Below, one piece after another: positions 1-46,516 of a stretch of DNA of 46,516 nt. Every line of letters starts with the position of its first letter. Within the stretch, counting starts at the first letter, position 1. Location: the NCBI GenBank assembly GCA_016867585.1, contig VGJF01000002.1, positions 1 through 46,516 on the forward strand, read 5' to 3'. The notes beneath the pieces are model-generated. The model saw only the letters and a list, made by a program, of their open reading frames with translations. It was not told the DNA's origin and did no database searches. This stretch comes from Candidatus Aminicenantes bacterium. GTDB taxonomy: Bacteria > Acidobacteriota > Aminicenantia > Aminicenantales > UBA4085. The position numbers and the translations under genes were made by a program.

Positions 1-1352
1 GCCCGGAGGAATTCGACCTGGGCGAGGATGAGCCGTCCGCTGATGACCATCTTGACGTCGAGAGGCGTCCGGAGGGCTTTCTGGAGGGCCAATTCGGCGT
101 TCAGGAGGTCTCCCCGAGCATGATACGCCGTCGCCGTCTGGTAGGAGAGGAAGCCTTCCTCGGGAAACCGGCGCGCGGCGTCCTCGAAGAAGCCGATGTT
201 CGTCCGGTAGTCGTAGGCGTTGAGGACGACCGAGGGGATGAAGAGGAGGAAGATTCCGAAGGCGACGGCGTTCCGCTGCAGCTCCTTGAGGCGGCCCAGG
301 GCCCGGACGAGAATCCAGGTGGCGGCGAGGGCGGGAATCATCATGTACCTGGCGTAAAGGTGATAGCTGACGAACGCGGCGAAGACGAGGCCGAGAGAGC
401 CGGCGACGAATCCGGCGAGGAGGGCGACCGGAGTGGCGAAGGCTTTCCGTCGCCAGGCGAGATATGCCAGGGCCAGCAGGGCCAGGCCGAAGGCGATCCC
501 GAAGACGAGATATCGGGGCTTGGCCAGTTCGGCGTCCGGGAGGAAGCGGTCATAGACGACCGGGAAGACGATCGACCGGCCGTAGTACCCGGCCGCGGCG
601 ACGAGCTTGAGGATATTTTTGCCCAGTCCGGGCAGGAACCGCATCGCCGGATTGCCCATCCCCAGGACGCCGACCTTGAGGACGAAGAATCCCGCGACGA
701 CGGCCAGGTTGGCGAGATGATACGCCGGCGTCAGGCGCTTCCGGCGGACGAGCTCGAAGACGACGAGGGCGGGGAGGAAGAAGAGGAAGCTCTCCTTGGA
801 GAACAGGCCGAGGGCGAAAGCCGCGGAGGACCAGAGCCAGCGCCCGCCTCCCGGGCGTTCGACCTGGCGGGCGAGAGCGAGGAGGGCCAGGCTTCCGAAG
901 AGAAGGAGGAAGAGGTCGCAGCGGCCGACGATCCAGACGACGTTGTCCGCGTTCAGGGGGTTCAGGGCGAAGAGGAGGGTCGTGACTTCGGCGAACGAGC
1001 CTTTCTCGGACTGTTTCCTGAGGAAGGCGTAGAGGGCGATGAGGCCGAGGACGTAGAGGGCGAGATTGACGAGCCGCATGCTCCAGGGCCGGAGGCCCCA
1101 GAGGTCGCGCTCGAGAAGGAACGAAGCCGTGACGACGGGCCGATAATAGAGAAAGCGGACGGCCTTCTCTCCGGGCTCGACGAAATACCCCAGCTTGAAC
1201 GCCTCCCAGGTCTTGTGGGAGGAGAAGAACGGGTTGTCCTCCCGGAGGAAATCGGCGTCGTCCCAGACGGGGTCATAGGAGAGGGTCCGGAAATAGACGC
1301 CGAAGACCGTGACGGCCAGGAGGAGGACGAAAACGGCCCCGCGATGTTTCAT
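1..1352 (-). CDS. Multi-pass membrane protein with C-terminal TPR repeats (GT-C/PMT-like, TMTC-type); 3' end cut by the window edge
   Basis: Own translation from ATG (cat at 1350-1352): MKHRGAVFVLLLAVTVFGVYFRTL... It has many hydrophobic helices, then a TPR-like tail (YQTATAYHARGDLLNAELALQKAL). GC3-rich codon usage. Not in the ORF track because there is no stop in the window. Confidence 0.6.
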   Translation of the reverse strand, partial: MKHRGAVFVLLLAVTVFGVYFRTLSYDPVWDDADFLREDNPFFSSHKTWEAFKLGYFVEPGEKAVRFLYYRPVVTASFLLERDLWGLRPWSMRLVNLALYVLGLIALYAFLRKQSEKGSFAEVTTLLFALNPLNADNVVWIVGRCDLFLLLFGSLALLALARQVERPGGGRWLWSSAAFALGLFSKESFLFFLPALVVFELVRRKRLTPAYHLANLAVVAGFFVLKVGVLGMGNPAMRFLPGLGKNILKLVAAAGYYGRSIVFPVVYDRFLPDAELAKPRYLVFGIAFGLALLALAYLAWRRKAFATPVALLAGFVAGSLGLVFAAFVSYHLYARYMMIPALAATWILVRALGRLKELQRNAVAFGIFLLFIPSVVLNAYDYRTNIGFFEDAARRFPEEGFLSYQTATAYHARGDLLNAELALQKALRTPLDVKMVISGRLILAQVEFLR

Positions 1353-1370
1353 CGGAGGCCTATTCTATCA

Positions 1371-1424
1371 AAAAGAAAAAGGGGACGGTTCTATTTTCGG
1401 CTGAAAATAGAACCGTCCCCTTTT
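1371..1424 (-). terminator. Rho-independent terminator (bidirectional shape) after the redox operon
   Basis: Perfect 17-bp stem ggggacggttctatttt (1381-1397) / aaaatagaaccgtcccc (1404-1420), 6-nt loop, A-run upstream and T-run downstream. Confidence 0.7.
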
Positions 1425-1442
1425 GAGTTTAAAGCGAAGAGT

Positions 1443-3020
1443 TCAGCCCTTGAGGATCTGGCTGACCTCGTCCTTGTCGACGTCGAGGATGTAGGGGATG
1501 CCGCTGATGTCGGAGGCTTCCTTGGTCAGGGAGGCGATGTCGTCCCGGGTGATGTAGCTCAGGGCGAACTTCCGGTTGCCGGCCATGAGCTGGCGCAATC
1601 CCTGGTCGAGGCGCTTGAAGTAGCTGTAAACGCCCATCGCCCCGGGCGGGAGGTTCTCGAACCGCTTGCCGTACTTCCGCTTGAGCTCGGGGGCGGTGAC
1701 GAAGATCTCCTCTCGGGAGTTGCCGAACCGCTCGACGTAGACCGGGATTTGGCCTTCGTCGATCCGCCGGCCGATCGTCTTGCCGACCATGGCCGCGGCC
1801 AGGGGGCTGCGGGCCATCCCGACGGCCTTGACGTAGGGCGCGCCCAGGGACAAGGCCTTGAAGATCTGGTCCTCGAAGGTGATTCCCCCGGCGAAGACGA
1901 TGTCGGGGAGGTATTCGCCCCGCTTGGCCAGGATATCCGCGTATTTGTAGGTCAGGCTCCAGATCTCGACGCTCGGGATGCCCCACTCGTTCATCATCCG
2001 CCAGGGGCTCATCCCCGTCCCGCCGCCGGCGCCGTCCACGGTCAGCATGTCGAGCTTGGCCTTGGAGGCGTACTTGACCGCCCGGGCGAGGTCGGCCGGC
2101 CGGTAGGCGCCCGTCTTCAGAAAGACGTGCTTCGCCCCGGCCTTGCGGAGCTCCGCGACGCGCTTCATGAAGCTCTCTTCCTCGACCATCCCCAACCGGG
2201 AATGGCGCTCGAACTCCTTGAAGCCGCCCTTCTCGAAGGCGGCGATGACGTTCGGGTCCTCGGGATCGGGAAGGACGATGTAGCCCCGCTTCCGGAGATC
2301 CTGGGCCTTCTTGAGGTTCTTGATCTTGACCTCGCCGCCGATGTCCTTGGCCCCCTGGCCCCACTTCAGCTCGACGGTGTCGACCTTGAGCTTCTGGATG
2401 GCGTACTCCTGGATGCCGAGGCGGGTGTCCTCGACGTTGGCCTGGACGACGACCGTCCCGTAGCCGTCCTGCCAGTCCTTGTAGAGCTTGACCCGCGTCT
2501 CGAGGTCCTTGGAGCGGACGATCCGGCCGTTCTTGATCTCGGAGTCGTCGTCCATCCCGCCGACGTTCTCGCCGACGGTCAGGATCGCGCCCGAGACGGC
2601 CGCCCCGATGGCCAGCCCTTCCCAGTTCTGCTTGGCGACATTGGTCGAACCCATGCCGCCCAGGACGAACGGGACCTTGAGCTTGATGTCCTTGTCCTTC
2701 CCCACGGCCGTCTCGATCGAGACTTTCTCGAACGTCGCCTTGTCGCTGTCGGCCTCGACGCCGTGGGCCCCGACGGCCGTCCCCATGATGCTGAAGTGAG
2801 AGAGGTCGTAGGGGTATTCCTTCTCCGAGCCGGCGGTGATGATCCCGAACGGCTGGGGATAGAGGACTTCGGCCCCGCGGTAGGCGGATTTGCCGATCTC
2901 GCACATCCCGATGCAGCCGTCGACGCAGGTCACGCACATCCCGCTGAAGGGGCTGATCGAGCCTTCGGTCCGGTTCTTGGTCAGGGTCGCCGCGCTTCGG
3001 TTGAGTTTCGTATAAGACAT
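1443..3020 (-). CDS. Glutamate synthase-related FMN-domain protein (GltB domain-2-like, stand-alone)
   Basis: 525 aa. TIM-barrel FMN domain pattern (GGMGS, VELKWGQGAKDIGGE, TVDGAGGGTGMSP, VFAGGI). N-terminal Cys motif CVTCVDGCIGMCEIG. No amidotransferase domain and no GXGXG domain. Confidence 0.85.
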   Translation of the reverse strand: MSYTKLNRSAATLTKNRTEGSISPFSGMCVTCVDGCIGMCEIGKSAYRGAEVLYPQPFGIITAGSEKEYPYDLSHFSIMGTAVGAHGVEADSDKATFEKVSIETAVGKDKDIKLKVPFVLGGMGSTNVAKQNWEGLAIGAAVSGAILTVGENVGGMDDDSEIKNGRIVRSKDLETRVKLYKDWQDGYGTVVVQANVEDTRLGIQEYAIQKLKVDTVELKWGQGAKDIGGEVKIKNLKKAQDLRKRGYIVLPDPEDPNVIAAFEKGGFKEFERHSRLGMVEEESFMKRVAELRKAGAKHVFLKTGAYRPADLARAVKYASKAKLDMLTVDGAGGGTGMSPWRMMNEWGIPSVEIWSLTYKYADILAKRGEYLPDIVFAGGITFEDQIFKALSLGAPYVKAVGMARSPLAAAMVGKTIGRRIDEGQIPVYVERFGNSREEIFVTAPELKRKYGKRFENLPPGAMGVYSYFKRLDQGLRQLMAGNRKFALSYITRDDIASLTKEASDISGIPYILDVDKDEVSQILKG

Positions 3021-3044
3021 CTTCGTTTCCTCCTTGTCGAAAAG

Positions 3045-3728
3045 TTATTTGGATTTGTCCTGGACGCAGGTGCCGCACCGGCCGGCGTCGTACATCCAGC
3101 AGTTCAGTTCGCCGTATTCTTCGAGGCAGGTCGGCTCGATCTGCAGGCAGGCGTTGCAGATGTCCGTCTCGGCGCTCGGGCCCTGGCAGCGGGCCGAACA
3201 GGCCGGGCAGATGTAGATGCAGGCCCCGCAGAGCCGGCAGTCCTCGGACCGGATGTCGAAGGGGGTCGAGATCTTCCGCTTGTGGCCCCGGTTCTGGAAG
3301 CCGATGGCCCGGGCGTCCATCTGCTCGTCGCACATCCGGACGCACAGGCCGCAGTAGACGCATTCCTCGTTGCGCGGCGGGTAGCGCTGTTCCGTCACGC
3401 CGAACTTCGAGGCCAGGTCCTGGATCTTCTTCGACATGGGCGCGGTCGAGAGCATGAGCTCGATCATCATCCGCCGCGCCCGGATGACCCGTTTCGTGTC
3501 CGTCTGGACGACCAGGCCTTCCTCGGCGGGATAGGTGCAGGAGGAGACGAGCCGCGTCTTGGGCTTGGCCCCGATCTCGACGACGCACAGGCGGCAGCCC
3601 CCCCAGGGGGTCAGCCCCTCGTTGTGGCACAGGGTCGGGATCTCCAGCCCGTAAAACTGGGCCGTCTCGAGGAGCGTCCAGCCCTCCTCGGCCTGGACTT
3701 CCAAGCCGTTCATGATGAGGCGGATCAT
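3045..3728 (-). CDS. 2Fe-2S plus 2x[4Fe-4S] iron-sulfur protein (NuoG/HydA N-terminal-like) with a Cys-rich tail
   Basis: Real gene is the C-terminal 227 aa of track ORF 3045..5441, starting at MIRLIMNGLEV. Motifs: CHNEGLTPWGGCRLC, CVYCGLCVRMC, CRLCGACIYICP. Its start overlaps the upstream stop (ATGA, 3725-3728). Confidence 0.8.
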   Translation of the reverse strand: MIRLIMNGLEVQAEEGWTLLETAQFYGLEIPTLCHNEGLTPWGGCRLCVVEIGAKPKTRLVSSCTYPAEEGLVVQTDTKRVIRARRMMIELMLSTAPMSKKIQDLASKFGVTEQRYPPRNEECVYCGLCVRMCDEQMDARAIGFQNRGHKRKISTPFDIRSEDCRLCGACIYICPACSARCQGPSAETDICNACLQIEPTCLEEYGELNCWMYDAGRCGTCVQDKSK

Positions 3729-6700
3729 GGATTCCCTCCTAAGGCGGCCTTGCCGTCCTCGGTCTCCAGGTCGCAGCGCAGGCAGCGCCGCGCTTCCCGG
3801 CAGGCCGACGCTTCGGAAAGCGTCCTTTCGACTTCGCGGAAATTCTTCCGCCGCTGGGCCGGCGACAGGGTGGGGATTTTCGGCCGCTCCGCCCGGGCCG
3901 CCTCCGCTTCGGAAACGGAAACGGAGGGAACGTACGTCGACGGCCGAGTCAGCCAGTAATCGCGTTGCATCGGCAGGCCGCGGATGTATTTCTCGATCAT
4001 CTCGGCCGCGACCTTGCCCGCGGCCATGGCTTCGACGACCATGTTCGGGCCGGTCACGGCGTCGCCCCCGGCGAAGACTCCGGCCCGGGTCGTCATGGCC
4101 GTCTCTTCGTCGATGTGGATGTTCTCCTCGACCCGACGGATTTCGTCGCCCTCGCCGATGTAGGACGTGTCGGGGCGCTCGCTGATGGCCAGGATGAGGG
4201 TGTCGAGAGGCATCGTGAAGTTCGAGCCCTCGACGGGCACCGGCCTCCGCCGTCCGCTCGAGTCCTTGTCGCCGAGCCTCATCCGGACGCACTCGATGGC
4301 CGTCGCCTTGCCGTAGGCGGTGATGACCCGGACCGGGGCGACGAGGAACTGGAGATCGATCCCTTCCTCGATGGCCGCGTCGACCTCCTCGGCCAGGGCC
4401 GGCATTTCCGCCTTCGTCCGGCGGTAGAGGATCGAGACCTTCTCGCAGCCCGGCTGCCGGTGGGCGGCTCGGGCGGCGTCGATCGCCGAGTTGCCGCCGC
4501 CGACGACGCAGACCCGCTTGCCGACGGGAACGGTCCGGCCGAGGTTGATTTCCCGGAGATACTCCAGGGAGTGGAGGACGCCCTCGGCCTCCTCGCCGGG
4601 GATGCCCATGGCCAGGGACTTCCCGGCCCCCGTGGCGCAGAAGACGGCCTTGTAACCGTCCCGGAACAGGCCGTCGATGGTGATGTCGCGGCCGAGGACC
4701 TGGCCCGTTCGGATCGTCACGCCCGAGGCCTTGATGAAATCGACCTCGCGGGCGACGATCTCTTTGGGAAGACGGTGGTCGGGAATGCCGACGGCCGTCA
4801 TCCCTCCGGAGACGGGCAGGGCCTCGTAGATCGTCGGCCGGTAACCCTTCCGGGCGAGGAAATATCCGGCCGTCAGGCCGGCCGGCCCGCCGCCGATGAT
4901 GGCGACCTTTTCCTTGTTCTGGCGGAGGGGTTCGGGGACATAGCGGACCCCGTTGGCTTCGGCCCAGTCGAGGACGAAGCGCTTGATGGCCCGGATCGAG
5001 ATCGGCTCGCCCGACTCGCCGGCCCGGCAGGCCAGCTCGCAGGGATGGTGGCAAACCCGGGCGCAGATCGAAGGCAGGGGATTGTCCTTGAGAATGACCC
5101 GGTAGGCCTCCTCGTACCGGCCTTGGGAAACCAGGGCGATGTAGGTCGAGGCCTCCTGGCCGATCGGGCAGACGTAGTGGCAGGGGGACGAGACGATCTC
5201 CTTGCAGACCAGGGCCGGGCACTTCTTGCGCCGGATGTGCTGGCGGTACTCGGCCTTGAAGTACTTGAGGGTCGAAAGGACGGGGTTGGCCGCGTTCTGG
5301 CCCAGGCCGCACATCGAGGCGTCCTTGACCGATTCGGCCAGCTCCTCGAGGAGGACGAGGTCGTCGTCCTTCCCCTGTCCCTTGGAGATCCGCTCGACGA
5401 TCTCCCAGAGCCGCTGGGTCCCCTCGCGGCAGGACAGGCACTTGCCGCAGGACTCGTCCCGGAGGAAATTCAGGAAGTACTTGGCCACGTCGACCATGCA
5501 GGTCGATTCGTCCATGACGATCATCCCCCCCGAGCCCATGATCGAGCCGGCCGCGGCCAGGCTCTCATAGTCGATCGGGAGGTCGATCTTCGAGGCCGGC
5601 AGGCAGCCGCCGGCCGGGCCCCCGGTCTGGACGGCCTTGAACCTCTTGTCGCCCGGGATCCCTCCGCCGATGTCGTAGATGATCTCCCGAAGGGTGATCC
5701 CCATCGGGACCTCGACGAGGCCGGTGTTGTTGATCTTGCCGACGAGCGAGAAGATCTTGGTTCCCTTGCTGCCGGCCGTGCCGATCGAGGCAAAGGCCGC
5801 CCCCCCCTTGGTGATGACGAGGGGGACGGTCCCCCAGGTTTCGACGTTGTTGATGACCGTCGGCTTTCCCAGAAGGCCCTTGATCGCGGGGTAAGGCGGC
5901 CGCTGGCGCGGTTCGCCGACCTTCCCTTCGATCGAGGCGATCATGGCCGTCTCTTCGCCGCAGACGAAGGCCCCGGCCCCTTTGGCGATCCGGAAGTCGA
6001 AGTCGAAGCCCGTCCCGAGGATATTCTCCCCGAGGAGGCCGGCGCCCCGGAGGGCCTCGATGGCCGCCGTGACGTTCTCCACGGCCAGAGGGTACTCGTC
6101 ACGGACGTAGATGATCCCCTCCCGGGCGCCGATGGCGAAGGCGCCGATCATCATCCCCTCGAGGACGCGATGGGGATTGCCCTCGAGGAGGCTGCGGTCC
6201 ATGTACGCCCCGGGGTCGCCTTCGTCGGCGTTGCAGATGATGTATTTTGGGGCGGCTTTTTGGGCGCGGGCGACTTCCCACTTCCTTCCCGTCGGGAAGC
6301 CGGCGCCGCCCCGCCCCCGAAGGCCCGAGGTCTTGACCTCGCCGATGACCTCCTCGGGGCTCATCTTGGTGAGGACCTTGAGAAGGGCGCCGTAGCCGCC
6401 GATCGAAAAATAATCGTCGATCCGGGTCGGATCGATGAGGGCGTTGTCGCCGAGAACGAACCGGTTCTGCTTCTTGTAGAACGGGATTTCGTGCTCCCGT
6501 CGGGCCGTCCCCCCCGTCGCCGGGTCCTTGTAGAGGAGGTCCTCGAGGACCTGTTTCTTCTTGACCGTCCGGCCGACGATGTCGTCGGCCCTCTTGGGGT
6601 CGACCTTCTGGTAGAAAAGGTCCTGGGGCTGGATGATGATGTTGGGTTCGGCCTCGCAGAAGCCGTGGCAGCCGGTCACCCGGACCCGGACGTTCTTCTC

Positions 6701-6883
6701 CAGCTTGGAGGCCTTGAGGGATTTCTCCAGGGCGGAGATGACCTTGAGGGATCCCCGGGCCCGGCCGCACGTGCCCGCCGAAACGGTCAGGACGGGGCGC
6801 TTGTCCTCGGTCCGCCGCTTCTTGAGGCCGGAGATGCGGTTCTTGAGATCCCGGGTTGTCTTGAGGACGGGAAGGGCTTTCAT
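3725..6883 (-). CDS. Fusion protein: thioredoxin-like [2Fe-2S] + NuoF-like NAD(H)/FMN module + GltD/NfnB-like FAD/NAD(P)H oxidoreductase
   Basis: 1052 aa. NuoF-type motifs: GLRGRGGAGFPTGRKW, ICNADEGDPGA, ESCGKCLSCREG. GltD-type motifs: NPLPSICARVCHHPCELACR, VAIIGGGPAGLTAG, VCVVGGGNSAIDAARAA, GVFAGGDAVTG. Confidence 0.85.
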   Translation of the reverse strand: MKALPVLKTTRDLKNRISGLKKRRTEDKRPVLTVSAGTCGRARGSLKVISALEKSLKASKLEKNVRVRVTGCHGFCEAEPNIIIQPQDLFYQKVDPKRADDIVGRTVKKKQVLEDLLYKDPATGGTARREHEIPFYKKQNRFVLGDNALIDPTRIDDYFSIGGYGALLKVLTKMSPEEVIGEVKTSGLRGRGGAGFPTGRKWEVARAQKAAPKYIICNADEGDPGAYMDRSLLEGNPHRVLEGMMIGAFAIGAREGIIYVRDEYPLAVENVTAAIEALRGAGLLGENILGTGFDFDFRIAKGAGAFVCGEETAMIASIEGKVGEPRQRPPYPAIKGLLGKPTVINNVETWGTVPLVITKGGAAFASIGTAGSKGTKIFSLVGKINNTGLVEVPMGITLREIIYDIGGGIPGDKRFKAVQTGGPAGGCLPASKIDLPIDYESLAAAGSIMGSGGMIVMDESTCMVDVAKYFLNFLRDESCGKCLSCREGTQRLWEIVERISKGQGKDDDLVLLEELAESVKDASMCGLGQNAANPVLSTLKYFKAEYRQHIRRKKCPALVCKEIVSSPCHYVCPIGQEASTYIALVSQGRYEEAYRVILKDNPLPSICARVCHHPCELACRAGESGEPISIRAIKRFVLDWAEANGVRYVPEPLRQNKEKVAIIGGGPAGLTAGYFLARKGYRPTIYEALPVSGGMTAVGIPDHRLPKEIVAREVDFIKASGVTIRTGQVLGRDITIDGLFRDGYKAVFCATGAGKSLAMGIPGEEAEGVLHSLEYLREINLGRTVPVGKRVCVVGGGNSAIDAARAAHRQPGCEKVSILYRRTKAEMPALAEEVDAAIEEGIDLQFLVAPVRVITAYGKATAIECVRMRLGDKDSSGRRRPVPVEGSNFTMPLDTLILAISERPDTSYIGEGDEIRRVEENIHIDEETAMTTRAGVFAGGDAVTGPNMVVEAMAAGKVAAEMIEKYIRGLPMQRDYWLTRPSTYVPSVSVSEAEAARAERPKIPTLSPAQRRKNFREVERTLSEASACREARRCLRCDLETEDGKAALGGNP

Positions 6884-7356
6884 GAAGGCCTCCCCGGCTT
6901 CCGGTACCTTTTCAGGATCCCGTCCACCTTCCGGGTCGTCGTGTGGGCGTGGTAATCGCGGTCGACGACGACGACCGGGCCGATGGCGCAGCAGCCGAGA
7001 CAGGCCACGGTCTCGAGGGTGAACTGGCCGTCGGGAGTCGTCTCCCCGGGCTGGACGGCCAGCTTGCGCTCGAATTCCTCCAGGATTTTCGGACCCCCGC
7101 GGATGTGGCAGGCCGTCCCCAGGCAGACGGTGACGATGTGGCGTCCCCGCGGCTTCAGACTGAAGGCGCGGTAGAACGTCGCCACGCCGATCACGTCGAT
7201 GAGGGGGACGCCCAAGGATCGGGCCACGGCGCGGAGGGCGTCGGGCGGAAGGTAGTTGTGCTCCGCCTGGATGTCCTGGAGGATCGCGATGAGCGCCTTT
7301 TTCTGGCTCTTGTGCTTGAGGATCGAGGCCTTCACGCGGTCGATTTGGACATCCAC
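6880..7356 (-). CDS. NuoE/HydC-like thioredoxin-fold [2Fe-2S] ferredoxin subunit
   Basis: 158 aa. Motifs: LIAILQDIQAEHNYLP, VCLGTACHIRG, VACLGCCAIGPVV. 4-nt overlap with the downstream NuoF-GltD gene. Confidence 0.85.
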   Translation of the reverse strand: MDVQIDRVKASILKHKSQKKALIAILQDIQAEHNYLPPDALRAVARSLGVPLIDVIGVATFYRAFSLKPRGRHIVTVCLGTACHIRGGPKILEEFERKLAVQPGETTPDGQFTLETVACLGCCAIGPVVVVDRDYHAHTTTRKVDGILKRYRKPGRPS

Positions 7357-7522
7357 GAATTTCCCTCCGTCAGAATGGGATTATGGACAGAGTGGCCGAC
7401 GACGGAATCACGGACGGGCCGAGGGTGGAGGAAGCTCCTCCCGTTGAACCGGCCCTTCGCCAGGCGATGAATGGATGACTCCAGTTTCAAATGTTTTTAT
7501 GAATAACTAAACGAGAAAAAAC

Positions 7523-7551
7523 CTTATAACAGAGAAAAAACGCCTTGTCAA
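7523..7551 (-). promoter_or_regulatory. Sigma70-type promoter for the NuoE-led operon (TTGACA-17-TATAAG on the minus strand), about 165-nt leader
   Basis: Minus strand reads TTGACA (7551-7546), 17-nt spacer, TATAAG (7528-7523), inside the only AT-rich stretch of the intergenic region. Confidence 0.45.
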
Positions 7552-7576
7552 GGCGGAAAATAATTAACAAACATGG

Positions 7577-7605
7577 TTTACATAGGGCCCTTTTTCCGGT
7601 ATCAT
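7577..7605 (+). promoter_or_regulatory. Sigma70-type promoter for the transposase-like ORF (TTTACA-17-TATCAT)
   Basis: TTTACA at 7577-7582, 17-nt spacer, TATCAT at 7600-7605. GGAGGA Shine-Dalgarno lies 4 nt before the ATG at 7626. Confidence 0.4.
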
Positions 7606-7625
7606 GAACTCCGGCGGAGGAGCGG

Positions 7626-8462
7626 ATGGAGGCTTCGGCGAACGGACGAAAGAGGGCCCGGCGAAGAGAAATTGTCCGCCGCGCCCGCCTCACGGGAAAC
7701 GTCGCCGAGGCCTGCCGCTTCCACGGGATCAGCCGGACAACCTTTTATAAATGGCTGCGCCGCTTCGAGAGCGAAGGCCCGGCCGGGCTGGACGACAAAT
7801 CGCGCCGCCCGCACGGCCATCCCCGCCGGACGCCGGCCGAGGTCGTGGCCAAGATCGTCTTTATCCGGCGGGTCTTCGGCCTGGGGCCGGCCGAGATCGG
7901 AAGGCGGCTCGAGTCCCTATCCGGATTTCGGATTTCCGGGCCCGGCGTCTGGAAAGTCCTCCGCCGCCTCGGCCTCCATCGCCGTTGCGGAGCGGGGCGC
8001 CGGCTCAGGGCCGAGGTCCCCCCGCCCGAGGAAAAGCGCGTCGTTCGCCTCGATGTCCGGCCGATCCAGAATCCCTTGGTCTCGAGGCGGCTGACCTACC
8101 TTTACATCGCCGCCGAAGAAGAGAGCGGCCTCCGCTTTATCCGGACGTTCGACCGGATCGAGCCGGCGACGGCCATCCGGTTCATCGAAGAGGCGATCCG
8201 CCGGCTTCCTTTTCGCGTTGGAGCGGTCAAAACCGACGCCGGCCCGGAATGGAAGGGCTATGTCCACGCCGGCCTCCTCGGCCGGGGGATCGATCATTTT
8301 GTCTCCAGGACGCGGAAACCGGACGAGAAGCTTCCCCTCGGCCATTCGGCCTGGGCCGACGGCCCTCCGGCCGGCCTCGAGGAGGGCCTTCTCGTGGAAC
8401 CGGAGGGTTTCCTGACCGAGGCCCTCCGGCGCTGGGAGCGCCTTTACAAGATCGGCAGATAG
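7626..8462 (+). mobile_element. IS481-family transposase-like ORF, shortened and catalytically degenerate; no IS ends seen
   Basis: N-terminal HTH pattern (GISRTTFYKWLRRFESEGPAGLDDKSRRPHGHPRRT). DDE-core remnants VRLDVRPI and AVKTDAGPEW are present. The usual PQTNGKVERF block carrying the third acidic residue is missing and the C-terminus is short (278 aa total). Confidence 0.6.
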
Positions 8463-9850
8463 CGGCGGACTTCATAGTCCGAGACCTGCTTGTCGTATTC
8501 GGCCCCGACGTTCCGGGCGTAGTCGGCGATCTCCTCGCGCTTGTTGGCGATGAACTTGCGGAAGATGTCCTCGCCCAGGGCGTTGCGGACGAGATCGCTC
8601 CCTTCCATGAGCCGGACGGCTTCCGCCAGATCCCGGGGGAGGGTTTGGATCTTGAGCTTCTTCTGCCGGGCGCCGCTCATGCCGTAGGTGTTCTCCTCGA
8701 CGGCCTCGGGGAGGGGATACCGCTCCCGGACGCCGGCCAGTCCGGCCGTCAGCATGACGGTGAAGGCGAGATACAGGTTGCAGCCGGGGTCGGGAGAGCG
8801 GAGCTCGAGACGGGTGGCGCCTTCCTTGTCGGGCTGGTACTGGGGGACGCGGATGTAGGCCGAGCGGTTCCTCTGGCCCCAGGCGATGTAGACCGGGGCC
8901 TCGTAGCCCTCGATGAGCCTCTTGTAGGAGTTGATCCACTGGCTGAAGACGGCCGAAATCTCCCGGGCGTGGTGGATGAGTCCGCCGATGTATGACCGGG
9001 CGGTTCCCGACAGGCGGTATTCGCCCGAACCGTCGAAGAAGAGATTCCTCCCCCCGCTCCAGAGGGACTGGTGGACGTGCATCCCGCTGCCGTTCTGGCC
9101 GTTGATCGGCTTGGGCATGAAGGTCGCGTAGAGGCCGTGCATCCGGGCGACGCGTTTGACCATGTATCGGAAGAGCATCCCGATGTCGGCCATCTCCAGG
9201 GCGCCGGCGTATTCGAGGTCGATCTCGTGCTGGCCGTGGGCGACCTCGTGGTGGTCGTATTCGGAGCGGATGCCCATCCGCTTGAGGAGGAGCTGGATCT
9301 CTTTCCGGATTTCGCCGTGGCGGCCGGCGAAGAAATACCCGCCCTCGTCCAGGGGCTCGGGCTCGCGGTCGTTGGGGAAGAGGAAGAATTCGAGCTCGGG
9401 CCCGACGTTGAAGGCCTCGATCCCGAACTCCTCCTCGGCTCGGCGGAGGGCCCGCTTCAAGGCGCCGCGGGAGTCGCCCCCGAACGGCCGTCCGTCCGGC
9501 GTCAGGATGTCTCCAAACATGACTCCCTCCCGCCAGGTCGTGGCCGGGTCGAAGCCCCGATAGGCCCACGGCAGGAGACGGAAGGTCTTCGGATCGGGCT
9601 TGATGACGAGGTCGCTCTCCTCGATCCGGACGAAGCCTTCAACCGATGAGCCGTCGAAGCCCTTCCCGTCTCGGAAGGCTTTTTCGAGCTCGGGTCCGGG
9701 GAAGGAGAAGTCCATGGGCCGGCCCAGGATGTCGGGGAAAACGACCCGGATGAACTCGATCCTGTTTTCCGGCTCGAGGACGGCCTCGAGGACTTCTTCT
9801 TCTCCGGCGTAGCCGTGCGTTTTCAGGCTCGAGGGACAAGATGACGTCAT
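8444..9850 (-). CDS. glnA: Glutamine synthetase, type I-alpha
   Basis: GS signatures: FDGSSVEGF, GPELEFFLF, KPINGQNGSGMHVHQSLW, NRSAYIRVP. The NTYGMS region has no NLYDLP-type adenylylation loop. ATG at 9850 is preferred over the track TTG at 9856 because AGGAGG lies 6 nt upstream. Confidence 0.9.
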   Translation of the reverse strand: MTSSCPSSLKTHGYAGEEEVLEAVLEPENRIEFIRVVFPDILGRPMDFSFPGPELEKAFRDGKGFDGSSVEGFVRIEESDLVIKPDPKTFRLLPWAYRGFDPATTWREGVMFGDILTPDGRPFGGDSRGALKRALRRAEEEFGIEAFNVGPELEFFLFPNDREPEPLDEGGYFFAGRHGEIRKEIQLLLKRMGIRSEYDHHEVAHGQHEIDLEYAGALEMADIGMLFRYMVKRVARMHGLYATFMPKPINGQNGSGMHVHQSLWSGGRNLFFDGSGEYRLSGTARSYIGGLIHHAREISAVFSQWINSYKRLIEGYEAPVYIAWGQRNRSAYIRVPQYQPDKEGATRLELRSPDPGCNLYLAFTVMLTAGLAGVRERYPLPEAVEENTYGMSGARQKKLKIQTLPRDLAEAVRLMEGSDLVRNALGEDIFRKFIANKREEIADYARNVGAEYDKQVSDYEVRRYLPIL

Positions 9851-9891
9851 CTTCAACCTCCTGAACTATTAAAAAAAGACATTTGTCCTTT

Positions 9892-9920
9892 CATATACAG
9901 ATTTCAATTTCATTTGTCAA
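9892..9920 (-). promoter_or_regulatory. Sigma70-type glnA promoter (TTGACA-17-TATATG on the minus strand)
   Basis: Minus strand: TTGACA (9920-9915), 17-nt spacer, TATATG (9897-9892), in the AT-rich glnA/lrp intergenic region. Confidence 0.5.
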
Positions 9921-10079
9921 GATATCATATATAATTAAGCACAAATGTTTTGCATCGATGAATAATAAGGAGTCGGGGCGGCGAGCCGAGCGGATGTGTC
10001 CCACCCCGGAGCCGTTGACGTGTTTCGCGGCCGCCCCAAAAAGGCGCTTGTCGGCCGGACGAGCGGGGCGGAAAACGTA

Positions 10080-10085
10080 TATAAT
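10080..10085 (+). promoter_or_regulatory. Candidate -10 box (perfect TATAAT) for the Lrp/AsnC gene; no convincing -35
   Basis: TATAAT at 10080-10085, 21 nt upstream of the GTG at 10107, followed by the GGGGAGGA Shine-Dalgarno. Confidence 0.3.
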
Positions 10086-10106
10086 AGGCGGCGGGGAGGA
10101 TCATCC

Positions 10107-10550
10107 GTGATCGAAGAGCTCGACAAAAAGATCATCAGGGTCATGAACGTCAACGCCCGAAAAAGCTTCCGGGAAATCGCCAAGGAGGTCGGCACCTCGG
10201 TCACGGCCGTGATCGGAGCCGTCAAGAGAATGGAGTCCTCGGGGGCCATCCGGGGCTATTTTCCGGCCGTCGACCCGGCCAGATTCGGGTTCGACCTGTG
10301 CGCCCTTGTCGCTCTCAGGATCTCGCAGGGCAAGATTCTCGAAACCCAACGCCGGATCGCCGAGGATGTCCGGGTATCGGCCGTTTACGACGTCACCGGA
10401 GAATGGGACTCGATCGTCGTCGCGTATTTCCAAGGCCGCGACGACCTCAACCGGTTCTTGAAGAAGGTCACCGCGATGCCCTACGTCGACCGGACGGTGA
10501 CCCATCTCGTCCTCAATACGGTCAAGGACGAGCGCCGGATTCCCGTTTAA
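10107..10550 (+). CDS. Lrp/AsnC-family transcriptional regulator
   Basis: GTG start (in frame with track ORF 9996..10550) preceded by GGAGGA. HTH: LDKKIIRVMNVNARKSFREIAKEVGTSVTAVIGAVKRMESSGAIRGY. Followed by a RAM/AsnC_trans_reg-like C-terminal domain. Confidence 0.85.
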   Translation: MIEELDKKIIRVMNVNARKSFREIAKEVGTSVTAVIGAVKRMESSGAIRGYFPAVDPARFGFDLCALVALRISQGKILETQRRIAEDVRVSAVYDVTGEWDSIVVAYFQGRDDLNRFLKKVTAMPYVDRTVTHLVLNTVKDERRIPV

Positions 10551-10553
10551 TAA

Positions 10554-10599
10554 GGGGGCGGCTCCTTTTTCGGCCGAAAATGGAACCGTCCCCTTTTTT
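10554..10599 (+). terminator. Rho-independent terminator after the lrp-like gene
   Basis: Long imperfect hairpin gggggcggctcctttttcgg / ccgaaaatggaaccgtcccc followed by TTTTTT. Confidence 0.65.
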
Positions 10600-10602
10600 C
10601 GT

Positions 10603-10630
10603 TTGACAGGGGGGGGGACTGTGCCATAAT
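10603..10630 (+). promoter_or_regulatory. Sigma70-type promoter for the AdoMet decarboxylase gene (TTGACA-16-CATAAT) with a G9 tract in the spacer
   Basis: TTGACA at 10603-10608, then G9 (10609-10617) + actgtgc, then CATAAT at 10625-10630. ATG at 10655. Confidence 0.5.
10609..10617. repeat. Homopolymeric G9 tract inside a promoter spacer
   Basis: Counted directly: nine consecutive G between the -35 and -10 boxes. Confidence 0.9.
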
Positions 10631-10654
10631 ACAGTTCCGGACCGGGAGAAAGGC

Positions 10655-11098
10655 ATGAGCAAAAAAAAGCACGAACCTGTCGGCCATCATTACATCGCCG
10701 AGGCCTCGGGCTGCAACCCGAAAATCATCGCCAGCGTCGAGAAAGTCCAAGACATCCTCGTCAAAGCGGCCGAAATCGCCGGAGCCAAGGTCTGGGCGAT
10801 TTCCTTCCACAGGTTCCCTCCGAGCGGCGTGAGCGGCGTCGTCGTCATTTCGGAATCCCACATCTCGACCCATACCTGGCCCGAGTTGAGGTACGCCGCC
10901 CTCGACATTTACACTTGCGGCAGCCACGTCGATCCGGAAAAAGCGGTCCTCTACGCTCTGGCCTCTTTCGGGGCGACAACCTCCCACATCACCGAAATCA
11001 CCCGAGGCATCGAGGAGGGAGACCTCAAGTTCTACCACAGTTCGGTCACTTGGGAGGAGAATTTCCGGCGCCGGTTCGGGAACGAGCCGGGGAAGTAG
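10655..11098 (+). CDS. speD: S-adenosylmethionine decarboxylase proenzyme (small bacterial/archaeal class 1 type)
   Basis: 147 aa. Self-processing and active-site block VVVISESHISTHTWPE. DIYTCG motif. Confidence 0.9.
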   Translation: MSKKKHEPVGHHYIAEASGCNPKIIASVEKVQDILVKAAEIAGAKVWAISFHRFPPSGVSGVVVISESHISTHTWPELRYAALDIYTCGSHVDPEKAVLYALASFGATTSHITEITRGIEEGDLKFYHSSVTWEENFRRRFGNEPGK

Positions 11099-11203
11099 CC
11101 TCCGAAACGCCGGTGTAAAGAATAATTACGCCGACCGGGTCCCGCCAGGCGGACCCTCCGCTCCCCGGCAGGGATGACCGGCCGTCAAGCGAGCGTTCAG
11201 GTT

Positions 11204-11219
11204 TGGCACGAATCGTGCT
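11204..11219 (+). promoter_or_regulatory. Candidate sigma54 (-24/-12) promoter: TGGCACG-N4-GTGC
   Basis: TGGCACGAATCGTGCT versus consensus TGGCACG-N4-TTGC(A/T). One mismatch in the -12 element. Lies 23 nt upstream of the ATG at 11242. Confidence 0.4.
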
Positions 11220-11241
11220 GAGGGGAAAGCGGATTCAGGTC

Positions 11242-13908
11242 ATGCGAAACGGTTCCGGCCGCACGTTTCAGCGTGGGAGAAAGGTGGGGCAGCGGTTGTG
11301 CGGATTGGCCGCCGTCCTGGTGTTCGCTTCGGCGGCTCTCGCCCAGCCCGAGACGTCTTCCAACAAAGAGGCCGATGCCCTCCTGGCCCGGCTCCAAGAG
11401 GCCTTCGCGGCCTCGGATCGAGAAGCCTACCTCGCTTCCTTCGTCCCGGAGATCCGGGAGCGGGAATGGGACATGGCCTTCAATTTTTTATCGCTCTGGA
11501 AGATGACCGGGGTGAAGTTCCATCGGGCCAGCCCCGTCCTCGAGGAGGACGGTCGGCCGACCCTCTATCTCCAGGTCCTCTACGAGAATCCGACCTCGGC
11601 CATGTTCGAAACCTGGCAGCTCGGCCTGAAGAGGACCGAGGCCGGGCTGGTCATCGGCTCCAAAGACGTCGCCGGCAACATCACGACCCTTTACAAGCTC
11701 CGGATGCCCTCCGGACGAACCGAGAGGGCCCGCCGGGTCGAAATCAGCCACCAGGACATCGTTTTGACTTTCGAAAACGCCTGGGTCGTCCGCGGCAACA
11801 TCCCGGAGACGGAGACGGCCCTGCTCATCCTCGGACCGGGACGTCTGCGCTTCGCCCCCTCCTCGGCCGTCGAGCGGCACCAGCTCGATCTCCGCTTCAA
11901 GTCGAGCGTTCTCGAAGACCGGCTCGAGTCGGCCTACCTCCGTTTCTCGCCGGCGTTTTTCAAGGATCGGATCCGGATCGAGCCCGATCCGGGTCCGGCG
12001 CCGATGGCCCTGCCCGAGCCCGAAGCCAAAAAAGCCCGGGCCCTGTTCGACAAATTCTATCCCGGCTCGTTCACGGTCGAAAACTCCATGACCGACGAGC
12101 TCCTGACCTTCATTCCCCAGGGCGACCAGGTCGTCTTCGAGTTCAAGACGGCCGCCCGGGGAGACATGGCCTACATCTTCTCCCCCTTTTCGGAGGAGGA
12201 AATCCACTTCCTTCGGAGAAAGCCCGATCAGATCATCTCCCTGTATTCCCCGGAGACTCCTGCGGGGGAGGGACGCCGGATGTTCGTCTCTTTCGGCCAG
12301 AAATTCGACGTCGAAAGCTACGAGATCGACCTCGATTTCCAGCCCGAGCGGATGTATCTGTCGGCCCGGGCCAAGATCGAAGCGTCGGCCCGGGTCGGGC
12401 CTCTCGACAGCCTCCAGTTCAACTTCAACTCCGGCCTGGAGATCGTCCGCGTTTACGACCGGGACGGACGGGAGCTGTTCTACACGCAAGACCGTCAGCG
12501 CCAGCTCCTCTATGTCTACTTTCTCCGTCCGGTCGAAAAAGAGGGGAGGGCGGCGGTCGAAATCTTCTACCGGGGCTCTCTCCCGCCTCCCCTCCAGACG
12601 GCTGACATCCTTCCCGGCCAGTTCAGCGAGTCGGTCTCCCTGATCCTCCCGAAGTACGAAAGCTATCTCTACAGCCAGTCCGCCCTCTGGTACCCGGCTC
12701 CGAGCGAGGACGAATATTTTCAAGCCCGGGTCCGCCTCATCTTCCCGCCGGGCTTCGTTTGCGTGGCCAACGGCGACCTCGTCGAGGAGGGGAAAATCGA
12801 CGGCGGGCGCCGCGTCCTTTCCCTGGAGAAGGTCGGCAACCCCTACCGGGTCTTCTCGACCCGGGTTCCGGTCAAGTACCTGTCGTTCATCATCGGCAAG
12901 TTCGACAAGTCGTACGGAGGGAATGGGACGGCCCGACCCGCCATCCAGGTCTTGGTCTCCGAGGACATCCGGATCCAGCGGAAGACCATCCTGGAGGAGG
13001 TCAAGGCCGTCCTGGCCGCCTACGAAGGCTGGTTCGGACCGTTCCCCTACGAAAAGCTGACCGTCCTCCAGAGGATCTGGCCGACGGGCGGCGGCCACAG
13101 CCCGGCCTCCTTCGTCGTCCTCAACGAGCTCCCCCGGACGCCGGACCTGATGACGCCGATCGCCAACCCGGACAGCCCCGTCGATCTCTCCCGCTTTCGG
13201 GAGTACGCCCTGGCCCACGAGATCGCCCACCAGTGGTGGGGGCAGGCCGTGACCGGGGCCACCTACCGCGAACAATGGCTGAGCGAGGGATTGGCCCAGT
13301 TCGCGGCCGCGGAATACCTCCGGCAAAAATACGGCGAGCGGACGTTCGCCGGCCTCCTCCGGAGGTTCGTCCAGTGGACCGGGAAGAAGTCCGTCTTCGG
13401 GCCGATCACCCTCGGGACGCGGATCAGCCTCCTCGATTTCGCGGCTTACCAAGCCGTCGTCTACAATAAAACTTGCGTCGTCCTGAACATGCTCCGCGAC
13501 CTTGTCGGCGAGGAGGCTTTTTTCCGCGGCCTCCGGTCTTTTTTCGAAAGCCGCGCTTTCAGGCCCGCCCGGACGTCCCATTTCCGCCAAGCCATGGAGG
13601 AGGCCTCGGGACGCGACCTCGGCCCGTTCTTCCGGGGATGGTTCGACTCCCACCTCCTCCCCGAGGTCCAGGTCAAGCATGACGTTGGAAAGACCGGCTC
13701 CGCCTTCGCCTTGCGGTTCAAGGTCAGCCAGCCGAAAACGGCTTTCGTCTTTCCCCTCGTCGTCGCCTGGCAGGAGGGCGGGAAAACCGTCCGCCGGACG
13801 CTCGATGTCGATGCCCCGACGAAAGAATTCGTCTTCGAGGCCGCGGCCCGGCCGGCCAAGGTCAAGGTCGACCCCGACGGGTTCCTCCCCGCCCGTTTCT
13901 TGAACTGA
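11242..13908 (+). CDS. Secreted M1-family-like zinc metallopeptidase (gluzincin)
   Basis: HEIAHQWWG-X..-WLSEG gives an exact HExxH-X18-E. Signal-peptide-like LCGLAAVLVFASAALAQ. The track start is TTG at 11203; ATG at 11242 is preferred. The canonical GAMEN exopeptidase motif is not seen (GGGHS at the expected position). Confidence 0.8.
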   Translation: MRNGSGRTFQRGRKVGQRLCGLAAVLVFASAALAQPETSSNKEADALLARLQEAFAASDREAYLASFVPEIREREWDMAFNFLSLWKMTGVKFHRASPVLEEDGRPTLYLQVLYENPTSAMFETWQLGLKRTEAGLVIGSKDVAGNITTLYKLRMPSGRTERARRVEISHQDIVLTFENAWVVRGNIPETETALLILGPGRLRFAPSSAVERHQLDLRFKSSVLEDRLESAYLRFSPAFFKDRIRIEPDPGPAPMALPEPEAKKARALFDKFYPGSFTVENSMTDELLTFIPQGDQVVFEFKTAARGDMAYIFSPFSEEEIHFLRRKPDQIISLYSPETPAGEGRRMFVSFGQKFDVESYEIDLDFQPERMYLSARAKIEASARVGPLDSLQFNFNSGLEIVRVYDRDGRELFYTQDRQRQLLYVYFLRPVEKEGRAAVEIFYRGSLPPPLQTADILPGQFSESVSLILPKYESYLYSQSALWYPAPSEDEYFQARVRLIFPPGFVCVANGDLVEEGKIDGGRRVLSLEKVGNPYRVFSTRVPVKYLSFIIGKFDKSYGGNGTARPAIQVLVSEDIRIQRKTILEEVKAVLAAYEGWFGPFPYEKLTVLQRIWPTGGGHSPASFVVLNELPRTPDLMTPIANPDSPVDLSRFREYALAHEIAHQWWGQAVTGATYREQWLSEGLAQFAAAEYLRQKYGERTFAGLLRRFVQWTGKKSVFGPITLGTRISLLDFAAYQAVVYNKTCVVLNMLRDLVGEEAFFRGLRSFFESRAFRPARTSHFRQAMEEASGRDLGPFFRGWFDSHLLPEVQVKHDVGKTGSAFALRFKVSQPKTAFVFPLVVAWQEGGKTVRRTLDVDAPTKEFVFEAAARPAKVKVDPDGFLPARFLN

Positions 13909-13911
13909 AAC

Positions 13912-15297
13912 TCAGAATTCCGAAACGTCGATATCCAGCCGCTTGATCATCTCGTTGAGCGTCGTCGGCTTGACCCCGAGCTTCGCCGCGGCCGCTTTCT
14001 GGACGCCCTTGGACCGGTGGAGGATCGTCTCGATGAGCTTCCGCTGGAAAGCCAAGGTCTGCTCCCGGAGGTTGAAGGATTCGCCGGAAGGAAGGGAGAG
14101 CGTCTCGGCCGCCCCTTCCGGGCTCAGGTAGAACGCCGGGAGGTCTTCCCGGCCGATGAGGTTCGTCTTGGCGAAGACGACCGCCCGTTCGACGAGGTTC
14201 TCGAGCTCGCGGACGTTGCCCGGCCAAGGATGCGCCTCCAAGATGTCCAGGACATCCGGCGTCACCCCCTCGATCTCCTTGCCGTTTTCCTTGGCGTAGA
14301 GGTCGAGGAAGTGCTTGACGAGGAGGGGGATGTCGTCCCTCCGCTCCCGGAGCGGGGGGAGCCCGATCTTGATGACGTTGAGCCGGTAGTAAAGGTCCTT
14401 GCGGAAGGCCTTGGCGGCGATGAGCTCCTCGAGGTCGGTGTTCGTCGCGGCGATGATCCGGACGTCGACCCGGATCGTCTTCGTCCCGCCGAGGCGCATG
14501 AATTCCTTGTCCTGCATGACCCGGAGAAGCTTGGCCTGGGTTTCGAGGCCGATCGTCGAGATCTCGTCGAAGAAGATCGTCCCCTTGTCGGCCGCCTCGA
14601 AGAGGCCCTCCTTCTCGCTCACGGCCCCGGTGAAGGCGCCTTTGACGTGGCCGAAGAGATGGCTCTCGAGGAGGTCGGGAGGCAGGGCGCCGCTGTTGAC
14701 GACGATGAAGGGGAGATGGGCCCGGTTCGAGCTCTGATGGATGGCCCGGGCGACGAGCTCCTTGCCCGTGCCGCTTTCGCCCTCGACGAGGATCGTCGAG
14801 CGGGTCGGGGCCGCGGCCCGGATGAGCTCGAAGACCTTCTCCATGGCTTGGCTGCGGCCGATGAGGTTGCTGAAGCCGTACTTCCTCTGGAGGGCGTCCC
14901 GGAGGCGGAGATTCTCGTCCTGGAGGCTCTTGTGCTCGAGGGCCCGGCGGATCGTCAGGAGAAGCTCGTCGTGCTTGAAAGGCTTCTGGACATAGTCGTA
15001 GGCCCCGATTTTCATGGCCTCGATGGCCGATTCGACCGAGGCATAGGCCGTGATGATGATGACCAGGGCCCGGGGGTTCTGCCGTTTCAGGACCTTGAGG
15101 ACCTCGATCCCGTCCAAGCCGGGCATGAGGAGGTCGAGCAGGACGAGGTCGGGCCGGCGGAGGCCGTAGCTCTGGAGCCCTTCCTCGCCGGAGGAGGCGG
15201 CGGCGACGTCGTAGCCCTCCGAGGCGAGGAGCTGGCCGAGGACGTCGCGGATGACGGGTTCGTCGTCGATGATCAGGATCGCGTCCGATGAGCTCAT
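13912..15297 (-). CDS. Sigma54-dependent response regulator (NtrC family: REC + AAA+ + Fis-type HTH)
   Basis: REC domain (LIIDDEP...DLVLLDLLMPGLDG). AAA+ domain (GESGTGKELVARAIH, GAFTGA, ESHLFGH). C-terminal HTH (AAAKLGVKPTTLNEMIKRL). Confidence 0.9.
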   Translation of the reverse strand: MSSSDAILIIDDEPVIRDVLGQLLASEGYDVAAASSGEEGLQSYGLRRPDLVLLDLLMPGLDGIEVLKVLKRQNPRALVIIITAYASVESAIEAMKIGAYDYVQKPFKHDELLLTIRRALEHKSLQDENLRLRDALQRKYGFSNLIGRSQAMEKVFELIRAAAPTRSTILVEGESGTGKELVARAIHQSSNRAHLPFIVVNSGALPPDLLESHLFGHVKGAFTGAVSEKEGLFEAADKGTIFFDEISTIGLETQAKLLRVMQDKEFMRLGGTKTIRVDVRIIAATNTDLEELIAAKAFRKDLYYRLNVIKIGLPPLRERRDDIPLLVKHFLDLYAKENGKEIEGVTPDVLDILEAHPWPGNVRELENLVERAVVFAKTNLIGREDLPAFYLSPEGAAETLSLPSGESFNLREQTLAFQRKLIETILHRSKGVQKAAAAKLGVKPTTLNEMIKRLDIDVSEF

Positions 15298-18152
15298 GGG
15301 GAACCTTTCGCCGCCCGGCGCCGGTCGAGGTCCTTGGGCAGGACGATCGTGAACCGCGTCCCCCGGCCGGCCTCGCTCCGGACGTCGATTCGGCCCTCGT
15401 GCTCCTTGACGATCGCGTAGCTGATCGACAGGCCGAGGCCGGTGCCTTTCCCGATCCCTTTCGTCGTGAAGAAGGGGTCGAAGATCCGGGGGAGGTGCTG
15501 TTCCTTGATCCCCGTCCCGGTGTCGGCGATCGAGACGACGGCCTCGGAGGCCGTCTCGGCGAGGTCGACGGCCAGGCGGCCGCCGTCGGGCATGGCGTCG
15601 ATGGCGTTGAGGATGATGTTGATGAAGACCTGCTGGAGCCGCTCGCCCTGGGCCCAGACCGGCCCGACCGGGGCGAGGTTCAACTCGAGGACGATGGACA
15701 TGGCCTTGAGCTTATAGTCGATGAGGGAGATGATTTCCTGGAGGCTGTCCCGGAGGTTGACCCGGTGGAAGGCCGGATCGGACGGATTCCGGGAGAAGGT
15801 CAGAAGGTTTTTGATGATCCGCGAGACGCGCTCGGTCTGGGCTTCGATCTTCTCCAGGATTTGGGCGAGGTGGGCGTCGGTGGCCTTTTTCTGAAGCAAT
15901 TGGACGTAGCTCGAAATCCCGGTCAGCGGGGTGTTGATCTCGTGGGCGACGCCGGCCGAAAGGAGGCCGATCGAGGCCAGCTTCTCCGAGGTCACGAGTT
16001 GCTGCTGGAGACGGATTTTCTCGGTGATGTCCTCGAAGACGATGATCGTCCCGTAGGGGTTGAGCCGGTTGTCGAGGAGGGGGGTGCGGGCGATGTCGAA
16101 GACGCGCATCTCGCCCAGCCGGGTCTCGATCGGGATCTCGTTGAGGAGCTGGTAGTCCGAAAGGGTGTCGGGCGGATAAACGGCCGCGAACGTCTCCGGG
16201 CCGATGATGTCCCGGAGGCTCGAGCCGAGGACTTCCTCTTTCCTCCGTCCGAACGTCGCCTCGACGACCCGGTTCCAGCCGATGATCCGGCCGTTCTTGT
16301 CGAGGACGACGACGCCGACGGTCAGGCTCTCGATGATGTTCTCGCTGTAGTCCTTGAGCCGCTCGAGTTCGGCCGCCCGGGCCCCGGCCTGGGCGTAGAG
16401 CGAGGCGTTTTCGACGGCCAGGGCGGCCGGCGACGAGATCGTCGTCAGGAGCTCCCAGTCCTCGCTCGTCAGGAACGTCGCGTCGAGTTTGCGGCCCATG
16501 GCCAGGAGGCCGACGAGCTTGTCCTCGACCTTGAGGCCGAGGAAGTGCTCGAACCCCGAGGCGTTGAGGGTTTCGAGCCTGGCCTGGAGGGTCTTGTCTT
16601 CGGTCAGGGAATACAGCGAGAGGGAATCGCCGGCCGTCAGGGTTTCGGCCACGGCCAGGTCGAGGACGAGGCGGGCCGGCGAGGGGGTCGGGAAATCGCC
16701 CTTGGCACTCGAGAGGAGGAAGGCCCGGCTTCCGGCCTCTTCGGGAAGATAAAGGGCGATCGACCGCAGGGAGAGGGCGTTGGCGACGAGTTCGAGGAGG
16801 CGTCGGGCCAGGAGGTCGAGGTTGCGCTCCCGGGAGAGCTCCTGGGAGATGGCCAGGAGGGTTTTGCGGTACTGGTAGCTTCGGCGGTAGAAGACCCGGT
16901 CGAAGAGGGACTGGAAAAGCGACCGAAGAGGGGTGAAGAGCGTCGCCCCGAGAAGGATGGCCACGATCCCGAGGACGAGGGCGTTGGCTTTGTTCTGGGA
17001 GAAGATTTTGGTCTGGGAGGAGACGCCGAAATAGACGAGAGCCAGGACGAAGTAGGAGAACACGAGGGTCGCGGCCTTCTTGATGATGACCTCGAGGTCC
17101 ATGAGTTTGTAACGGGTGATGGAGTAAGAGACGGCCAAGGGGAGGAGGGCCTGGAGGAGGACCGTCAGTTCGGCCAGCTGGGTCGGGGCGTAGCCGGCGA
17201 CGAACGGCAGGACGTAGAACAGAGTGAAGGGCACGATGCCGAATCCGAGGCCGTAGACGACCCATTTGAGCTGGCGGCGGACGATGAAGCTCGAATGGCC
17301 GAGGGTGCTGTGGCCGAGGACGACGAGGGTCGCGAAGGTGAAGGCGGCGAAATGGCCCAGGTCGAGCTTCTCCAAGGTCCCGACGAGGGCCAGGAGGCGA
17401 CCGCTGTCGAGCGAACCGGCCAGGGGCAGATGGAGAACGACCCAGGAGAGGAAGAGGCCGGCCGCGGGGACGTAGAGAAGGCGGGACCTCGACGGCCGGC
17501 CGTCGAGGGATTTATGGCGCTGGGGATAGAGGAGGAAATAGTGGAGCAAGAGCGGCGGGAAGGCCAGGAAGGCGGCTTTGTCCAGCCAGAAAAAGGCCGA
17601 GTCGAGGAGGTCGAACTCGCCCGTCGGAGAGAAGATGTAGAAGGCGAAGAGGAGGGTCGAGAGGAGGTAGAACATGACATGGGTCGGGGCGTACGGGCGG
17701 GACGATTTCAGGAAGACGATGAGGGCCAGGATGAGCGTCGTCAGGCCGATCAGGGCCAGGTAGAAGTAGAGAATCGAAGTCCCTTTCGAACGGAGGAACA
17801 TCGAGAAATTCAGGGGGACGACCTCCCCGGTCCGGTAGATCTCGTAAGTCAGTTTCTGGCCGGCCGTCCCGGCCATCCAGAGGTTGCGGACGAGGTCGAT
17901 CTTGGACCGGATGACGACTTTATCGGGGACGAGGTTGTGGTTGACGGAGTGGACGACGTCGCCCTTTCTGATGCCGGCGAGCTCGGCCGGGCCGTCCGTG
18001 TCGACCCGGATCGCCGTCAGCCCGGCCGGGCGCTTCTCCCAGGTCACGCCGTCGGTCGGCTCCTTCCAGCCGATTTTCCGGCCGACGTTGACCCCCCCGA
18101 GAACGAGGAGCAGCGCCAGGAGGACAAGGAAGACATAGGCTTGGCGCCGCAT
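15294..18152 (-). CDS. Sensor histidine kinase: PDZ + about 9 TM + GAF + PAS + HisKA/HATPase
   Basis: N-terminal TM, then a PDZ-like region (GPAELAGIRKGDVVHSVN). Multi-TM block. H-box SAGVAHEINTPL. N/G boxes IILNAIDAM, DTGTGI, GTGLGL. 4-nt overlap with the regulator gene. Confidence 0.85.
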   Translation of the reverse strand: MRRQAYVFLVLLALLLVLGGVNVGRKIGWKEPTDGVTWEKRPAGLTAIRVDTDGPAELAGIRKGDVVHSVNHNLVPDKVVIRSKIDLVRNLWMAGTAGQKLTYEIYRTGEVVPLNFSMFLRSKGTSILYFYLALIGLTTLILALIVFLKSSRPYAPTHVMFYLLSTLLFAFYIFSPTGEFDLLDSAFFWLDKAAFLAFPPLLLHYFLLYPQRHKSLDGRPSRSRLLYVPAAGLFLSWVVLHLPLAGSLDSGRLLALVGTLEKLDLGHFAAFTFATLVVLGHSTLGHSSFIVRRQLKWVVYGLGFGIVPFTLFYVLPFVAGYAPTQLAELTVLLQALLPLAVSYSITRYKLMDLEVIIKKAATLVFSYFVLALVYFGVSSQTKIFSQNKANALVLGIVAILLGATLFTPLRSLFQSLFDRVFYRRSYQYRKTLLAISQELSRERNLDLLARRLLELVANALSLRSIALYLPEEAGSRAFLLSSAKGDFPTPSPARLVLDLAVAETLTAGDSLSLYSLTEDKTLQARLETLNASGFEHFLGLKVEDKLVGLLAMGRKLDATFLTSEDWELLTTISSPAALAVENASLYAQAGARAAELERLKDYSENIIESLTVGVVVLDKNGRIIGWNRVVEATFGRRKEEVLGSSLRDIIGPETFAAVYPPDTLSDYQLLNEIPIETRLGEMRVFDIARTPLLDNRLNPYGTIIVFEDITEKIRLQQQLVTSEKLASIGLLSAGVAHEINTPLTGISSYVQLLQKKATDAHLAQILEKIEAQTERVSRIIKNLLTFSRNPSDPAFHRVNLRDSLQEIISLIDYKLKAMSIVLELNLAPVGPVWAQGERLQQVFINIILNAIDAMPDGGRLAVDLAETASEAVVSIADTGTGIKEQHLPRIFDPFFTTKGIGKGTGLGLSISYAIVKEHEGRIDVRSEAGRGTRFTIVLPKDLDRRRAAKGSP

Positions 18153-18210
18153 CGTTCAATCCAATAAATTGAATCCAGTGTATAAAAAAAATCTGGCTCG
18201 TGTAAAGGCG

Positions 18211-18459
18211 TCAGTCCAGGACGTGGCGGCCCGAGGCCCGGATGGCCCAAATGATCCGGGGCTGCTCGGCCAGGCGGGCGTAGCGGCTGTCCTCCTGGAG
18301 GCCGAGAGGCCGGGTGTTCCGGTTGAGCCACTGGCTCATGTAGGAGGTGTCGGGGGGGCGGATCGGCTGGGTGTCTTGGGCGGGAGGAGGGTCTTGGGAG
18401 GCCAGGAGGGCCAGGGCGGCGACGGCCGGGAATGCCAGAATGCGCCTGCGTCCTTTCAT
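18211..18459 (-). CDS. Small secreted hypothetical protein (82 aa), first gene of the kinase operon
   Basis: ATG at 18459: MKGRRRILAFPAVAALALLASQ (signal-peptide-like). GC3-rich codon usage typical of the real genes here. No recognisable family. Confidence 0.5.
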   Translation of the reverse strand: MKGRRRILAFPAVAALALLASQDPPPAQDTQPIRPPDTSYMSQWLNRNTRPLGLQEDSRYARLAEQPRIIWAIRASGRHVLD

Positions 18460-18466
18460 CGATAAA

Positions 18467-18495
18467 ACGATACCCCTCCCCAGGGCGAATGTCAA
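18467..18495 (-). promoter_or_regulatory. Sigma70-type promoter (TTGACA-17-TATCGT, minus strand) ending 7 nt before the ATG at 18459
   Basis: Minus strand: TTGACA (18495-18490), 17-nt spacer, TATCGT (18472-18467), 7 nt, ATG. No room for a Shine-Dalgarno after the predicted start site. Confidence 0.4.
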
Positions 18496-18514
18496 ACGGC
18501 CGGATCGGGCAAAA

Positions 18515-18543
18515 TTGACAAAGGGCGGGCGTTGGCCTAAGCT
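18515..18543 (+). promoter_or_regulatory. Sigma70-type promoter for the secretion/pilus-like operon (TTGACA-17-TAAGCT)
   Basis: TTGACA at 18515-18520, 17-nt spacer, TAAGCT at 18538-18543. It sits back-to-back with the divergent promoter, the two -35 boxes 19 bp apart. Confidence 0.45.
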
Positions 18544-18593
18544 AATGCCGGGCTTTCCTTGAAGCTTGGAACCAACCGGGAGGAGACGCCGAG

Positions 18594-19796
18594 GTGCCTT
18601 CTTTTCTCTGCCGTTTGACCGGCGAAGACGGACGGGTCCTCGTCCGGAAACTCGCCGCGGCCTCGGCCGCGGACGTCCGACGGCACTTCGAGTCCGAAGG
18701 CCTGTGCGTCCTGGGGGTCAAGCGGGACTGGAGCCGCCTTCGCCTGTCCCTCTTCGAGGGCCGGATCAACCCCCGCGACTTCATCATGTTCAACCAGGAG
18801 CTCATGGCCCTTCTCCGGGCCGGCTATCCCGCCCTCCGGAGCCTCGAGGTCATCGCCGCGCGGGCCAAGAGCCCCGCCCTGCGCGACGTCCTGGGGAAGG
18901 TCGAAGAGGACATCCGGCACGGCAAGTCGATTTCGGAAGCCTTCGCGCCTTTCGAAAAGCGGTTTTCCAAGATCTATACGGCCGCCCTGACCGCCGGCGA
19001 GCAGAGCGGCAACCTTCCCGAGACGATCGGGCAGTACGTCCAGTACGCCAAGAGAATCGACCAAACCCGCCGCCGCGTCCGTTCGGCCATGACGTACCCG
19101 ACGCTGCTCTTTTTCTTCGCCGTGGGGCTCCTCCTGGTCATCCTGAACTTCGTCCTGCCGAATTTCTCCGACTTCTACGCCGACTTCGAAAGCCAGCTTC
19201 CCCTCGTCACGGTCCTGCTGATCGACTTTTCGATGTTCGTCCGCCGGTTGTGGTGGCTCTGGCTCCTCCTGATCGTCTTTCTCGCGGCCGCCGTCTCCCG
19301 GCTCAAACGCCGCGAAGACACCCTCGTCTGGCTTGAACGCCAGAAACTGCGCCTGCCCCTCGGCCGTCTTCTTTGGCGCGAGTCCGGGGTCGGGCTCTTC
19401 AGCCGAACGCTGAGCCTTCTCCTCGGAGCCGGGGTCTCGCTCGTGCCCGCGGTCGGGCTGGCCGCCCAGGCCATCCCCAACAAGTACCTCGCCGCGCGGG
19501 CCTCGGCCATCCCGGCCGGGATCAAGAACGGCGAGACCCTCTCGGAGGCCATGGCCAAGACCGAGGTCTTTCCCTCCCTGGCCCTGGACATGGTCCGGAT
19601 CGGGGAAACGTCGGCCAACCTGGCCGGGATGCTTCGCGAAGCGGCTGAGGTCTACGAAGAGCGGGTTCAGTCCAAGATCGACACCCTCGTTTCGCTCGTC
19701 GAACCGGTCATCATCATCTTCGTCGGTTTTCTCGTAGCCCTGATGCTCCTGGCCGTCTATCTTCCCATTTTCAACATCATCAAGGTGGCTCGCTGA
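18594..19796 (+). CDS. GspF/PilC-family inner-membrane platform protein
   Basis: 400 aa, GTG start after GGAGGAG. Two T2SSF-type repeats. Typical N-terminus and C-terminal LAVYLPIFNI. Confidence 0.9.
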   Translation: MPSFLCRLTGEDGRVLVRKLAAASAADVRRHFESEGLCVLGVKRDWSRLRLSLFEGRINPRDFIMFNQELMALLRAGYPALRSLEVIAARAKSPALRDVLGKVEEDIRHGKSISEAFAPFEKRFSKIYTAALTAGEQSGNLPETIGQYVQYAKRIDQTRRRVRSAMTYPTLLFFFAVGLLLVILNFVLPNFSDFYADFESQLPLVTVLLIDFSMFVRRLWWLWLLLIVFLAAAVSRLKRREDTLVWLERQKLRLPLGRLLWRESGVGLFSRTLSLLLGAGVSLVPAVGLAAQAIPNKYLAARASAIPAGIKNGETLSEAMAKTEVFPSLALDMVRIGETSANLAGMLREAAEVYEERVQSKIDTLVSLVEPVIIIFVGFLVALMLLAVYLPIFNIIKVAR

Positions 19797-19797
19797 C

Positions 19798-21408
19798 ATG
19801 GACAACTCCCCCCCCCGGACCATCCTCCCCGACGAGGACGGCGAAACGCGGAAGCTGGCCGAGCGATACGGCGTCCCGTTCACCGACCTCCGGGGCGTCG
19901 CCGTCGACCGCGACCTCGTCCAGAGCTTTCCGCCTGATTTCCTCTACCGGTCCAACTTCATCCCTCTCGAGGCCGGCCCGACGAGCCTCCGGATCGCCTT
20001 GGCCGACCCCTCCGACATGGCCACGATCGACGCCGTCGAGTCGTTGACCGGCAAGAAGGTCGAGGTCCTAGCCGCGCCCAAGAGGGCCATCCACGAGGCC
20101 CTCCGCAAGAGCGAAACCGCCCTCCAGGTCCTCCGCGACGCGACCGAAGGATTCATTCAGAGGATCGTCGAGAAGGACGGCGGCGAGGAGGAGGAGGCCA
20201 TCTCCCTCGAGAAGCTGGCCGACCAGGACGGCTCAATCATCAAGCTCGTCAACACGATCATCTTCACCGCCGTCCAGAAGCGGGCCTCGGACGTCCACGT
20301 CGAGTCGAAGGAGGAGAACGTCCACGTCAAGTACCGGATCGACGGGGTCCTCGGCGAGGCCATGGCCCCGATCGACAAGAAATTTCAGGCCCCGATCATC
20401 TCCCGGGTCAAGGTCATGTCCGACCTCGACATCGCCGAGCGCCGGATCCCCCAGGACGGCCGCTTCCGCCTCCGGATCAAGGACAAGACGATCGACTTTA
20501 GGGTCTCGGTCATGCCCTCGATCTACGGGGAGGACGCGGTCATCCGGATCCTGGACAAGGAGATGATCACCGAAGCCATCCGCGACCTCCGCCTCGACCT
20601 TCTCGGCTTCTCCGACGAAGTCCTCCGGAAGTTCCGCCGCTACATCACCCAGCCCTACGGGATGATCCTCGTCACCGGGCCGACGGGGAGCGGCAAGACG
20701 ACCTCCCTCTACGCCGCCCTGACCGAGATCAAGTCGATCGAGGACAAGATCATCACCATCGAAGATCCGGTCGAGTACCAGATCGACGGGATCACCCAGA
20801 TCCCGGTCAACGAGAAGAAGGGCCTGACCTTCGCCCGCGGCCTCCGCTCGATCCTCCGCCACGACCCCGACAAAATCATGGTCGGCGAGATCCGCGATCC
20901 CGAGACGGCCCAGATCGCCATCCAGTCGGCCCTGACCGGCCATCTCGTCTTCACGACCGTCCACGCCAACAACGTCTTCGACGTCATCGGCCGGTTCCTC
21001 CACATGCAGGTCGACCCCTACAGCTTCATCTCGGCCCTCAACTGCATTCTCGCCCAGCGCCTGGTCCGGGTTCTCTGCCCGGCCTGCAAGTCGGCCGTCC
21101 GATACGCCGACGACCAGCTCCTCGAGTCCGGACTCGACCCCGACGTCTACCGCGGCCGGACATTTTACGAAGCCCGGGGCTGCCGGGAGTGCGGCCAGAC
21201 GGGCTATCAGGGCCGGACGGCCATCGCCGAGCTCCTCGAACTCTCCGACGAGATCCGGGAAATGATCCTCGGCCGCAAGCCCCTCTCCGAGATCCGCAAG
21301 AAGGCCAAGGCCGAGGGGATCATCTTTCTCCGCGAGGTCGGCGTCCAGAAGGTTTTCGACGGGACGACGAGCCTCAAGGAATTGAACAAAGTCACGTTCG
21401 TGGAATGA
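19798..21408 (+). CDS. GspE/PilB-family assembly ATPase
   Basis: N-terminal GSPII_E_N-like domain. Walker A GPTGSGKTT, Asp box, Walker B, His box. Tetracysteine CPACK...CRECGQTGYQGR. Confidence 0.9.
   Translation: MDNSPPRTILPDEDGETRKLAERYGVPFTDLRGVAVDRDLVQSFPPDFLYRSNFIPLEAGPTSLRIALADPSDMATIDAVESLTGKKVEVLAAPKRAIHEALRKSETALQVLRDATEGFIQRIVEKDGGEEEEAISLEKLADQDGSIIKLVNTIIFTAVQKRASDVHVESKEENVHVKYRIDGVLGEAMAPIDKKFQAPIISRVKVMSDLDIAERRIPQDGRFRLRIKDKTIDFRVSVMPSIYGEDAVIRILDKEMITEAIRDLRLDLLGFSDEVLRKFRRYITQPYGMILVTGPTGSGKTTSLYAALTEIKSIEDKIITIEDPVEYQIDGITQIPVNEKKGLTFARGLRSILRHDPDKIMVGEIRDPETAQIAIQSALTGHLVFTTVHANNVFDVIGRFLHMQVDPYSFISALNCILAQRLVRVLCPACKSAVRYADDQLLESGLDPDVYRGRTFYEARGCRECGQTGYQGRTAIAELLELSDEIREMILGRKPLSEIRKKAKAEGIIFLREVGVQKVFDGTTSLKELNKVTFVE
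19808..19816. repeat. Homopolymeric C9 tract in codons 4-7 of the ATPase gene
   Basis: atg gac aac tcc ccc ccc cgg: nine consecutive C, counted directly. Confidence 0.9.
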
Positions 21409-22334
21409 CGATGGCCGGAATCCGGGAGCGCTGGAACCGCTTTTTCACGGAGCCGATCGCTCCGCCGACGGCTTTTCAAATCAGCCGGGGTTTCCTTTGC
21501 GGCGTCCGTCACTCCCGGAAGGAGCGGCGGATCGCGGCCCATGTCATCCGTCCCCTCCCGCCGGGCGCCCTCAACCCCGGGTTCGACCGCCCGAACGTCG
21601 TCGACGCCCCGGCGCTCGAGGCCGCCGTCCGGGACGCCGTGCGACGCCTCGGCGCCGCCGAGATGATGGTTTCCCTCCTCATCCCGGAGACCGCGGTCAA
21701 GACGGTCCTCCTGGCCTTCGACGCCCTGCCGTCCGCGGACGAAGAGCGCGAGTCCGTCGTCCGCTGGAAATTGGCCAAGACGCTGCCTTTGAAATTCTCC
21801 GACCTCCGGCTCTCGTTCGACGTCTCGAAAACGAACGGCGGGAAGAGGGCTTTCTGCGTCTTGGCCCTCGAGAGCGTCGTCCGGGAATACGAAGAGGCCT
21901 TTGCCAAGACGGGTCTCCGCGTCCGGGCGGTCGGACTTCCGACGCCTCACCTCCTCGGGCTCCTCCCGGAGAGCGGCCCGACCGAGGTCCTTATCGCCAA
22001 CGTCGAGGAAGACCATTTGTCGCTTTTCGCCGCCGGGGACGGGGGGCCGGTCCTCTTCCGGGTCAAGGGATTCACCCCGGCGAGCGCGGCCGGCGGCGAA
22101 GGCTGGCCCCTCGTCGCGGCCGAGGTCGTCAACACGATCCATTTCCTCGAGGACCGCGAAAACTTCCGGGTCAAGGCCATTTGGGTCCGGGACGCCCGGG
22201 GGGCGCCCTCGGCCGTGGAGGCCTTGGCGGCGAGGGCCGGATGCCCCGTCCGTCCGGTCGGCTTCGCTTCGCCGGCCGTGGCCGGCCCCCGGGAGCAGGC
22301 CCTTCTCGCGCCTCTCATCGGACAGGTTTCATGA
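21405..22334 (+). CDS. PilM/GspL-like cytoplasmic assembly protein (divergent)
   Basis: Real gene is the C-terminal 309 aa of track ORF 21189..22334 (MTMAGIRERW...). ATGA overlap with the gspE stop. Called from position, size and lack of TM segments; sequence similarity is weak. Confidence 0.55.
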   Translation: MTMAGIRERWNRFFTEPIAPPTAFQISRGFLCGVRHSRKERRIAAHVIRPLPPGALNPGFDRPNVVDAPALEAAVRDAVRRLGAAEMMVSLLIPETAVKTVLLAFDALPSADEERESVVRWKLAKTLPLKFSDLRLSFDVSKTNGGKRAFCVLALESVVREYEEAFAKTGLRVRAVGLPTPHLLGLLPESGPTEVLIANVEEDHLSLFAAGDGGPVLFRVKGFTPASAAGGEGWPLVAAEVVNTIHFLEDRENFRVKAIWVRDARGAPSAVEALAARAGCPVRPVGFASPAVAGPREQALLAPLIGQVS

Positions 22335-22894
22335 ACGGACGGCCGCGGCCCCACATCAACCTGGCCAGCCGGCCGGTCCGCAACCGGCGATTCTATTTCG
22401 CCGCCTTGGGCGGGATGATGGCCGTCTTCGTCCTCGCCGCCGCCGTCCTCGGTCTGTGGCTCGTCCGGGCTTCGAGCCGGGCTTCGGCCGACGCGAAGGC
22501 GGCCGCGGCCGCAAGCCTCCGGTCGTCCGACACCGAAAGAGAGCGGCTCGATTTTGTCGGGAGGGCTGATGCCCTTCAGCGCCGGGAGCGGGACCTCGTC
22601 GCCCAGGTCAATCAGGCGATCGCCCGCAAACGGTTCTCCTATGTCGAGTTCTTCGCACTTCTCGAGGAGGCCCTGCCGGCGAGGTGTTATATCGCCGCCC
22701 TCACTCCCGTTTCCGCCCCCGAGGGACGGATCGAAAACCGCCTCCGGGTCGTTACGGCCGGCCTCGAGGACCTCATGGGCCTGATGACCAGGCTGGAGAA
22801 CCTGAAATTCAAGAACGTCATGATGAAAGGCGAGATCCAGGTCGGCGGCGAGCTCGTCGCCGAAATCGGGTTGGTCTATGAAAAAGCTCATTGA
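22331..22894 (+). CDS. PilN-like bitopic assembly protein
   Basis: 187 aa from the ATG at 22331 (ATGA overlap). INLASRP N-terminus followed by a single TM (FYFAALGGMMAVFVLAAAVLGLWLV), then a coiled-coil and ferredoxin-like periplasmic part. Confidence 0.6.
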   Translation: MNGRPRPHINLASRPVRNRRFYFAALGGMMAVFVLAAAVLGLWLVRASSRASADAKAAAAASLRSSDTERERLDFVGRADALQRRERDLVAQVNQAIARKRFSYVEFFALLEEALPARCYIAALTPVSAPEGRIENRLRVVTAGLEDLMGLMTRLENLKFKNVMMKGEIQVGGELVAEIGLVYEKAH

Positions 22895-23447
22895 CCTTCT
22901 GGGGGCTGGGGAGAGGAAAACCCTGCGGATGGGGGCCGTCCTGGCCGGCCTCGCCGCCGCGGCCCTCCTCCTGTTCGCCGTCCGGGCCGAGGTCCGGGCC
23001 GGGCGGGAGGCCCGCCGTCTGGCCGCGGCCGAAGACCGGGTCCGGGAAGCCGAGCGGAACCGCGACGCGGCCGAGGTCGAGCTCGGACGATGGGCCGGGG
23101 CCCAGACCGATCTCCGGGAGCTCGGGGCGAAATGGTTCTATGACCCCGGCCAGGGCATCCCGGCGCTTCGCTACGACCTCCGGAAAATCTTTCAGGAGAC
23201 AGGGATCGCCGTCCCGGAAATCACCTATAACGACATCGACCTCGTCCGCGGCAGGCTCCGGCGGGTCACGGCCGAGTTCAGGCTGGCCGGGCCCTACGTC
23301 CTCTTCCGCCGCTTCCTGGAAATGGTCGAAAAGCAGCCTCGCGCGATCCACGTCGAAAAGGTCGAGTTCGAGGACATCGGGACGATGCAGCCCGGGATCG
23401 TCCAGGTCCGGGTAACTCTGGTGGGGTATTACCTCCATGAAGAATGA
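22878..23447 (+). CDS. PilO/GspM-like bitopic assembly protein
   Basis: 189 aa. N-terminal TM (LRMGAVLAGLAAAALLLFAV), coiled-coil, C-terminal alpha/beta domain. 17-nt overlap with the upstream gene. Confidence 0.5.
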   Translation: MKKLIDLLGAGERKTLRMGAVLAGLAAAALLLFAVRAEVRAGREARRLAAAEDRVREAERNRDAAEVELGRWAGAQTDLRELGAKWFYDPGQGIPALRYDLRKIFQETGIAVPEITYNDIDLVRGRLRRVTAEFRLAGPYVLFRRFLEMVEKQPRAIHVEKVEFEDIGTMQPGIVQVRVTLVGYYLHEE

Positions 23448-23934
23448 AATGGTCATCTTCGCGGCCCTGGCGGCCGCGGCCGCGATCTTCGCCCAGGACC
23501 AAACCTCGGCCCCGAGCCGGGGGGCGGCCCCTTTGGTCCGCGTCGATCTCGTCACCTTCGCCCCCCGCCCCTTCAATCCGCCCAGACGCGACCTGTTCAC
23601 GACTCAAGTGTATGTCTCGGCGGCCGGGGCAGGTCCCGGAGCCTCCGGCCCGGGGTACGTGACGTCTCCCCCGGCGACAGAGACGGTCGAGAAAGAAAAA
23701 CTCGAAGAAGCGCCGACGCCCGGTTTCGTCTTGAGATATGTCGGCTTCGTCCAAAACCGGGCCCGGACGAGGTTCGTCGGGCTGGTCATGTTCGAAGGCC
23801 GGCCCCATCCGGTCGAATTGAACGATGTCATCGGACCGGGCTGGAAGGTCCGCCGTCTGTCGGACAAGGAGATCGAGGTCGAAGGGCCGGACGGCGCCAC
23901 CCAGGTTTTCGCCCTCGAAGGAGAGATTCGATGA
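23437..23934 (+). CDS. PilP/GspC-HR-like periplasmic protein
   Basis: 165 aa. Signal peptide (MVIFAALAAAAAIFAQ), a Pro/Gly-rich linker, and a C-terminal small beta-domain (RYVGFV...GLVMFEGRPHPVELNDVIGPGWKVRRLSDKEIEVEG). Confidence 0.45.
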   Translation: MKNEMVIFAALAAAAAIFAQDQTSAPSRGAAPLVRVDLVTFAPRPFNPPRRDLFTTQVYVSAAGAGPGASGPGYVTSPPATETVEKEKLEEAPTPGFVLRYVGFVQNRARTRFVGLVMFEGRPHPVELNDVIGPGWKVRRLSDKEIEVEGPDGATQVFALEGEIR

Positions 23935-26090
23935 GAACGCGGACGGCTTCAGTCCTTCTTCTGGCCATAGGGATGACGGCCTGCGCGACGATCAGTCCGC
24001 AGTACCAGCTCGGGGCGCGGGCGGAGATCGGGGGGCAGTGGGAGGAGGCGATCCGCTGCTATCAGAAGGCCTCTCTGGAGAATCCCAAGAGTCCGATCTA
24101 TCGGGCCGCCCTGGAACGGGCCCGCTTCGGGGCAAGCCTGTTCTATCTCCAGCAGGCGAGGCTGTGGGTGGCTCAGGACAAGCGGGAGGAGGCCAAGGCG
24201 GCCTACGCCAAGGCGATGGAGTACAATCCGCGCGACGCGATGATCGCCTACGAAGCCCAGAAGGCGCTGGCGGAAGGGCCGAAGGAGGTGGCCGAGCCGA
24301 AGCCGGCCAGGATCGAGTTCCCGATCAAGCTGCGGCCGAAGGACGAGCTGCTGCAGGTTCGTTTTCCAACGGAGACGTCGCTGCGGTCGATCTTCCAGGC
24401 GCTCGGCCGGGCGGCGGGAGTGGCCGTCGTTTTCGACGAAAACTTCCGCGACATCCCTTTCACGGCCGACGCGTCGAACCAGACCTTCGAACAGGCCTTG
24501 AGGTCGATCACCCTGGCGACAAAACACTTCACCCGGATCATCGACGAGAAGACGGTCATGGTCATCCCGGACCAGCCGTTGAAGAGGATCCAGTACGAGG
24601 TCAACTGCATCAAGACCTTCTATCTTTCCAACGTCATCGCCCAGGAGCTGGTGGCCTCGCTGTCGCAGGCCCTCCGCTCGCAGGTCAAGGCGCCGACGAT
24701 CATCTTCGACAAAGGATTGAACTCGCTGACGATCCGGGGGACGCCGCAGGAGGTCGAGCTGGCCGAGCGGCTGGTCCTGGCCTGGGACAAGCCGAAGGGC
24801 GAGGTCATGATCAAGGTCGAGATCATGGAAGTCAGCCGGATGCGGCTGCGCCAGCTCGGGCTGTCCCTGGACAAGAACATCGTCGGGCTGCGGTACGGAA
24901 CTCCGTCCACGGATGGGACGGCGACGACGAGCTGGTTTCCCCTGACCGGTCTGGGATTGGGCAAGGTCGAGAACTATTCGATCAGCCTGCCGGTCGGCTA
25001 TCTCCAGTTTCTGGAGTCGGACAGCGAAACGAAGGTCATCGCCCAGCCGTGGCTGCGGGGCGTTGCCGACGAGGAGCTCCGCCAGCTCGTCGGGCAGAAG
25101 ATTCCGATCCCGCGGACGACCTTCCAGCCGTTCGCCGCCGGCGGCTTCGCCCAGCAGCCGATCATGAACTACGAGCAGCAGGACGTCGGGATCGAAGTCA
25201 AGATCACGCCGAGGATACATCTCGAGCGCGAGGTCACCCTCCAGACCGAGTTCAAGGTGACCTCGATCGGCGGGACGGGGATCGCCGACATTCCGATCAT
25301 CAATACCCGCGAGCTCAAGGGGGTCATGCGGCTGCGCGAAGGGGAGACCCAGCTCATTGCCGGCCTCCTCCGCGACGAGGAGCGTAGGACGATCAAGGGG
25401 ATCCCCGGACTCAAGGACATCCCCGGCTTGGGCCGACTGTTCGGGTCCGAGGACAGGACGATCGAGCAGACCGACATCCTGATCTCTCTGACGCCGTACA
25501 TCGTCCGGACGATCCCCTTCGGGGCCGACGACGGCCAACCCTTCTGGGTCGACATCGAAACCCAGCCCACGGGGCAGGCGGGAGGGATCCTCGATCCCGA
25601 GCTCGTCGGCCGGGATATCGAGGTTGAAGCCCAGCGGGCCCTCGCCGAGCGACGGGGGCAGGACCAGGGCCCCAACGTCATGCGGCTGGTCCCTCCGAAT
25701 TTCGAGCTTCCCCTGGGCCGGGACGTCCGGGTCAACGTCCAGCTCCAGAATGCCGTCGAAATCGGGACGATCAGCGTCACCTTCAACTACAACCCCAGGA
25801 GCCTCGTCCTCAAGGACGTGACGGAGGGCAACTTGGCCCGCCAGCTCGGAGCGAACATCCCCTTCCTCAAGAACATCGACAACAACGCCGGGATCTGCGT
25901 CATCGGGTTCTCGAGCCCGCAGGTCGGGCGCGGCTTCAAGGGCAGCGGCACTCTGGCCATGCTGACCTTCGAGGCCAAGTCGCCGGGCGAGTCGATCGTC
26001 GCCGTGTCGGCCTGCCAAGCTGCCGGCGGGACCGGCCAGACGGTCGCCGTCCAGACCGCAGAGGCCCAGTCCAGGATCATCGTCCGCTAG
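23931..26090 (+). CDS. Secretin (GspD/PilQ family) lipoprotein with N-terminal TPR-like helices and a C-terminal cohesin-like domain
   Basis: Lipobox-like LLLAIGMTAC. N-domains. Secretin core (TRELKGVMRLREGETQLIAGLL...IPGLKDIPGLGRLFG...DILISLTPYIVR). Then a 193-aa extension with a cohesin-like pattern. Confidence 0.85.
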   Translation: MRTRTASVLLLAIGMTACATISPQYQLGARAEIGGQWEEAIRCYQKASLENPKSPIYRAALERARFGASLFYLQQARLWVAQDKREEAKAAYAKAMEYNPRDAMIAYEAQKALAEGPKEVAEPKPARIEFPIKLRPKDELLQVRFPTETSLRSIFQALGRAAGVAVVFDENFRDIPFTADASNQTFEQALRSITLATKHFTRIIDEKTVMVIPDQPLKRIQYEVNCIKTFYLSNVIAQELVASLSQALRSQVKAPTIIFDKGLNSLTIRGTPQEVELAERLVLAWDKPKGEVMIKVEIMEVSRMRLRQLGLSLDKNIVGLRYGTPSTDGTATTSWFPLTGLGLGKVENYSISLPVGYLQFLESDSETKVIAQPWLRGVADEELRQLVGQKIPIPRTTFQPFAAGGFAQQPIMNYEQQDVGIEVKITPRIHLEREVTLQTEFKVTSIGGTGIADIPIINTRELKGVMRLREGETQLIAGLLRDEERRTIKGIPGLKDIPGLGRLFGSEDRTIEQTDILISLTPYIVRTIPFGADDGQPFWVDIETQPTGQAGGILDPELVGRDIEVEAQRALAERRGQDQGPNVMRLVPPNFELPLGRDVRVNVQLQNAVEIGTISVTFNYNPRSLVLKDVTEGNLARQLGANIPFLKNIDNNAGICVIGFSSPQVGRGFKGSGTLAMLTFEAKSPGESIVAVSACQAAGGTGQTVAVQTAEAQSRIIVR

Positions 26091-26097
26091 CCCGGGG

Positions 26098-26619
26098 ATG
26101 ATTGTCCTCGTCTCGGGTCGCGTCGGGGCGGGCAAATCGACCCTTGTCCGGAAAGCCGCGGTCCAGCTGCGGCGGCGCGGCGTTCCTCTCGCCGGATTCC
26201 GGAGCGAGCGCGTTTTCGGCGGGGACGAGCTCCGGGGCTACGACCTCGTCGATTTGGCCGACGGAAAGCGGACTCCGTGGCTCCGCCGCGGCTCCGCGGG
26301 GGAGCGGATCGGGCCTTACGCCGTCGTCCCGGAGGGGAAAGCCGCCGCGGCGGAGATCATCGGCCGCGGCCCGACCGGCGCGATCCTCGTCGTCGACGAG
26401 CTCGGACCGGCGGAACTCGCCGGGCGGGGATTCTGGCCTTGGCTCGTCCCCCTCCTCGATGACGAGGGGCGGTCCTTCCTGTTCGTGGTCCGGACGGCTT
26501 GTCTTCCCGCCTTCAAGAAGCTCTTCGCAGGCCGCCCGGTGAGGATCTTCCGGACCGGCCCCCGGGCCCTGCCCGAAAACCTCGTCAGCCTCATTCTCGC
26601 CCATGGTCGTCAAGGTTAA
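26098..26619 (+). CDS. P-loop NTPase (THEP1/DUF2478-like)
   Basis: 173 aa. Walker A GRVGAGKST. Walker B-like ILVVDELGPAE. Only 7 nt after the secretin stop. Confidence 0.6.
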   Translation: MIVLVSGRVGAGKSTLVRKAAVQLRRRGVPLAGFRSERVFGGDELRGYDLVDLADGKRTPWLRRGSAGERIGPYAVVPEGKAAAAEIIGRGPTGAILVVDELGPAELAGRGFWPWLVPLLDDEGRSFLFVVRTACLPAFKKLFAGRPVRIFRTGPRALPENLVSLILAHGRQG

Positions 26620-26878
26620 ATTTTTTTCCGCTTTCCGGGAAGTCTTCGGAACGAGGGAGCGCGACTACGTCATTCCCGATGGGGCCCGGGCCCGGGCTCT
26701 TATCGAGGCCATGGCCGACCAGCCGGAACGCCGGGCGGCCTTGCTCCGCGGCTCGAACCTCCATCCTCATCTCGTCCTCCTGGTCGGCGGGGAGGCTCTC
26801 TCCTCCCGGGGCGGGTTGGAGGCCGAGCTTCGCGACGGCGATGTCCTGGCCGTCTTCCCGATGCTTGGCGGCGGGTAA
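26603..26878 (+). CDS. MoaD/ThiS-family ubiquitin-like small protein with a C-terminal Gly-Gly
   Basis: 91 aa. MVVKVKFFSAFREVFG... ending in DGDVLAVFPMLGGG. 17-nt overlap with the NTPase gene. Confidence 0.75.
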   Translation: MVVKVKFFSAFREVFGTRERDYVIPDGARARALIEAMADQPERRAALLRGSNLHPHLVLLVGGEALSSRGGLEAELRDGDVLAVFPMLGGG

Positions 26879-26889
26879 GATACGCTCAT

Positions 26890-26918
26890 TTGACATCCAT
26901 TTGATTCTGTTCGATAAT
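26890..26918 (+). promoter_or_regulatory. Sigma70-type promoter for the AOR gene (TTGACA-17-GATAAT)
   Basis: TTGACA at 26890-26895, 17-nt spacer, GATAAT at 26913-26918, in a 120-nt AT-rich spacer. Confidence 0.5.
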
Positions 26919-26998
26919 AAAATCAATAAGTTAAGGAGAGAACGACGGATTTAGGATTATGGGCGGATCGACAATGAAATCCAAAATCTTCCGATTTC

Positions 26999-28852
26999 AT
27001 GAGTGACCCCTCCTTTGGAATTCACGGAAAAATCCTCGAGATCGACCTTTCCGCGGGCTACGTCCGCGTCCGGCCCTTGGACCCTTCCCTGACGGCCGAC
27101 TATCTCGGCGGGCGGGGGCTGGCGACCCGGCTTTTCTATGAGGCCGTCGACCCGGCCAGCGACCCCTTGGGAGCGGAGAATGTCGTCGTCCTGGCCCCTT
27201 CGCCCCTCATCGGGACGAGCGCCCCGACCGCGGCCCGGGGCCATATGGTCTTCAAGTCGCCTCTGACCGGATTCCTCGGGACCTCGAATTCGGGAGGAGG
27301 CTGGGCCTGGTCGTTCAAGGCGACAGGCTATGACGCTTTAGTCGTCAAGGGCCGGGCTTCTTCTCCCGTCTGGATCGACATCACGCCGGAGAAGGTCGAC
27401 GTCCTTCCCGCCGGCCGTATGTGGGGCAAGGACATCCATGCCCTGACCGACGAGCTCACCACGGGGTTCGAACCGGCCGCTCGACCCCGGGTCCTGGGGA
27501 TCGGTCCGGCGGGGGAAAACCTCGTCAGGTTCGCCGCCGTGGCTAACGACCGAAACCGGGTCTATGGGCGGTGCGGCCCCGGCGCGGTCTGGGGAGCCAA
27601 GAATCTCAAGGCCGTTCGGGCCGCGGGGCGGATGAAAACCCGGGTTCACGACAAGGAGCGCTACCAGTCCGGGTACGAGCAGGCCATGCATCTCATTCGC
27701 CAGGCCCCGGTGACGAAGCGTCTTCTCCGCGAGATGGGCACGGCCGGCCTCGTCGAGCTCATCAATGTCATCGGCATGCTTCCCGGCCGGAATTTTCAGG
27801 ACTGCACCCACCGCGACGAAGACCTGGAGGCCGTCTCCGGCGAGACAATCGCCAAGACCATCCTCGAGCGGGCGGCGGGCTGCTATCTTTGTCCGATCGG
27901 CTGCCAGCGCCATACCCGGGTCGGGGGGAAGGGGGAGCAGGCCGAAGCGGGAGAGGGACCGGAATACGAGACCGTCGTCCTCATGGGGCCGGTTTGCGAC
28001 ATCTACGACTTGGAGGCGATCACCCGGGCCAATTATCGCGCGAACGAGCTCGGTCTCGACACGATCAGCTTCGGAAGCACCGTCGCCTGCGCCATGGAAC
28101 TTGCCGAGCGGGGGCTCATCCCGCCGGCCGAACTCGCCGGTCTCGAACTCCGCTTCGGCCGTGCGGCCGTCCTCGAGCGGCTGGCCGTCGAGACGGCCTT
28201 CCGCCGGGGGGCCGGAGCGCTTCTCGCCGACGGCTCTTTCCGCCTGGCCGAACGGTACGGCCGGCCGGACCTTTCGATGTCCGTCAAGCGGCTCGAAATC
28301 CCGGCCTACGACCCCCGGGCCTCCTTCACCCAAGCCCTGGGCTACATGACCTCGCCCTCGGGAGCCTGCCATCTCCGCGGCGGCTACGCCGTCTCGCTGG
28401 CCTTCTTCGGCGGATGGAAGGAGATTCCCCGGTTCAGCCTCCTCCAGTCGCCGATCGCCATCCGCAACATGCAGAACCACGGCATCCTCCAGGACAGTCT
28501 GGGCGTCTGCCGATTCACCGGCTACGCCTTCGGCAGCGAGCCCTGGTCGCGGATGCTCGCCGGGGCGACGGGCCTGGATTTTTCGGTCGCCCGGCTGGAA
28601 GAGATCTCCAACCGGGTGGCCGCCCTCGAGCGGCTCTTCAACCTCGAGGCCGGGGCCGGAAAGCTCGATGACGCCCTCCCCCCGAGGTTTGCCGAGACGC
28701 CGATCATCGTCGCTGGAGAGGAAAGGGCCGTTTCGGTTGAAATCCAGGAGCGGATGCGTCGCGATTATTATGAGGTCCGGGGCTGGGACGCCGAGGGACG
28801 GCCGAGGCCGGACCTCCTCGGCCGCCTCCGGATCGCGGGGAGGCGGCCATGA
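26999..28852 (+). CDS. Aldehyde:ferredoxin oxidoreductase family (tungstopterin enzyme)
   Basis: 617 aa. AOR N-terminal pattern HGKILEIDLS...YLGGRGLATRL. Fe-S and pterin motifs: GPAGENLVRFA, CYLCPIGC, EYETVVLMGP, GLDTIS. Confidence 0.9.
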   Translation: MSDPSFGIHGKILEIDLSAGYVRVRPLDPSLTADYLGGRGLATRLFYEAVDPASDPLGAENVVVLAPSPLIGTSAPTAARGHMVFKSPLTGFLGTSNSGGGWAWSFKATGYDALVVKGRASSPVWIDITPEKVDVLPAGRMWGKDIHALTDELTTGFEPAARPRVLGIGPAGENLVRFAAVANDRNRVYGRCGPGAVWGAKNLKAVRAAGRMKTRVHDKERYQSGYEQAMHLIRQAPVTKRLLREMGTAGLVELINVIGMLPGRNFQDCTHRDEDLEAVSGETIAKTILERAAGCYLCPIGCQRHTRVGGKGEQAEAGEGPEYETVVLMGPVCDIYDLEAITRANYRANELGLDTISFGSTVACAMELAERGLIPPAELAGLELRFGRAAVLERLAVETAFRRGAGALLADGSFRLAERYGRPDLSMSVKRLEIPAYDPRASFTQALGYMTSPSGACHLRGGYAVSLAFFGGWKEIPRFSLLQSPIAIRNMQNHGILQDSLGVCRFTGYAFGSEPWSRMLAGATGLDFSVARLEEISNRVAALERLFNLEAGAGKLDDALPPRFAETPIIVAGEERAVSVEIQERMRRDYYEVRGWDAEGRPRPDLLGRLRIAGRRP

Positions 28853-30171
28853 GCCCCAGGGACTGGAAGGCGGACGAGGATCTTCTCCGGCTCTTTCAAA
28901 CGATCGGCCGAGCTTCGCTTCTCTGCGACATCCAAGATAGCCACAGCGGCAACATGGCCGTCAAGGTCCGGAACGCGGCCGGGGTCGAGGAGATGGCCAT
29001 CACGGCCACGGGTTCGCAGAAGGGCGACCTCGATGCGGGCCAGATCTGTTTTCTCTCGGCCGGCGGGACCGACTACGGCTATTACAAGGCCTCGTCCGAG
29101 ACGGACATCCACCAGCGGGTCCTCGCTCTTCCGGGCGTCCGGGCGTCGATGCACGCCCACACCAAGGACCTGACCATCGTCACCCTGGACGACGCCCCCA
29201 AGCCGTCGCCGGTTCCCGACTTCGTCCCCGTCGACCCCCTCGGCCGGGCCTACCTCGGCGACCACGTCCATGTCGACTGGTTCGCCGTCCCGAGCGGCTC
29301 GGCGGAGATGGCCGACCTCATCCCCAGGCGGTTGGCCGGCCATCCGGCGACGATCATTCAAAATCACGGGACATTCGCCCGCGCCCGGACGCTCGGAGAG
29401 GCCTTTTTCCTCCTCGGTGTCGCCGACGCTTCGGGCCGGGTCGTCCGGCAGGCCCAGAAGCTCGGCGTCGACGTCGGAGCCCTCCGCGGGCGGATCGCGT
29501 CCGACCCGGCGGCCCATTTTCCCCGTCTTCCCGGGCCTTATGAAATCGAGGACGACGGCCTCTGCGATTTCCCCGAGGAAACCGAGCTTCTGGCGGAATT
29601 CCGAAAAGCGGGAGCGAGGATTTTCGAGTCGCGGCTTTCGCCGTTCCACACGGGGACGATGTCCGTCCGCGGCGTCCGCGACATCCTCTACGCTCCGAAG
29701 GCTTCCCTGCCCCGGGAAATCGGAGGGCCTCTCCGGCGGCTGCCCATGGCCTCCGCCCCGTCCGATTCGGCCGAGCTGGCGGTCCACAAGGCGATCTACG
29801 CCGAAACGGATTTCCAGACGGTCATGCATGTCTGGCTGCCCGAGGCCGAGGCCCATTCCCGCTTTCGCTATCCGGGCGAGGAGGGGGAATCGGACAAAAT
29901 CGTCCCCCTAGACGCCGAGGGAGGTTTTCTCTACCTCGTTATCCCCGTCCTTCCGGCCGAGGCCGGCGAAGAGGAGATCATCCGGAATCTCTTCGACTAC
30001 AAGATCGCCGTCGTCCGGGGGGGAGGCGTTTGGGCCGCTGGAACCCAGTCCTTGAGCGAGGTCCTCCACCATCCCTCCTCGCTGAGGGAAATCTGCCTCT
30101 ACCGCCTCGGGGCCTTCGAGCGGGGGCTCGACCTGCGGAAGATGGAGCCGAAAAAAGCGGCTCGATGGTGA
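28849..30171 (+). CDS. Tandem class II aldolase/adducin-domain protein; the second copy appears to lack the metal ligands
   Basis: First half: HSGNMAV, SSETDIH, MHAHT, QNHGTFA. Second half has the same spacing but HTGTMSV, SAELAVH, MHVWL, RGGGVWA. 4-nt overlap with the AOR gene. Confidence 0.7.
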   Translation: MSPRDWKADEDLLRLFQTIGRASLLCDIQDSHSGNMAVKVRNAAGVEEMAITATGSQKGDLDAGQICFLSAGGTDYGYYKASSETDIHQRVLALPGVRASMHAHTKDLTIVTLDDAPKPSPVPDFVPVDPLGRAYLGDHVHVDWFAVPSGSAEMADLIPRRLAGHPATIIQNHGTFARARTLGEAFFLLGVADASGRVVRQAQKLGVDVGALRGRIASDPAAHFPRLPGPYEIEDDGLCDFPEETELLAEFRKAGARIFESRLSPFHTGTMSVRGVRDILYAPKASLPREIGGPLRRLPMASAPSDSAELAVHKAIYAETDFQTVMHVWLPEAEAHSRFRYPGEEGESDKIVPLDAEGGFLYLVIPVLPAEAGEEEIIRNLFDYKIAVVRGGGVWAAGTQSLSEVLHHPSSLREICLYRLGAFERGLDLRKMEPKKAARW

Positions 30172-30279
30172 TTCAAGGAGAAATCAGGCCTCTTCGGGGC
30201 TTGACCGGTTCGGCGAAAGCCGAAGAGACCGAGATATCGAGGGACAGGGTATCACGTCCCCCCTCGGAAGGAGAAAGGC

Positions 30280-31161
30280 ATGAGATCAACCATCAAGCTG
30301 ACGTCGGGAATCGCCGCCGCCTTGCTCGCGGCCGGGATCGCCGCCGCCCGGCAGCCCGCTCAGGACCCCGGCCCCCTGGTCCGGAACATCCGGGGCGGGC
30401 TCTATTTCGTCAAGGGGGGCATGGCCTTCAACGGCTTCTTCGTCTACGACAAGGGCGTGGTCGTCGTCGACGCGAAAATGACCGCGGACGGATCCCGCCA
30501 GGTCGTCGCCGAGATCGCCAAGGTCACGCCTCTCCCGATCACCCACATCCTGATCACCCACAGCGATCTCGACCATGTCAACGGTCTCGAGGGTTATCCG
30601 AAAGGGGCGGCGATCCTCTCGAGCGAGGCGACGAAAAAGGAGATGGAGGAGGCCTTCCGGGACGAGAAACTGGCCGGACTGCGCGCCTATCTCCCGACCC
30701 GGACGTTCAGCCGAACGCACAGGCTCTCCCTCGGGGGCGAGATCATCGACCTCATCCCGGTCGGCCCGGCCCACACCGCCGGCGACATGATCGTCTTTTT
30801 CCCCGGCCTCAAAACCGCTTTTATCGGGGACCTCGCCTTCGTCGGCCGCGATCCCCTAATCCACCGCCAGAAAAGCGGGACGTCCTTCGGCTATGCCCAG
30901 GCCCTCGAAACCATGATCGCCCTGGAGGCGGAGACGTATCTCGGCGGCCACAACGATCCTCTGAGCAAGGACGACCTGCGGGCCGTTCTTTCCTCTCTCC
31001 GGGAGAAGCAGGATCAGGTCCGGGCTCTCGTCGCCCAAGGGAAAACCCTGGCGGAAGTCAAGGCCGCCTTCGGCGTGGCCGAGCCCGCGGCCGGGGCGGC
31101 CGGACGCTCCCGGCCGGGCCTGGTGGAAATCATCTTTCTCGAACTGACCGAGAAGATGTGA
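30280..31161 (+). CDS. Secreted MBL-fold metallo-hydrolase
   Basis: Signal peptide (LTSGIAAALLAAGIAAA). HxHxDH variant ITHSDLDHVNG. Downstream GPAHTAGD. Confidence 0.8.
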   Translation: MRSTIKLTSGIAAALLAAGIAAARQPAQDPGPLVRNIRGGLYFVKGGMAFNGFFVYDKGVVVVDAKMTADGSRQVVAEIAKVTPLPITHILITHSDLDHVNGLEGYPKGAAILSSEATKKEMEEAFRDEKLAGLRAYLPTRTFSRTHRLSLGGEIIDLIPVGPAHTAGDMIVFFPGLKTAFIGDLAFVGRDPLIHRQKSGTSFGYAQALETMIALEAETYLGGHNDPLSKDDLRAVLSSLREKQDQVRALVAQGKTLAEVKAAFGVAEPAAGAAGRSRPGLVEIIFLELTEKM

Positions 31162-31270
31162 TTCCGCCCTTACCCCCCTGGGACATCTCCATGCTCTTCT
31201 TGGGGGACCTGAAGGTCTTGCCCTGGATATCCCTCGGACACGTCAGGATTTCGATGGAGCGCCGGGGCGG

Positions 31271-33916
31271 TCAGAACACAAGGCGAAGCGTGGTCCTCCC
31301 GAGCACGATCTCATCTCCGCCCTGGAGGGATTGCTCCCGAACCAGGCGGCCGTTCACTTGGGTTCCGTTGGCGCTGCCGAGGTCCCGCATGGTCAGGCCG
31401 TTCGCCGTCGCCACGATCTCGAGATGACGGCCGGAGACCTCGGGGTCGTCGATGACGAGGTCGTTGTCGCCGCTTCTTCCGACGCGGGTCCGAACCTTGG
31501 TGAGGTGAAATGATTCCCGGCGCCCGTCATGGCCCAGGACATCGAGACGAACGGCGACGGCGGGCTTCTGGCCCGAGCGACGGAGATAAAAAATGCCGGC
31601 TCCAAGCGCCATGGCCATCAGGATGAGCGCCCCAATGGCGACGGCCGGCCATAACGGCCTCGGGCCAGCCGGAGGCGGTCCACCGCCCCCCGAGACGCCG
31701 CCCGAGACGCCTCCCGAGTCCGGGGCCTCCACAGGGAGAAGGAAGTCGCTCGGATCGGCCGACGAAGGGCCGGGGAACGCTCCGGCGGTCTGGGGGCTCT
31801 CGGGCGTCCCGGCGCCGGGGGGCACGACCACGGCCTCGAGCCCATCCGCAGATCGGGTCATGTCGAACAAAGCGTTCAATTCGGCGGTGTTCTTTTCATA
31901 AAAGATTTCGCGATTGACCCCGGAAACCGCCCTCACGGCGACGTCGGCATCGACCTCCAGCGGCAGGAGGGGCAGGTGCAGTCTGTTTTCGAACACGGGG
32001 GCGAGATACTCGTAGGCCAGGCTTCCGTCGCGGCGGGCGACCCGAACGAGAAGCCGGTCGGGAACATTCCCCTCGAGGCGGAGGAACGAGTTCGGAAACC
32101 GGAAGGTGCTGAAGCGCTTATCGACCCGCTCGTAATTGGCCGACTGCCCGATCACGGCGTCCGGGGTCGCCGCCATCGATCTCTTGCCGTCGGCGTCGAC
32201 GCTGTAGTCGATGAACGGCTCGCCGGAGTCCCAGACGCCGTTTCCGTTCATGTCGATGAAGGCTTCGCCCGGATCATATGTCTTGTTTCCCTCCGTCTTG
32301 ATGCTGTAGACGCCGTGTCGGAGGAAACAGTCGTTGATCTTGGACTCCATTTTTTCGTGAGCCTTCAAGAAAGCCTCGTAATACATCCAGAACGTCGCTC
32401 GACGCTGTTTGAGAACGTCCCAGACGCCGGCGTATCCCAGGCCGGCCTTGGTGTCCAGATCCCACAGCACGGAGGCAAAAGCGAACTCTTCGTCCTTGCC
32501 CTCCCTTTCCCAAACTTTCCATGGGTCCTCGAGGCTTCCGAATGTGCCGATCACGCCGGTGGCGACCGGGGCGATGGCCCGGTGCTTCGTCACCAGCCCC
32601 GCGTAGTAGGTGGCGAATCCTTCGATGAAGGAATCGCCGGTGTCGTCGTTCGCGTAGCCGCCGTGCGGCTTGTTGCGGGGGTCCGATTCGCCGGCGGCGC
32701 TCTCCACGTAGCGGTTGCCGTAGGCCGTATACTGGACATAGTGCCCGAATTCGTGGTATTGGACGAAGGTGTTGGACGGTACGTTCAGCGTGTATTCCCG
32801 TTCGAGTCTCACCTTCCGGTTGGGATAGTCGAACACCGTGGGCTCGTTCGACTCGATCTCGACCAGCAGCGGGATGTTGCGGCTGAGGTCGACCTTGAGC
32901 TTCTCAACGGCAAACGCCCAGGCGTCATAGTGGTTCCGGAAGATGACCGAGATCTTTCTCAGCTTCTCGGGAGCATCGATGTTGGTCAACGCCCCTTCGG
33001 ACCATTCCGAGCTCCCAAAGTCGATGTCCTTCCGCACGTCCGTCGTCTGCTCATCGAGGTCGAATTTGTGGGCCGCCATGATCCTGTCGGACAGCTTGGC
33101 CGGCCGGGGGAACATCGCCAACTGGAACCAGGTCTTCCCGTTGCGGACGCCATTGAAAAAGACCCGGATCCTGGCCTTCTCGTCCTCAGGGCTGAGCGGG
33201 ACGGGCAGATCCGCCTTGTGCTCATAGAGCCCTTGGTCGTTCACCGCAACCGCCTTTTCCTTGCCGCCCAGCGTCACGAGAACCTGAAGCGTCGGAAGGG
33301 GATTCCCGTTGGCGTCTCGGGCGGTCCCGGAGATCCGGAAGGTCTCGGTCTTCGCCGGCGGCTTGGCCGCCGGGGGGGGCGGAGGCTTGGGCACGGCCAG
33401 CCCGGTGAAATAGCCGCTCACGACCAACCCCCTGTGCCCCCCGCCCATGCTGTACCGGCCGTCCATCCTGATTTCGAATGAGGCGGAAGCCCCGGCCGCG
33501 ACGGGGACCGAGAGGTTGAAGGCCGTACTCGGAGCCTCGGACCCGCCCGACCGAACCAAGTCTTTCTTGAACGTCTCCGTCTTGTTCCCCGAACTCAGCG
33601 TAACGGTCACCATCGCCCCGAAGCCTGCGCTGACCGAGGCCGAACCAGACACCGTCAGCGCTCCGGACCCGACGGTGCCCGTGAGGATTCGGGACGTCGT
33701 GAAACCCGGCTTGTCCTTGGAGTCCGCGACCGTGGCGCCGCCGATAGTGTATGTGATCTGCAGCCCGTTGAACGGCTGATCCGGAAAGGTGCCCGCGTTT
33801 TGGGCGAAACCGGCGGAAGCCGGAATCAGAAGCCAAGAAACGGCCAGACAAATCCCACTGGCCCAGGCCGCACCGGCGGCCCGGCGCAGAGTACGGAATG
33901 ACATGGTCTTAATCAA
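31271..33916 (-). CDS. Single-pass membrane protein: extracytoplasmic peptidase-MA-like HExxH domain + TM + cytoplasmic FHA domain
   Basis: 881 aa, TTG start. Signal peptide. HEFGH (nt 32741-32755) plus downstream SFIEGFATYY. TM WPAVAIGALILMAMALGAGIFYL. C-terminal FHA pattern (RVGRSGDNDLVIDDPEVSGRHLEI...LGSANGTQVNG). Confidence 0.75.
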   Translation of the reverse strand: MIKTMSFRTLRRAAGAAWASGICLAVSWLLIPASAGFAQNAGTFPDQPFNGLQITYTIGGATVADSKDKPGFTTSRILTGTVGSGALTVSGSASVSAGFGAMVTVTLSSGNKTETFKKDLVRSGGSEAPSTAFNLSVPVAAGASASFEIRMDGRYSMGGGHRGLVVSGYFTGLAVPKPPPPPAAKPPAKTETFRISGTARDANGNPLPTLQVLVTLGGKEKAVAVNDQGLYEHKADLPVPLSPEDEKARIRVFFNGVRNGKTWFQLAMFPRPAKLSDRIMAAHKFDLDEQTTDVRKDIDFGSSEWSEGALTNIDAPEKLRKISVIFRNHYDAWAFAVEKLKVDLSRNIPLLVEIESNEPTVFDYPNRKVRLEREYTLNVPSNTFVQYHEFGHYVQYTAYGNRYVESAAGESDPRNKPHGGYANDDTGDSFIEGFATYYAGLVTKHRAIAPVATGVIGTFGSLEDPWKVWEREGKDEEFAFASVLWDLDTKAGLGYAGVWDVLKQRRATFWMYYEAFLKAHEKMESKINDCFLRHGVYSIKTEGNKTYDPGEAFIDMNGNGVWDSGEPFIDYSVDADGKRSMAATPDAVIGQSANYERVDKRFSTFRFPNSFLRLEGNVPDRLLVRVARRDGSLAYEYLAPVFENRLHLPLLPLEVDADVAVRAVSGVNREIFYEKNTAELNALFDMTRSADGLEAVVVPPGAGTPESPQTAGAFPGPSSADPSDFLLPVEAPDSGGVSGGVSGGGGPPPAGPRPLWPAVAIGALILMAMALGAGIFYLRRSGQKPAVAVRLDVLGHDGRRESFHLTKVRTRVGRSGDNDLVIDDPEVSGRHLEIVATANGLTMRDLGSANGTQVNGRLVREQSLQGGDEIVLGRTTLRLVF
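31682..31720 (-). repeat. 12-nt tandem repeat (2.5-3 units) encoding an SGGV-SGGV-SGGGG juxtamembrane linker
   Basis: Minus-strand codons tcg ggN ggc gtc repeated; read directly. Confidence 0.6.
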
Positions 33917-36590
33917 CGTCGCCGCGGCCGCGGGTCGCCCAGACGGGATAGGGGGCGGCGCCGCCCTTCACGGAATGCCAGATGATCCGGTTGAGGACGT
34001 CCTCGGGGCAGGCGTCGATCTGGCGGAAATTGAGGCGGGCCGAGGCCAGGGCGTTGGCCCGGAGGAGCTTGTCCTTGATCTTGGCCGGGGGGGGATTCAG
34101 CTCGTCGATCGGGACGCGGTTGGGGACGGCCGTGAAGGGCGTGAAATCCGGCCTCTCGGTGAAGACGTCGAACATCGGCGTGGCCGCGGCGTCGAATTGG
34201 TTCATCGGGGGCAGGCCGAGGATCTGTTCGATCGTCCGGATGAGGCTGACCGTGTTGAACATCGTCTTGACGACCTGGCCGCGCTTCGTGTAGGGGCTGA
34301 CGACATAAGCCGTCGTCCGGTAGCCGCTGACGTGGTCCCAGCCGTCCTGGGGATCGTCTTCGATGGCGAAGATGACCGTTTCCTTCCAGAACGGGCTGCG
34401 GCTCAGGGCCTCGACGATCCGGCCGAAGGCCAGGTCGTTGTCGGCGACGTGGGCCGCGGGCGTGGGGGTGCCTTCCTTGGTCCCGCTGGTGTGGTCGTTG
34501 GGCAGGCAGACGAGGACGAGCTGGGGAAAGGACCCTTTCTTCTCGGACTTCCGGAGTTCCTCGATGAAAACGTCGGCCCGGTAGGCGTCCGGGACGTCCA
34601 TGCTCCAGCCGACGTATTTCGGCACGATGTATGGACGCAGGGACTCGATGGCCGCGACGCTGCCGAAGCGGATCTCGCCTTTCGGATTCCGGACTTCCCG
34701 CCAGCAGGCCGTCCAGTCGGGATCGCCCTTTCGGTTCGGGTCGGTCCAGCGGACATCCGGCATGGCGAACTCCCCGAAGTCCAGGAGGGTCTTTCCATGG
34801 CGGATGGCGTTGTCCCAGAGGAATCCCTTCGGGGAGTAGGCCAGGGCGTCGACCTCGTCCGGTCCCATCCCGTCGGGATAGCTCCGCGGCCATCCGGCGA
34901 ACGACTTCTCGAGGTAATCGGTCCCGAAGGCGGCCATCGACCACTGGTGGCCGTCGGCGCTCAGGATTCCGTTGCAGTAGACGTTGTCGAGGAGGACGAA
35001 CTCCCGGACCATCTTGTGCTGGTTGGGGGTGACCTCCTCGCCGAAGACGCAGAGCGAGGGGTCGCCGTTGCCTTGGGGGATGTCTCCGAGGACCTGGTCG
35101 TAGGTCCGGTTTTCCTTGATGACGTAGACGACATGCTTGAAGACGCTCGGCTCGCCGATCCGCTCCGGGACGGGCCGGGCGGGCTGGTTGGGGCGGGGCG
35201 GGGCCAGGGCGGCGGCGATCCGGCCGCGGTGGTAATTGTCCCAGACGGCGACCGTCAGCCTCGGCAGCATTGGGAGCTCCGGCAACGGGACGAGGGACAA
35301 GGAGCCGTGGTACTGGTGGGCGTTGTAGCCCGTTCCCCCGCTCCGTTTGTCCTTGGCCGGGGCGAGGGGAAGGGCCTTGATGTTGCCCACGCAGAGCTGC
35401 CGCAGTTTGGGATGATAGACGATCGCCCCGGGAAACCAGCCGACCGGGATGAGTCCGTAGAGCTTGGAACGGTTGCGGCGGGGCTTGAATTCGATGACGG
35501 CCACGGCGTTCTGGGTGCCGTTGGCGACGTAGAGAAATTCCCCCCTGGCGTCGAAGGCCAGGGCGTTCGGCGAGGCCCCGAATAAGTCGGCCGGGCTGGG
35601 CTTGGCCCAGATCGTCTCGACGACCCGGTCGGTCCCGGTGTCGATGACGCTGATGTTGTCGGAGGCGGCGTTGGCGCAGACGACATGGCGCCCGTCGGGC
35701 GAAACGGCCAGGGCGGAAGAATGGAGGTGGACGAGGATTTCGGCGGCCGTCCGGCCGGATTCGAGATCGATGACCGTGACCGAGCCTTCGGCGGCGACGA
35801 AGGTCGTCGGGTCGACCTTGACGATCGTCCCGCGCCCCGCCGGTCCGACGACGTCGCCCTCGACGGGCCGGCGCCCGCCCCAGTTGCTGACATAGGCTTT
35901 CCGGCGGACAAGGACGACATCGTAGGGTGCGACGCCGACGTCGAACGTCCGGAGGAGTTTTCCGGTCGAGGCCTCGACCTCGGCCAGTCGGTTGGAGAGG
36001 TTGAGGGCGACGTAGAGACGCGACCCGTCCGGCGAGACGGCGATCCCGGCCGGGATCTCCTCCTCACGGCGGAGACCCTCGACTTTCGGCAGCGGGAAGG
36101 CGATCCGGCCGGACACGAGGCCCTTCGCGTCGACGTCGAAGACCTTGAGGGTTCCGTTGACATCGCTGAGGTAGAGCTTTTTTCCGTCGGGAGAGAAGGC
36201 CAGTCCGGTGTAGCTGACCTGGGCTTTCTCGTCGGGCTTGAGGATATTCTCCGAAGTCAGCCTCGGAAGCTCATCGGAGGAACCCAGGGCGGGGAGGGGG
36301 ACGGTCTGGAGGATCCGGCCCGTCGCCGGGTCGACCGTCACGACCTCGTGGGATTTGCCGGACACGGCCAGGAGGCGGCCGTTGGGGCTGAGGGCGAGGG
36401 CCTGGGGCCTCATCCCGGGAAGTTCGACCTGGAGGCCGACGGGGGTGATGATTTGATTGACCGGGAGGACCGACCGGCCGTCGCTCTGGCGCCCGACGGT
36501 CTGGCCGGCCGGGCCCGAGGCCGAGGCGGACGCGAGGAAGGCCGAGAGAAGGAAGATCAGTCCGGCGATTTTTCGTCGGCGGGCGTTCAT
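33909..36590 (-). CDS. Secreted bifunctional-looking protein: YncE/YVTN beta-propeller + phosphoesterase/alkaline-phosphatase-superfamily domain
   Basis: 893 aa. Signal peptide. Repeated propeller blades (LALSPNGRLLAVSG, IAVSPDGSRLYVA, LAVSPDGRHVVCAN, FDARGEFLYVANG). Then KHVVYVIKENRTYDQVLGD, SADGHQWS, CLPNDHTSG. Confidence 0.8.
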   Translation of the reverse strand: MNARRRKIAGLIFLLSAFLASASASGPAGQTVGRQSDGRSVLPVNQIITPVGLQVELPGMRPQALALSPNGRLLAVSGKSHEVVTVDPATGRILQTVPLPALGSSDELPRLTSENILKPDEKAQVSYTGLAFSPDGKKLYLSDVNGTLKVFDVDAKGLVSGRIAFPLPKVEGLRREEEIPAGIAVSPDGSRLYVALNLSNRLAEVEASTGKLLRTFDVGVAPYDVVLVRRKAYVSNWGGRRPVEGDVVGPAGRGTIVKVDPTTFVAAEGSVTVIDLESGRTAAEILVHLHSSALAVSPDGRHVVCANAASDNISVIDTGTDRVVETIWAKPSPADLFGASPNALAFDARGEFLYVANGTQNAVAVIEFKPRRNRSKLYGLIPVGWFPGAIVYHPKLRQLCVGNIKALPLAPAKDKRSGGTGYNAHQYHGSLSLVPLPELPMLPRLTVAVWDNYHRGRIAAALAPPRPNQPARPVPERIGEPSVFKHVVYVIKENRTYDQVLGDIPQGNGDPSLCVFGEEVTPNQHKMVREFVLLDNVYCNGILSADGHQWSMAAFGTDYLEKSFAGWPRSYPDGMGPDEVDALAYSPKGFLWDNAIRHGKTLLDFGEFAMPDVRWTDPNRKGDPDWTACWREVRNPKGEIRFGSVAAIESLRPYIVPKYVGWSMDVPDAYRADVFIEELRKSEKKGSFPQLVLVCLPNDHTSGTKEGTPTPAAHVADNDLAFGRIVEALSRSPFWKETVIFAIEDDPQDGWDHVSGYRTTAYVVSPYTKRGQVVKTMFNTVSLIRTIEQILGLPPMNQFDAAATPMFDVFTERPDFTPFTAVPNRVPIDELNPPPAKIKDKLLRANALASARLNFRQIDACPEDVLNRIIWHSVKGGAAPYPVWATRGRGDVD

Positions 36591-37873
36591 CAGAGGACGA
36601 CCTTTTTTTTGCCCCAGCGGAGCTTCATCGTCAGGACCCTGTCGGTCGAGAAGATCCGCCCGGCGAGGAAGACCATGACCCCGAAGAAGGCGGCCATGTA
36701 GAGGACGCCGAGGGCCACGGCGTTGTAATTCTCGAGATAGATGTTCTGCATGGCCAGAAAGGGGTGGGAGAAGGGAATGGCCAGGATGAAGAGCTTGACG
36801 GGGAGCGACATCGTCTTGACGTCGGCGAACATGGAGACGAAATAGGGGATCATGATCAGGATGAGCATCGGCATGATGAGACTCTGGGCGCTCCGGAAGT
36901 CCTCGGCCAGGACGCCGAGGATGGTCGCCATGGCCAGGGCGCAGAGGATGGCGAAAAAAAGCGACGCCCCAAGGATGATCAGGGCGTTGGCGTTGAGCGT
37001 CAGACCGAGCTTCTGGACGACCTGGCCGATGCCGGGGGCATTGGCGATGTCGCCGGTGAATCCTCCCATGTAAGAGCGGAAGCCGACCATGTAGATGAAG
37101 GCCGAAACGAGCCCGACGAATCCGGAGGCCAGCATCTTGGCGGCGACGATCGAGGTCCGGGGAATGGGCACGGTCAGGAGAGTCTCGAGGGTCTTGTTCT
37201 GTTTCTCCATGGCGATGGCCGAGATGACCATCTGGGAGGAGTAGAGGATGATCATCATCAGGATGACCGGGATGAAGACCGTCTGCGAGGTCACGAATCC
37301 GGTCACGGCCGAGGCCGAGCCTTCGGCCATCCGGCTCTTGATGACGATGAAATCCCGGCTCTTGATCGGCGACTTGATGTCCTCGGGGGCCGTCTCCGGG
37401 ATTTTGGCCTTGAGGAAATTGTCCGAAAGGACTTTGTTGATGGCCTCGAGGACGGCCCGGACGATGGCCGAGGTCCGGGCGCCGACGATGGAAAAATTTC
37501 GGAGGAAGGAATAGGTTTCGACGACCTTGGGCTCCATCCGGCCGACGGACTCGCCGAATCCCGCGGGGATGACGACGAGGAGGTTCGTCTCGCCGGCCTT
37601 GGCCGCCTCGACGGCCGCTTCCGTCGTCGCCGCCGTCATGGGCTCGATTTTGAAATTCATCCCTTGGAGGCCGGCGAGCATCTGGCCGGAGAGGCCGGAC
37701 CTGTCGAGGTCGAAGACGGCGATTTTTTGGGCGGCCGCGGCCCTCTCGGCTTCCCGACGGGTCATCAGGCCGATGAAGTAGAACATCGCCATCATGAGGA
37801 GGAGGGAGACGATGAGCTGCTTGGAGAGGAGCTCCTTGACTTCCTTGACGAAGAGGTTCCGGAATTTTTTCAT
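36590..37873 (-). CDS. ABC-2-type transporter permease (NatB-like topology)
   Basis: 427 aa. N-terminal TM, a large extracytoplasmic loop, then 5 C-terminal TM helices. 4-nt overlap with the ATPase gene and 1-nt overlap with the downstream gene. Confidence 0.8.
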   Translation of the reverse strand: MKKFRNLFVKEVKELLSKQLIVSLLLMMAMFYFIGLMTRREAERAAAAQKIAVFDLDRSGLSGQMLAGLQGMNFKIEPMTAATTEAAVEAAKAGETNLLVVIPAGFGESVGRMEPKVVETYSFLRNFSIVGARTSAIVRAVLEAINKVLSDNFLKAKIPETAPEDIKSPIKSRDFIVIKSRMAEGSASAVTGFVTSQTVFIPVILMMIILYSSQMVISAIAMEKQNKTLETLLTVPIPRTSIVAAKMLASGFVGLVSAFIYMVGFRSYMGGFTGDIANAPGIGQVVQKLGLTLNANALIILGASLFFAILCALAMATILGVLAEDFRSAQSLIMPMLILIMIPYFVSMFADVKTMSLPVKLFILAIPFSHPFLAMQNIYLENYNAVALGVLYMAAFFGVMVFLAGRIFSTDRVLTMKLRWGKKKVVL

Positions 37874-38592
37874 CGGAGGGCGCTCCGGAAGACGTTCTCG
37901 AGGTTCGGCGCCCGGTATTTTTCCTTCAGGCCCGCCGGGGTCCCGCTGTCGAGGACCCGGCCCTTGTCGATGAGGGCGACCCGGTCGGAGAGGAACTCGA
38001 TCTCGAGCATGTTGTGCGAGGAAAGGAGGACCGAGATCCCCTCCTTGGCGAAACGCTTGATGATCTCCCGGACTTCGAGGGAGTTGATGACGTCGAGTCC
38101 CGAAGTCGGCTCGTCGAGGATGGCCAGGGCCGGCCGGGTCATGAGGGCCCGGCCGAGGAGGAGCTTGCGGACCATGCCCTTGCTGTAGGTCCCGACCTTG
38201 CTCGTCAGGCGGTCGCCCAAACCGGCGATGTCCTCGGCCCGCCTGACGAAGCCGGCCGCGTCGGCGGGGGTCGCGGCGTAGAAGTTGGCCATGAACTTCA
38301 GGTAATCGCGGCCCTTGAGGTTGCGGTAGGCCCCGGCCTCCTCCGGGAGATAGCTGATGTTTTCCCGGAATTTCTCAGGATTCTTGCGGAGGTCGTGGCC
38401 CAAGAGCGTCACCGTCCCGGCCGTGGCCGTGAGGAGCGTGGCCACGATCCGGAGGGTCGTCGTTTTGCCGGCCCCGTTCGGGCCGATGAGGGCGAAGATC
38501 TCCCCCTCGTCGACCGTGAAATCGATGCCCTTGACGGCCTCCACGGCCCCGTAGGATTTCCTGAGGCCTTCGGCTTTCAACATCATGCCCAT
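37870..38592 (-). CDS. ABC transporter ATP-binding protein
   Basis: Walker A GPNGAGKTT. Q-loop. Signature YSKGMVRKL (LSGG variant). Walker B ILDEPTSGLD. H-loop SSHNM. GAGGAGG Shine-Dalgarno 5 nt upstream. Confidence 0.9.
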   Translation of the reverse strand: MGMMLKAEGLRKSYGAVEAVKGIDFTVDEGEIFALIGPNGAGKTTTLRIVATLLTATAGTVTLLGHDLRKNPEKFRENISYLPEEAGAYRNLKGRDYLKFMANFYAATPADAAGFVRRAEDIAGLGDRLTSKVGTYSKGMVRKLLLGRALMTRPALAILDEPTSGLDVINSLEVREIIKRFAKEGISVLLSSHNMLEIEFLSDRVALIDKGRVLDSGTPAGLKEKYRAPNLENVFRSALR

Positions 38593-38629
38593 GCGGACCT
38601 CCTCGAGATCGTCGTCATGCCCTATCCGG

Positions 38630-38788
38630 TCACCAATACCAGCCCTTGTGCCGGCTCTTCCTCAGGTGGAAGTCGGGATTTTTCTTGAGCCGGCGGCGGT
38701 TCGAGCGGGCCATCTGCCTCTTGAGGGACTTCTTGGTCTTTCGGGGAATCGGCAACGCGTCCTTGAGCGGATAAAGACAAGCGCCCAT
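38630..38788 (-). CDS. Small, extremely basic ORF (52 aa), possibly a leaderless first cistron or leader peptide of the ABC operon
   Basis: MGACLYPLKDALPIPRKTKKSLKRQMARSNRRRLKKNPDFHLRKSRHKGWYW. The ATG lies 7 nt after a TACAAT box. No family recognised. It could instead be an untranslated 5' leader. Confidence 0.35.
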   Translation of the reverse strand: MGACLYPLKDALPIPRKTKKSLKRQMARSNRRRLKKNPDFHLRKSRHKGWYW

Positions 38789-38795
38789 CCGCCCT

Positions 38796-38823
38796 ATTGT
38801 AGCCTCCCCGGCTGAATTGTAAA
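38796..38823 (-). promoter_or_regulatory. Sigma70-type promoter (TTTACA-16-TACAAT, minus strand) for the ABC/propeller/FHA operon
   Basis: Minus strand: TTTACA (38823-38818), 16-nt spacer, TACAAT (38801-38796), 7 nt, ATG at 38788. Confidence 0.45.
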
Positions 38824-38844
38824 GGCCCGTCGTCGCCGCAGCTC

Positions 38845-38899
38845 CGGAATTCATCCTCCTCAAGGCTTCGGCCGGGCCGGGCAAGACCATCCGGCCGGC
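38845..38899 (+). repeat. Direct repeat copy A: non-translatable relic of the first 55 nt of addA
   Basis: 51/55 identical to 40533-40587 by manual alignment. Encodes EFILLKASAGPGKTIRPA versus AEFILLKASAGSGKTTRLA, but there is no start codon after an in-frame TAA at 38820. Confidence 0.8.
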
Positions 38900-38941
38900 G
38901 GCCCGGTCTCCGACGAAGCCGCGGCGCTTGCGGCCAGGCCC

Positions 38942-39262
38942 ATGATGCCGGCGCGCATCTCTGCGCTGGCCGGCGGCATCGGCTGGCCCGTGCGCGGGAT
39001 CCCTTGGGCTCTCGACCGACGGGATGGGGCTAAAGGACAGGGAAACAGCCGACTCCACTTTACCAATCGGGTCGTCGTCTTGGCCAACGCCAAGGAAATC
39101 GCCCGCTGGAATTTTTCTTCGTCGAACCGTCCGGAAGGCGAGAATTTTTCCCGGGAGATCAAGCTGAATGTCGAGGCGGAGGCGGAAATCGTGGCTGAGG
39201 CGAACTGCAACCTTCACGGCAGCGGCGGGCCGGCCAAGGCCATGATCAAGATCGAAGGATAA
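38942..39262 (+). CDS. Divergent, shortened desulfoferrodoxin/superoxide-reductase-like domain protein; start uncertain, possibly a relic
   Basis: The C-terminal part NRPEGENF....EANCNLHGSGG resembles the SOR blocks LPEGENF and YCN(I/L)HG(L)W. The His-rich HPxxxxHH ligand block is absent. DRRD may be a leftover of a twin-arginine signal. No Shine-Dalgarno. Confidence 0.35.
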   Translation: MMPARISALAGGIGWPVRGIPWALDRRDGAKGQGNSRLHFTNRVVVLANAKEIARWNFSSSNRPEGENFSREIKLNVEAEAEIVAEANCNLHGSGGPAKAMIKIEG

Positions 39263-39275
39263 GGGGAGGTCAATC

Positions 39276-39458
39276 ATGACCGTGGCCGGGATTTCCCTGG
39301 TCTTGATTCTCGGGGTGATCAACTTGCTGCTTGTCCTGTTTCAAGTCGGGACCGGCAAGAGATGGCTGAAGGTCAACTTCGCCTGGCACCGCCGCCTGGG
39401 CGTGGCGTTGCTCCTGACCGCCCTTCTTCACGCCGGATTGGCCTATCTCAGCCGCTGA
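39276..39458 (+). CDS. Small 2-TM membrane protein (60 aa)
   Basis: GGGGAGG Shine-Dalgarno 7 nt upstream of the ATG. Two hydrophobic helices (ISLVLILGVINLLLVLF, LGVALLLTALLHAGLAYL) with conserved-looking His residues. Confidence 0.5.
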   Translation: MTVAGISLVLILGVINLLLVLFQVGTGKRWLKVNFAWHRRLGVALLLTALLHAGLAYLSR

Positions 39459-39687
39459 CTTTCACGATCCCGCCGCCGGTCGCCCTCAGCCGTTGAGGAG
39501 AGACCTTCCCTCGTCCGACGATTGTGCGCTGGGTGACCTGCGGCCGGTCGTTGGGCACGTGCCGGGCTCGGCCCGGGGCGAGGAGACTCTTTGTTTTTGC
39601 GCTCGTTCCCGCCCCGACCTCAAGAGGAGGTTCCTTTTCTGGCGGGACACGGCCGTTACTAAGGATGCGCGGGGCCCGAACGCCCGG

Positions 39688-40416
39688 TTATTTCATCAGG
39701 CCGAGGACATAAAGGACGCCCAGGATGAGCGGCTGATGGACGATGTAGATCAGGAGGGAATGGCGGCCGGCGGCGTTGACGAACGTCTGCGGCGGGCGCC
39801 GCGGCAGGAGGCTCCTCTTGGGCGCATAGACCGATTTGCCCAGCGCGGCCCCGAGGAGGAAGATCCCTAGCCACGGGATGAGCGGGAAATAGTCGAACGA
39901 TGCGAAGCCGGGACCGTGGATGCCGAGCGGCAGAAGCCAGTCGAAGCGGACGGCCAGGCCCTTCTTTAGAGCCGGGATGGCCGCGCCGAAGGTGAGGACG
40001 ACGGCGCCCCAGGCCGCGCACGCGGCCGGGCCGGCTTTCTCGAAGGATGCCTTGTAGATCAGGATCGAGACCGCCAGCAGATGGAGGATGCCGAACCAGA
40101 CGGCCGAAGAAGGATCGAACGCATAGGTCACGGCCGTGACCAGGAACGCAACGGCCAGGAGCCTCACGCCCCGGCGGACATTGCCGCGGGAAAGAGTCGA
40201 GCTCGTTCCCGACAGGACGACGAACAGCCCGGCGAAGAAATTTTGGGCCGCCCGCCAGGCGCTGCTGGACAGGTCGGTCGAAAATCCCAGGAACTTTTCG
40301 ACGCCGACGAACGCCCCGAGATCGTAGAGCAGGTGATAGCCGACGACCAGTAGGATGGACAGCCCCCGCAGGAAATCGATCTCCCAGACGCGCTGGGAAA
40401 GGTCCTTCTTGGCCAT
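39688..40416 (-). CDS. DUF1624/heparan-alpha-glucosaminide N-acetyltransferase-like membrane acyltransferase
   Basis: 242 aa from the ATG at 40416 (internal to track ORF 39688..40578). RVWEIDFLRGLSILLVVGYH N-terminal signature. Multi-TM. Confidence 0.75.
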   Translation of the reverse strand: MAKKDLSQRVWEIDFLRGLSILLVVGYHLLYDLGAFVGVEKFLGFSTDLSSSAWRAAQNFFAGLFVVLSGTSSTLSRGNVRRGVRLLAVAFLVTAVTYAFDPSSAVWFGILHLLAVSILIYKASFEKAGPAACAAWGAVVLTFGAAIPALKKGLAVRFDWLLPLGIHGPGFASFDYFPLIPWLGIFLLGAALGKSVYAPKRSLLPRRPPQTFVNAAGRHSLLIYIVHQPLILGVLYVLGLMK

Positions 40417-40422
40417 GGGGCG

Positions 40423-40451
40423 AGAATAGTCCGGAAGGGGAGCCGTGTCAA
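40423..40451 (-). promoter_or_regulatory. Sigma70-type promoter (TTGACA-17-TATTCT, minus strand) ending 6 nt before the ATG at 40416
   Basis: Minus strand: TTGACA (40451-40446), 17-nt spacer, TATTCT (40428-40423), 6 nt, ATG. No Shine-Dalgarno. Confidence 0.4.
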
Positions 40452-40479
40452 CCGGCCGGCTCTGAGAACAGACAGGCCG

Positions 40480-40509
40480 TTGACCGGCGCCCGGGCCCCG
40501 TGTTATTTT
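40480..40509 (+). promoter_or_regulatory. Candidate promoter for addA (TTGACC-18-TATTTT)
   Basis: TTGACC at 40480-40485, 18-nt spacer, TATTTT at 40504-40509. GGGGGA Shine-Dalgarno before the GTG at 40529. The -35 box is the mirror arm of an inverted repeat shared with the divergent promoter. Confidence 0.35.
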
Positions 40510-40528
40510 TGGCCGCCGGGGGACAACC

Positions 40529-43500
40529 GTGGCGGAATTCATCCTCCTCAAGGCGTCGGCCGGGTCGGGCAAGACCACCCGGCTGGCCGAACGCTATTTG
40601 TCTTTTCTCCTGAACCCGCCTTCCGATCCGGGCGTTCGCCGGGACCTGGCCAATATCCTGGCCATCACCTTCACCAACAACGCCGCCCGGGAGATGAAGG
40701 ACCGGATCCTGACGTGGCTGAAGGAATGCGCCCTGGGGGACGAGCCGCGAGTCCGGCACCTCTCCGAGAAACTGAAAGTCCCGGCGGAAAGCCTCCCCGG
40801 CCTGGCCGCGACGGCCGTGGAGCGCATCCTCTCGGGCTTCACCGAGTTCCAGGTCACGACGATCGACAGCTTCGTCGCCTCCGTCTTCAGGGCCTCGGCC
40901 GTCGAGATGGGGACTTCTCCCGATTTCGAAATCGTCCTCGACCACGCCGAGCTCGTCGATTACGCCTTCTCCAAGCTCCTCCGGACGGTTCAACCCGGCG
41001 GTCCCTTGGTCCGGGTCTTCCAGCGCATCCTCGAGGACCTCAATCGCTATCGGACGGCGAAGTCCGGTTTCCTTTGGGACCCGGCCCCGGCCGTCAGGGA
41101 AAAACTCAACGACTTCTACGGCCGGTTCACGGCCCGAACGGGGGGGGTCGTCAAGGAGCGGCTCGACAAGGAGCGAGCCCGGCGGCATAGAAGTCTCCTG
41201 GCGGAGGTTGAGGCCCTAGAGGCCGCCGTCGAGGCTTCCGGCCTTCCCCGCAACGAGAGGAGTCCGTTTTGGTCGTGGCACGCGGCCGCGGCCGTCAGGG
41301 AGGGAAGGCCGAGCGACCTCATCGGGATGTCCCTCAAGACGCTTCCGGTCAAGAAGTCCGAGTCCAAGAAGGATCCGGCGGCCCTCGACGCGGTCGTCGC
41401 CGCGATGAAAAAACTCGAGAAGGGGATGGCCCGCTACGGCGCGCTCTACGCCCGGGATTTTTTCACTCCCTACCTCGAGGCCTATTTCGGCTTTCTGGAA
41501 GCCCTGGCCGCCGCCCAGCGCCGGCAGGGCGTCGCCTTCCTTTCCGACCTCACCCGCCGCCTGGCCGACTACCTGAGGGAGGGCGTCGTCCCCGATATCT
41601 ATCTCCGCCTCGGCGACCGGATCTTCCACTTCCTCATCGACGAGTTCCAGGACACCTCGCCGGTCCAGTGGGCCGACCTCCGGCCGCTCGTCGAGGAATC
41701 CCTGAGCCGGGGGGGGAGCCTCTTCTGCGTCGGCGACACGAAGCAGGCCATTTACGGCTTCCGGAACGCCGATTATGAAATCATGCGGAGGCTCGAGCGA
41801 GGCGAAGAGCGATTCGGCCCGGCCGAGGTCGACGTCCGGGAACTGCCGATGAATTGGCGATCTCGGAGGGCGATCGTCGATTTCGCCAAGCGGATTTTCC
41901 TCCAGCTCGGGGCCGGGATGCCGGAGGATGGAATTCCCCCCGCCCCCGAGGACATCCGGGCGAAGTACGGCCTTTACGCCTCCCTCAGCGGCCTCACCGA
42001 GTTCGACCAGGAGGTCAATCCCGTCTACGCCGAGCCCGGTTATGTCGCGTACACGGTCTTCGAGAAGAAAAAAGAGAAAGGGGACGCGGAAAAAGAGCTC
42101 GGAGAGGAGGACGCCGGCGAGGATGTTCCTCTCGACGGGGACAAGCCGGAAAAAGCCGCCGTCCAAGATCTTGTCCGCGGCCTTGTCGAGCGGGGGTACT
42201 CCTTCGAAGATATCGCCGTCCTGACCTACAAGAACGAGACCGTGGTCGAGGTCGCCTCCTGGCTCAACGAGATCGAAATCCCCTTCGTCCCCTTCAGCAG
42301 CCTCGACATCCGCCTTCGTCCGGTCGTCCGCGAAATCCTGGCCCTCCTCAGGTTTCTCGATTCGCCGCCCGACGACCTGTCCTTCGCGACTTTCCTTCTC
42401 GGCGAGGTCTTCCAGGCCCGGCTCGCCCGGGACAGAGCCTCTTTCCCCGCCGGCGCCGCGGCCGCCGGGACGGAGGAGTTCGGAAATTTTCTTTTTGAAT
42501 GCCGCCAGGGCAAGATTTCCCCTCTCTACCCCGCTTTCCGGGAGCACTATCCGGACCTTTGGGACCGCTATTTTGAGCCGGCCTTCAAATCGGTCGGCTA
42601 TTTCCCCCTCTATGACCTCGTGACCTTGATCTATCGCCTCTTCGGCGTCCACGAACTCTTCCCGTCCGAAGAAGCGGCTTTGGTCAAGCTCCTCGAAGCC
42701 GTCAAGGATTTCGAGGGCCGGGGCCGGAACGACATCCTCGAATTCCTGGCCCTCTCCGCCGCCGAGGGCGAGAGCACGGACTGGACGATCGACGTCCCGC
42801 GCGAAATCCCGGCCGTCCGGGTCATGAGCATCCACAAGGCCAAGGGCCTGGGTTTTCCGGTCGTCATCCTCCTCCTCTACGGCCAGGATTGGCAGGCGCC
42901 GGACTTCTATCTCCACGACACGGACGAAGGCCTTCGCGTCTACAAAATCACGAAAACGCTGGCCGGGTGCGACCCGGAATTGGAGAGTATCTACGAGGCC
43001 CGGAAAGCGAAGGAGTGGGTCGGGCTGCTCAATACGCTCTACGTCGGGTGCACCCGGGCCCGGTCGGAGCTCTATGTCGTCGGCGTGAAAGGCCGCAAGC
43101 CCTATCCCTTCGACCTCATCGAAGCCGCCGTTCCCCCCGGATTCAGGTCCGACCCGCTCGGCCCGGGACCGGCCGTCAGGGAAAAAAAAGGCGCCGTCCC
43201 GCTCAAGGCCGCCCTGGCCCGCCGGAGCGGGAAATTTCCGCCGCCGAGCACCCGGGAATCGCTGAATTTCGACCGGGTCAGGCGGGGGGAAATCGCCCAT
43301 CGGATTCTCTCCCGGATGGAGACCGCGGGAGGAGAAAACCTCGAGGCGGCCGTCTCCCGGGCCATTTCCAACCTCGCTCCCGCCGAGCCCGAGATGGGGC
43401 TTTTCAAGGATATCGGCCGGATGATCGTCGCCGCCTTCGCCGAGCCCGGCTCGCCCCTCTCCGCGCTTTTCGCCGTCCGCCCCGGCCACCGCGTCTTTCG

Positions 43501-43753
43501 CGAAGCCGAATTCTGCGACGCCGAGGGTCGCGTCTTCCGGATGGACCGGGTCGTCGTCGACCCCGAGGCCGTGACCGTCGTCGACTTCAAGACGGGAGGC
43601 GGGCCGATCTCCGGTCGGGGGAGCGAGGCTGCGGCTGAGGACAGGGAACAAATCCGCGACTACGCCGCGATCCTTCGGGACATCTATCCGAACCGTCCCG
43701 TCCGGGCCGGGCTCTTTCATCTCGACCTGAGGATCTGGGAGGAGGTCGAGTGA
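40529..43753 (+). CDS. addA: AddA/RecB-like UvrD-family helicase with a C-terminal PD-(D/E)XK nuclease
   Basis: 1074 aa, GTG start. Walker A ASAGSGKTT. Helicase motifs FLIDEFQDTSPVQW, CVGDTKQAIYGFRNA, MSIHKAKGLGFPVV, LYVGCTRARSELYV. Nuclease: RMDRVVV...VVDFKTG. Confidence 0.85.
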   Translation: MAEFILLKASAGSGKTTRLAERYLSFLLNPPSDPGVRRDLANILAITFTNNAAREMKDRILTWLKECALGDEPRVRHLSEKLKVPAESLPGLAATAVERILSGFTEFQVTTIDSFVASVFRASAVEMGTSPDFEIVLDHAELVDYAFSKLLRTVQPGGPLVRVFQRILEDLNRYRTAKSGFLWDPAPAVREKLNDFYGRFTARTGGVVKERLDKERARRHRSLLAEVEALEAAVEASGLPRNERSPFWSWHAAAAVREGRPSDLIGMSLKTLPVKKSESKKDPAALDAVVAAMKKLEKGMARYGALYARDFFTPYLEAYFGFLEALAAAQRRQGVAFLSDLTRRLADYLREGVVPDIYLRLGDRIFHFLIDEFQDTSPVQWADLRPLVEESLSRGGSLFCVGDTKQAIYGFRNADYEIMRRLERGEERFGPAEVDVRELPMNWRSRRAIVDFAKRIFLQLGAGMPEDGIPPAPEDIRAKYGLYASLSGLTEFDQEVNPVYAEPGYVAYTVFEKKKEKGDAEKELGEEDAGEDVPLDGDKPEKAAVQDLVRGLVERGYSFEDIAVLTYKNETVVEVASWLNEIEIPFVPFSSLDIRLRPVVREILALLRFLDSPPDDLSFATFLLGEVFQARLARDRASFPAGAAAAGTEEFGNFLFECRQGKISPLYPAFREHYPDLWDRYFEPAFKSVGYFPLYDLVTLIYRLFGVHELFPSEEAALVKLLEAVKDFEGRGRNDILEFLALSAAEGESTDWTIDVPREIPAVRVMSIHKAKGLGFPVVILLLYGQDWQAPDFYLHDTDEGLRVYKITKTLAGCDPELESIYEARKAKEWVGLLNTLYVGCTRARSELYVVGVKGRKPYPFDLIEAAVPPGFRSDPLGPGPAVREKKGAVPLKAALARRSGKFPPPSTRESLNFDRVRRGEIAHRILSRMETAGGENLEAAVSRAISNLAPAEPEMGLFKDIGRMIVAAFAEPGSPLSALFAVRPGHRVFREAEFCDAEGRVFRMDRVVVDPEAVTVVDFKTGGGPISGRGSEAAAEDREQIRDYAAILRDIYPNRPVRAGLFHLDLRIWEEVE
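40533..40587 (+). repeat. Direct repeat copy B: the functional 5' end of addA including Walker A
   Basis: See copy A; 1688-nt offset between the two copies. Confidence 0.8.
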
Positions 43754-46516
43754 ATCCCCTCCGGGTCGAGCTCGTTTCACCGCGCCAAGGCCTCATCGCC
43801 GCCGTCGCTTCGCGCCTCGAGGCCGTCGGGGGGGATTATTCCAGGGCCTGGGTCGTTTTTCCCGAAAAACGCCCTGGCACCTATCTCCGCAAGGCTTTGG
43901 CGGAGAGAGAGGGCCGCGGATTTATCCCCCCGCGCCTCGACTCGCTCGAAACCCTCGTCGACCGGATTTACGCCGAACGGCTCGGCCTCGGCGGCCGGCC
44001 GGCCGACGTCATGGATGCCGTGGCCGTTCTCTTCGAGCTCCACCGGGCGGCCACGGGCCCGCTCGGCGGCGGGGCTTTCCTCGAAGCCGACCGCTTCTTC
44101 CCCCTGGGCGTCAAGCTCTTCCGCGACCTCGAGGAGCTCGCCGCCGCGGGCGTGTCGAAGGAGGATCTCGCCCGCCTTGACGTCCTCGCCGAGGAGGCCG
44201 TTCCCGCCGAGACCCGGGAAAGGCTCCAGCGGCTGTCGTTCTTCTCCGAGGCCTTTTATGAGCGGCTGCCCTCCCTCGGCCTGACGACGCCCGCCTCGCG
44301 CCTCCGGGCCGTGGTCGAGCGCCTCGACCCGGCCCTTTTCCCCGACGTCGGAGCTTTTTTCTTCGCCGGCTTCTTCTCCCTGGCCAAGCTCGAAGCGGCC
44401 GTCATCCGGACCCTCCTCGACCGCGAAGGCTCCCGCCTCTTTCTCCTCAAAGGGCGGGGGATCGAGGAGGCCTTGGGCCTTTTCGGCGTCTTCGACGCCG
44501 ACCTCCGGGCCGCCGCTTCGGCTCCCGACCCCGGCCCTCCGCCCGAGGTCGTCCTGACGAGGAGCTCCGACACCCACGGCCAGATCTCCGCCCTGAATGC
44601 CGCCCTGGCCGACGGCCTCGCCGATCCGGCCCGCCTTCACGAGCGCCAGGTCATCGTCCTTCCGGCCGCCGAGACGCTCTTCCCGCTCTATCAGCAGACG
44701 CTGACGACGATCGATGAAGAGCGATTCAACATCTCCCTCGGCTACCCTCTTTCCCGGACGCCCGTGGCCAGCTTCTTCGAGAGACTTCTCGAAGTCATCC
44801 CATCCATGGACGGGCAAGGGAGGGTCTATGCCCCTCACTATCTCCGCTTCATTCTCCACCCCTATGCGAAGAACATCTATTTCCCGGGGCCCGGCCGCCG
44901 GGCCGACCTGACCCGCATCCTCGTCCACGCCGTCGAAGAGGCCCTCATCGAGGGCCGAATGAAGGCCTTCTGGAGCCTCGAGGAGATCGAGACCGACCGC
45001 GGCATCCGGGAGACGGTCCAGGCCCGGACGGCCGGCGTCGAGAACGCGCCGGCTCCGGCGGCCTTGATGGACCACCTCGCGGCCATCCACGCGGCGACGA
45101 TCGGCCCTTTCCTCGAAGTCCGCGACGTCGGCGATTTCGCGGACAAGATGGCCCGGGTCCTCGATTTCATCTCCGAGCGAAGCACGGCCAGGCTTCATCG
45201 CTTCTTCCACCCTTACGCCGAGGCGTTCATGGACCGGCTCAAGAGCCTGGCCCGCTCCCTTCTCCGGGACATCGTTTTCTCCGATCCGGCAAGCTACGCC
45301 CAGCTTTTCCGGAAGATCGCGGCCGCCGGGAGCGTGCCCTTCTACGGCACACCCCTCAAGGGCCTCCAGGTCCTCGGGTTTTGGGAGACGCGGGGAATCC
45401 CCTTCGAGGAAGTCCATCTCCTCGATGCGAACGAGGGCGTCCTCCCCGCCGCTTCCCGGTCGGATTCGCTCCTCCCCTTGGCCGCCCGCCTCGCCGTCGG
45501 CCTTCCGACCTACCGGGAGGAAGAGCGGCGGATGGAATACCACCTCGACGTCCTCGTCCGCGGGGCGAAATCCGCCCATCTCTATTTCGTCGAGAACAAC
45601 GACCGCGAGCGGAGCCGGTTCGTGGAGAAGAAGCTCTGGGAGATGCAGCGCCGCGACGGGGAGAAAGGCGGGGACCGCTATCTGAGGACGGTCGAATACC
45701 GGGTCGATCTCGCCGAGAGGGGGGCGCGGGAGGTCGATAAGACCCCGGCCGTCGTCGAGTTTCTGAAAGAATTTCGGTATTCCGCCACGGCCCTGGACGC
45801 TTACCTGAAATGCCCCCTCGGGTTTTACTTCAAATATGTCCTCGGCTTGAAAGAGAAGGAGGAGGCCGGCGAGGGGGTGGAGAAAAGGGACGTCGGGGTT
45901 CTTGTCCACGCGATCCTGGAAGATTTCTTCCGTCCCCATCTCGGCCGGCCGCTCGCCGTTTCGGACTTGAGCGAAGCCGCCCTCGAGAAGGTCGTGGACC
46001 GCCATTTCGCCCGCCTTTTCGGCCCGGACGCCGGAAATCCCTACTTGATAAAGCTCCAGACGAAAAGCCGTCTTCTCGATTTTCTGCGGTCCTACCAGAA
46101 GCCGGTCATCGAAAGGCTGACGTGCAAAACCCTGACCATTCGCTCGCTGGAGGAAACCGTCCTAGGCGAGCGGGCCGACTTCAAGCTCCAGGCCCGCTTC
46201 GACCGGACCGAATATCGGGGAGATGACCTTTTCGTCCTCGACTTCAAGACTTCCCACAACACCCGATACCTGGGCATCGATTTCAAGCGCCTCGACCTCG
46301 AAGACCGGAAGGGCTGGAGCCGGACGATCGGGAGCCTTCAGCTTCCGCTCTATACCATGCTCGTGGCCCAAAAGGAGGGCCGGGCGACGTCCGAGGTCCA
46401 TGGCCGGTTCGTCATGCTGGGAAAAAGCCGCCTCGGCCCGGAGATCGAATTCTCTCCCTACGACGTCGGAAAGAAAGGGGAGCCGGAGGATCCGTCGGCC
46501 CGCCGGGAGAAAATCG
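43750..46516 (+). CDS. AddB-like subunit (inactivated helicase scaffold + RecB-type nuclease); 3' end cut by the window edge
   Basis: Own translation from the GTG at 43750, which overlaps the addA stop. VNPLRVELVSPRQG... Nuclease region SATALDAYLKCPLGFYFKYVLGL, GVLVHAILEDFF, ARFDRTEY...FVLDFKTS. Not in the track because there is no stop in the window. Confidence 0.75.
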   Translation, partial: MNPLRVELVSPRQGLIAAVASRLEAVGGDYSRAWVVFPEKRPGTYLRKALAEREGRGFIPPRLDSLETLVDRIYAERLGLGGRPADVMDAVAVLFELHRAATGPLGGGAFLEADRFFPLGVKLFRDLEELAAAGVSKEDLARLDVLAEEAVPAETRERLQRLSFFSEAFYERLPSLGLTTPASRLRAVVERLDPALFPDVGAFFFAGFFSLAKLEAAVIRTLLDREGSRLFLLKGRGIEEALGLFGVFDADLRAAASAPDPGPPPEVVLTRSSDTHGQISALNAALADGLADPARLHERQVIVLPAAETLFPLYQQTLTTIDEERFNISLGYPLSRTPVASFFERLLEVIPSMDGQGRVYAPHYLRFILHPYAKNIYFPGPGRRADLTRILVHAVEEALIEGRMKAFWSLEEIETDRGIRETVQARTAGVENAPAPAALMDHLAAIHAATIGPFLEVRDVGDFADKMARVLDFISERSTARLHRFFHPYAEAFMDRLKSLARSLLRDIVFSDPASYAQLFRKIAAAGSVPFYGTPLKGLQVLGFWETRGIPFEEVHLLDANEGVLPAASRSDSLLPLAARLAVGLPTYREEERRMEYHLDVLVRGAKSAHLYFVENNDRERSRFVEKKLWEMQRRDGEKGGDRYLRTVEYRVDLAERGAREVDKTPAVVEFLKEFRYSATALDAYLKCPLGFYFKYVLGLKEKEEAGEGVEKRDVGVLVHAILEDFFRPHLGRPLAVSDLSEAALEKVVDRHFARLFGPDAGNPYLIKLQTKSRLLDFLRSYQKPVIERLTCKTLTIRSLEETVLGERADFKLQARFDRTEYRGDDLFVLDFKTSHNTRYLGIDFKRLDLEDRKGWSRTIGSLQLPLYTMLVAQKEGRATSEVHGRFVMLGKSRLGPEIEFSPYDVGKKGEPEDPSARREKI

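Follow-up and report, generated by a model that had tools for sequence, protein, structure and literature searches.

A four-gene operon of Candidatus Aminicenantes combining a bifurcating-type NAD(P)H/ferredoxin module with a putative glutamate-synthase-like FMN subunit

What reaction might be served by an operon that joins genes for a NuoE-like protein, a NuoF-GltD fusion and a short Fe-S protein to a stand-alone FMN domain of glutamate synthase (GOGAT)? The question is raised by a window of 46,516 nucleotides (the whole stretch of DNA analysed), for which a preliminary description had proposed a bifurcating-type NAD(P)H/ferredoxin module wired to a minimal GltS FMN subunit; we found no account of this four-gene set in the literature searched. 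The architectural part of that proposal stands, while true bifurcation, ferredoxin use by the fused variant and the nature of the substrate are conjectural. The relevant features are:

8444-9856, minus strand: glnA, GSI-alpha-like, with Gln-synt_C and Gln-synt_N matches
7626-8462, plus strand: IS481-type transposase remnant, between glnA and the operon
7551-7523, minus strand: promoter-like TTGACA-17 nt-TATAAG, weak, seen by eye only
6880-7356, minus strand: NuoE-like gene, 158 aa, GTG start
3725-6883, minus strand: NuoF-GltD fusion gene, 1052 aa
5219-6883, minus strand: BfuB/NuoF/HydB-like part of the fusion, aa 1-555 (Complex1_51K, weak SLBB, NADH_4Fe-4S, weak N-terminal PF01257)
3725-5218, minus strand: GltD/NfnL-type part of the fusion, aa 556-1052 (Fer4_20 and Pyr_redox_2)
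3045-3728, minus strand: Fe-S protein gene, 227 aa
1443-3020, minus strand: FMN protein gene, 525 aa
1379-1422, minus strand: intrinsic terminator hairpin, 20-bp stem followed by a T-run

All four minus-strand reading frames of the preliminary description are present, and the Pfam content of the four proteins agrees with what it had reported. Reading the junctions base by base, we recovered both ATGA overlaps (6883-6880 and 3728-3725) and the 24-nt gap, which separates the TAA stop of the Fe-S gene (3047-3045) from the ATG of the FMN gene at 3020. A ribosome-binding site of the GGAGG type precedes each of the four starts (GGAGGG for the NuoE-like gene), and the strong terminator said to close the operon is indeed there. 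A near-copy of this hairpin lies at 10557-10596. The weakest part of the earlier observation is the promoter: TTGACA-17-TATAAG is visible by eye, but it goes unreported in a consensus scan, since the -10 hexamer has G at its sixth position.

By homology, the first three proteins are assigned to BfuC, BfuB and a short WorA-type BfuA of the HydABC/NfnABC/WorABCSL ("Bfu") family. The 6880-7356 product matches PF01257 in Pfam (1.3e-51) and NuoE/HoxE-type families in NCBIfam, and is predicted to be the BfuC/NuoE/HydC-like thioredoxin-like [2Fe-2S] subunit; its cluster ligands C78, C83, C119 and C123 are 100% conserved among 65 orthologues. The 3045-3728 product, with Fer2_4 and Fer4_7 in Pfam, has as its top PDB match WorA of WorABCSL (9mqx_A, 126 bits, residues 3-191), followed by the N-termini of HydA and StnC. 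We therefore predict a short BfuA of the WorA type, with one [2Fe-2S] cluster, two [4Fe-4S] clusters and a conserved Cys-rich C-terminal tail; the His-ligated cluster is missing, and 19 of 20 cysteines are kept in at least 84% of 77 orthologues. In the fusion protein (Complex1_51K, NADH_4Fe-4S, Fer4_20 and Pyr_redox_2), the NuoF part retains a thioredoxin-like domain at its N-terminus (B5), the FMN/NADH site, the [4Fe-4S] cluster B1 and CPxxxC. It scores 616-673 bits, at 58-60% identity, against the solved bifurcating BfuB chains 7t2r_B, 8a6t_B, 9n5u_B and 8oh5_B, versus approximately 350-400 bits against non-bifurcating NuoF/FdsB. The GltD part aligns over all of E. coli GltD, including 8 Cys, the two GxGxxG motifs and YRR, and is predicted to hold two [4Fe-4S] clusters, FAD and an NAD(P)H site whose ligand is probably NADPH; in the PDB it is closest to the NfnL-like domains of 9bov_A (413 bits), 9n5u_A and 8oh5_C. 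This part stands in place of the ferredoxin-like, ferredoxin-binding B3/B4 domain found at the C-terminus of canonical BfuB. Related loci come in both forms: 45 carry the GltD fusion and 28 have a C-terminal pair of CxxCxxCxxxC motifs instead.

These data bear on whether the complex would bifurcate electrons at all. NuoEF could be an NADH-input module as in HoxEFU, FdsABG and complex I, in which case the enzyme would be a plain NADH/NADPH reductase that neither uses ferredoxin nor couples energy; this alternative is one of mechanism and would allow the substrate to be the same. It gains from the loss in the fused BfuB of the B3/B4 domain, treated as part of the low-potential path by Schut et al. 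(2022) and Xiao et al. (2025), and from the exergonic nature of imine reduction with NADH, for which coupling would be unnecessary. However, the BfuB part is far nearer to proven bifurcating enzymes (673 versus approximately 350-400 bits) and keeps B5 and CPxxxC, B3/B4 is intact in 28 orthologous loci, and the GltD/NfnL clusters themselves form the low-potential ferredoxin path in NfnSL (PMC8097209, PMC12018979). A non-bifurcating enzyme seems possible to us, with the odds somewhat against it.

The preliminary description had made its reading depend on the gene order extending beyond this genome. Of the 81 loci holding the FMN gene, 65 preserve the order NuoE-NuoF(+/-GltD)-FeS-FMN protein, most of those without all four parts being truncated contigs. 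These loci span approximately 18 phylum-level lineages or labels, with the archaea including Thermoplasmata and Methanobacteriota MAGs; anaerobic bacteria of many phyla carry the set, as do some archaea, with at least 591 confirmed matching stretches across species-representative genomes, and every relative is a MAG. Conservation is highest in the FMN subunit, whose median identity is 69% even outside Aminicenantes (59, 57, 54 and 47% for the others). Genes 1-3 could in principle encode a rearranged Stn/Nfn-Bfu transhydrogenase acting on NADH, NADPH and ferredoxin, the FMN protein being a separate enzyme that is merely co-transcribed. The inventory of NuoE, NuoF, NfnL-like FAD/NADPH domain and BfuA N-terminus does equal that of StnABC (8OH5) and NfnABC (9N5U, 9BOV), whose NfnL-like domains are the top PDB matches of the GltD part, yet the NfnL domain sits at the BfuB C-terminus here and is inserted in BfuA there, and the window set has an additional FMN subunit. 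Moreover, the FMN gene is invariably present whereas the NfnL/GltD domain is dispensable (absent in 28 of 73 loci), so that BfuABC together with the FMN protein makes up the conserved unit, and the Cys-rich tail of the short BfuA resembles the WorA adaptor that recruits a catalytic subunit. We regard two enzymes in one operon as improbable.

As for the FMN protein itself, PF01645 is its sole family match (69.9 bits against a cut-off of 20.4); an NCBIfam search returned no match, and no PDB relative was detectable by sequence. Its AF2 model (pLDDT 82.8) matches FMN TIM barrels, including GOGAT 1ofd/7mfm. The motifs of the GOGAT FMN domain align in order (GENVG with GEGGE, Q..RLG with Q..RFG, QGAK, DGxGGGTGxSP and GG..KAL.LGA), and we place the protein, from sequence, in a discrete and divergent branch of the glutamate-synthase FMN family. 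The stand-alone barrel had been described as carrying an additional N-terminal CxxCxxxCxxxC; this motif (C29-x2-C32-x3-C36-x3-C40) is invariant in 83 orthologues, stands in for the [3Fe-4S] cysteines of GOGAT (Cx5Cx4C) and is predicted to be the only Fe-S site of the subunit. A grouping with characterised non-GOGAT enzymes, which would have spoken against the preliminary description, was considered and rejected, as the protein clusters with none.

The GltD-type NADPH/FAD/2x[4Fe-4S] module and the PF01645 barrel recall bacterial NADPH-glutamate synthase, GltBD, with QGAK, DGxGGTGxSP and GG..KA..LGA common to both. In contrast to GltBD, however, the window complex has the NuoE/NuoF/BfuA module in addition and lacks the Ntn glutaminase, central and GXGXG domains. 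The absence of amidotransferase and GXGXG domains from the window had been noted before, and we can extend it: GATase_2 and GXGXG were not found in 32 ORFs covering the main predicted genes, the four domains of E. coli GltB gave no tblastn match (E<=1e-3) in the window or any fetched locus, and neither GATase_2 nor GXGXG is encoded in approximately 80 related loci or, in over 80 genomes, within 10 kb. Glutaminase and GXGXG subunits might be encoded elsewhere and join the FMN subunit, with glutamine as nitrogen donor, given that GOGAT domains occur as separate proteins in Archaea (PMC8097209) and that glnA adjoins the operon in Aminicenantes. Besides the negative searches, the ammonia-tunnel-lining central domain is missing, and the FMN protein is a sequence island apart from canonical and archaeal GltB, with only 1112 representative clusters at E<=1e-3; a split GOGAT is very improbable.

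The genomic context points to nitrogen. The glnA gene, previously placed about 1 kb upstream, lies approximately 1.1 kb upstream, and the absence of the GSI-beta insertion from it is consistent with type I-alpha. It is a conserved upstream neighbour in Aminicenantes, approximately 260-700 bp upstream of nuoE in loci L007, L014 and L015, and occurs in 8 loci overall. Glutamate dehydrogenase (GDH) is found in 16 loci, of which 6 have it directly downstream in the same orientation; NrpR adjoins the FMN gene in 4, and NtrC-type sigma-54 regulators and histidine kinases occur in 24 and 18, respectively. Recurrence of GDH, glnA, NrpR and NtrC-type neighbours strengthens the suggested link to nitrogen metabolism.

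Would the substrate be glutamate? Within the same complex, the FMN subunit could reduce or oxidise a different 2-oxo, 2-hydroxy or imino acid, or some unrelated small molecule; it could also be only an electron-transfer or ROS-related flavoprotein. Its top Foldseek matches are lactate monooxygenase, flavocytochrome b2 and glycolate oxidase, these alpha-hydroxy-acid oxidases scoring equal to GOGAT; identity to GOGAT is only about 17%, and the invariant 'ERHS' motif (His273/Arg272) is absent from GOGAT. Short GltS-like proteins (M. jannaschii MJ1351 type; C. difficile CD0828) are likewise PF01645 FMN proteins, approximately 500 aa long and bearing a metal-Cys module at the N-terminus, and CD0828, which has a rubredoxin domain and a GOGAT-type Cx5Cx4C site, is encoded in a peroxide-stress operon and protects against H2O2 (PMC11980386); a Clostridiales subfamily of the FMN protein lies near rubrerythrin. 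The window family, unlike CD0828, has no Cx5Cx4C site and is tied to BfuABC. Set against other chemistry are the GOGAT-type motifs (QGAK, GEN/GEGG, DGxGGTGxSP), the exclusive match to PF01645, the GltD fusion in 45 loci and the GDH, glnA and NrpR neighbours, which point to 2-oxoglutarate, glutamate and nitrogen. We consider such other chemistry unlikely.

We favour, with a probability of about 0.5, a soluble Fe-S flavoprotein complex on the Bfu plan that carries out a glutaminase-independent, GOGAT-like synthase half-reaction. Operon structure, subunit identities, GltD integrity, motifs, synteny, conservation, the nitrogen and redox context and the lack of glutaminase and GXGXG argue for it. 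Against it count the remote similarity to GOGAT (hhalign probability about 60%, Foldseek ties), short PF01645 proteins with possibly unrelated roles, more distant FMN-protein subfamilies that have no link to NuoEF, and the missing canonical ferredoxin site of the fused variant. A further argument against it is that known Bfu enzymes have third substrates at approximately -400 mV, and the 2-iminoglutarate/glutamate couple is far more positive. The most likely function would be NADH- and NADPH/ferredoxin-linked amination of 2-oxoglutarate, or its reverse. Synteny is the basis on which we suggest that the four proteins assemble into one complex, where the FMN subunit would occupy the slot of the H-cluster, NiFe, W-pterin or NfnL modules. 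Electrons from NADH would pass from the BfuB FMN over the BfuA clusters and the N-terminal cluster to the FMN subunit, and NADPH would be the second donor through the GltD FAD, a part that ferredoxin would play in unfused orthologues; the fused variant, with GltD replacing B3/B4, may use ferredoxin as well. The FMN subunit would then convert 2-oxoglutarate, free NH3 and two electrons to L-glutamate, or the reverse, and the enzyme would connect the pyridine-nucleotide/ferredoxin pools with the glutamate/2-oxoglutarate pair under nitrogen and redox regulation. The energy of this high-potential reduction may drive the reduction of ferredoxin or NADP+, as in true bifurcation, the alternative being plain confurcation of two donors.

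Among known systems, Bfu Type 2 (WorABCSL of Acetomicrobium mobile, PDB 9MQX; HydABC; NiFe-HydABCSL) shares BfuC with its [2Fe-2S] cluster, BfuB with a Trx-like domain at the N-terminus, FMN, B1 and CPxxxC (58-60% identity to solved chains), a short BfuA that lacks the His-ligated cluster and H-cluster domain and best matches WorA, and a separate downstream gene for the catalytic subunit. It differs in that this subunit is here a PF01645 FMN barrel rather than a W-pterin, NiFe or H-cluster protein, that BfuB in the window has a GltD/NfnL domain for B3/B4, and that the presumed substrate couple is of high potential. HydB-GltA(GltD) fusions are also known from archaeal hybrid [FeFe]/[NiFe] hydrogenases, where the glutamate-synthase small-subunit-like domain fused to HydB/NuoF is a proposed low-potential acceptor site; the partners there are hydrogenase catalytic subunits, in contrast to the FMN GltS-like protein here (Greening et al., 2024, PMC11216029). 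The unfused Aminicenantes loci, finally, contain HydS-like regulators.

The operon comprises four minus-strand open reading frames, which we could confirm at the following positions, and it is preceded by a transposase remnant:

6880-7356, minus strand: NuoE-like protein, 158 aa, GTG start
3725-6883, minus strand: NuoF-GltD fusion, 1052 aa
3045-3728, minus strand: Fe-S protein, 227 aa
1443-3020, minus strand: FMN protein, 525 aa
7626-8462, plus strand: IS481-type transposase remnant (HTH_28/29/32 and LZ_Tnp_IS481)

Base-by-base reading agreed with the junctions of the preliminary description, namely two ATGA overlaps (6883-6880 and 3728-3725) and a 24-nt gap (TAA at 3047-3045, then 24 nt, then ATG at 3020), and a GGAGG-type ribosome-binding site lies ahead of all four starts. 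The terminator noted behind the operon is also there, as a 20-bp hairpin followed by a T-run (1379-1422). The proposed promoter, TTGACA-17-TATAAG at 7551-7523, is visible by eye but went unreported in a consensus scan because the last base of its -10 hexamer is G, and we regard it as a weak call. An Rfam search of the window gave no match, and thus no riboswitch in the operon leader of approximately 170 nt.

The first two genes resemble the core of the Bfu enzymes, the family of HydABC, NfnABC and WorABCSL with subunits BfuA (Fe-S), BfuB (NuoF-like) and BfuC (NuoE-like). The NuoE-like protein is a thioredoxin-like [2Fe-2S] protein with the PF01257/IPR002023 domain of BfuC (1.3e-51) and four invariant cysteines. 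In the fusion, we found the Nuo51 FMN domain (IPR011538; PF01512 at 2.2e-45) and the NuoF 4Fe-4S domain (IPR019575; PF10589 at 6.4e-32) of BfuB, while the SLBB domain (IPR019554; PF10531) scored 26.0 bits against a cut-off of 27 in a region that aligns gap-free to 7t2r_B; the N-terminus gave a weak thioredoxin-like match. In the PDB, residues 1-555 come closest, at 58-60% identity, to B subunits of enzymes with experimentally demonstrated bifurcation, led by NiFe-HydABCSL 7t2r_B (673 bits) and including HydB from Thermoanaerobacter kivui as well as Acetobacterium woodii (8a6t_B/7q4v_B), NfnB of Nfn-Bfu (9n5u_B) and StnB (8oh5_B), whereas non-bifurcating NuoF and FdsB reach approximately 350-400 bits.

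The window BfuB is nevertheless an exception in one defining Bfu feature: the C-terminal 2x[4Fe-4S] ferredoxin-type domain of about 60 residues (IPR017896) is missing. Clusters B3/B4, which make up the low-potential path to ferredoxin, are housed in this domain (PMC12018979). The alignment ends just past the CP(A)xxC site, and Fer4_20/GltD sequence takes over directly after CPALVC. Residues 556-1052 make up a complete GltD/NfnL-type module, with Fer4_20 (PF14691) and Pyr_redox_2 (PF07992), that aligns over the full length of E. coli GltD, including eight cysteines in two [4Fe-4S] groups, the YRR motif and both dinucleotide motifs (GxGxxG for FAD, GxGxxA for NAD(P)H). The first cysteine group has a different spacing, Cx4Cx7Cx3CP. 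The best PDB matches of this part are the NfnL-like domains in A subunits of Nfn-Bfu and Stn (9bov_A at 413 bits, 9n5u_A and 8oh5_C).

The 227-aa protein combines 2Fe-2S and 4Fe-4S ferredoxin-type domains as in BfuA (Fer2_4 and Fer4_7; one [2Fe-2S], 2x[4Fe-4S]); the His-ligated cluster known from NuoG/HydA is missing. Across 77 orthologues the cysteines of this protein are conserved (19 of 20 in at least 84%), among them seven or eight in the C-terminal tail. The closest PDB chain is WorA (9mqx_A, 126 bits), which serves the tungsten aldehyde oxidoreductase WorABCSL as its short BfuA and whose C-terminus recruits the catalytic module (PMC12318220). From domain content and PDB matches together, the first three genes encode BfuC, BfuB and a BfuA of Type-2 style, as Schut et al. 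2022 (PMC9304861) use these terms. A hydrogenase was considered and rejected, as the operon encodes no H-cluster domain.

For the fourth protein, PF01645 was the sole family match (69.9 bits against a cut-off of 20.4, in two stretches). No NCBIfam model was significant, and phmmer and family-profile searches of the PDB returned no solved relative, only designed TIM barrels and a chance match. When 1.84 billion cluster representatives were searched exhaustively with HMMER, only 1112 matched at E<=1e-3 and 188 at E<=1e-30, many of the best-scoring being fragments. With so few matches and neither a solved relative nor an NCBIfam model, the family is a discrete island, separate from the broad cloud of canonical GltB. 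AlphaFold, run on 15 family members, gave a confident model (pLDDT 82.8, pTM 0.86), with low values only at the N-terminus around the Cys motif and in a few loops. Foldseek matched this model to FMN (beta/alpha)8 barrels; E-values were similar for alpha-hydroxy-acid oxidases and for GOGAT (1ofd, 7mfm, 1llw), and the highest identity (17-18%) and highest query TM-score belonged to GOGAT. Profile-to-sequence alignment (hhalign) to the FMN domain of E. coli GltB was remote, with a probability of approximately 60%, and placed the GOGAT motifs in order.

Motifs of the FMN protein and their counterparts in E. coli GltB
FMN protein VGENVGG; GltB SGEGGE
FMN protein VQANVEDTRLG; GltB KQVASGRFG
FMN protein KWGQGAKDIGGE; GltB KVAQGAKPGEGGQ
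FMN protein DGAGGGTGMSP; GltB GYDGGTGASP
FMN protein AGG..FKALSLGA; GltB DGG..IKAAILGA

In GOGAT structures, the lysine of QGAK and the arginine that follows bind 2-oxoglutarate; K225 and R245 of the FMN protein are invariant among its closer family members. The extra N-terminal Cys motif was likewise confirmed, as C29-x2-C32-x3-C36-x3-C40, with each cysteine 100% conserved in 83 sequences and no further conserved cysteine in the same set. The Cx5Cx4C ligands of the GOGAT [3Fe-4S] cluster were not found in the FMN protein, where the aligned region reads AAAMVGKTIG.

The preliminary description had found no Ntn-amidotransferase or GXGXG domain in the window. Indeed, Pfam detected neither in 32 ORFs that span the window's main predicted genes, and tblastn with the four E. 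coli GltB domains gave no match at E<=1e-3, either in the window or in the related loci that we fetched from other genomes, while E. coli GltD gave 54 matches in the same sequences. The glutaminase query (GltB residues 1-430) found nothing in the window or the loci, and neither Pfam nor tblastn matched the GXGXG beta-helix or the central domain. A split archaeal-type GOGAT was therefore rejected, since its glutaminase and GXGXG parts had no match in the window or fetched loci. What the operon enzyme has in common with GOGAT is, in the FMN protein, the FMN (beta/alpha)8 synthase domain of the alpha subunit (a remote match) and, in the GltD part, the two [4Fe-4S] Cys groups, dinucleotide motifs and YRR of the beta subunit/NfnL family. 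Strictly speaking it is no GOGAT, because four of the five alpha-subunit features are absent.

The arrangement is by no means peculiar to this genome. A scan of one genome per species (GTDB) yielded at least 591 confirmed matching stretches, and all relatives are metagenome-assembled genomes. In the best 80 of these loci the FMN protein is 66-86% identical, and their lineages, going by record titles, comprise Aminicenantes, Zixibacteria, Ignavibacteria, Bacteroidetes, Planctomycetota/Phycisphaerae, Acidobacteriota, Latescibacterota, Eisenbacteria, Krumholzibacteriia, Coatesbacteria, Riflebacteria, Neomarinimicrobiota, Vulcanimicrobiota, Dehalococcoidia, Actinomycetota, Bacillota, Syntrophaceae/Smithella/Syntrophorhabdus and Thermoplasmata/Methanobacteriota archaea. 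By tblastn with the window proteins, the order NuoE - (small ORF) - NuoF - FeS - FMN protein is kept on one strand in 65 of 81 loci from many phyla, the remainder being mostly cut by contig ends; gene order is thus conserved beyond the genome of the window. Two forms occur, both of them inside Aminicenantes: a fused form with NuoF-GltD (45 loci) and an unfused form whose canonical BfuB has two CxxCxxCxxxC motifs at its end (28 loci), the latter retaining the ferredoxin-type C-terminus that the window variant lacks. The FMN protein is the most conserved component, at a median identity of 69% outside Aminicenantes, against 59% for NuoF, 57% for FeS, 54% for NuoE and 47% for GltD. More distant subfamilies of the FMN protein (45-50% identity; Asgard archaea, Clostridiales, Thermoleophilia) are not next to NuoEF genes, and the NuoEF association defines one clade of the family.

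Neighbouring ORFs were picked by cross-locus support (greedy selection) and then clustered. Recurring near the operon in different phyla, we found an NtrC-type sigma-54 response regulator in 24 loci, a histidine kinase in 18, and glutamate dehydrogenase in 16, on the same strand and directly downstream in six of them. A small Cys-rich protein lacking a Pfam match was also present in 16 loci, and glnA in 8, mostly Aminicenantes and one archaeal locus. In four loci (L048, L052, L080, L081) the neighbour is NrpR, of the 2-oxoglutarate-sensing nitrogen repressor family (e.g., PF01995 at 3.6e-74); its gene adjoins the FMN gene in L052 (6098-7117), L080 and L081, and in L048 is on the opposite strand, approximately 3.5 kb upstream. 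The strict sigma-54 -24/-12 consensus occurs upstream of the operon in 5 of 58 loci, and five of the 11 plus-strand matches in 1.35 Mb fall in these upstream regions, approximately 4% of the sequence; none was found upstream in the window. The unfused Aminicenantes loci (L001:2105-5786; L005, L010, L079) carry DRTGG/HATPase_c/PHP and Fer4 plus Fe_hyd_lg_C (HydS-like) genes upstream, a set typical of bifurcating [FeFe]-hydrogenase operons, with no catalytic hydrogenase in the operon.

The sequences show which cofactors the four operon proteins have sites for, namely FMN/NADH (BfuB), FAD/NAD(P)H (GltD part), FMN (last subunit) and roughly nine or ten Fe-S clusters. We envisage that these proteins form one complex. 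In it, BfuA would link the BfuBC core with the last subunit, both with its N-terminal [4Fe-4S] cluster and with its FMN; instead of this route, or alongside it, the GltD clusters may contact this N-terminal cluster, as GltD does with the [3Fe-4S] cluster of GltB. The reaction would be the synthase half-reaction of GOGAT with free ammonia, 2-oxoglutarate + NH3 + 2e- -> glutamate, or the reverse. The FMN subunit may also act on another substrate, and other short PF01645 proteins may have unrelated roles, C. difficile CD0828 being one example (PMC11980386). The synthase half-reaction is consistent with what we know of the family (PF01645), with the pattern of motifs, with GltD being frequently fused and with GDH, glnA, NrpR and NtrC as neighbours. 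Amination with free ammonia would, moreover, explain why a glutaminase is never found nearby.

Known Bfu enzymes have third substrates of far lower potential than the 2-iminoglutarate/glutamate couple. NADH could be the bifurcating donor, with exergonic amination driving the reduction of ferredoxin in the unfused form or of NADP+ in the fused form. Another option is that NADH and a second donor are simply confurcated, which is what Schut et al. proposed for Rub-Bfu and Nuo-Bfu (PMC9304861). The boldest reading, to which we give a chance of roughly one in five, is that of a new functional class of Bfu enzyme, in which the hydride of NADH would be split at the BfuB flavin, the high-potential branch being 2-oxoglutarate amination with free ammonia at the minimal GltS-type FMN subunit, and the low-potential branch leading to ferredoxin (unfused) or, via NfnL/GltD, to NADP+ (fused). 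If so, many uncultured anaerobes would couple nitrogen assimilation to energy conservation, or to the formation of NADPH or reduced ferredoxin; in the reverse direction, ferredoxin would pull glutamate oxidation during amino-acid fermentation.

Judged by sequence, the enzyme would stand alongside the Type-2 Bfu enzymes with a new catalytic module. Nfn-Bfu and Stn have the same domains in a different arrangement, and HydB-GltA fusions comparable to the window NuoF-GltD fusion are known from archaeal hybrid hydrogenases (PMC11216029). In the Bfu survey, 17 BfuB clades have no function assigned, and its main text and one supplement mention no glutamate synthase or glutamate-synthase-type partner (PMC9304861); full-text literature searching found no description of the four-gene system. 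If the complex is as it appears, a nitrogen/amino-acid reaction would join the third substrates of Bfu enzymes (H2, formate, NADPH, aldehydes, CO, pyruvate and others), an NfnL/GltD NADPH module and BfuB's ferredoxin-binding domain would be exchangeable, and a highly conserved protein that is auto-annotated "glutamate synthase" in hundreds of uncultured anaerobes would gain a function. Since the glutaminase is missing, metabolic reconstructions may wrongly score carriers as GS-GOGAT. With four genes and soluble proteins, the operon offers a compact system for testing.

Several minor observations concern the related loci. The Cys-rich ORF, of about 116 aa with a duplicated C-x2-C...C...CEE[FY] pattern (L027:4658-5179; also e.g. 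L032, L041, L066), lies between the NtrC-type regulator and nuoE in several phyla and has no counterpart in the window; in some of these loci a sigma-54 -24/-12 consensus is found upstream. One locus (L022:2444-11575) carries two Bfu sets in tandem before the FMN gene, NuoE - NuoF-GltD and then NuoE - NuoF - FeS - FeS, and two others (L023, L074) have a second, more divergent FMN-protein paralogue (58% and 48% identity) within a few kb of the operon copy. In L088/L089, loci of the Clostridiales subfamily (P0301), the FMN-protein relative is adjacent to, and divergently oriented from, genes for a molybdopterin oxidoreductase and a Fer4_22/NAD_binding_1/DHODB_Fe-S_bind protein, with no NuoEF and, in L088, a rubrerythrin gene also nearby.

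Lastly, we inspected the window around the operon. Its G+C content is 62-67%, the nearest relatives of its proteins are named Candidatus Aminicenantes, and the contig sequence is present in lake-water metagenomes, all of them DNA runs. The glnA gene (8444-9856), previously called type I-alpha, lacks the GSI-beta insertion of approximately 30 residues and the NLYDLPPEE context, consistent with that type. The IS481-type remnant, in which no catalytic domain was matched, separates glnA from the operon, and its end runs 19 nt over the glnA stop; in loci of close relatives (L007, L014, L015) glnA is located upstream of nuoE at approximately 260-700 bp. Within Aminicenantes, the gene order AdoMet decarboxylase - Lrp/AsnC regulator - glnA - operon (window 9996-11098, plus strand; 8444-9856, minus strand) is kept, the Lrp homologues in the relatives' loci being 54-66% identical to that of the window. 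An NtrC-type regulator and kinase at 13915-18155 were rejected as linked to the operon, as they share only 42-47% identity with their operon-linked counterparts in other loci, a level of generic family similarity. The hairpin at 1379-1422 behind the operon has a near-identical, long and GC-rich counterpart at 10557-10596 behind the Lrp/AsnC gene (AAGGGGACGGTTC.ATTTTC arms); exact copies among the fetched loci are confined to contigs of the same organism (L002-L004), and the pair looks like a genome-specific terminator or REP-like element. Elsewhere, the plus strand of the window encodes a T2SS/type IV pilus cluster with GspF, GspE and a cohesin-domain secretin (18546-26087), a tungsten-type aldehyde:ferredoxin oxidoreductase (26978-28849) and an AddAB-like helicase-nuclease pair (40484-46515).

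What the first reader, a model, noticed from the sequence alone, without database searches (positions are those of the whole stretch)
18594..26090. Pilin-less, PilT-less T4P/T2SS-type machine encoded as one translationally coupled F-E-M-N-O-P-secretin operon
Seen: seven consecutive plus-strand genes. One pair is separated by a 1-nt gap and the rest have 4-17 nt start/stop overlaps (21405/21408, 22331/22334, 22878/22894, 23437/23447, 23931/23934). They encode a GspF/PilC platform, a GspE/PilB ATPase, four small divergent proteins with PilM/GspL-, PilN-, PilO/GspM- and PilP/GspC-like topology, and a secretin. On neither strand of the 46.5 kb do I find an ORF with a class III (prepilin) leader of the G/FTL(I/L)E type, a prepilin peptidase, or a PilT/PilU retraction ATPase.

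Known: characterised T4aP, T2SS, Com and Tad machines all need (pseudo)pilins and a peptidase, usually clustered with E/F. T2SS order is C-D-E-F-G..., and in T4aP pilMNOPQ is normally separate from pilB/C.

Inference: either the filament genes lie elsewhere, or this is a compact, poorly characterised secretin-based subtype. It sits near the centre of the window and is the best candidate for an undescribed system.
Basis: partly seen in the sequence, partly recalled or inferred. Interest (0 to 1): 0.7.

Follow-up and report, generated by a model that had tools for sequence, protein, structure and literature searches.

The report
Pul-type secretion machine without linked pilins
This is a real, tightly packed seven-gene operon for a type II secretion / type IV pilus-like envelope machine in a Candidatus Aminicenantes bacterium. 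Its gene order is already known from the little-studied "Pul" systems of Geobacter relatives, and the missing pilin genes have probably moved elsewhere in the genome rather than become unnecessary.

Summary
Window 18594-26090 carries seven co-directional genes, F-E-M-N-O-P-secretin, with the stated +1/-4/-4/-17/-11/-4 junctions. I found no prepilin, prepilin peptidase or PilT anywhere in the 46.5 kb.

The operon is conserved in the same order, with the same overlaps and a conserved sigma70-type promoter, in 68 Aminicenantes species loci. None of these has a prepilin within 10 kb.

The order is not new. Distant homologues in Thermoanaerobaculia, Nitrospiraceae and Terriglobia have the same core genes plus two or three adjacent pilin or pseudopilin genes (GspG-like in the first two, type IVa-like in Terriglobia). 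The annotated Pelobacter/Geobacter "Pul" type II secretion cluster reads pulF-E-M-N-O-P-Q-pulG-oxpG.

The machine is a hybrid. It has a PilM/PilN/PilO/PilP-type alignment complex (the PilM fold is confirmed by structure). Its ATPase scores equally as PilB and GspE. Its secretin is a lipoprotein with an N-terminal TPR module and a C-terminal cohesin domain.

The most likely reading is a Pul-type secretion machine whose pseudopilins and peptidase are encoded elsewhere. I could not test this genome-wide. A truly pilin-free machine is not excluded but is unlikely (about 7%). I rate it a new variant of a known, poorly characterised kind, of moderate interest.

The parts
18515..18543 (+). Sigma70-type promoter of the operon: TTGACA-N17-TAAGCT, 79 nt upstream of the F start codon
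   Evidence: A TTGACA-N16-18-TAnnnT site lies 49-120 nt upstream of F in 49 of 54 Aminicenantes loci. No sigma54 -24/-12 site was found.
18594..19796 (+). F: GspF/PilC inner-membrane platform protein (400 aa, GTG start)
   Evidence: Pfam T2SSF, two stretches, E 4e-55. NCBIfam GspF scores 285.6 bits, below the 424 cut-off, and PilC models score 220-228 bits. The best PDB match by sequence is Myxococcus PilC, 3jc8.
19798..21408 (+). E: GspE/PilB-type extension ATPase (536 aa) with an N-terminal MshEN/T2SSE_N domain, Walker A GPTGSGKTT and a CxxC...CxxC zinc motif
   Evidence: Pfam T2SSE E 1e-129 and MshEN E 3e-18. NCBIfam PilB scores 531.2 and GspE 529.5, both below their cut-offs. PDB sequence matches: PilB 427 bits, GspE 360 bits. 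The motifs can be read in the translation. Identity is 76-89% across Aminicenantes.
21405..22334 (+). M: cytoplasmic PilM-like actin-fold protein (309 aa, no membrane segment)
   Evidence: AF2 model with pLDDT 85.8 and pTM 0.87. Foldseek ranks 1-10 are all PilM, with TM 0.64-0.75. The cytoplasmic domain of GspL reaches only TM 0.43-0.50. Sequence-level PilM_2/TIGR01175 hits are weak.
22331..22894 (+). N: PilN-like bitopic protein (187 aa) with a conserved N-terminal PilM-binding-type peptide (consensus LNLASRPLRNRR; INLASRPVRNRR in the window), one TM helix and a C-terminal alpha/beta domain
   Evidence: Invariant residues N10, A12, P15, R17, N18 and R19 in 21 orthologues. hhalign probability 96.4% to Nitrospiraceae L070:10868-11497, which hits Pfam PilN at E 9.5e-8.
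22878..23447 (+). O: PilO/GspM-like bitopic protein (189 aa)
   Evidence: 20 of 23 orthologues hit PF10741 T2SSM_b (best 9e-8) and 4 hit PF04350 PilO. hhalign probability 85% to a Terriglobia PilO-hitting protein.
23437..23934 (+). P: PilP/GspC-like periplasmic protein (165 aa) with a signal or anchor sequence, a conserved PLVRxDLL...RDIF motif, a disordered linker and a C-terminal beta domain
   Evidence: Alignment. Of 21 orthologues, 4 hit T2SSC (best 1.9e-4), 1 hits PilP and 1 hits HofP. This is the weakest assignment of the seven. It rests on position directly upstream of the secretin, plus an AMIN-domain extension in some orthologues.
23931..26090 (+). Q: lipoprotein secretin (719 aa) with the architecture lipobox Cys18, TPR, N0-like, one N1, secretin barrel, about 55-aa flexible linker, cohesin
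   Evidence: Pfam Secretin E 9.5e-32, Secretin_N E 5e-11, TPR_2, FecR_C-like and Cohesin E 4e-12. The Cys is conserved in essentially all 68 orthologues; a strict lipobox regex matched 51. AF2 domain map. NCBIfam GspD scores 140 bits and PilQ 90 bits, both far below their cut-offs.
23997..24269 (+). Q residues 23-113: TPR module directly after the lipid-anchor cysteine, resembling a pilotin
   Evidence: Pfam TPR_2 and TPR_11. Helical repeats with pLDDT 80-89. Also present in the Nitrospiraceae and Thermoanaerobaculia secretins.
25011..25508 (+). Q residues 361-526: secretin pore domain
   Evidence: PF00263 covers residues 361-526. Foldseek matches GspD, PilQ and InvG secretins at E about 1e-14.
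25674..26087 (+). Q residues 582-719: C-terminal cohesin domain
   Evidence: PF00963 E 4e-12. pLDDT about 90. Foldseek matches true cohesins (2xdh, 6kgd, 4ums) at TM 0.68-0.80 and rmsd 2.4-3.2 A.
18211..18459 (-). Small conserved secreted ORF (82 aa, C-terminus ...SGRHVLD) between the kinase gene and F. Function unknown; context only.
   Evidence: The translation is. Orthologues of 90-106 aa occupy the same position in L002, L003, L023, L025 and L053. No Pfam hit.
15294..18152 (-). Divergently transcribed sensor histidine kinase (PDZ-TM-GAF-PAS-HisKA-HATPase); syntenic context
   Evidence: Pfam. Adjacent to the operon in every Aminicenantes locus that reaches this far.
13912..15297 (-). NtrC-type sigma54-dependent response regulator paired with the kinase; syntenic context
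   Evidence: Pfam Response_reg, Sigma54_activat and HTH_8. The position is conserved.
26098..26619 (+). NTPase_1 (THEP1-like) gene 7 nt after the secretin stop codon. Probably belongs to the downstream ThiS-AFOR-aldolase block rather than to the machine.
   Evidence: Pfam NTPase_1 E 5e-21. In the 4.28 Mb genome it follows the second secretin copy, not the operon.

Best explanation
The operon encodes the envelope-spanning core of a Pul-type type IV filament machine. This is a type II secretion-like system that keeps a type IV pilus-style alignment complex. Cytoplasmic E (a hexameric ATPase) and M dock on the platform F and on the N-terminal peptide of N. N and O form the inner-membrane/periplasmic stator. 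P bridges to the N0 domain of the lipoprotein secretin Q, whose fused TPR module probably substitutes for a separate pilotin. ATP hydrolysis by E would drive assembly of a short pseudopilus from GspG-like pseudopilins, pushing folded periplasmic proteins (or a thin fibre) through Q. In Aminicenantes the pseudopilin genes and the prepilin peptidase are not in the operon, so they are inferred to lie elsewhere in the genome. Shown: gene identities, order, coupling, conservation, the promoter, the domain architecture, and homology to pseudopilin-linked clusters in other phyla. Inferred: protein contacts, self-piloting, secretion as the output, and the existence of unlinked pseudopilins.
For: All seven genes are conserved in the same order across 68 Aminicenantes species loci (E 76-89% identical). 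The start/stop overlaps and a sigma70-type promoter are conserved too, which argues for a functional, co-translated unit.

Homologous clusters elsewhere share the TPR-N0-N1-secretin-cohesin secretin where one was found, and PilM-, PilN- and PilO-type genes. They also carry linked pilin-type genes:
- Thermoanaerobaculia L074 has F-E-M-N-O-P-Q followed directly by two N_methyl pseudopilins and a third pseudopilin-like gene.
- Nitrospiraceae L069-L073 and L076 have Q-G1-G2-LysM-F-E-M-N-O...
- Terriglobia L075 has pilin-pilin-F-E-M-N-O.

The cluster-linked pseudopilins hit T2SSG weakly and form a large family. At 50% clustering there are 219 representatives with E <= 1e-30, and JGI names many of them 'general secretion pathway protein G'.

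The literature gives the Pelobacter Pul clusters as pulF-pulE-pulM-pulN-pulO-pulP-pulQ (a secretin lipoprotein)-pulG-oxpG, with a third pseudopilin, tklG, unlinked. It also states that the Geobacter Pul system is required for OmpB secretion (PMC3543383 text and Table S4).

No locus of the whole family carries a peptidase or PilT, so using a distant PilD is the family norm. MSH loci do the same (PMC6668835).
Against: No pseudopilin or peptidase of any Aminicenantes genome was actually found. tblastn with the relatives' pseudopilins gives nothing better than E = 0.17 in 68 loci plus the window. My two attempts to find such genes elsewhere returned only unlabelled or Nitrospira sequences and were uninformative.

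Sequence homology to the Geobacter and Pelobacter Pul proteins themselves was not tested; the link rests on gene order, names and the lipoprotein secretin.

Several features lean towards a true pilus rather than secretion. These are the stand-alone PilM, the best PDB hits to PilB and PilC, an AMIN domain on P in some species, and the type IVa-like pilins in the Terriglobia relative. The substrates are unknown.
Confidence: 0.6

Rival explanations
1. It is the assembly core of a genuine type IV pilus used for adhesion, twitching or DNA uptake. On this view pilC-pilB have fused to pilMNOPQ in one operon, and the major and minor pilins, PilD and possibly PilT are encoded elsewhere. The neighbouring kinase and sigma54 activator would act like PilS/PilR on a distant pilin promoter.
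For: M has the PilM fold rather than the GspL fold, and N has the PilM-binding peptide. The best solved relatives of E and F are Myxococcus and Geobacter PilB and Myxococcus PilC. Q has only N0 and one N1 domain, like PilQ. P carries an AMIN domain, otherwise typical of PilQ, in L047 and L061. The Terriglobia relative has two type IVa-like pilins directly upstream of F. The NtrC-type regulator pair is syntenic in all Aminicenantes, yet the operon itself has a sigma70 promoter, so the activator's target is elsewhere.
Against: The pseudopilins linked to the closest full-order relatives are short (133-168 aa) and GspG-like. NCBIfam ranks GspF and GspD above PilC and PilQ. No PilT lies near any of the 76 loci. 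The one functionally studied system with this gene order, Geobacter Pul, is a secretion system. PilB scores no better than GspE.
Confidence: 0.27
2. The Aminicenantes machine has dispensed with (pseudo)pilins altogether. It would use the ATPase, platform, alignment complex and cohesin-bearing secretin for a filament-independent export or docking function, such as polymer or cargo release through the secretin.
For: No prepilin lies within 10 kb in 68 of 68 species, or within 18-20 kb in the window. There are no pseudogene remnants, although relatives keep 2-3 pilin-type genes in the cluster. The seven genes nevertheless remain strongly conserved and coupled. Secretins have been implicated in slime export (title and abstract of PMC12475490, seen; the paper was not read).
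Against: No known GspE/GspF/PilMNOP machine works without pilins (established knowledge of type IV filament systems, for example PMC6668835). Unlinked pilin genes are commonplace, for example tklG in Pelobacter. Absence was shown only locally, not genome-wide.
Confidence: 0.07
3. The operon is a decaying remnant that lost its pilins and no longer functions.
For: It lacks the pilin genes that relatives keep in the cluster.
Against: The reading frames are intact and their lengths nearly invariant across orthologues: N 187-188 aa, O 186-187 aa. E is 76-89% identical across a whole class. The overlaps and the promoter are conserved. Coding composition is strong.
Confidence: 0.02

Closest known systems
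[quoted passage not shown] 2006; Pelobacter carbinolicus Pul-1 and Pul-2, PMC3543383)
   Same: The seven-gene order F-E-M-N-O-P-Q is identical. M is annotated as a putative ATPase (an actin-like PilM type), with separate N, O and P. The secretin is a lipoprotein. There is no peptidase and no PilT in the cluster.
   Different: In Pelobacter and Geobacter, pulG and oxpG follow pulQ directly. In Aminicenantes an NTPase-ThiS-AFOR block follows Q instead, and no pseudopilin is linked. Direct sequence homology and the domain make-up of PulQ (TPR, cohesin) were not tested here.
Uncharacterised homologous clusters in Thermoanaerobaculia (L074), Nitrospiraceae (L069-L073, L076) and Terriglobia (L075)
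   Same: E is 54-60% identical and F 30-33%. M, N and O are homologous. In L074 and in the Nitrospiraceae loci that include Q, the secretin has the same TPR, N0, N1, secretin and cohesin domains and a lipobox.
   Different: They carry 2-3 prepilin-type genes inside the cluster. The Nitrospiraceae order is permuted (Q first) and adds a LysM protein. They lack the Aminicenantes-specific kinase/regulator synteny.
Type IVa pilus machine (PilB, PilC, PilMNOPQ; Myxococcus 3jc8, Pseudomonas, Thermus)
   Same: The PilM fold, the PilN N-terminal peptide, PilO/PilP-like partners, a secretin with N0 and N1, and a PilB-like ATPase with an N-terminal domain and a zinc motif.
   Different: It falls below the PilB, PilC and PilQ equivalog cut-offs. 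No pilin, PilD or PilT is linked. pilC-pilB are fused to pilMNOPQ in one operon. The secretin carries TPR and cohesin modules and is itself a lipoprotein.
Canonical Gsp type II secretion system (GspC-M)
   Same: GspF and GspD are the best-scoring NCBIfam models for F and Q. O orthologues hit T2SSM_b and P orthologues hit T2SSC. Relatives have GspG-like pseudopilins. There is no retraction ATPase.
   Different: All scores are below the curated cut-offs. There is no fused GspL, since M and N are separate. P has no PDZ or coiled-coil domain. Q has one N1 domain instead of N1-N3. The gene order differs.

Membership tests
Geobacteraceae Pul-type T2SS | Gene order pulF-pulE-pulM-pulN-pulO-pulP-pulQ on one strand | tested here: met
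   Window order and junctions, compared with Table S4 of PMC3543383.
Geobacteraceae Pul-type T2SS | The secretin is a lipoprotein | tested here: met
   A signal sequence followed by a conserved Cys (Cys18 in the window protein) in essentially all 68 orthologues. PulQ is annotated 'secretin lipoprotein'.
Geobacteraceae Pul-type T2SS | Pseudopilin genes (pulG, oxpG) immediately downstream of the secretin | tested here: not met
   No prepilin in the window or within 10 kb in 68 Aminicenantes loci. The feature is met in the Thermoanaerobaculia relative L074.
Geobacteraceae Pul-type T2SS | Sequence orthology of E, F and Q to Geobacter/Pelobacter PulE, PulF and PulQ | not tested
Geobacteraceae Pul-type T2SS | Required for secretion of a folded exoprotein (OmpB in Geobacter) | not testable with these tools
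   This is an experimental property, cited from PMC3543383.
Canonical T2SS (Gsp) | GspD, GspE and GspF reach the NCBIfam equivalog cut-offs | tested here: not met
   GspD 140.2 against 351.35, GspE 529.5 against 630.25, GspF 285.6 against 424.
Canonical T2SS (Gsp) | GspL: actin-like cytoplasmic domain fused to a TM helix and a periplasmic domain | tested here: not met
   M is a 309-aa soluble protein with the PilM fold. N is a separate bitopic protein.
Canonical T2SS (Gsp) | Major and minor pseudopilins GspG-K encoded with the machine | tested here: not met
Type IVa pilus system | PilB, PilC and PilQ reach the NCBIfam cut-offs | tested here: not met
   PilB 531.2 against 675.65, PilC models 220-228 against 700, PilQ 89.8 against 284.35.
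Type IVa pilus system | PilM-PilN-PilO-PilP alignment subcomplex | tested here: met
   PilM by fold. PilN by its N-terminal motif and hhalign. PilO/GspM by orthologue Pfam hits. PilP is only weakly supported.
Type IVa pilus system | Major pilin, prepilin peptidase PilD and retraction ATPase PilT present in the genome | not testable with these tools
   Absent from the 46.5 kb window and from all 68 loci at +-10 kb. Whole genomes could not be scanned.
MSHA pilus system | MshL-type secretin, with MshM and MshN accessory genes | tested here: not met
   MshL model 69.1 against a cut-off of 250.2. No MshM-like gene is in the operon.

The most novel reading that the evidence does not exclude
Across the whole class Aminicenantia, a GspE/GspF/PilMNOP/secretin machine has lost all dedicated (pseudo)pilins and works without a filament. 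Alternatively, it borrows a single generic pilin. In either case its 15-fold ring of secretin-borne cohesin domains would act as a docking hub for cargo or surface enzymes.
Probability: 0.07. Interest if true: 0.85.

Novelty: new variant of a known kind. Interest (0 to 1): 0.38.

Why it matters
The operon belongs to a widespread family found in Acidobacteriota and Nitrospirota and, judging by annotated gene order alone, also in Desulfuromonadia. The family has barely been studied. It combines a pilus-style alignment complex with secretion-style pseudopilins, so it may be an evolutionary intermediate between type IVa pili and type II secretion.

Its secretin carries a lipid anchor, a pilotin-like TPR module and a cohesin domain in one polypeptide. 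Two of my literature searches touched on this; the one that paired 'secretin' with 'cohesin domain' listed no relevant paper. The architecture offers a compact model for self-piloting secretins. It also raises the question of what the cohesin binds.

Aminicenantes are abundant, uncultured sediment fermenters, so this is probably their main route for exporting hydrolases. If complete genomes proved to lack prepilins and a peptidase, the machine would challenge the rule that these systems need a filament.

Tried and rejected
1. Sigma54 control of the operon by the adjacent NtrC-type regulator. No -24/-12 element was found upstream of F in 53 of 54 loci, and a conserved sigma70-type promoter is present instead.

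2. A hidden or degenerate pilin in or near the operon. A six-frame class III leader regex and tblastn with the relatives' three pseudopilin-like genes and their LysM gene gave nothing better than E = 0.17. Insertions between the kinase gene and F, or between O and P, in some species encode a membrane protein, a peptidase or an AMIN extension of P, not pilins.

3. PilD or PilT in the flanks. Motif scans of all 76 loci and the window were negative.

4. Finding Aminicenantes pseudopilins elsewhere in the genome.
- A profile of the globular domains of the relatives' pseudopilins (A6) returned 6123 hits, but the top 120 were almost all Nitrospira type-1 proteins.
- An exhaustive search of 50% representatives with the type-2 profile (A7) gave 219 hits at E <= 1e-30, but these carry no taxonomy.
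- Cluster look-ups of 20 representatives gave only 'general secretion pathway protein G' and one 'Acidobacteriota' label, and no contig-length match to known Aminicenantes contigs.
- The result is uninformative and is not evidence of absence.

5. Literature on Aminicenantes pili or secretion. Nothing usable was found, and the Kadnikov 2019 genome paper is not held.

6. Treating the NTPase_1 gene as an eighth component. I rejected this because in the 4.28 Mb genome it travels with a duplicated secretin and the AFOR block, not with the operon.

7. c-di-GMP control through the MshEN domain. Reading the translation by eye, I saw no obvious tandem RLGxxLLxxGLI-type motif in the N-terminus of E. I did not pursue this.

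Full report
**Source and gene map.** The window is 65% G+C. The best named relatives of its secretin are MAG proteins labelled Candidatus Aminicenantes or Aminicenantales, in phylum Acidobacteriota. GC3-guided ORF calling and Pfam scans give the following map around the finding:
- 13912-15297 (-): an NtrC-type sigma54 response regulator.
- 15294-18152 (-): a PDZ-GAF-PAS histidine kinase.
- 18211-18459 (-): a small secreted ORF.
- 18594-26090 (+): the seven genes of the finding.
- Downstream (+): NTPase_1 (26098-26619), ThiS (26603-26878), aldehyde:ferredoxin oxidoreductase (26999-28852) and a class II aldolase.

The rest of the window holds metabolic and repair genes and is unrelated.

**Check of the observation.** The coordinates and junctions are exactly as reported: F/E +1, E/M -4, M/N -4, N/O -17, O/P -11 and P/Q -4 nt. 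All seven genes have GC3 of 0.78-0.93 and GC2 of 0.38-0.50. A six-frame regex for class III leaders finds nothing credible in the window. The same regex finds 2-3 genuine prepilins in every distant relative, so it is a working detector. Motif scans find no PilD (GxGDxK) or PilT (AIRNLIRE) signature, and only one T2SSE Walker A in the window.

**What the seven proteins are.**
- F has two T2SSF domains.
- E has MshEN/T2SSE_N plus T2SSE domains, Walker A GPTGSGKTT, and the CPAC...CREC zinc motif typical of extension ATPases.
- M was only weakly PilM-like by sequence (E 5e-3 and 3e-4). An AlphaFold2 model built on 20 orthologues (pLDDT 85.8, pTM 0.87) matches PilM of Pseudomonas, Myxococcus and Thermus as Foldseek ranks 1-10 (E 2e-19 to 1e-15, TM 0.64-0.75). 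FtsA comes next, and the cytoplasmic domain of GspL reaches only TM 0.43-0.50. M has no membrane segment, so it is a stand-alone PilM rather than a GspL.
- N has an invariant N-terminal N-x-A-x-x-P-x-R-N-R peptide (consensus LNLASRPLRNRR). This is the kind of peptide that PilN uses to bind PilM in entries 2ych and 5eou. Its C-terminal domain aligns at 96% hhalign probability to a Nitrospiraceae protein that hits Pfam PilN.
- O orthologues hit T2SSM_b in 20 of 23 cases and PilO in 4 of 23.
- P has a signal or anchor sequence, a conserved PLVRxDLL...RDIF motif, a disordered linker and a C-terminal beta domain. A few orthologues hit T2SSC, PilP or HofP weakly. This is the least secure assignment.
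- Q is a secretin (PF00263, E 1e-31).

**The secretin architecture.** Q has one Secretin_N domain and an N0-like (FecR_C/STN-like) domain. It also has an N-terminal TPR module just after a conserved lipobox cysteine, and a C-terminal cohesin domain. The AF2 model resolves these domains. It shows a low-confidence linker of about 55 residues before the cohesin. Foldseek matches the last domain to true cohesins at TM 0.68-0.80 and rmsd 2.4-3.2 A.

**Classification by curated models.** No component reaches an NCBIfam equivalog cut-off:
- E scores 531.2 for PilB and 529.5 for GspE, against cut-offs of 675.65 and 630.25.
- F scores 285.6 for GspF (cut-off 424) and 220-228 for the PilC models (cut-off 700).
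- Q scores 140 for GspD (cut-off 351), 90 for PilQ (cut-off 284) and 69 for MshL (cut-off 250).

Among solved structures, E is nearest to Myxococcus and Geobacter PilB, F to Myxococcus PilC, and Q marginally to GspD. The machine is therefore neither a canonical T4aP nor a canonical Gsp system.

**Conservation.** A scan of one genome per GTDB species, using a profile of M, returned 72 loci, of which 64 (L005-L068) group with the Aminicenantes operon. Four more such loci came from look-ups of secretin homologues, giving the 68 referred to here. Some records carry other labels, such as 'uncultured Eubacteriales', Acidobacteriota or Terriglobales. I did not check their taxonomy independently and grouped them by similarity of the operon.
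- Wherever the contig reaches, the order is regulator(-), kinase(-), then F-E-M-N-O-P-Q-NTPase...AFOR.
- Identity to the window proteins is 76-89% for E, 50-65% for F, 42-60% for Q and 25-45% for M, N, O and P.
- Protein lengths are almost invariant: N 187-188 aa, O 186-187 aa.
- The overlaps are conserved.
- A TTGACA-N16-18-TAnnnT promoter lies 49-120 nt upstream of F in 49 of 54 loci. No sigma54 element is present.

This is a functional, co-translated unit rather than a relic.

**Pilins.** None of the 68 Aminicenantes loci has a prepilin within 10 kb. tblastn with the relatives' pseudopilin genes finds no remnant; the best E-value is 0.17. The eight distant relatives found by the same scan do carry prepilin-type genes:
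- Thermoanaerobaculia L074 reads F-E-M-N-O-P-Q, followed immediately by two N_methyl pseudopilins and a third pseudopilin-like gene.
- Nitrospiraceae loci read Q-G1-G2-LysM-F-E-M-N-O-..., with a third pseudopilin-like gene further on and a canonical T2SSG pseudopilin about 4 kb away.
- Terriglobia L075 has two type IVa-like pilins, then F-E-M-N-O.

The L074 and Nitrospiraceae secretins have the same TPR, N0, N1, secretin and cohesin domains and a lipobox; no secretin was identified in L075 or L072. The two cluster-linked pseudopilin types share a scaffold with 21 invariant positions, and the shorter type hits T2SSG weakly. No locus of the whole family, pilin-linked or not, contains a peptidase or PilT.

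**Link to a described system.** The Pelobacter carbinolicus genome paper lists two 'Pul' type II secretion clusters as pulF, pulE, pulM (a putative ATPase), pulN, pulO, pulP, pulQ (a secretin lipoprotein), pulG and oxpG. A third pseudopilin, tklG, is encoded elsewhere. The paper states that the Geobacter Pul system is required for secretion of the multicopper oxidase OmpB, citing Mehta et al. 2006 (PMC3543383). I could not fetch Geobacter or Pelobacter sequences. Orthology is therefore inferred from gene order, names and the lipoprotein secretin, and is not demonstrated.

**Interpretation.** The best-supported reading (confidence about 0.6) is a Pul-type, secretion-like type IV filament machine.
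- E, M and F form the cytoplasmic and inner-membrane motor.
- N and O form the stator, and P links them to Q.
- The TPR lipoprotein module of Q resembles the TPR lipoprotein pilotins PilF, PilW and Tgl, which I cite from memory. It probably makes the secretin self-piloting.
- Pseudopilins and PilD would be supplied in trans.

That last step is an inference. It rests on three points. All known machines of this superfamily polymerise pilins. Unlinked pilin and peptidase genes are common: tklG in Pelobacter, and MSH loci that lack a peptidase (PMC6668835). The operon is also under strong purifying selection.

The main rival (about 0.27) is a true type IV pilus core, favoured by the T4aP-style M, N, O and P proteins, the PilB and PilC affinities, the AMIN domain on P in two species and the Terriglobia pilins. 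A pilin-free machine (about 0.07) cannot be excluded, because I could not scan whole Aminicenantes genomes. My attempts to reach Aminicenantes pseudopilins through profile searches were swamped by Nitrospira or returned unlabelled sequences.

**Role of the cohesin.** This remains open. By analogy with the C-terminal S-domain of GspD, which I cite from memory, the C-terminus should emerge on the periplasmic side of the barrel. The long flexible linker leaves its location undetermined. No dockerin-bearing neighbour was seen.

**Verdict.** The finding is a class-wide variant, with unlinked pseudopilins, of a known but poorly characterised Pul-type family. Its hybrid composition and its TPR-secretin-cohesin fusion deserve attention. 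Overall interest is moderate.

Noticed in passing
L002 (operon) and L001 (second copy), both on the 4.28 Mb contig ena:ERZ25039515:contig_12062 at 187663-209822 and 222907-245060: One complete Aminicenantes genome has two paralogous TPR-secretin-cohesin genes, 52% and 54% identical to the window secretin Q. One ends the operon. The other lies about 13 kb further on and is followed by the NTPase-ThiS-AFOR block. Large FG-GAP/SBBP beta-propeller proteins and a Peptidase_C1-lectin protein flank the two copies, and they could be cargo or an insertion.
   Followed up: partly
L047:12018-13283 and L061:11989-13260: In two Aminicenantes species the P protein is 421-423 aa long and carries an AMIN domain (Pfam E 3e-12). 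This peptidoglycan-associated module is otherwise typical of PilQ secretins.
   Followed up: partly
window 18211-18459 (-): An 82-aa secreted ORF with no Pfam hit lies between the kinase gene and F. ORFs of 90-106 aa occupy the same position in at least five other Aminicenantes loci, and the three read (90-95 aa) share a C-terminal motif, SARHILD or TQRHIFN (SGRHVLD in the window).
   Followed up: partly
window 18515-18543 and the equivalent position in 49 of 54 loci: The operon promoter is unusually well conserved, including its spacer. Many species share TTGACAATAATTGCGCCCTGGAATAGATT, which suggests a regulator-binding site overlapping the promoter.
   Followed up: partly
window about 18466-18494 (-): On the minus strand, a TTGACA-N17-TATCGT site ends only about 7 nt before the ATG of the small ORF. 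This would give a leaderless or nearly leaderless transcript for the small-ORF/kinase/regulator unit. I read it by eye from the sequence and did not test it.
   Followed up: no
window 26098-30171 (+): NTPase_1 (THEP1-like), ThiS/MoaD-like, aldehyde:ferredoxin oxidoreductase and a double class II aldolase form a block that follows the secretin in nearly all Aminicenantes loci. NTPase_1 and ThiS overlap by 17 nt. The association of a ThiS-like carrier and an NTPase with AFOR may be of metabolic interest.
   Followed up: no
L069-L073 and L076 (for example L070:5895-6809): The Nitrospiraceae versions of the cluster contain a conserved 304-aa protein with a coiled coil and a LysM domain, between the pseudopilins and F. 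It has no counterpart in Aminicenantes and may be a peptidoglycan anchor of the machine.
   Followed up: partly
window 31271-33916 (-) and 33909-36590 (-): An 881-aa protein has a C-terminal FHA / YscD-cytoplasmic-like domain and no other recognised domain. Its gene overlaps that of an 893-aa protein combining a beta-propeller with a phosphoesterase domain. Function is unknown, and I saw no link to the operon.
   Followed up: no
window 7626-8462 (+): An IS481-type transposase N-terminal HTH fragment (278 aa) without a detected catalytic domain lies next to the glutamine synthetase gene. It is probably a degraded insertion sequence.
   Followed up: no
L077 (jgi:3300065424 Ga0586905_0013278): A metagenome contig shows another variant of the family. 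An 852-aa secretin (STN, Secretin_N and Secretin, with no cohesin recorded) is followed by a 146-aa protein and a 139-aa pseudopilin, then by a 273-aa protein with a weak Big_1 hit. Secretin C-terminal modules therefore vary within the family.
   Followed up: no
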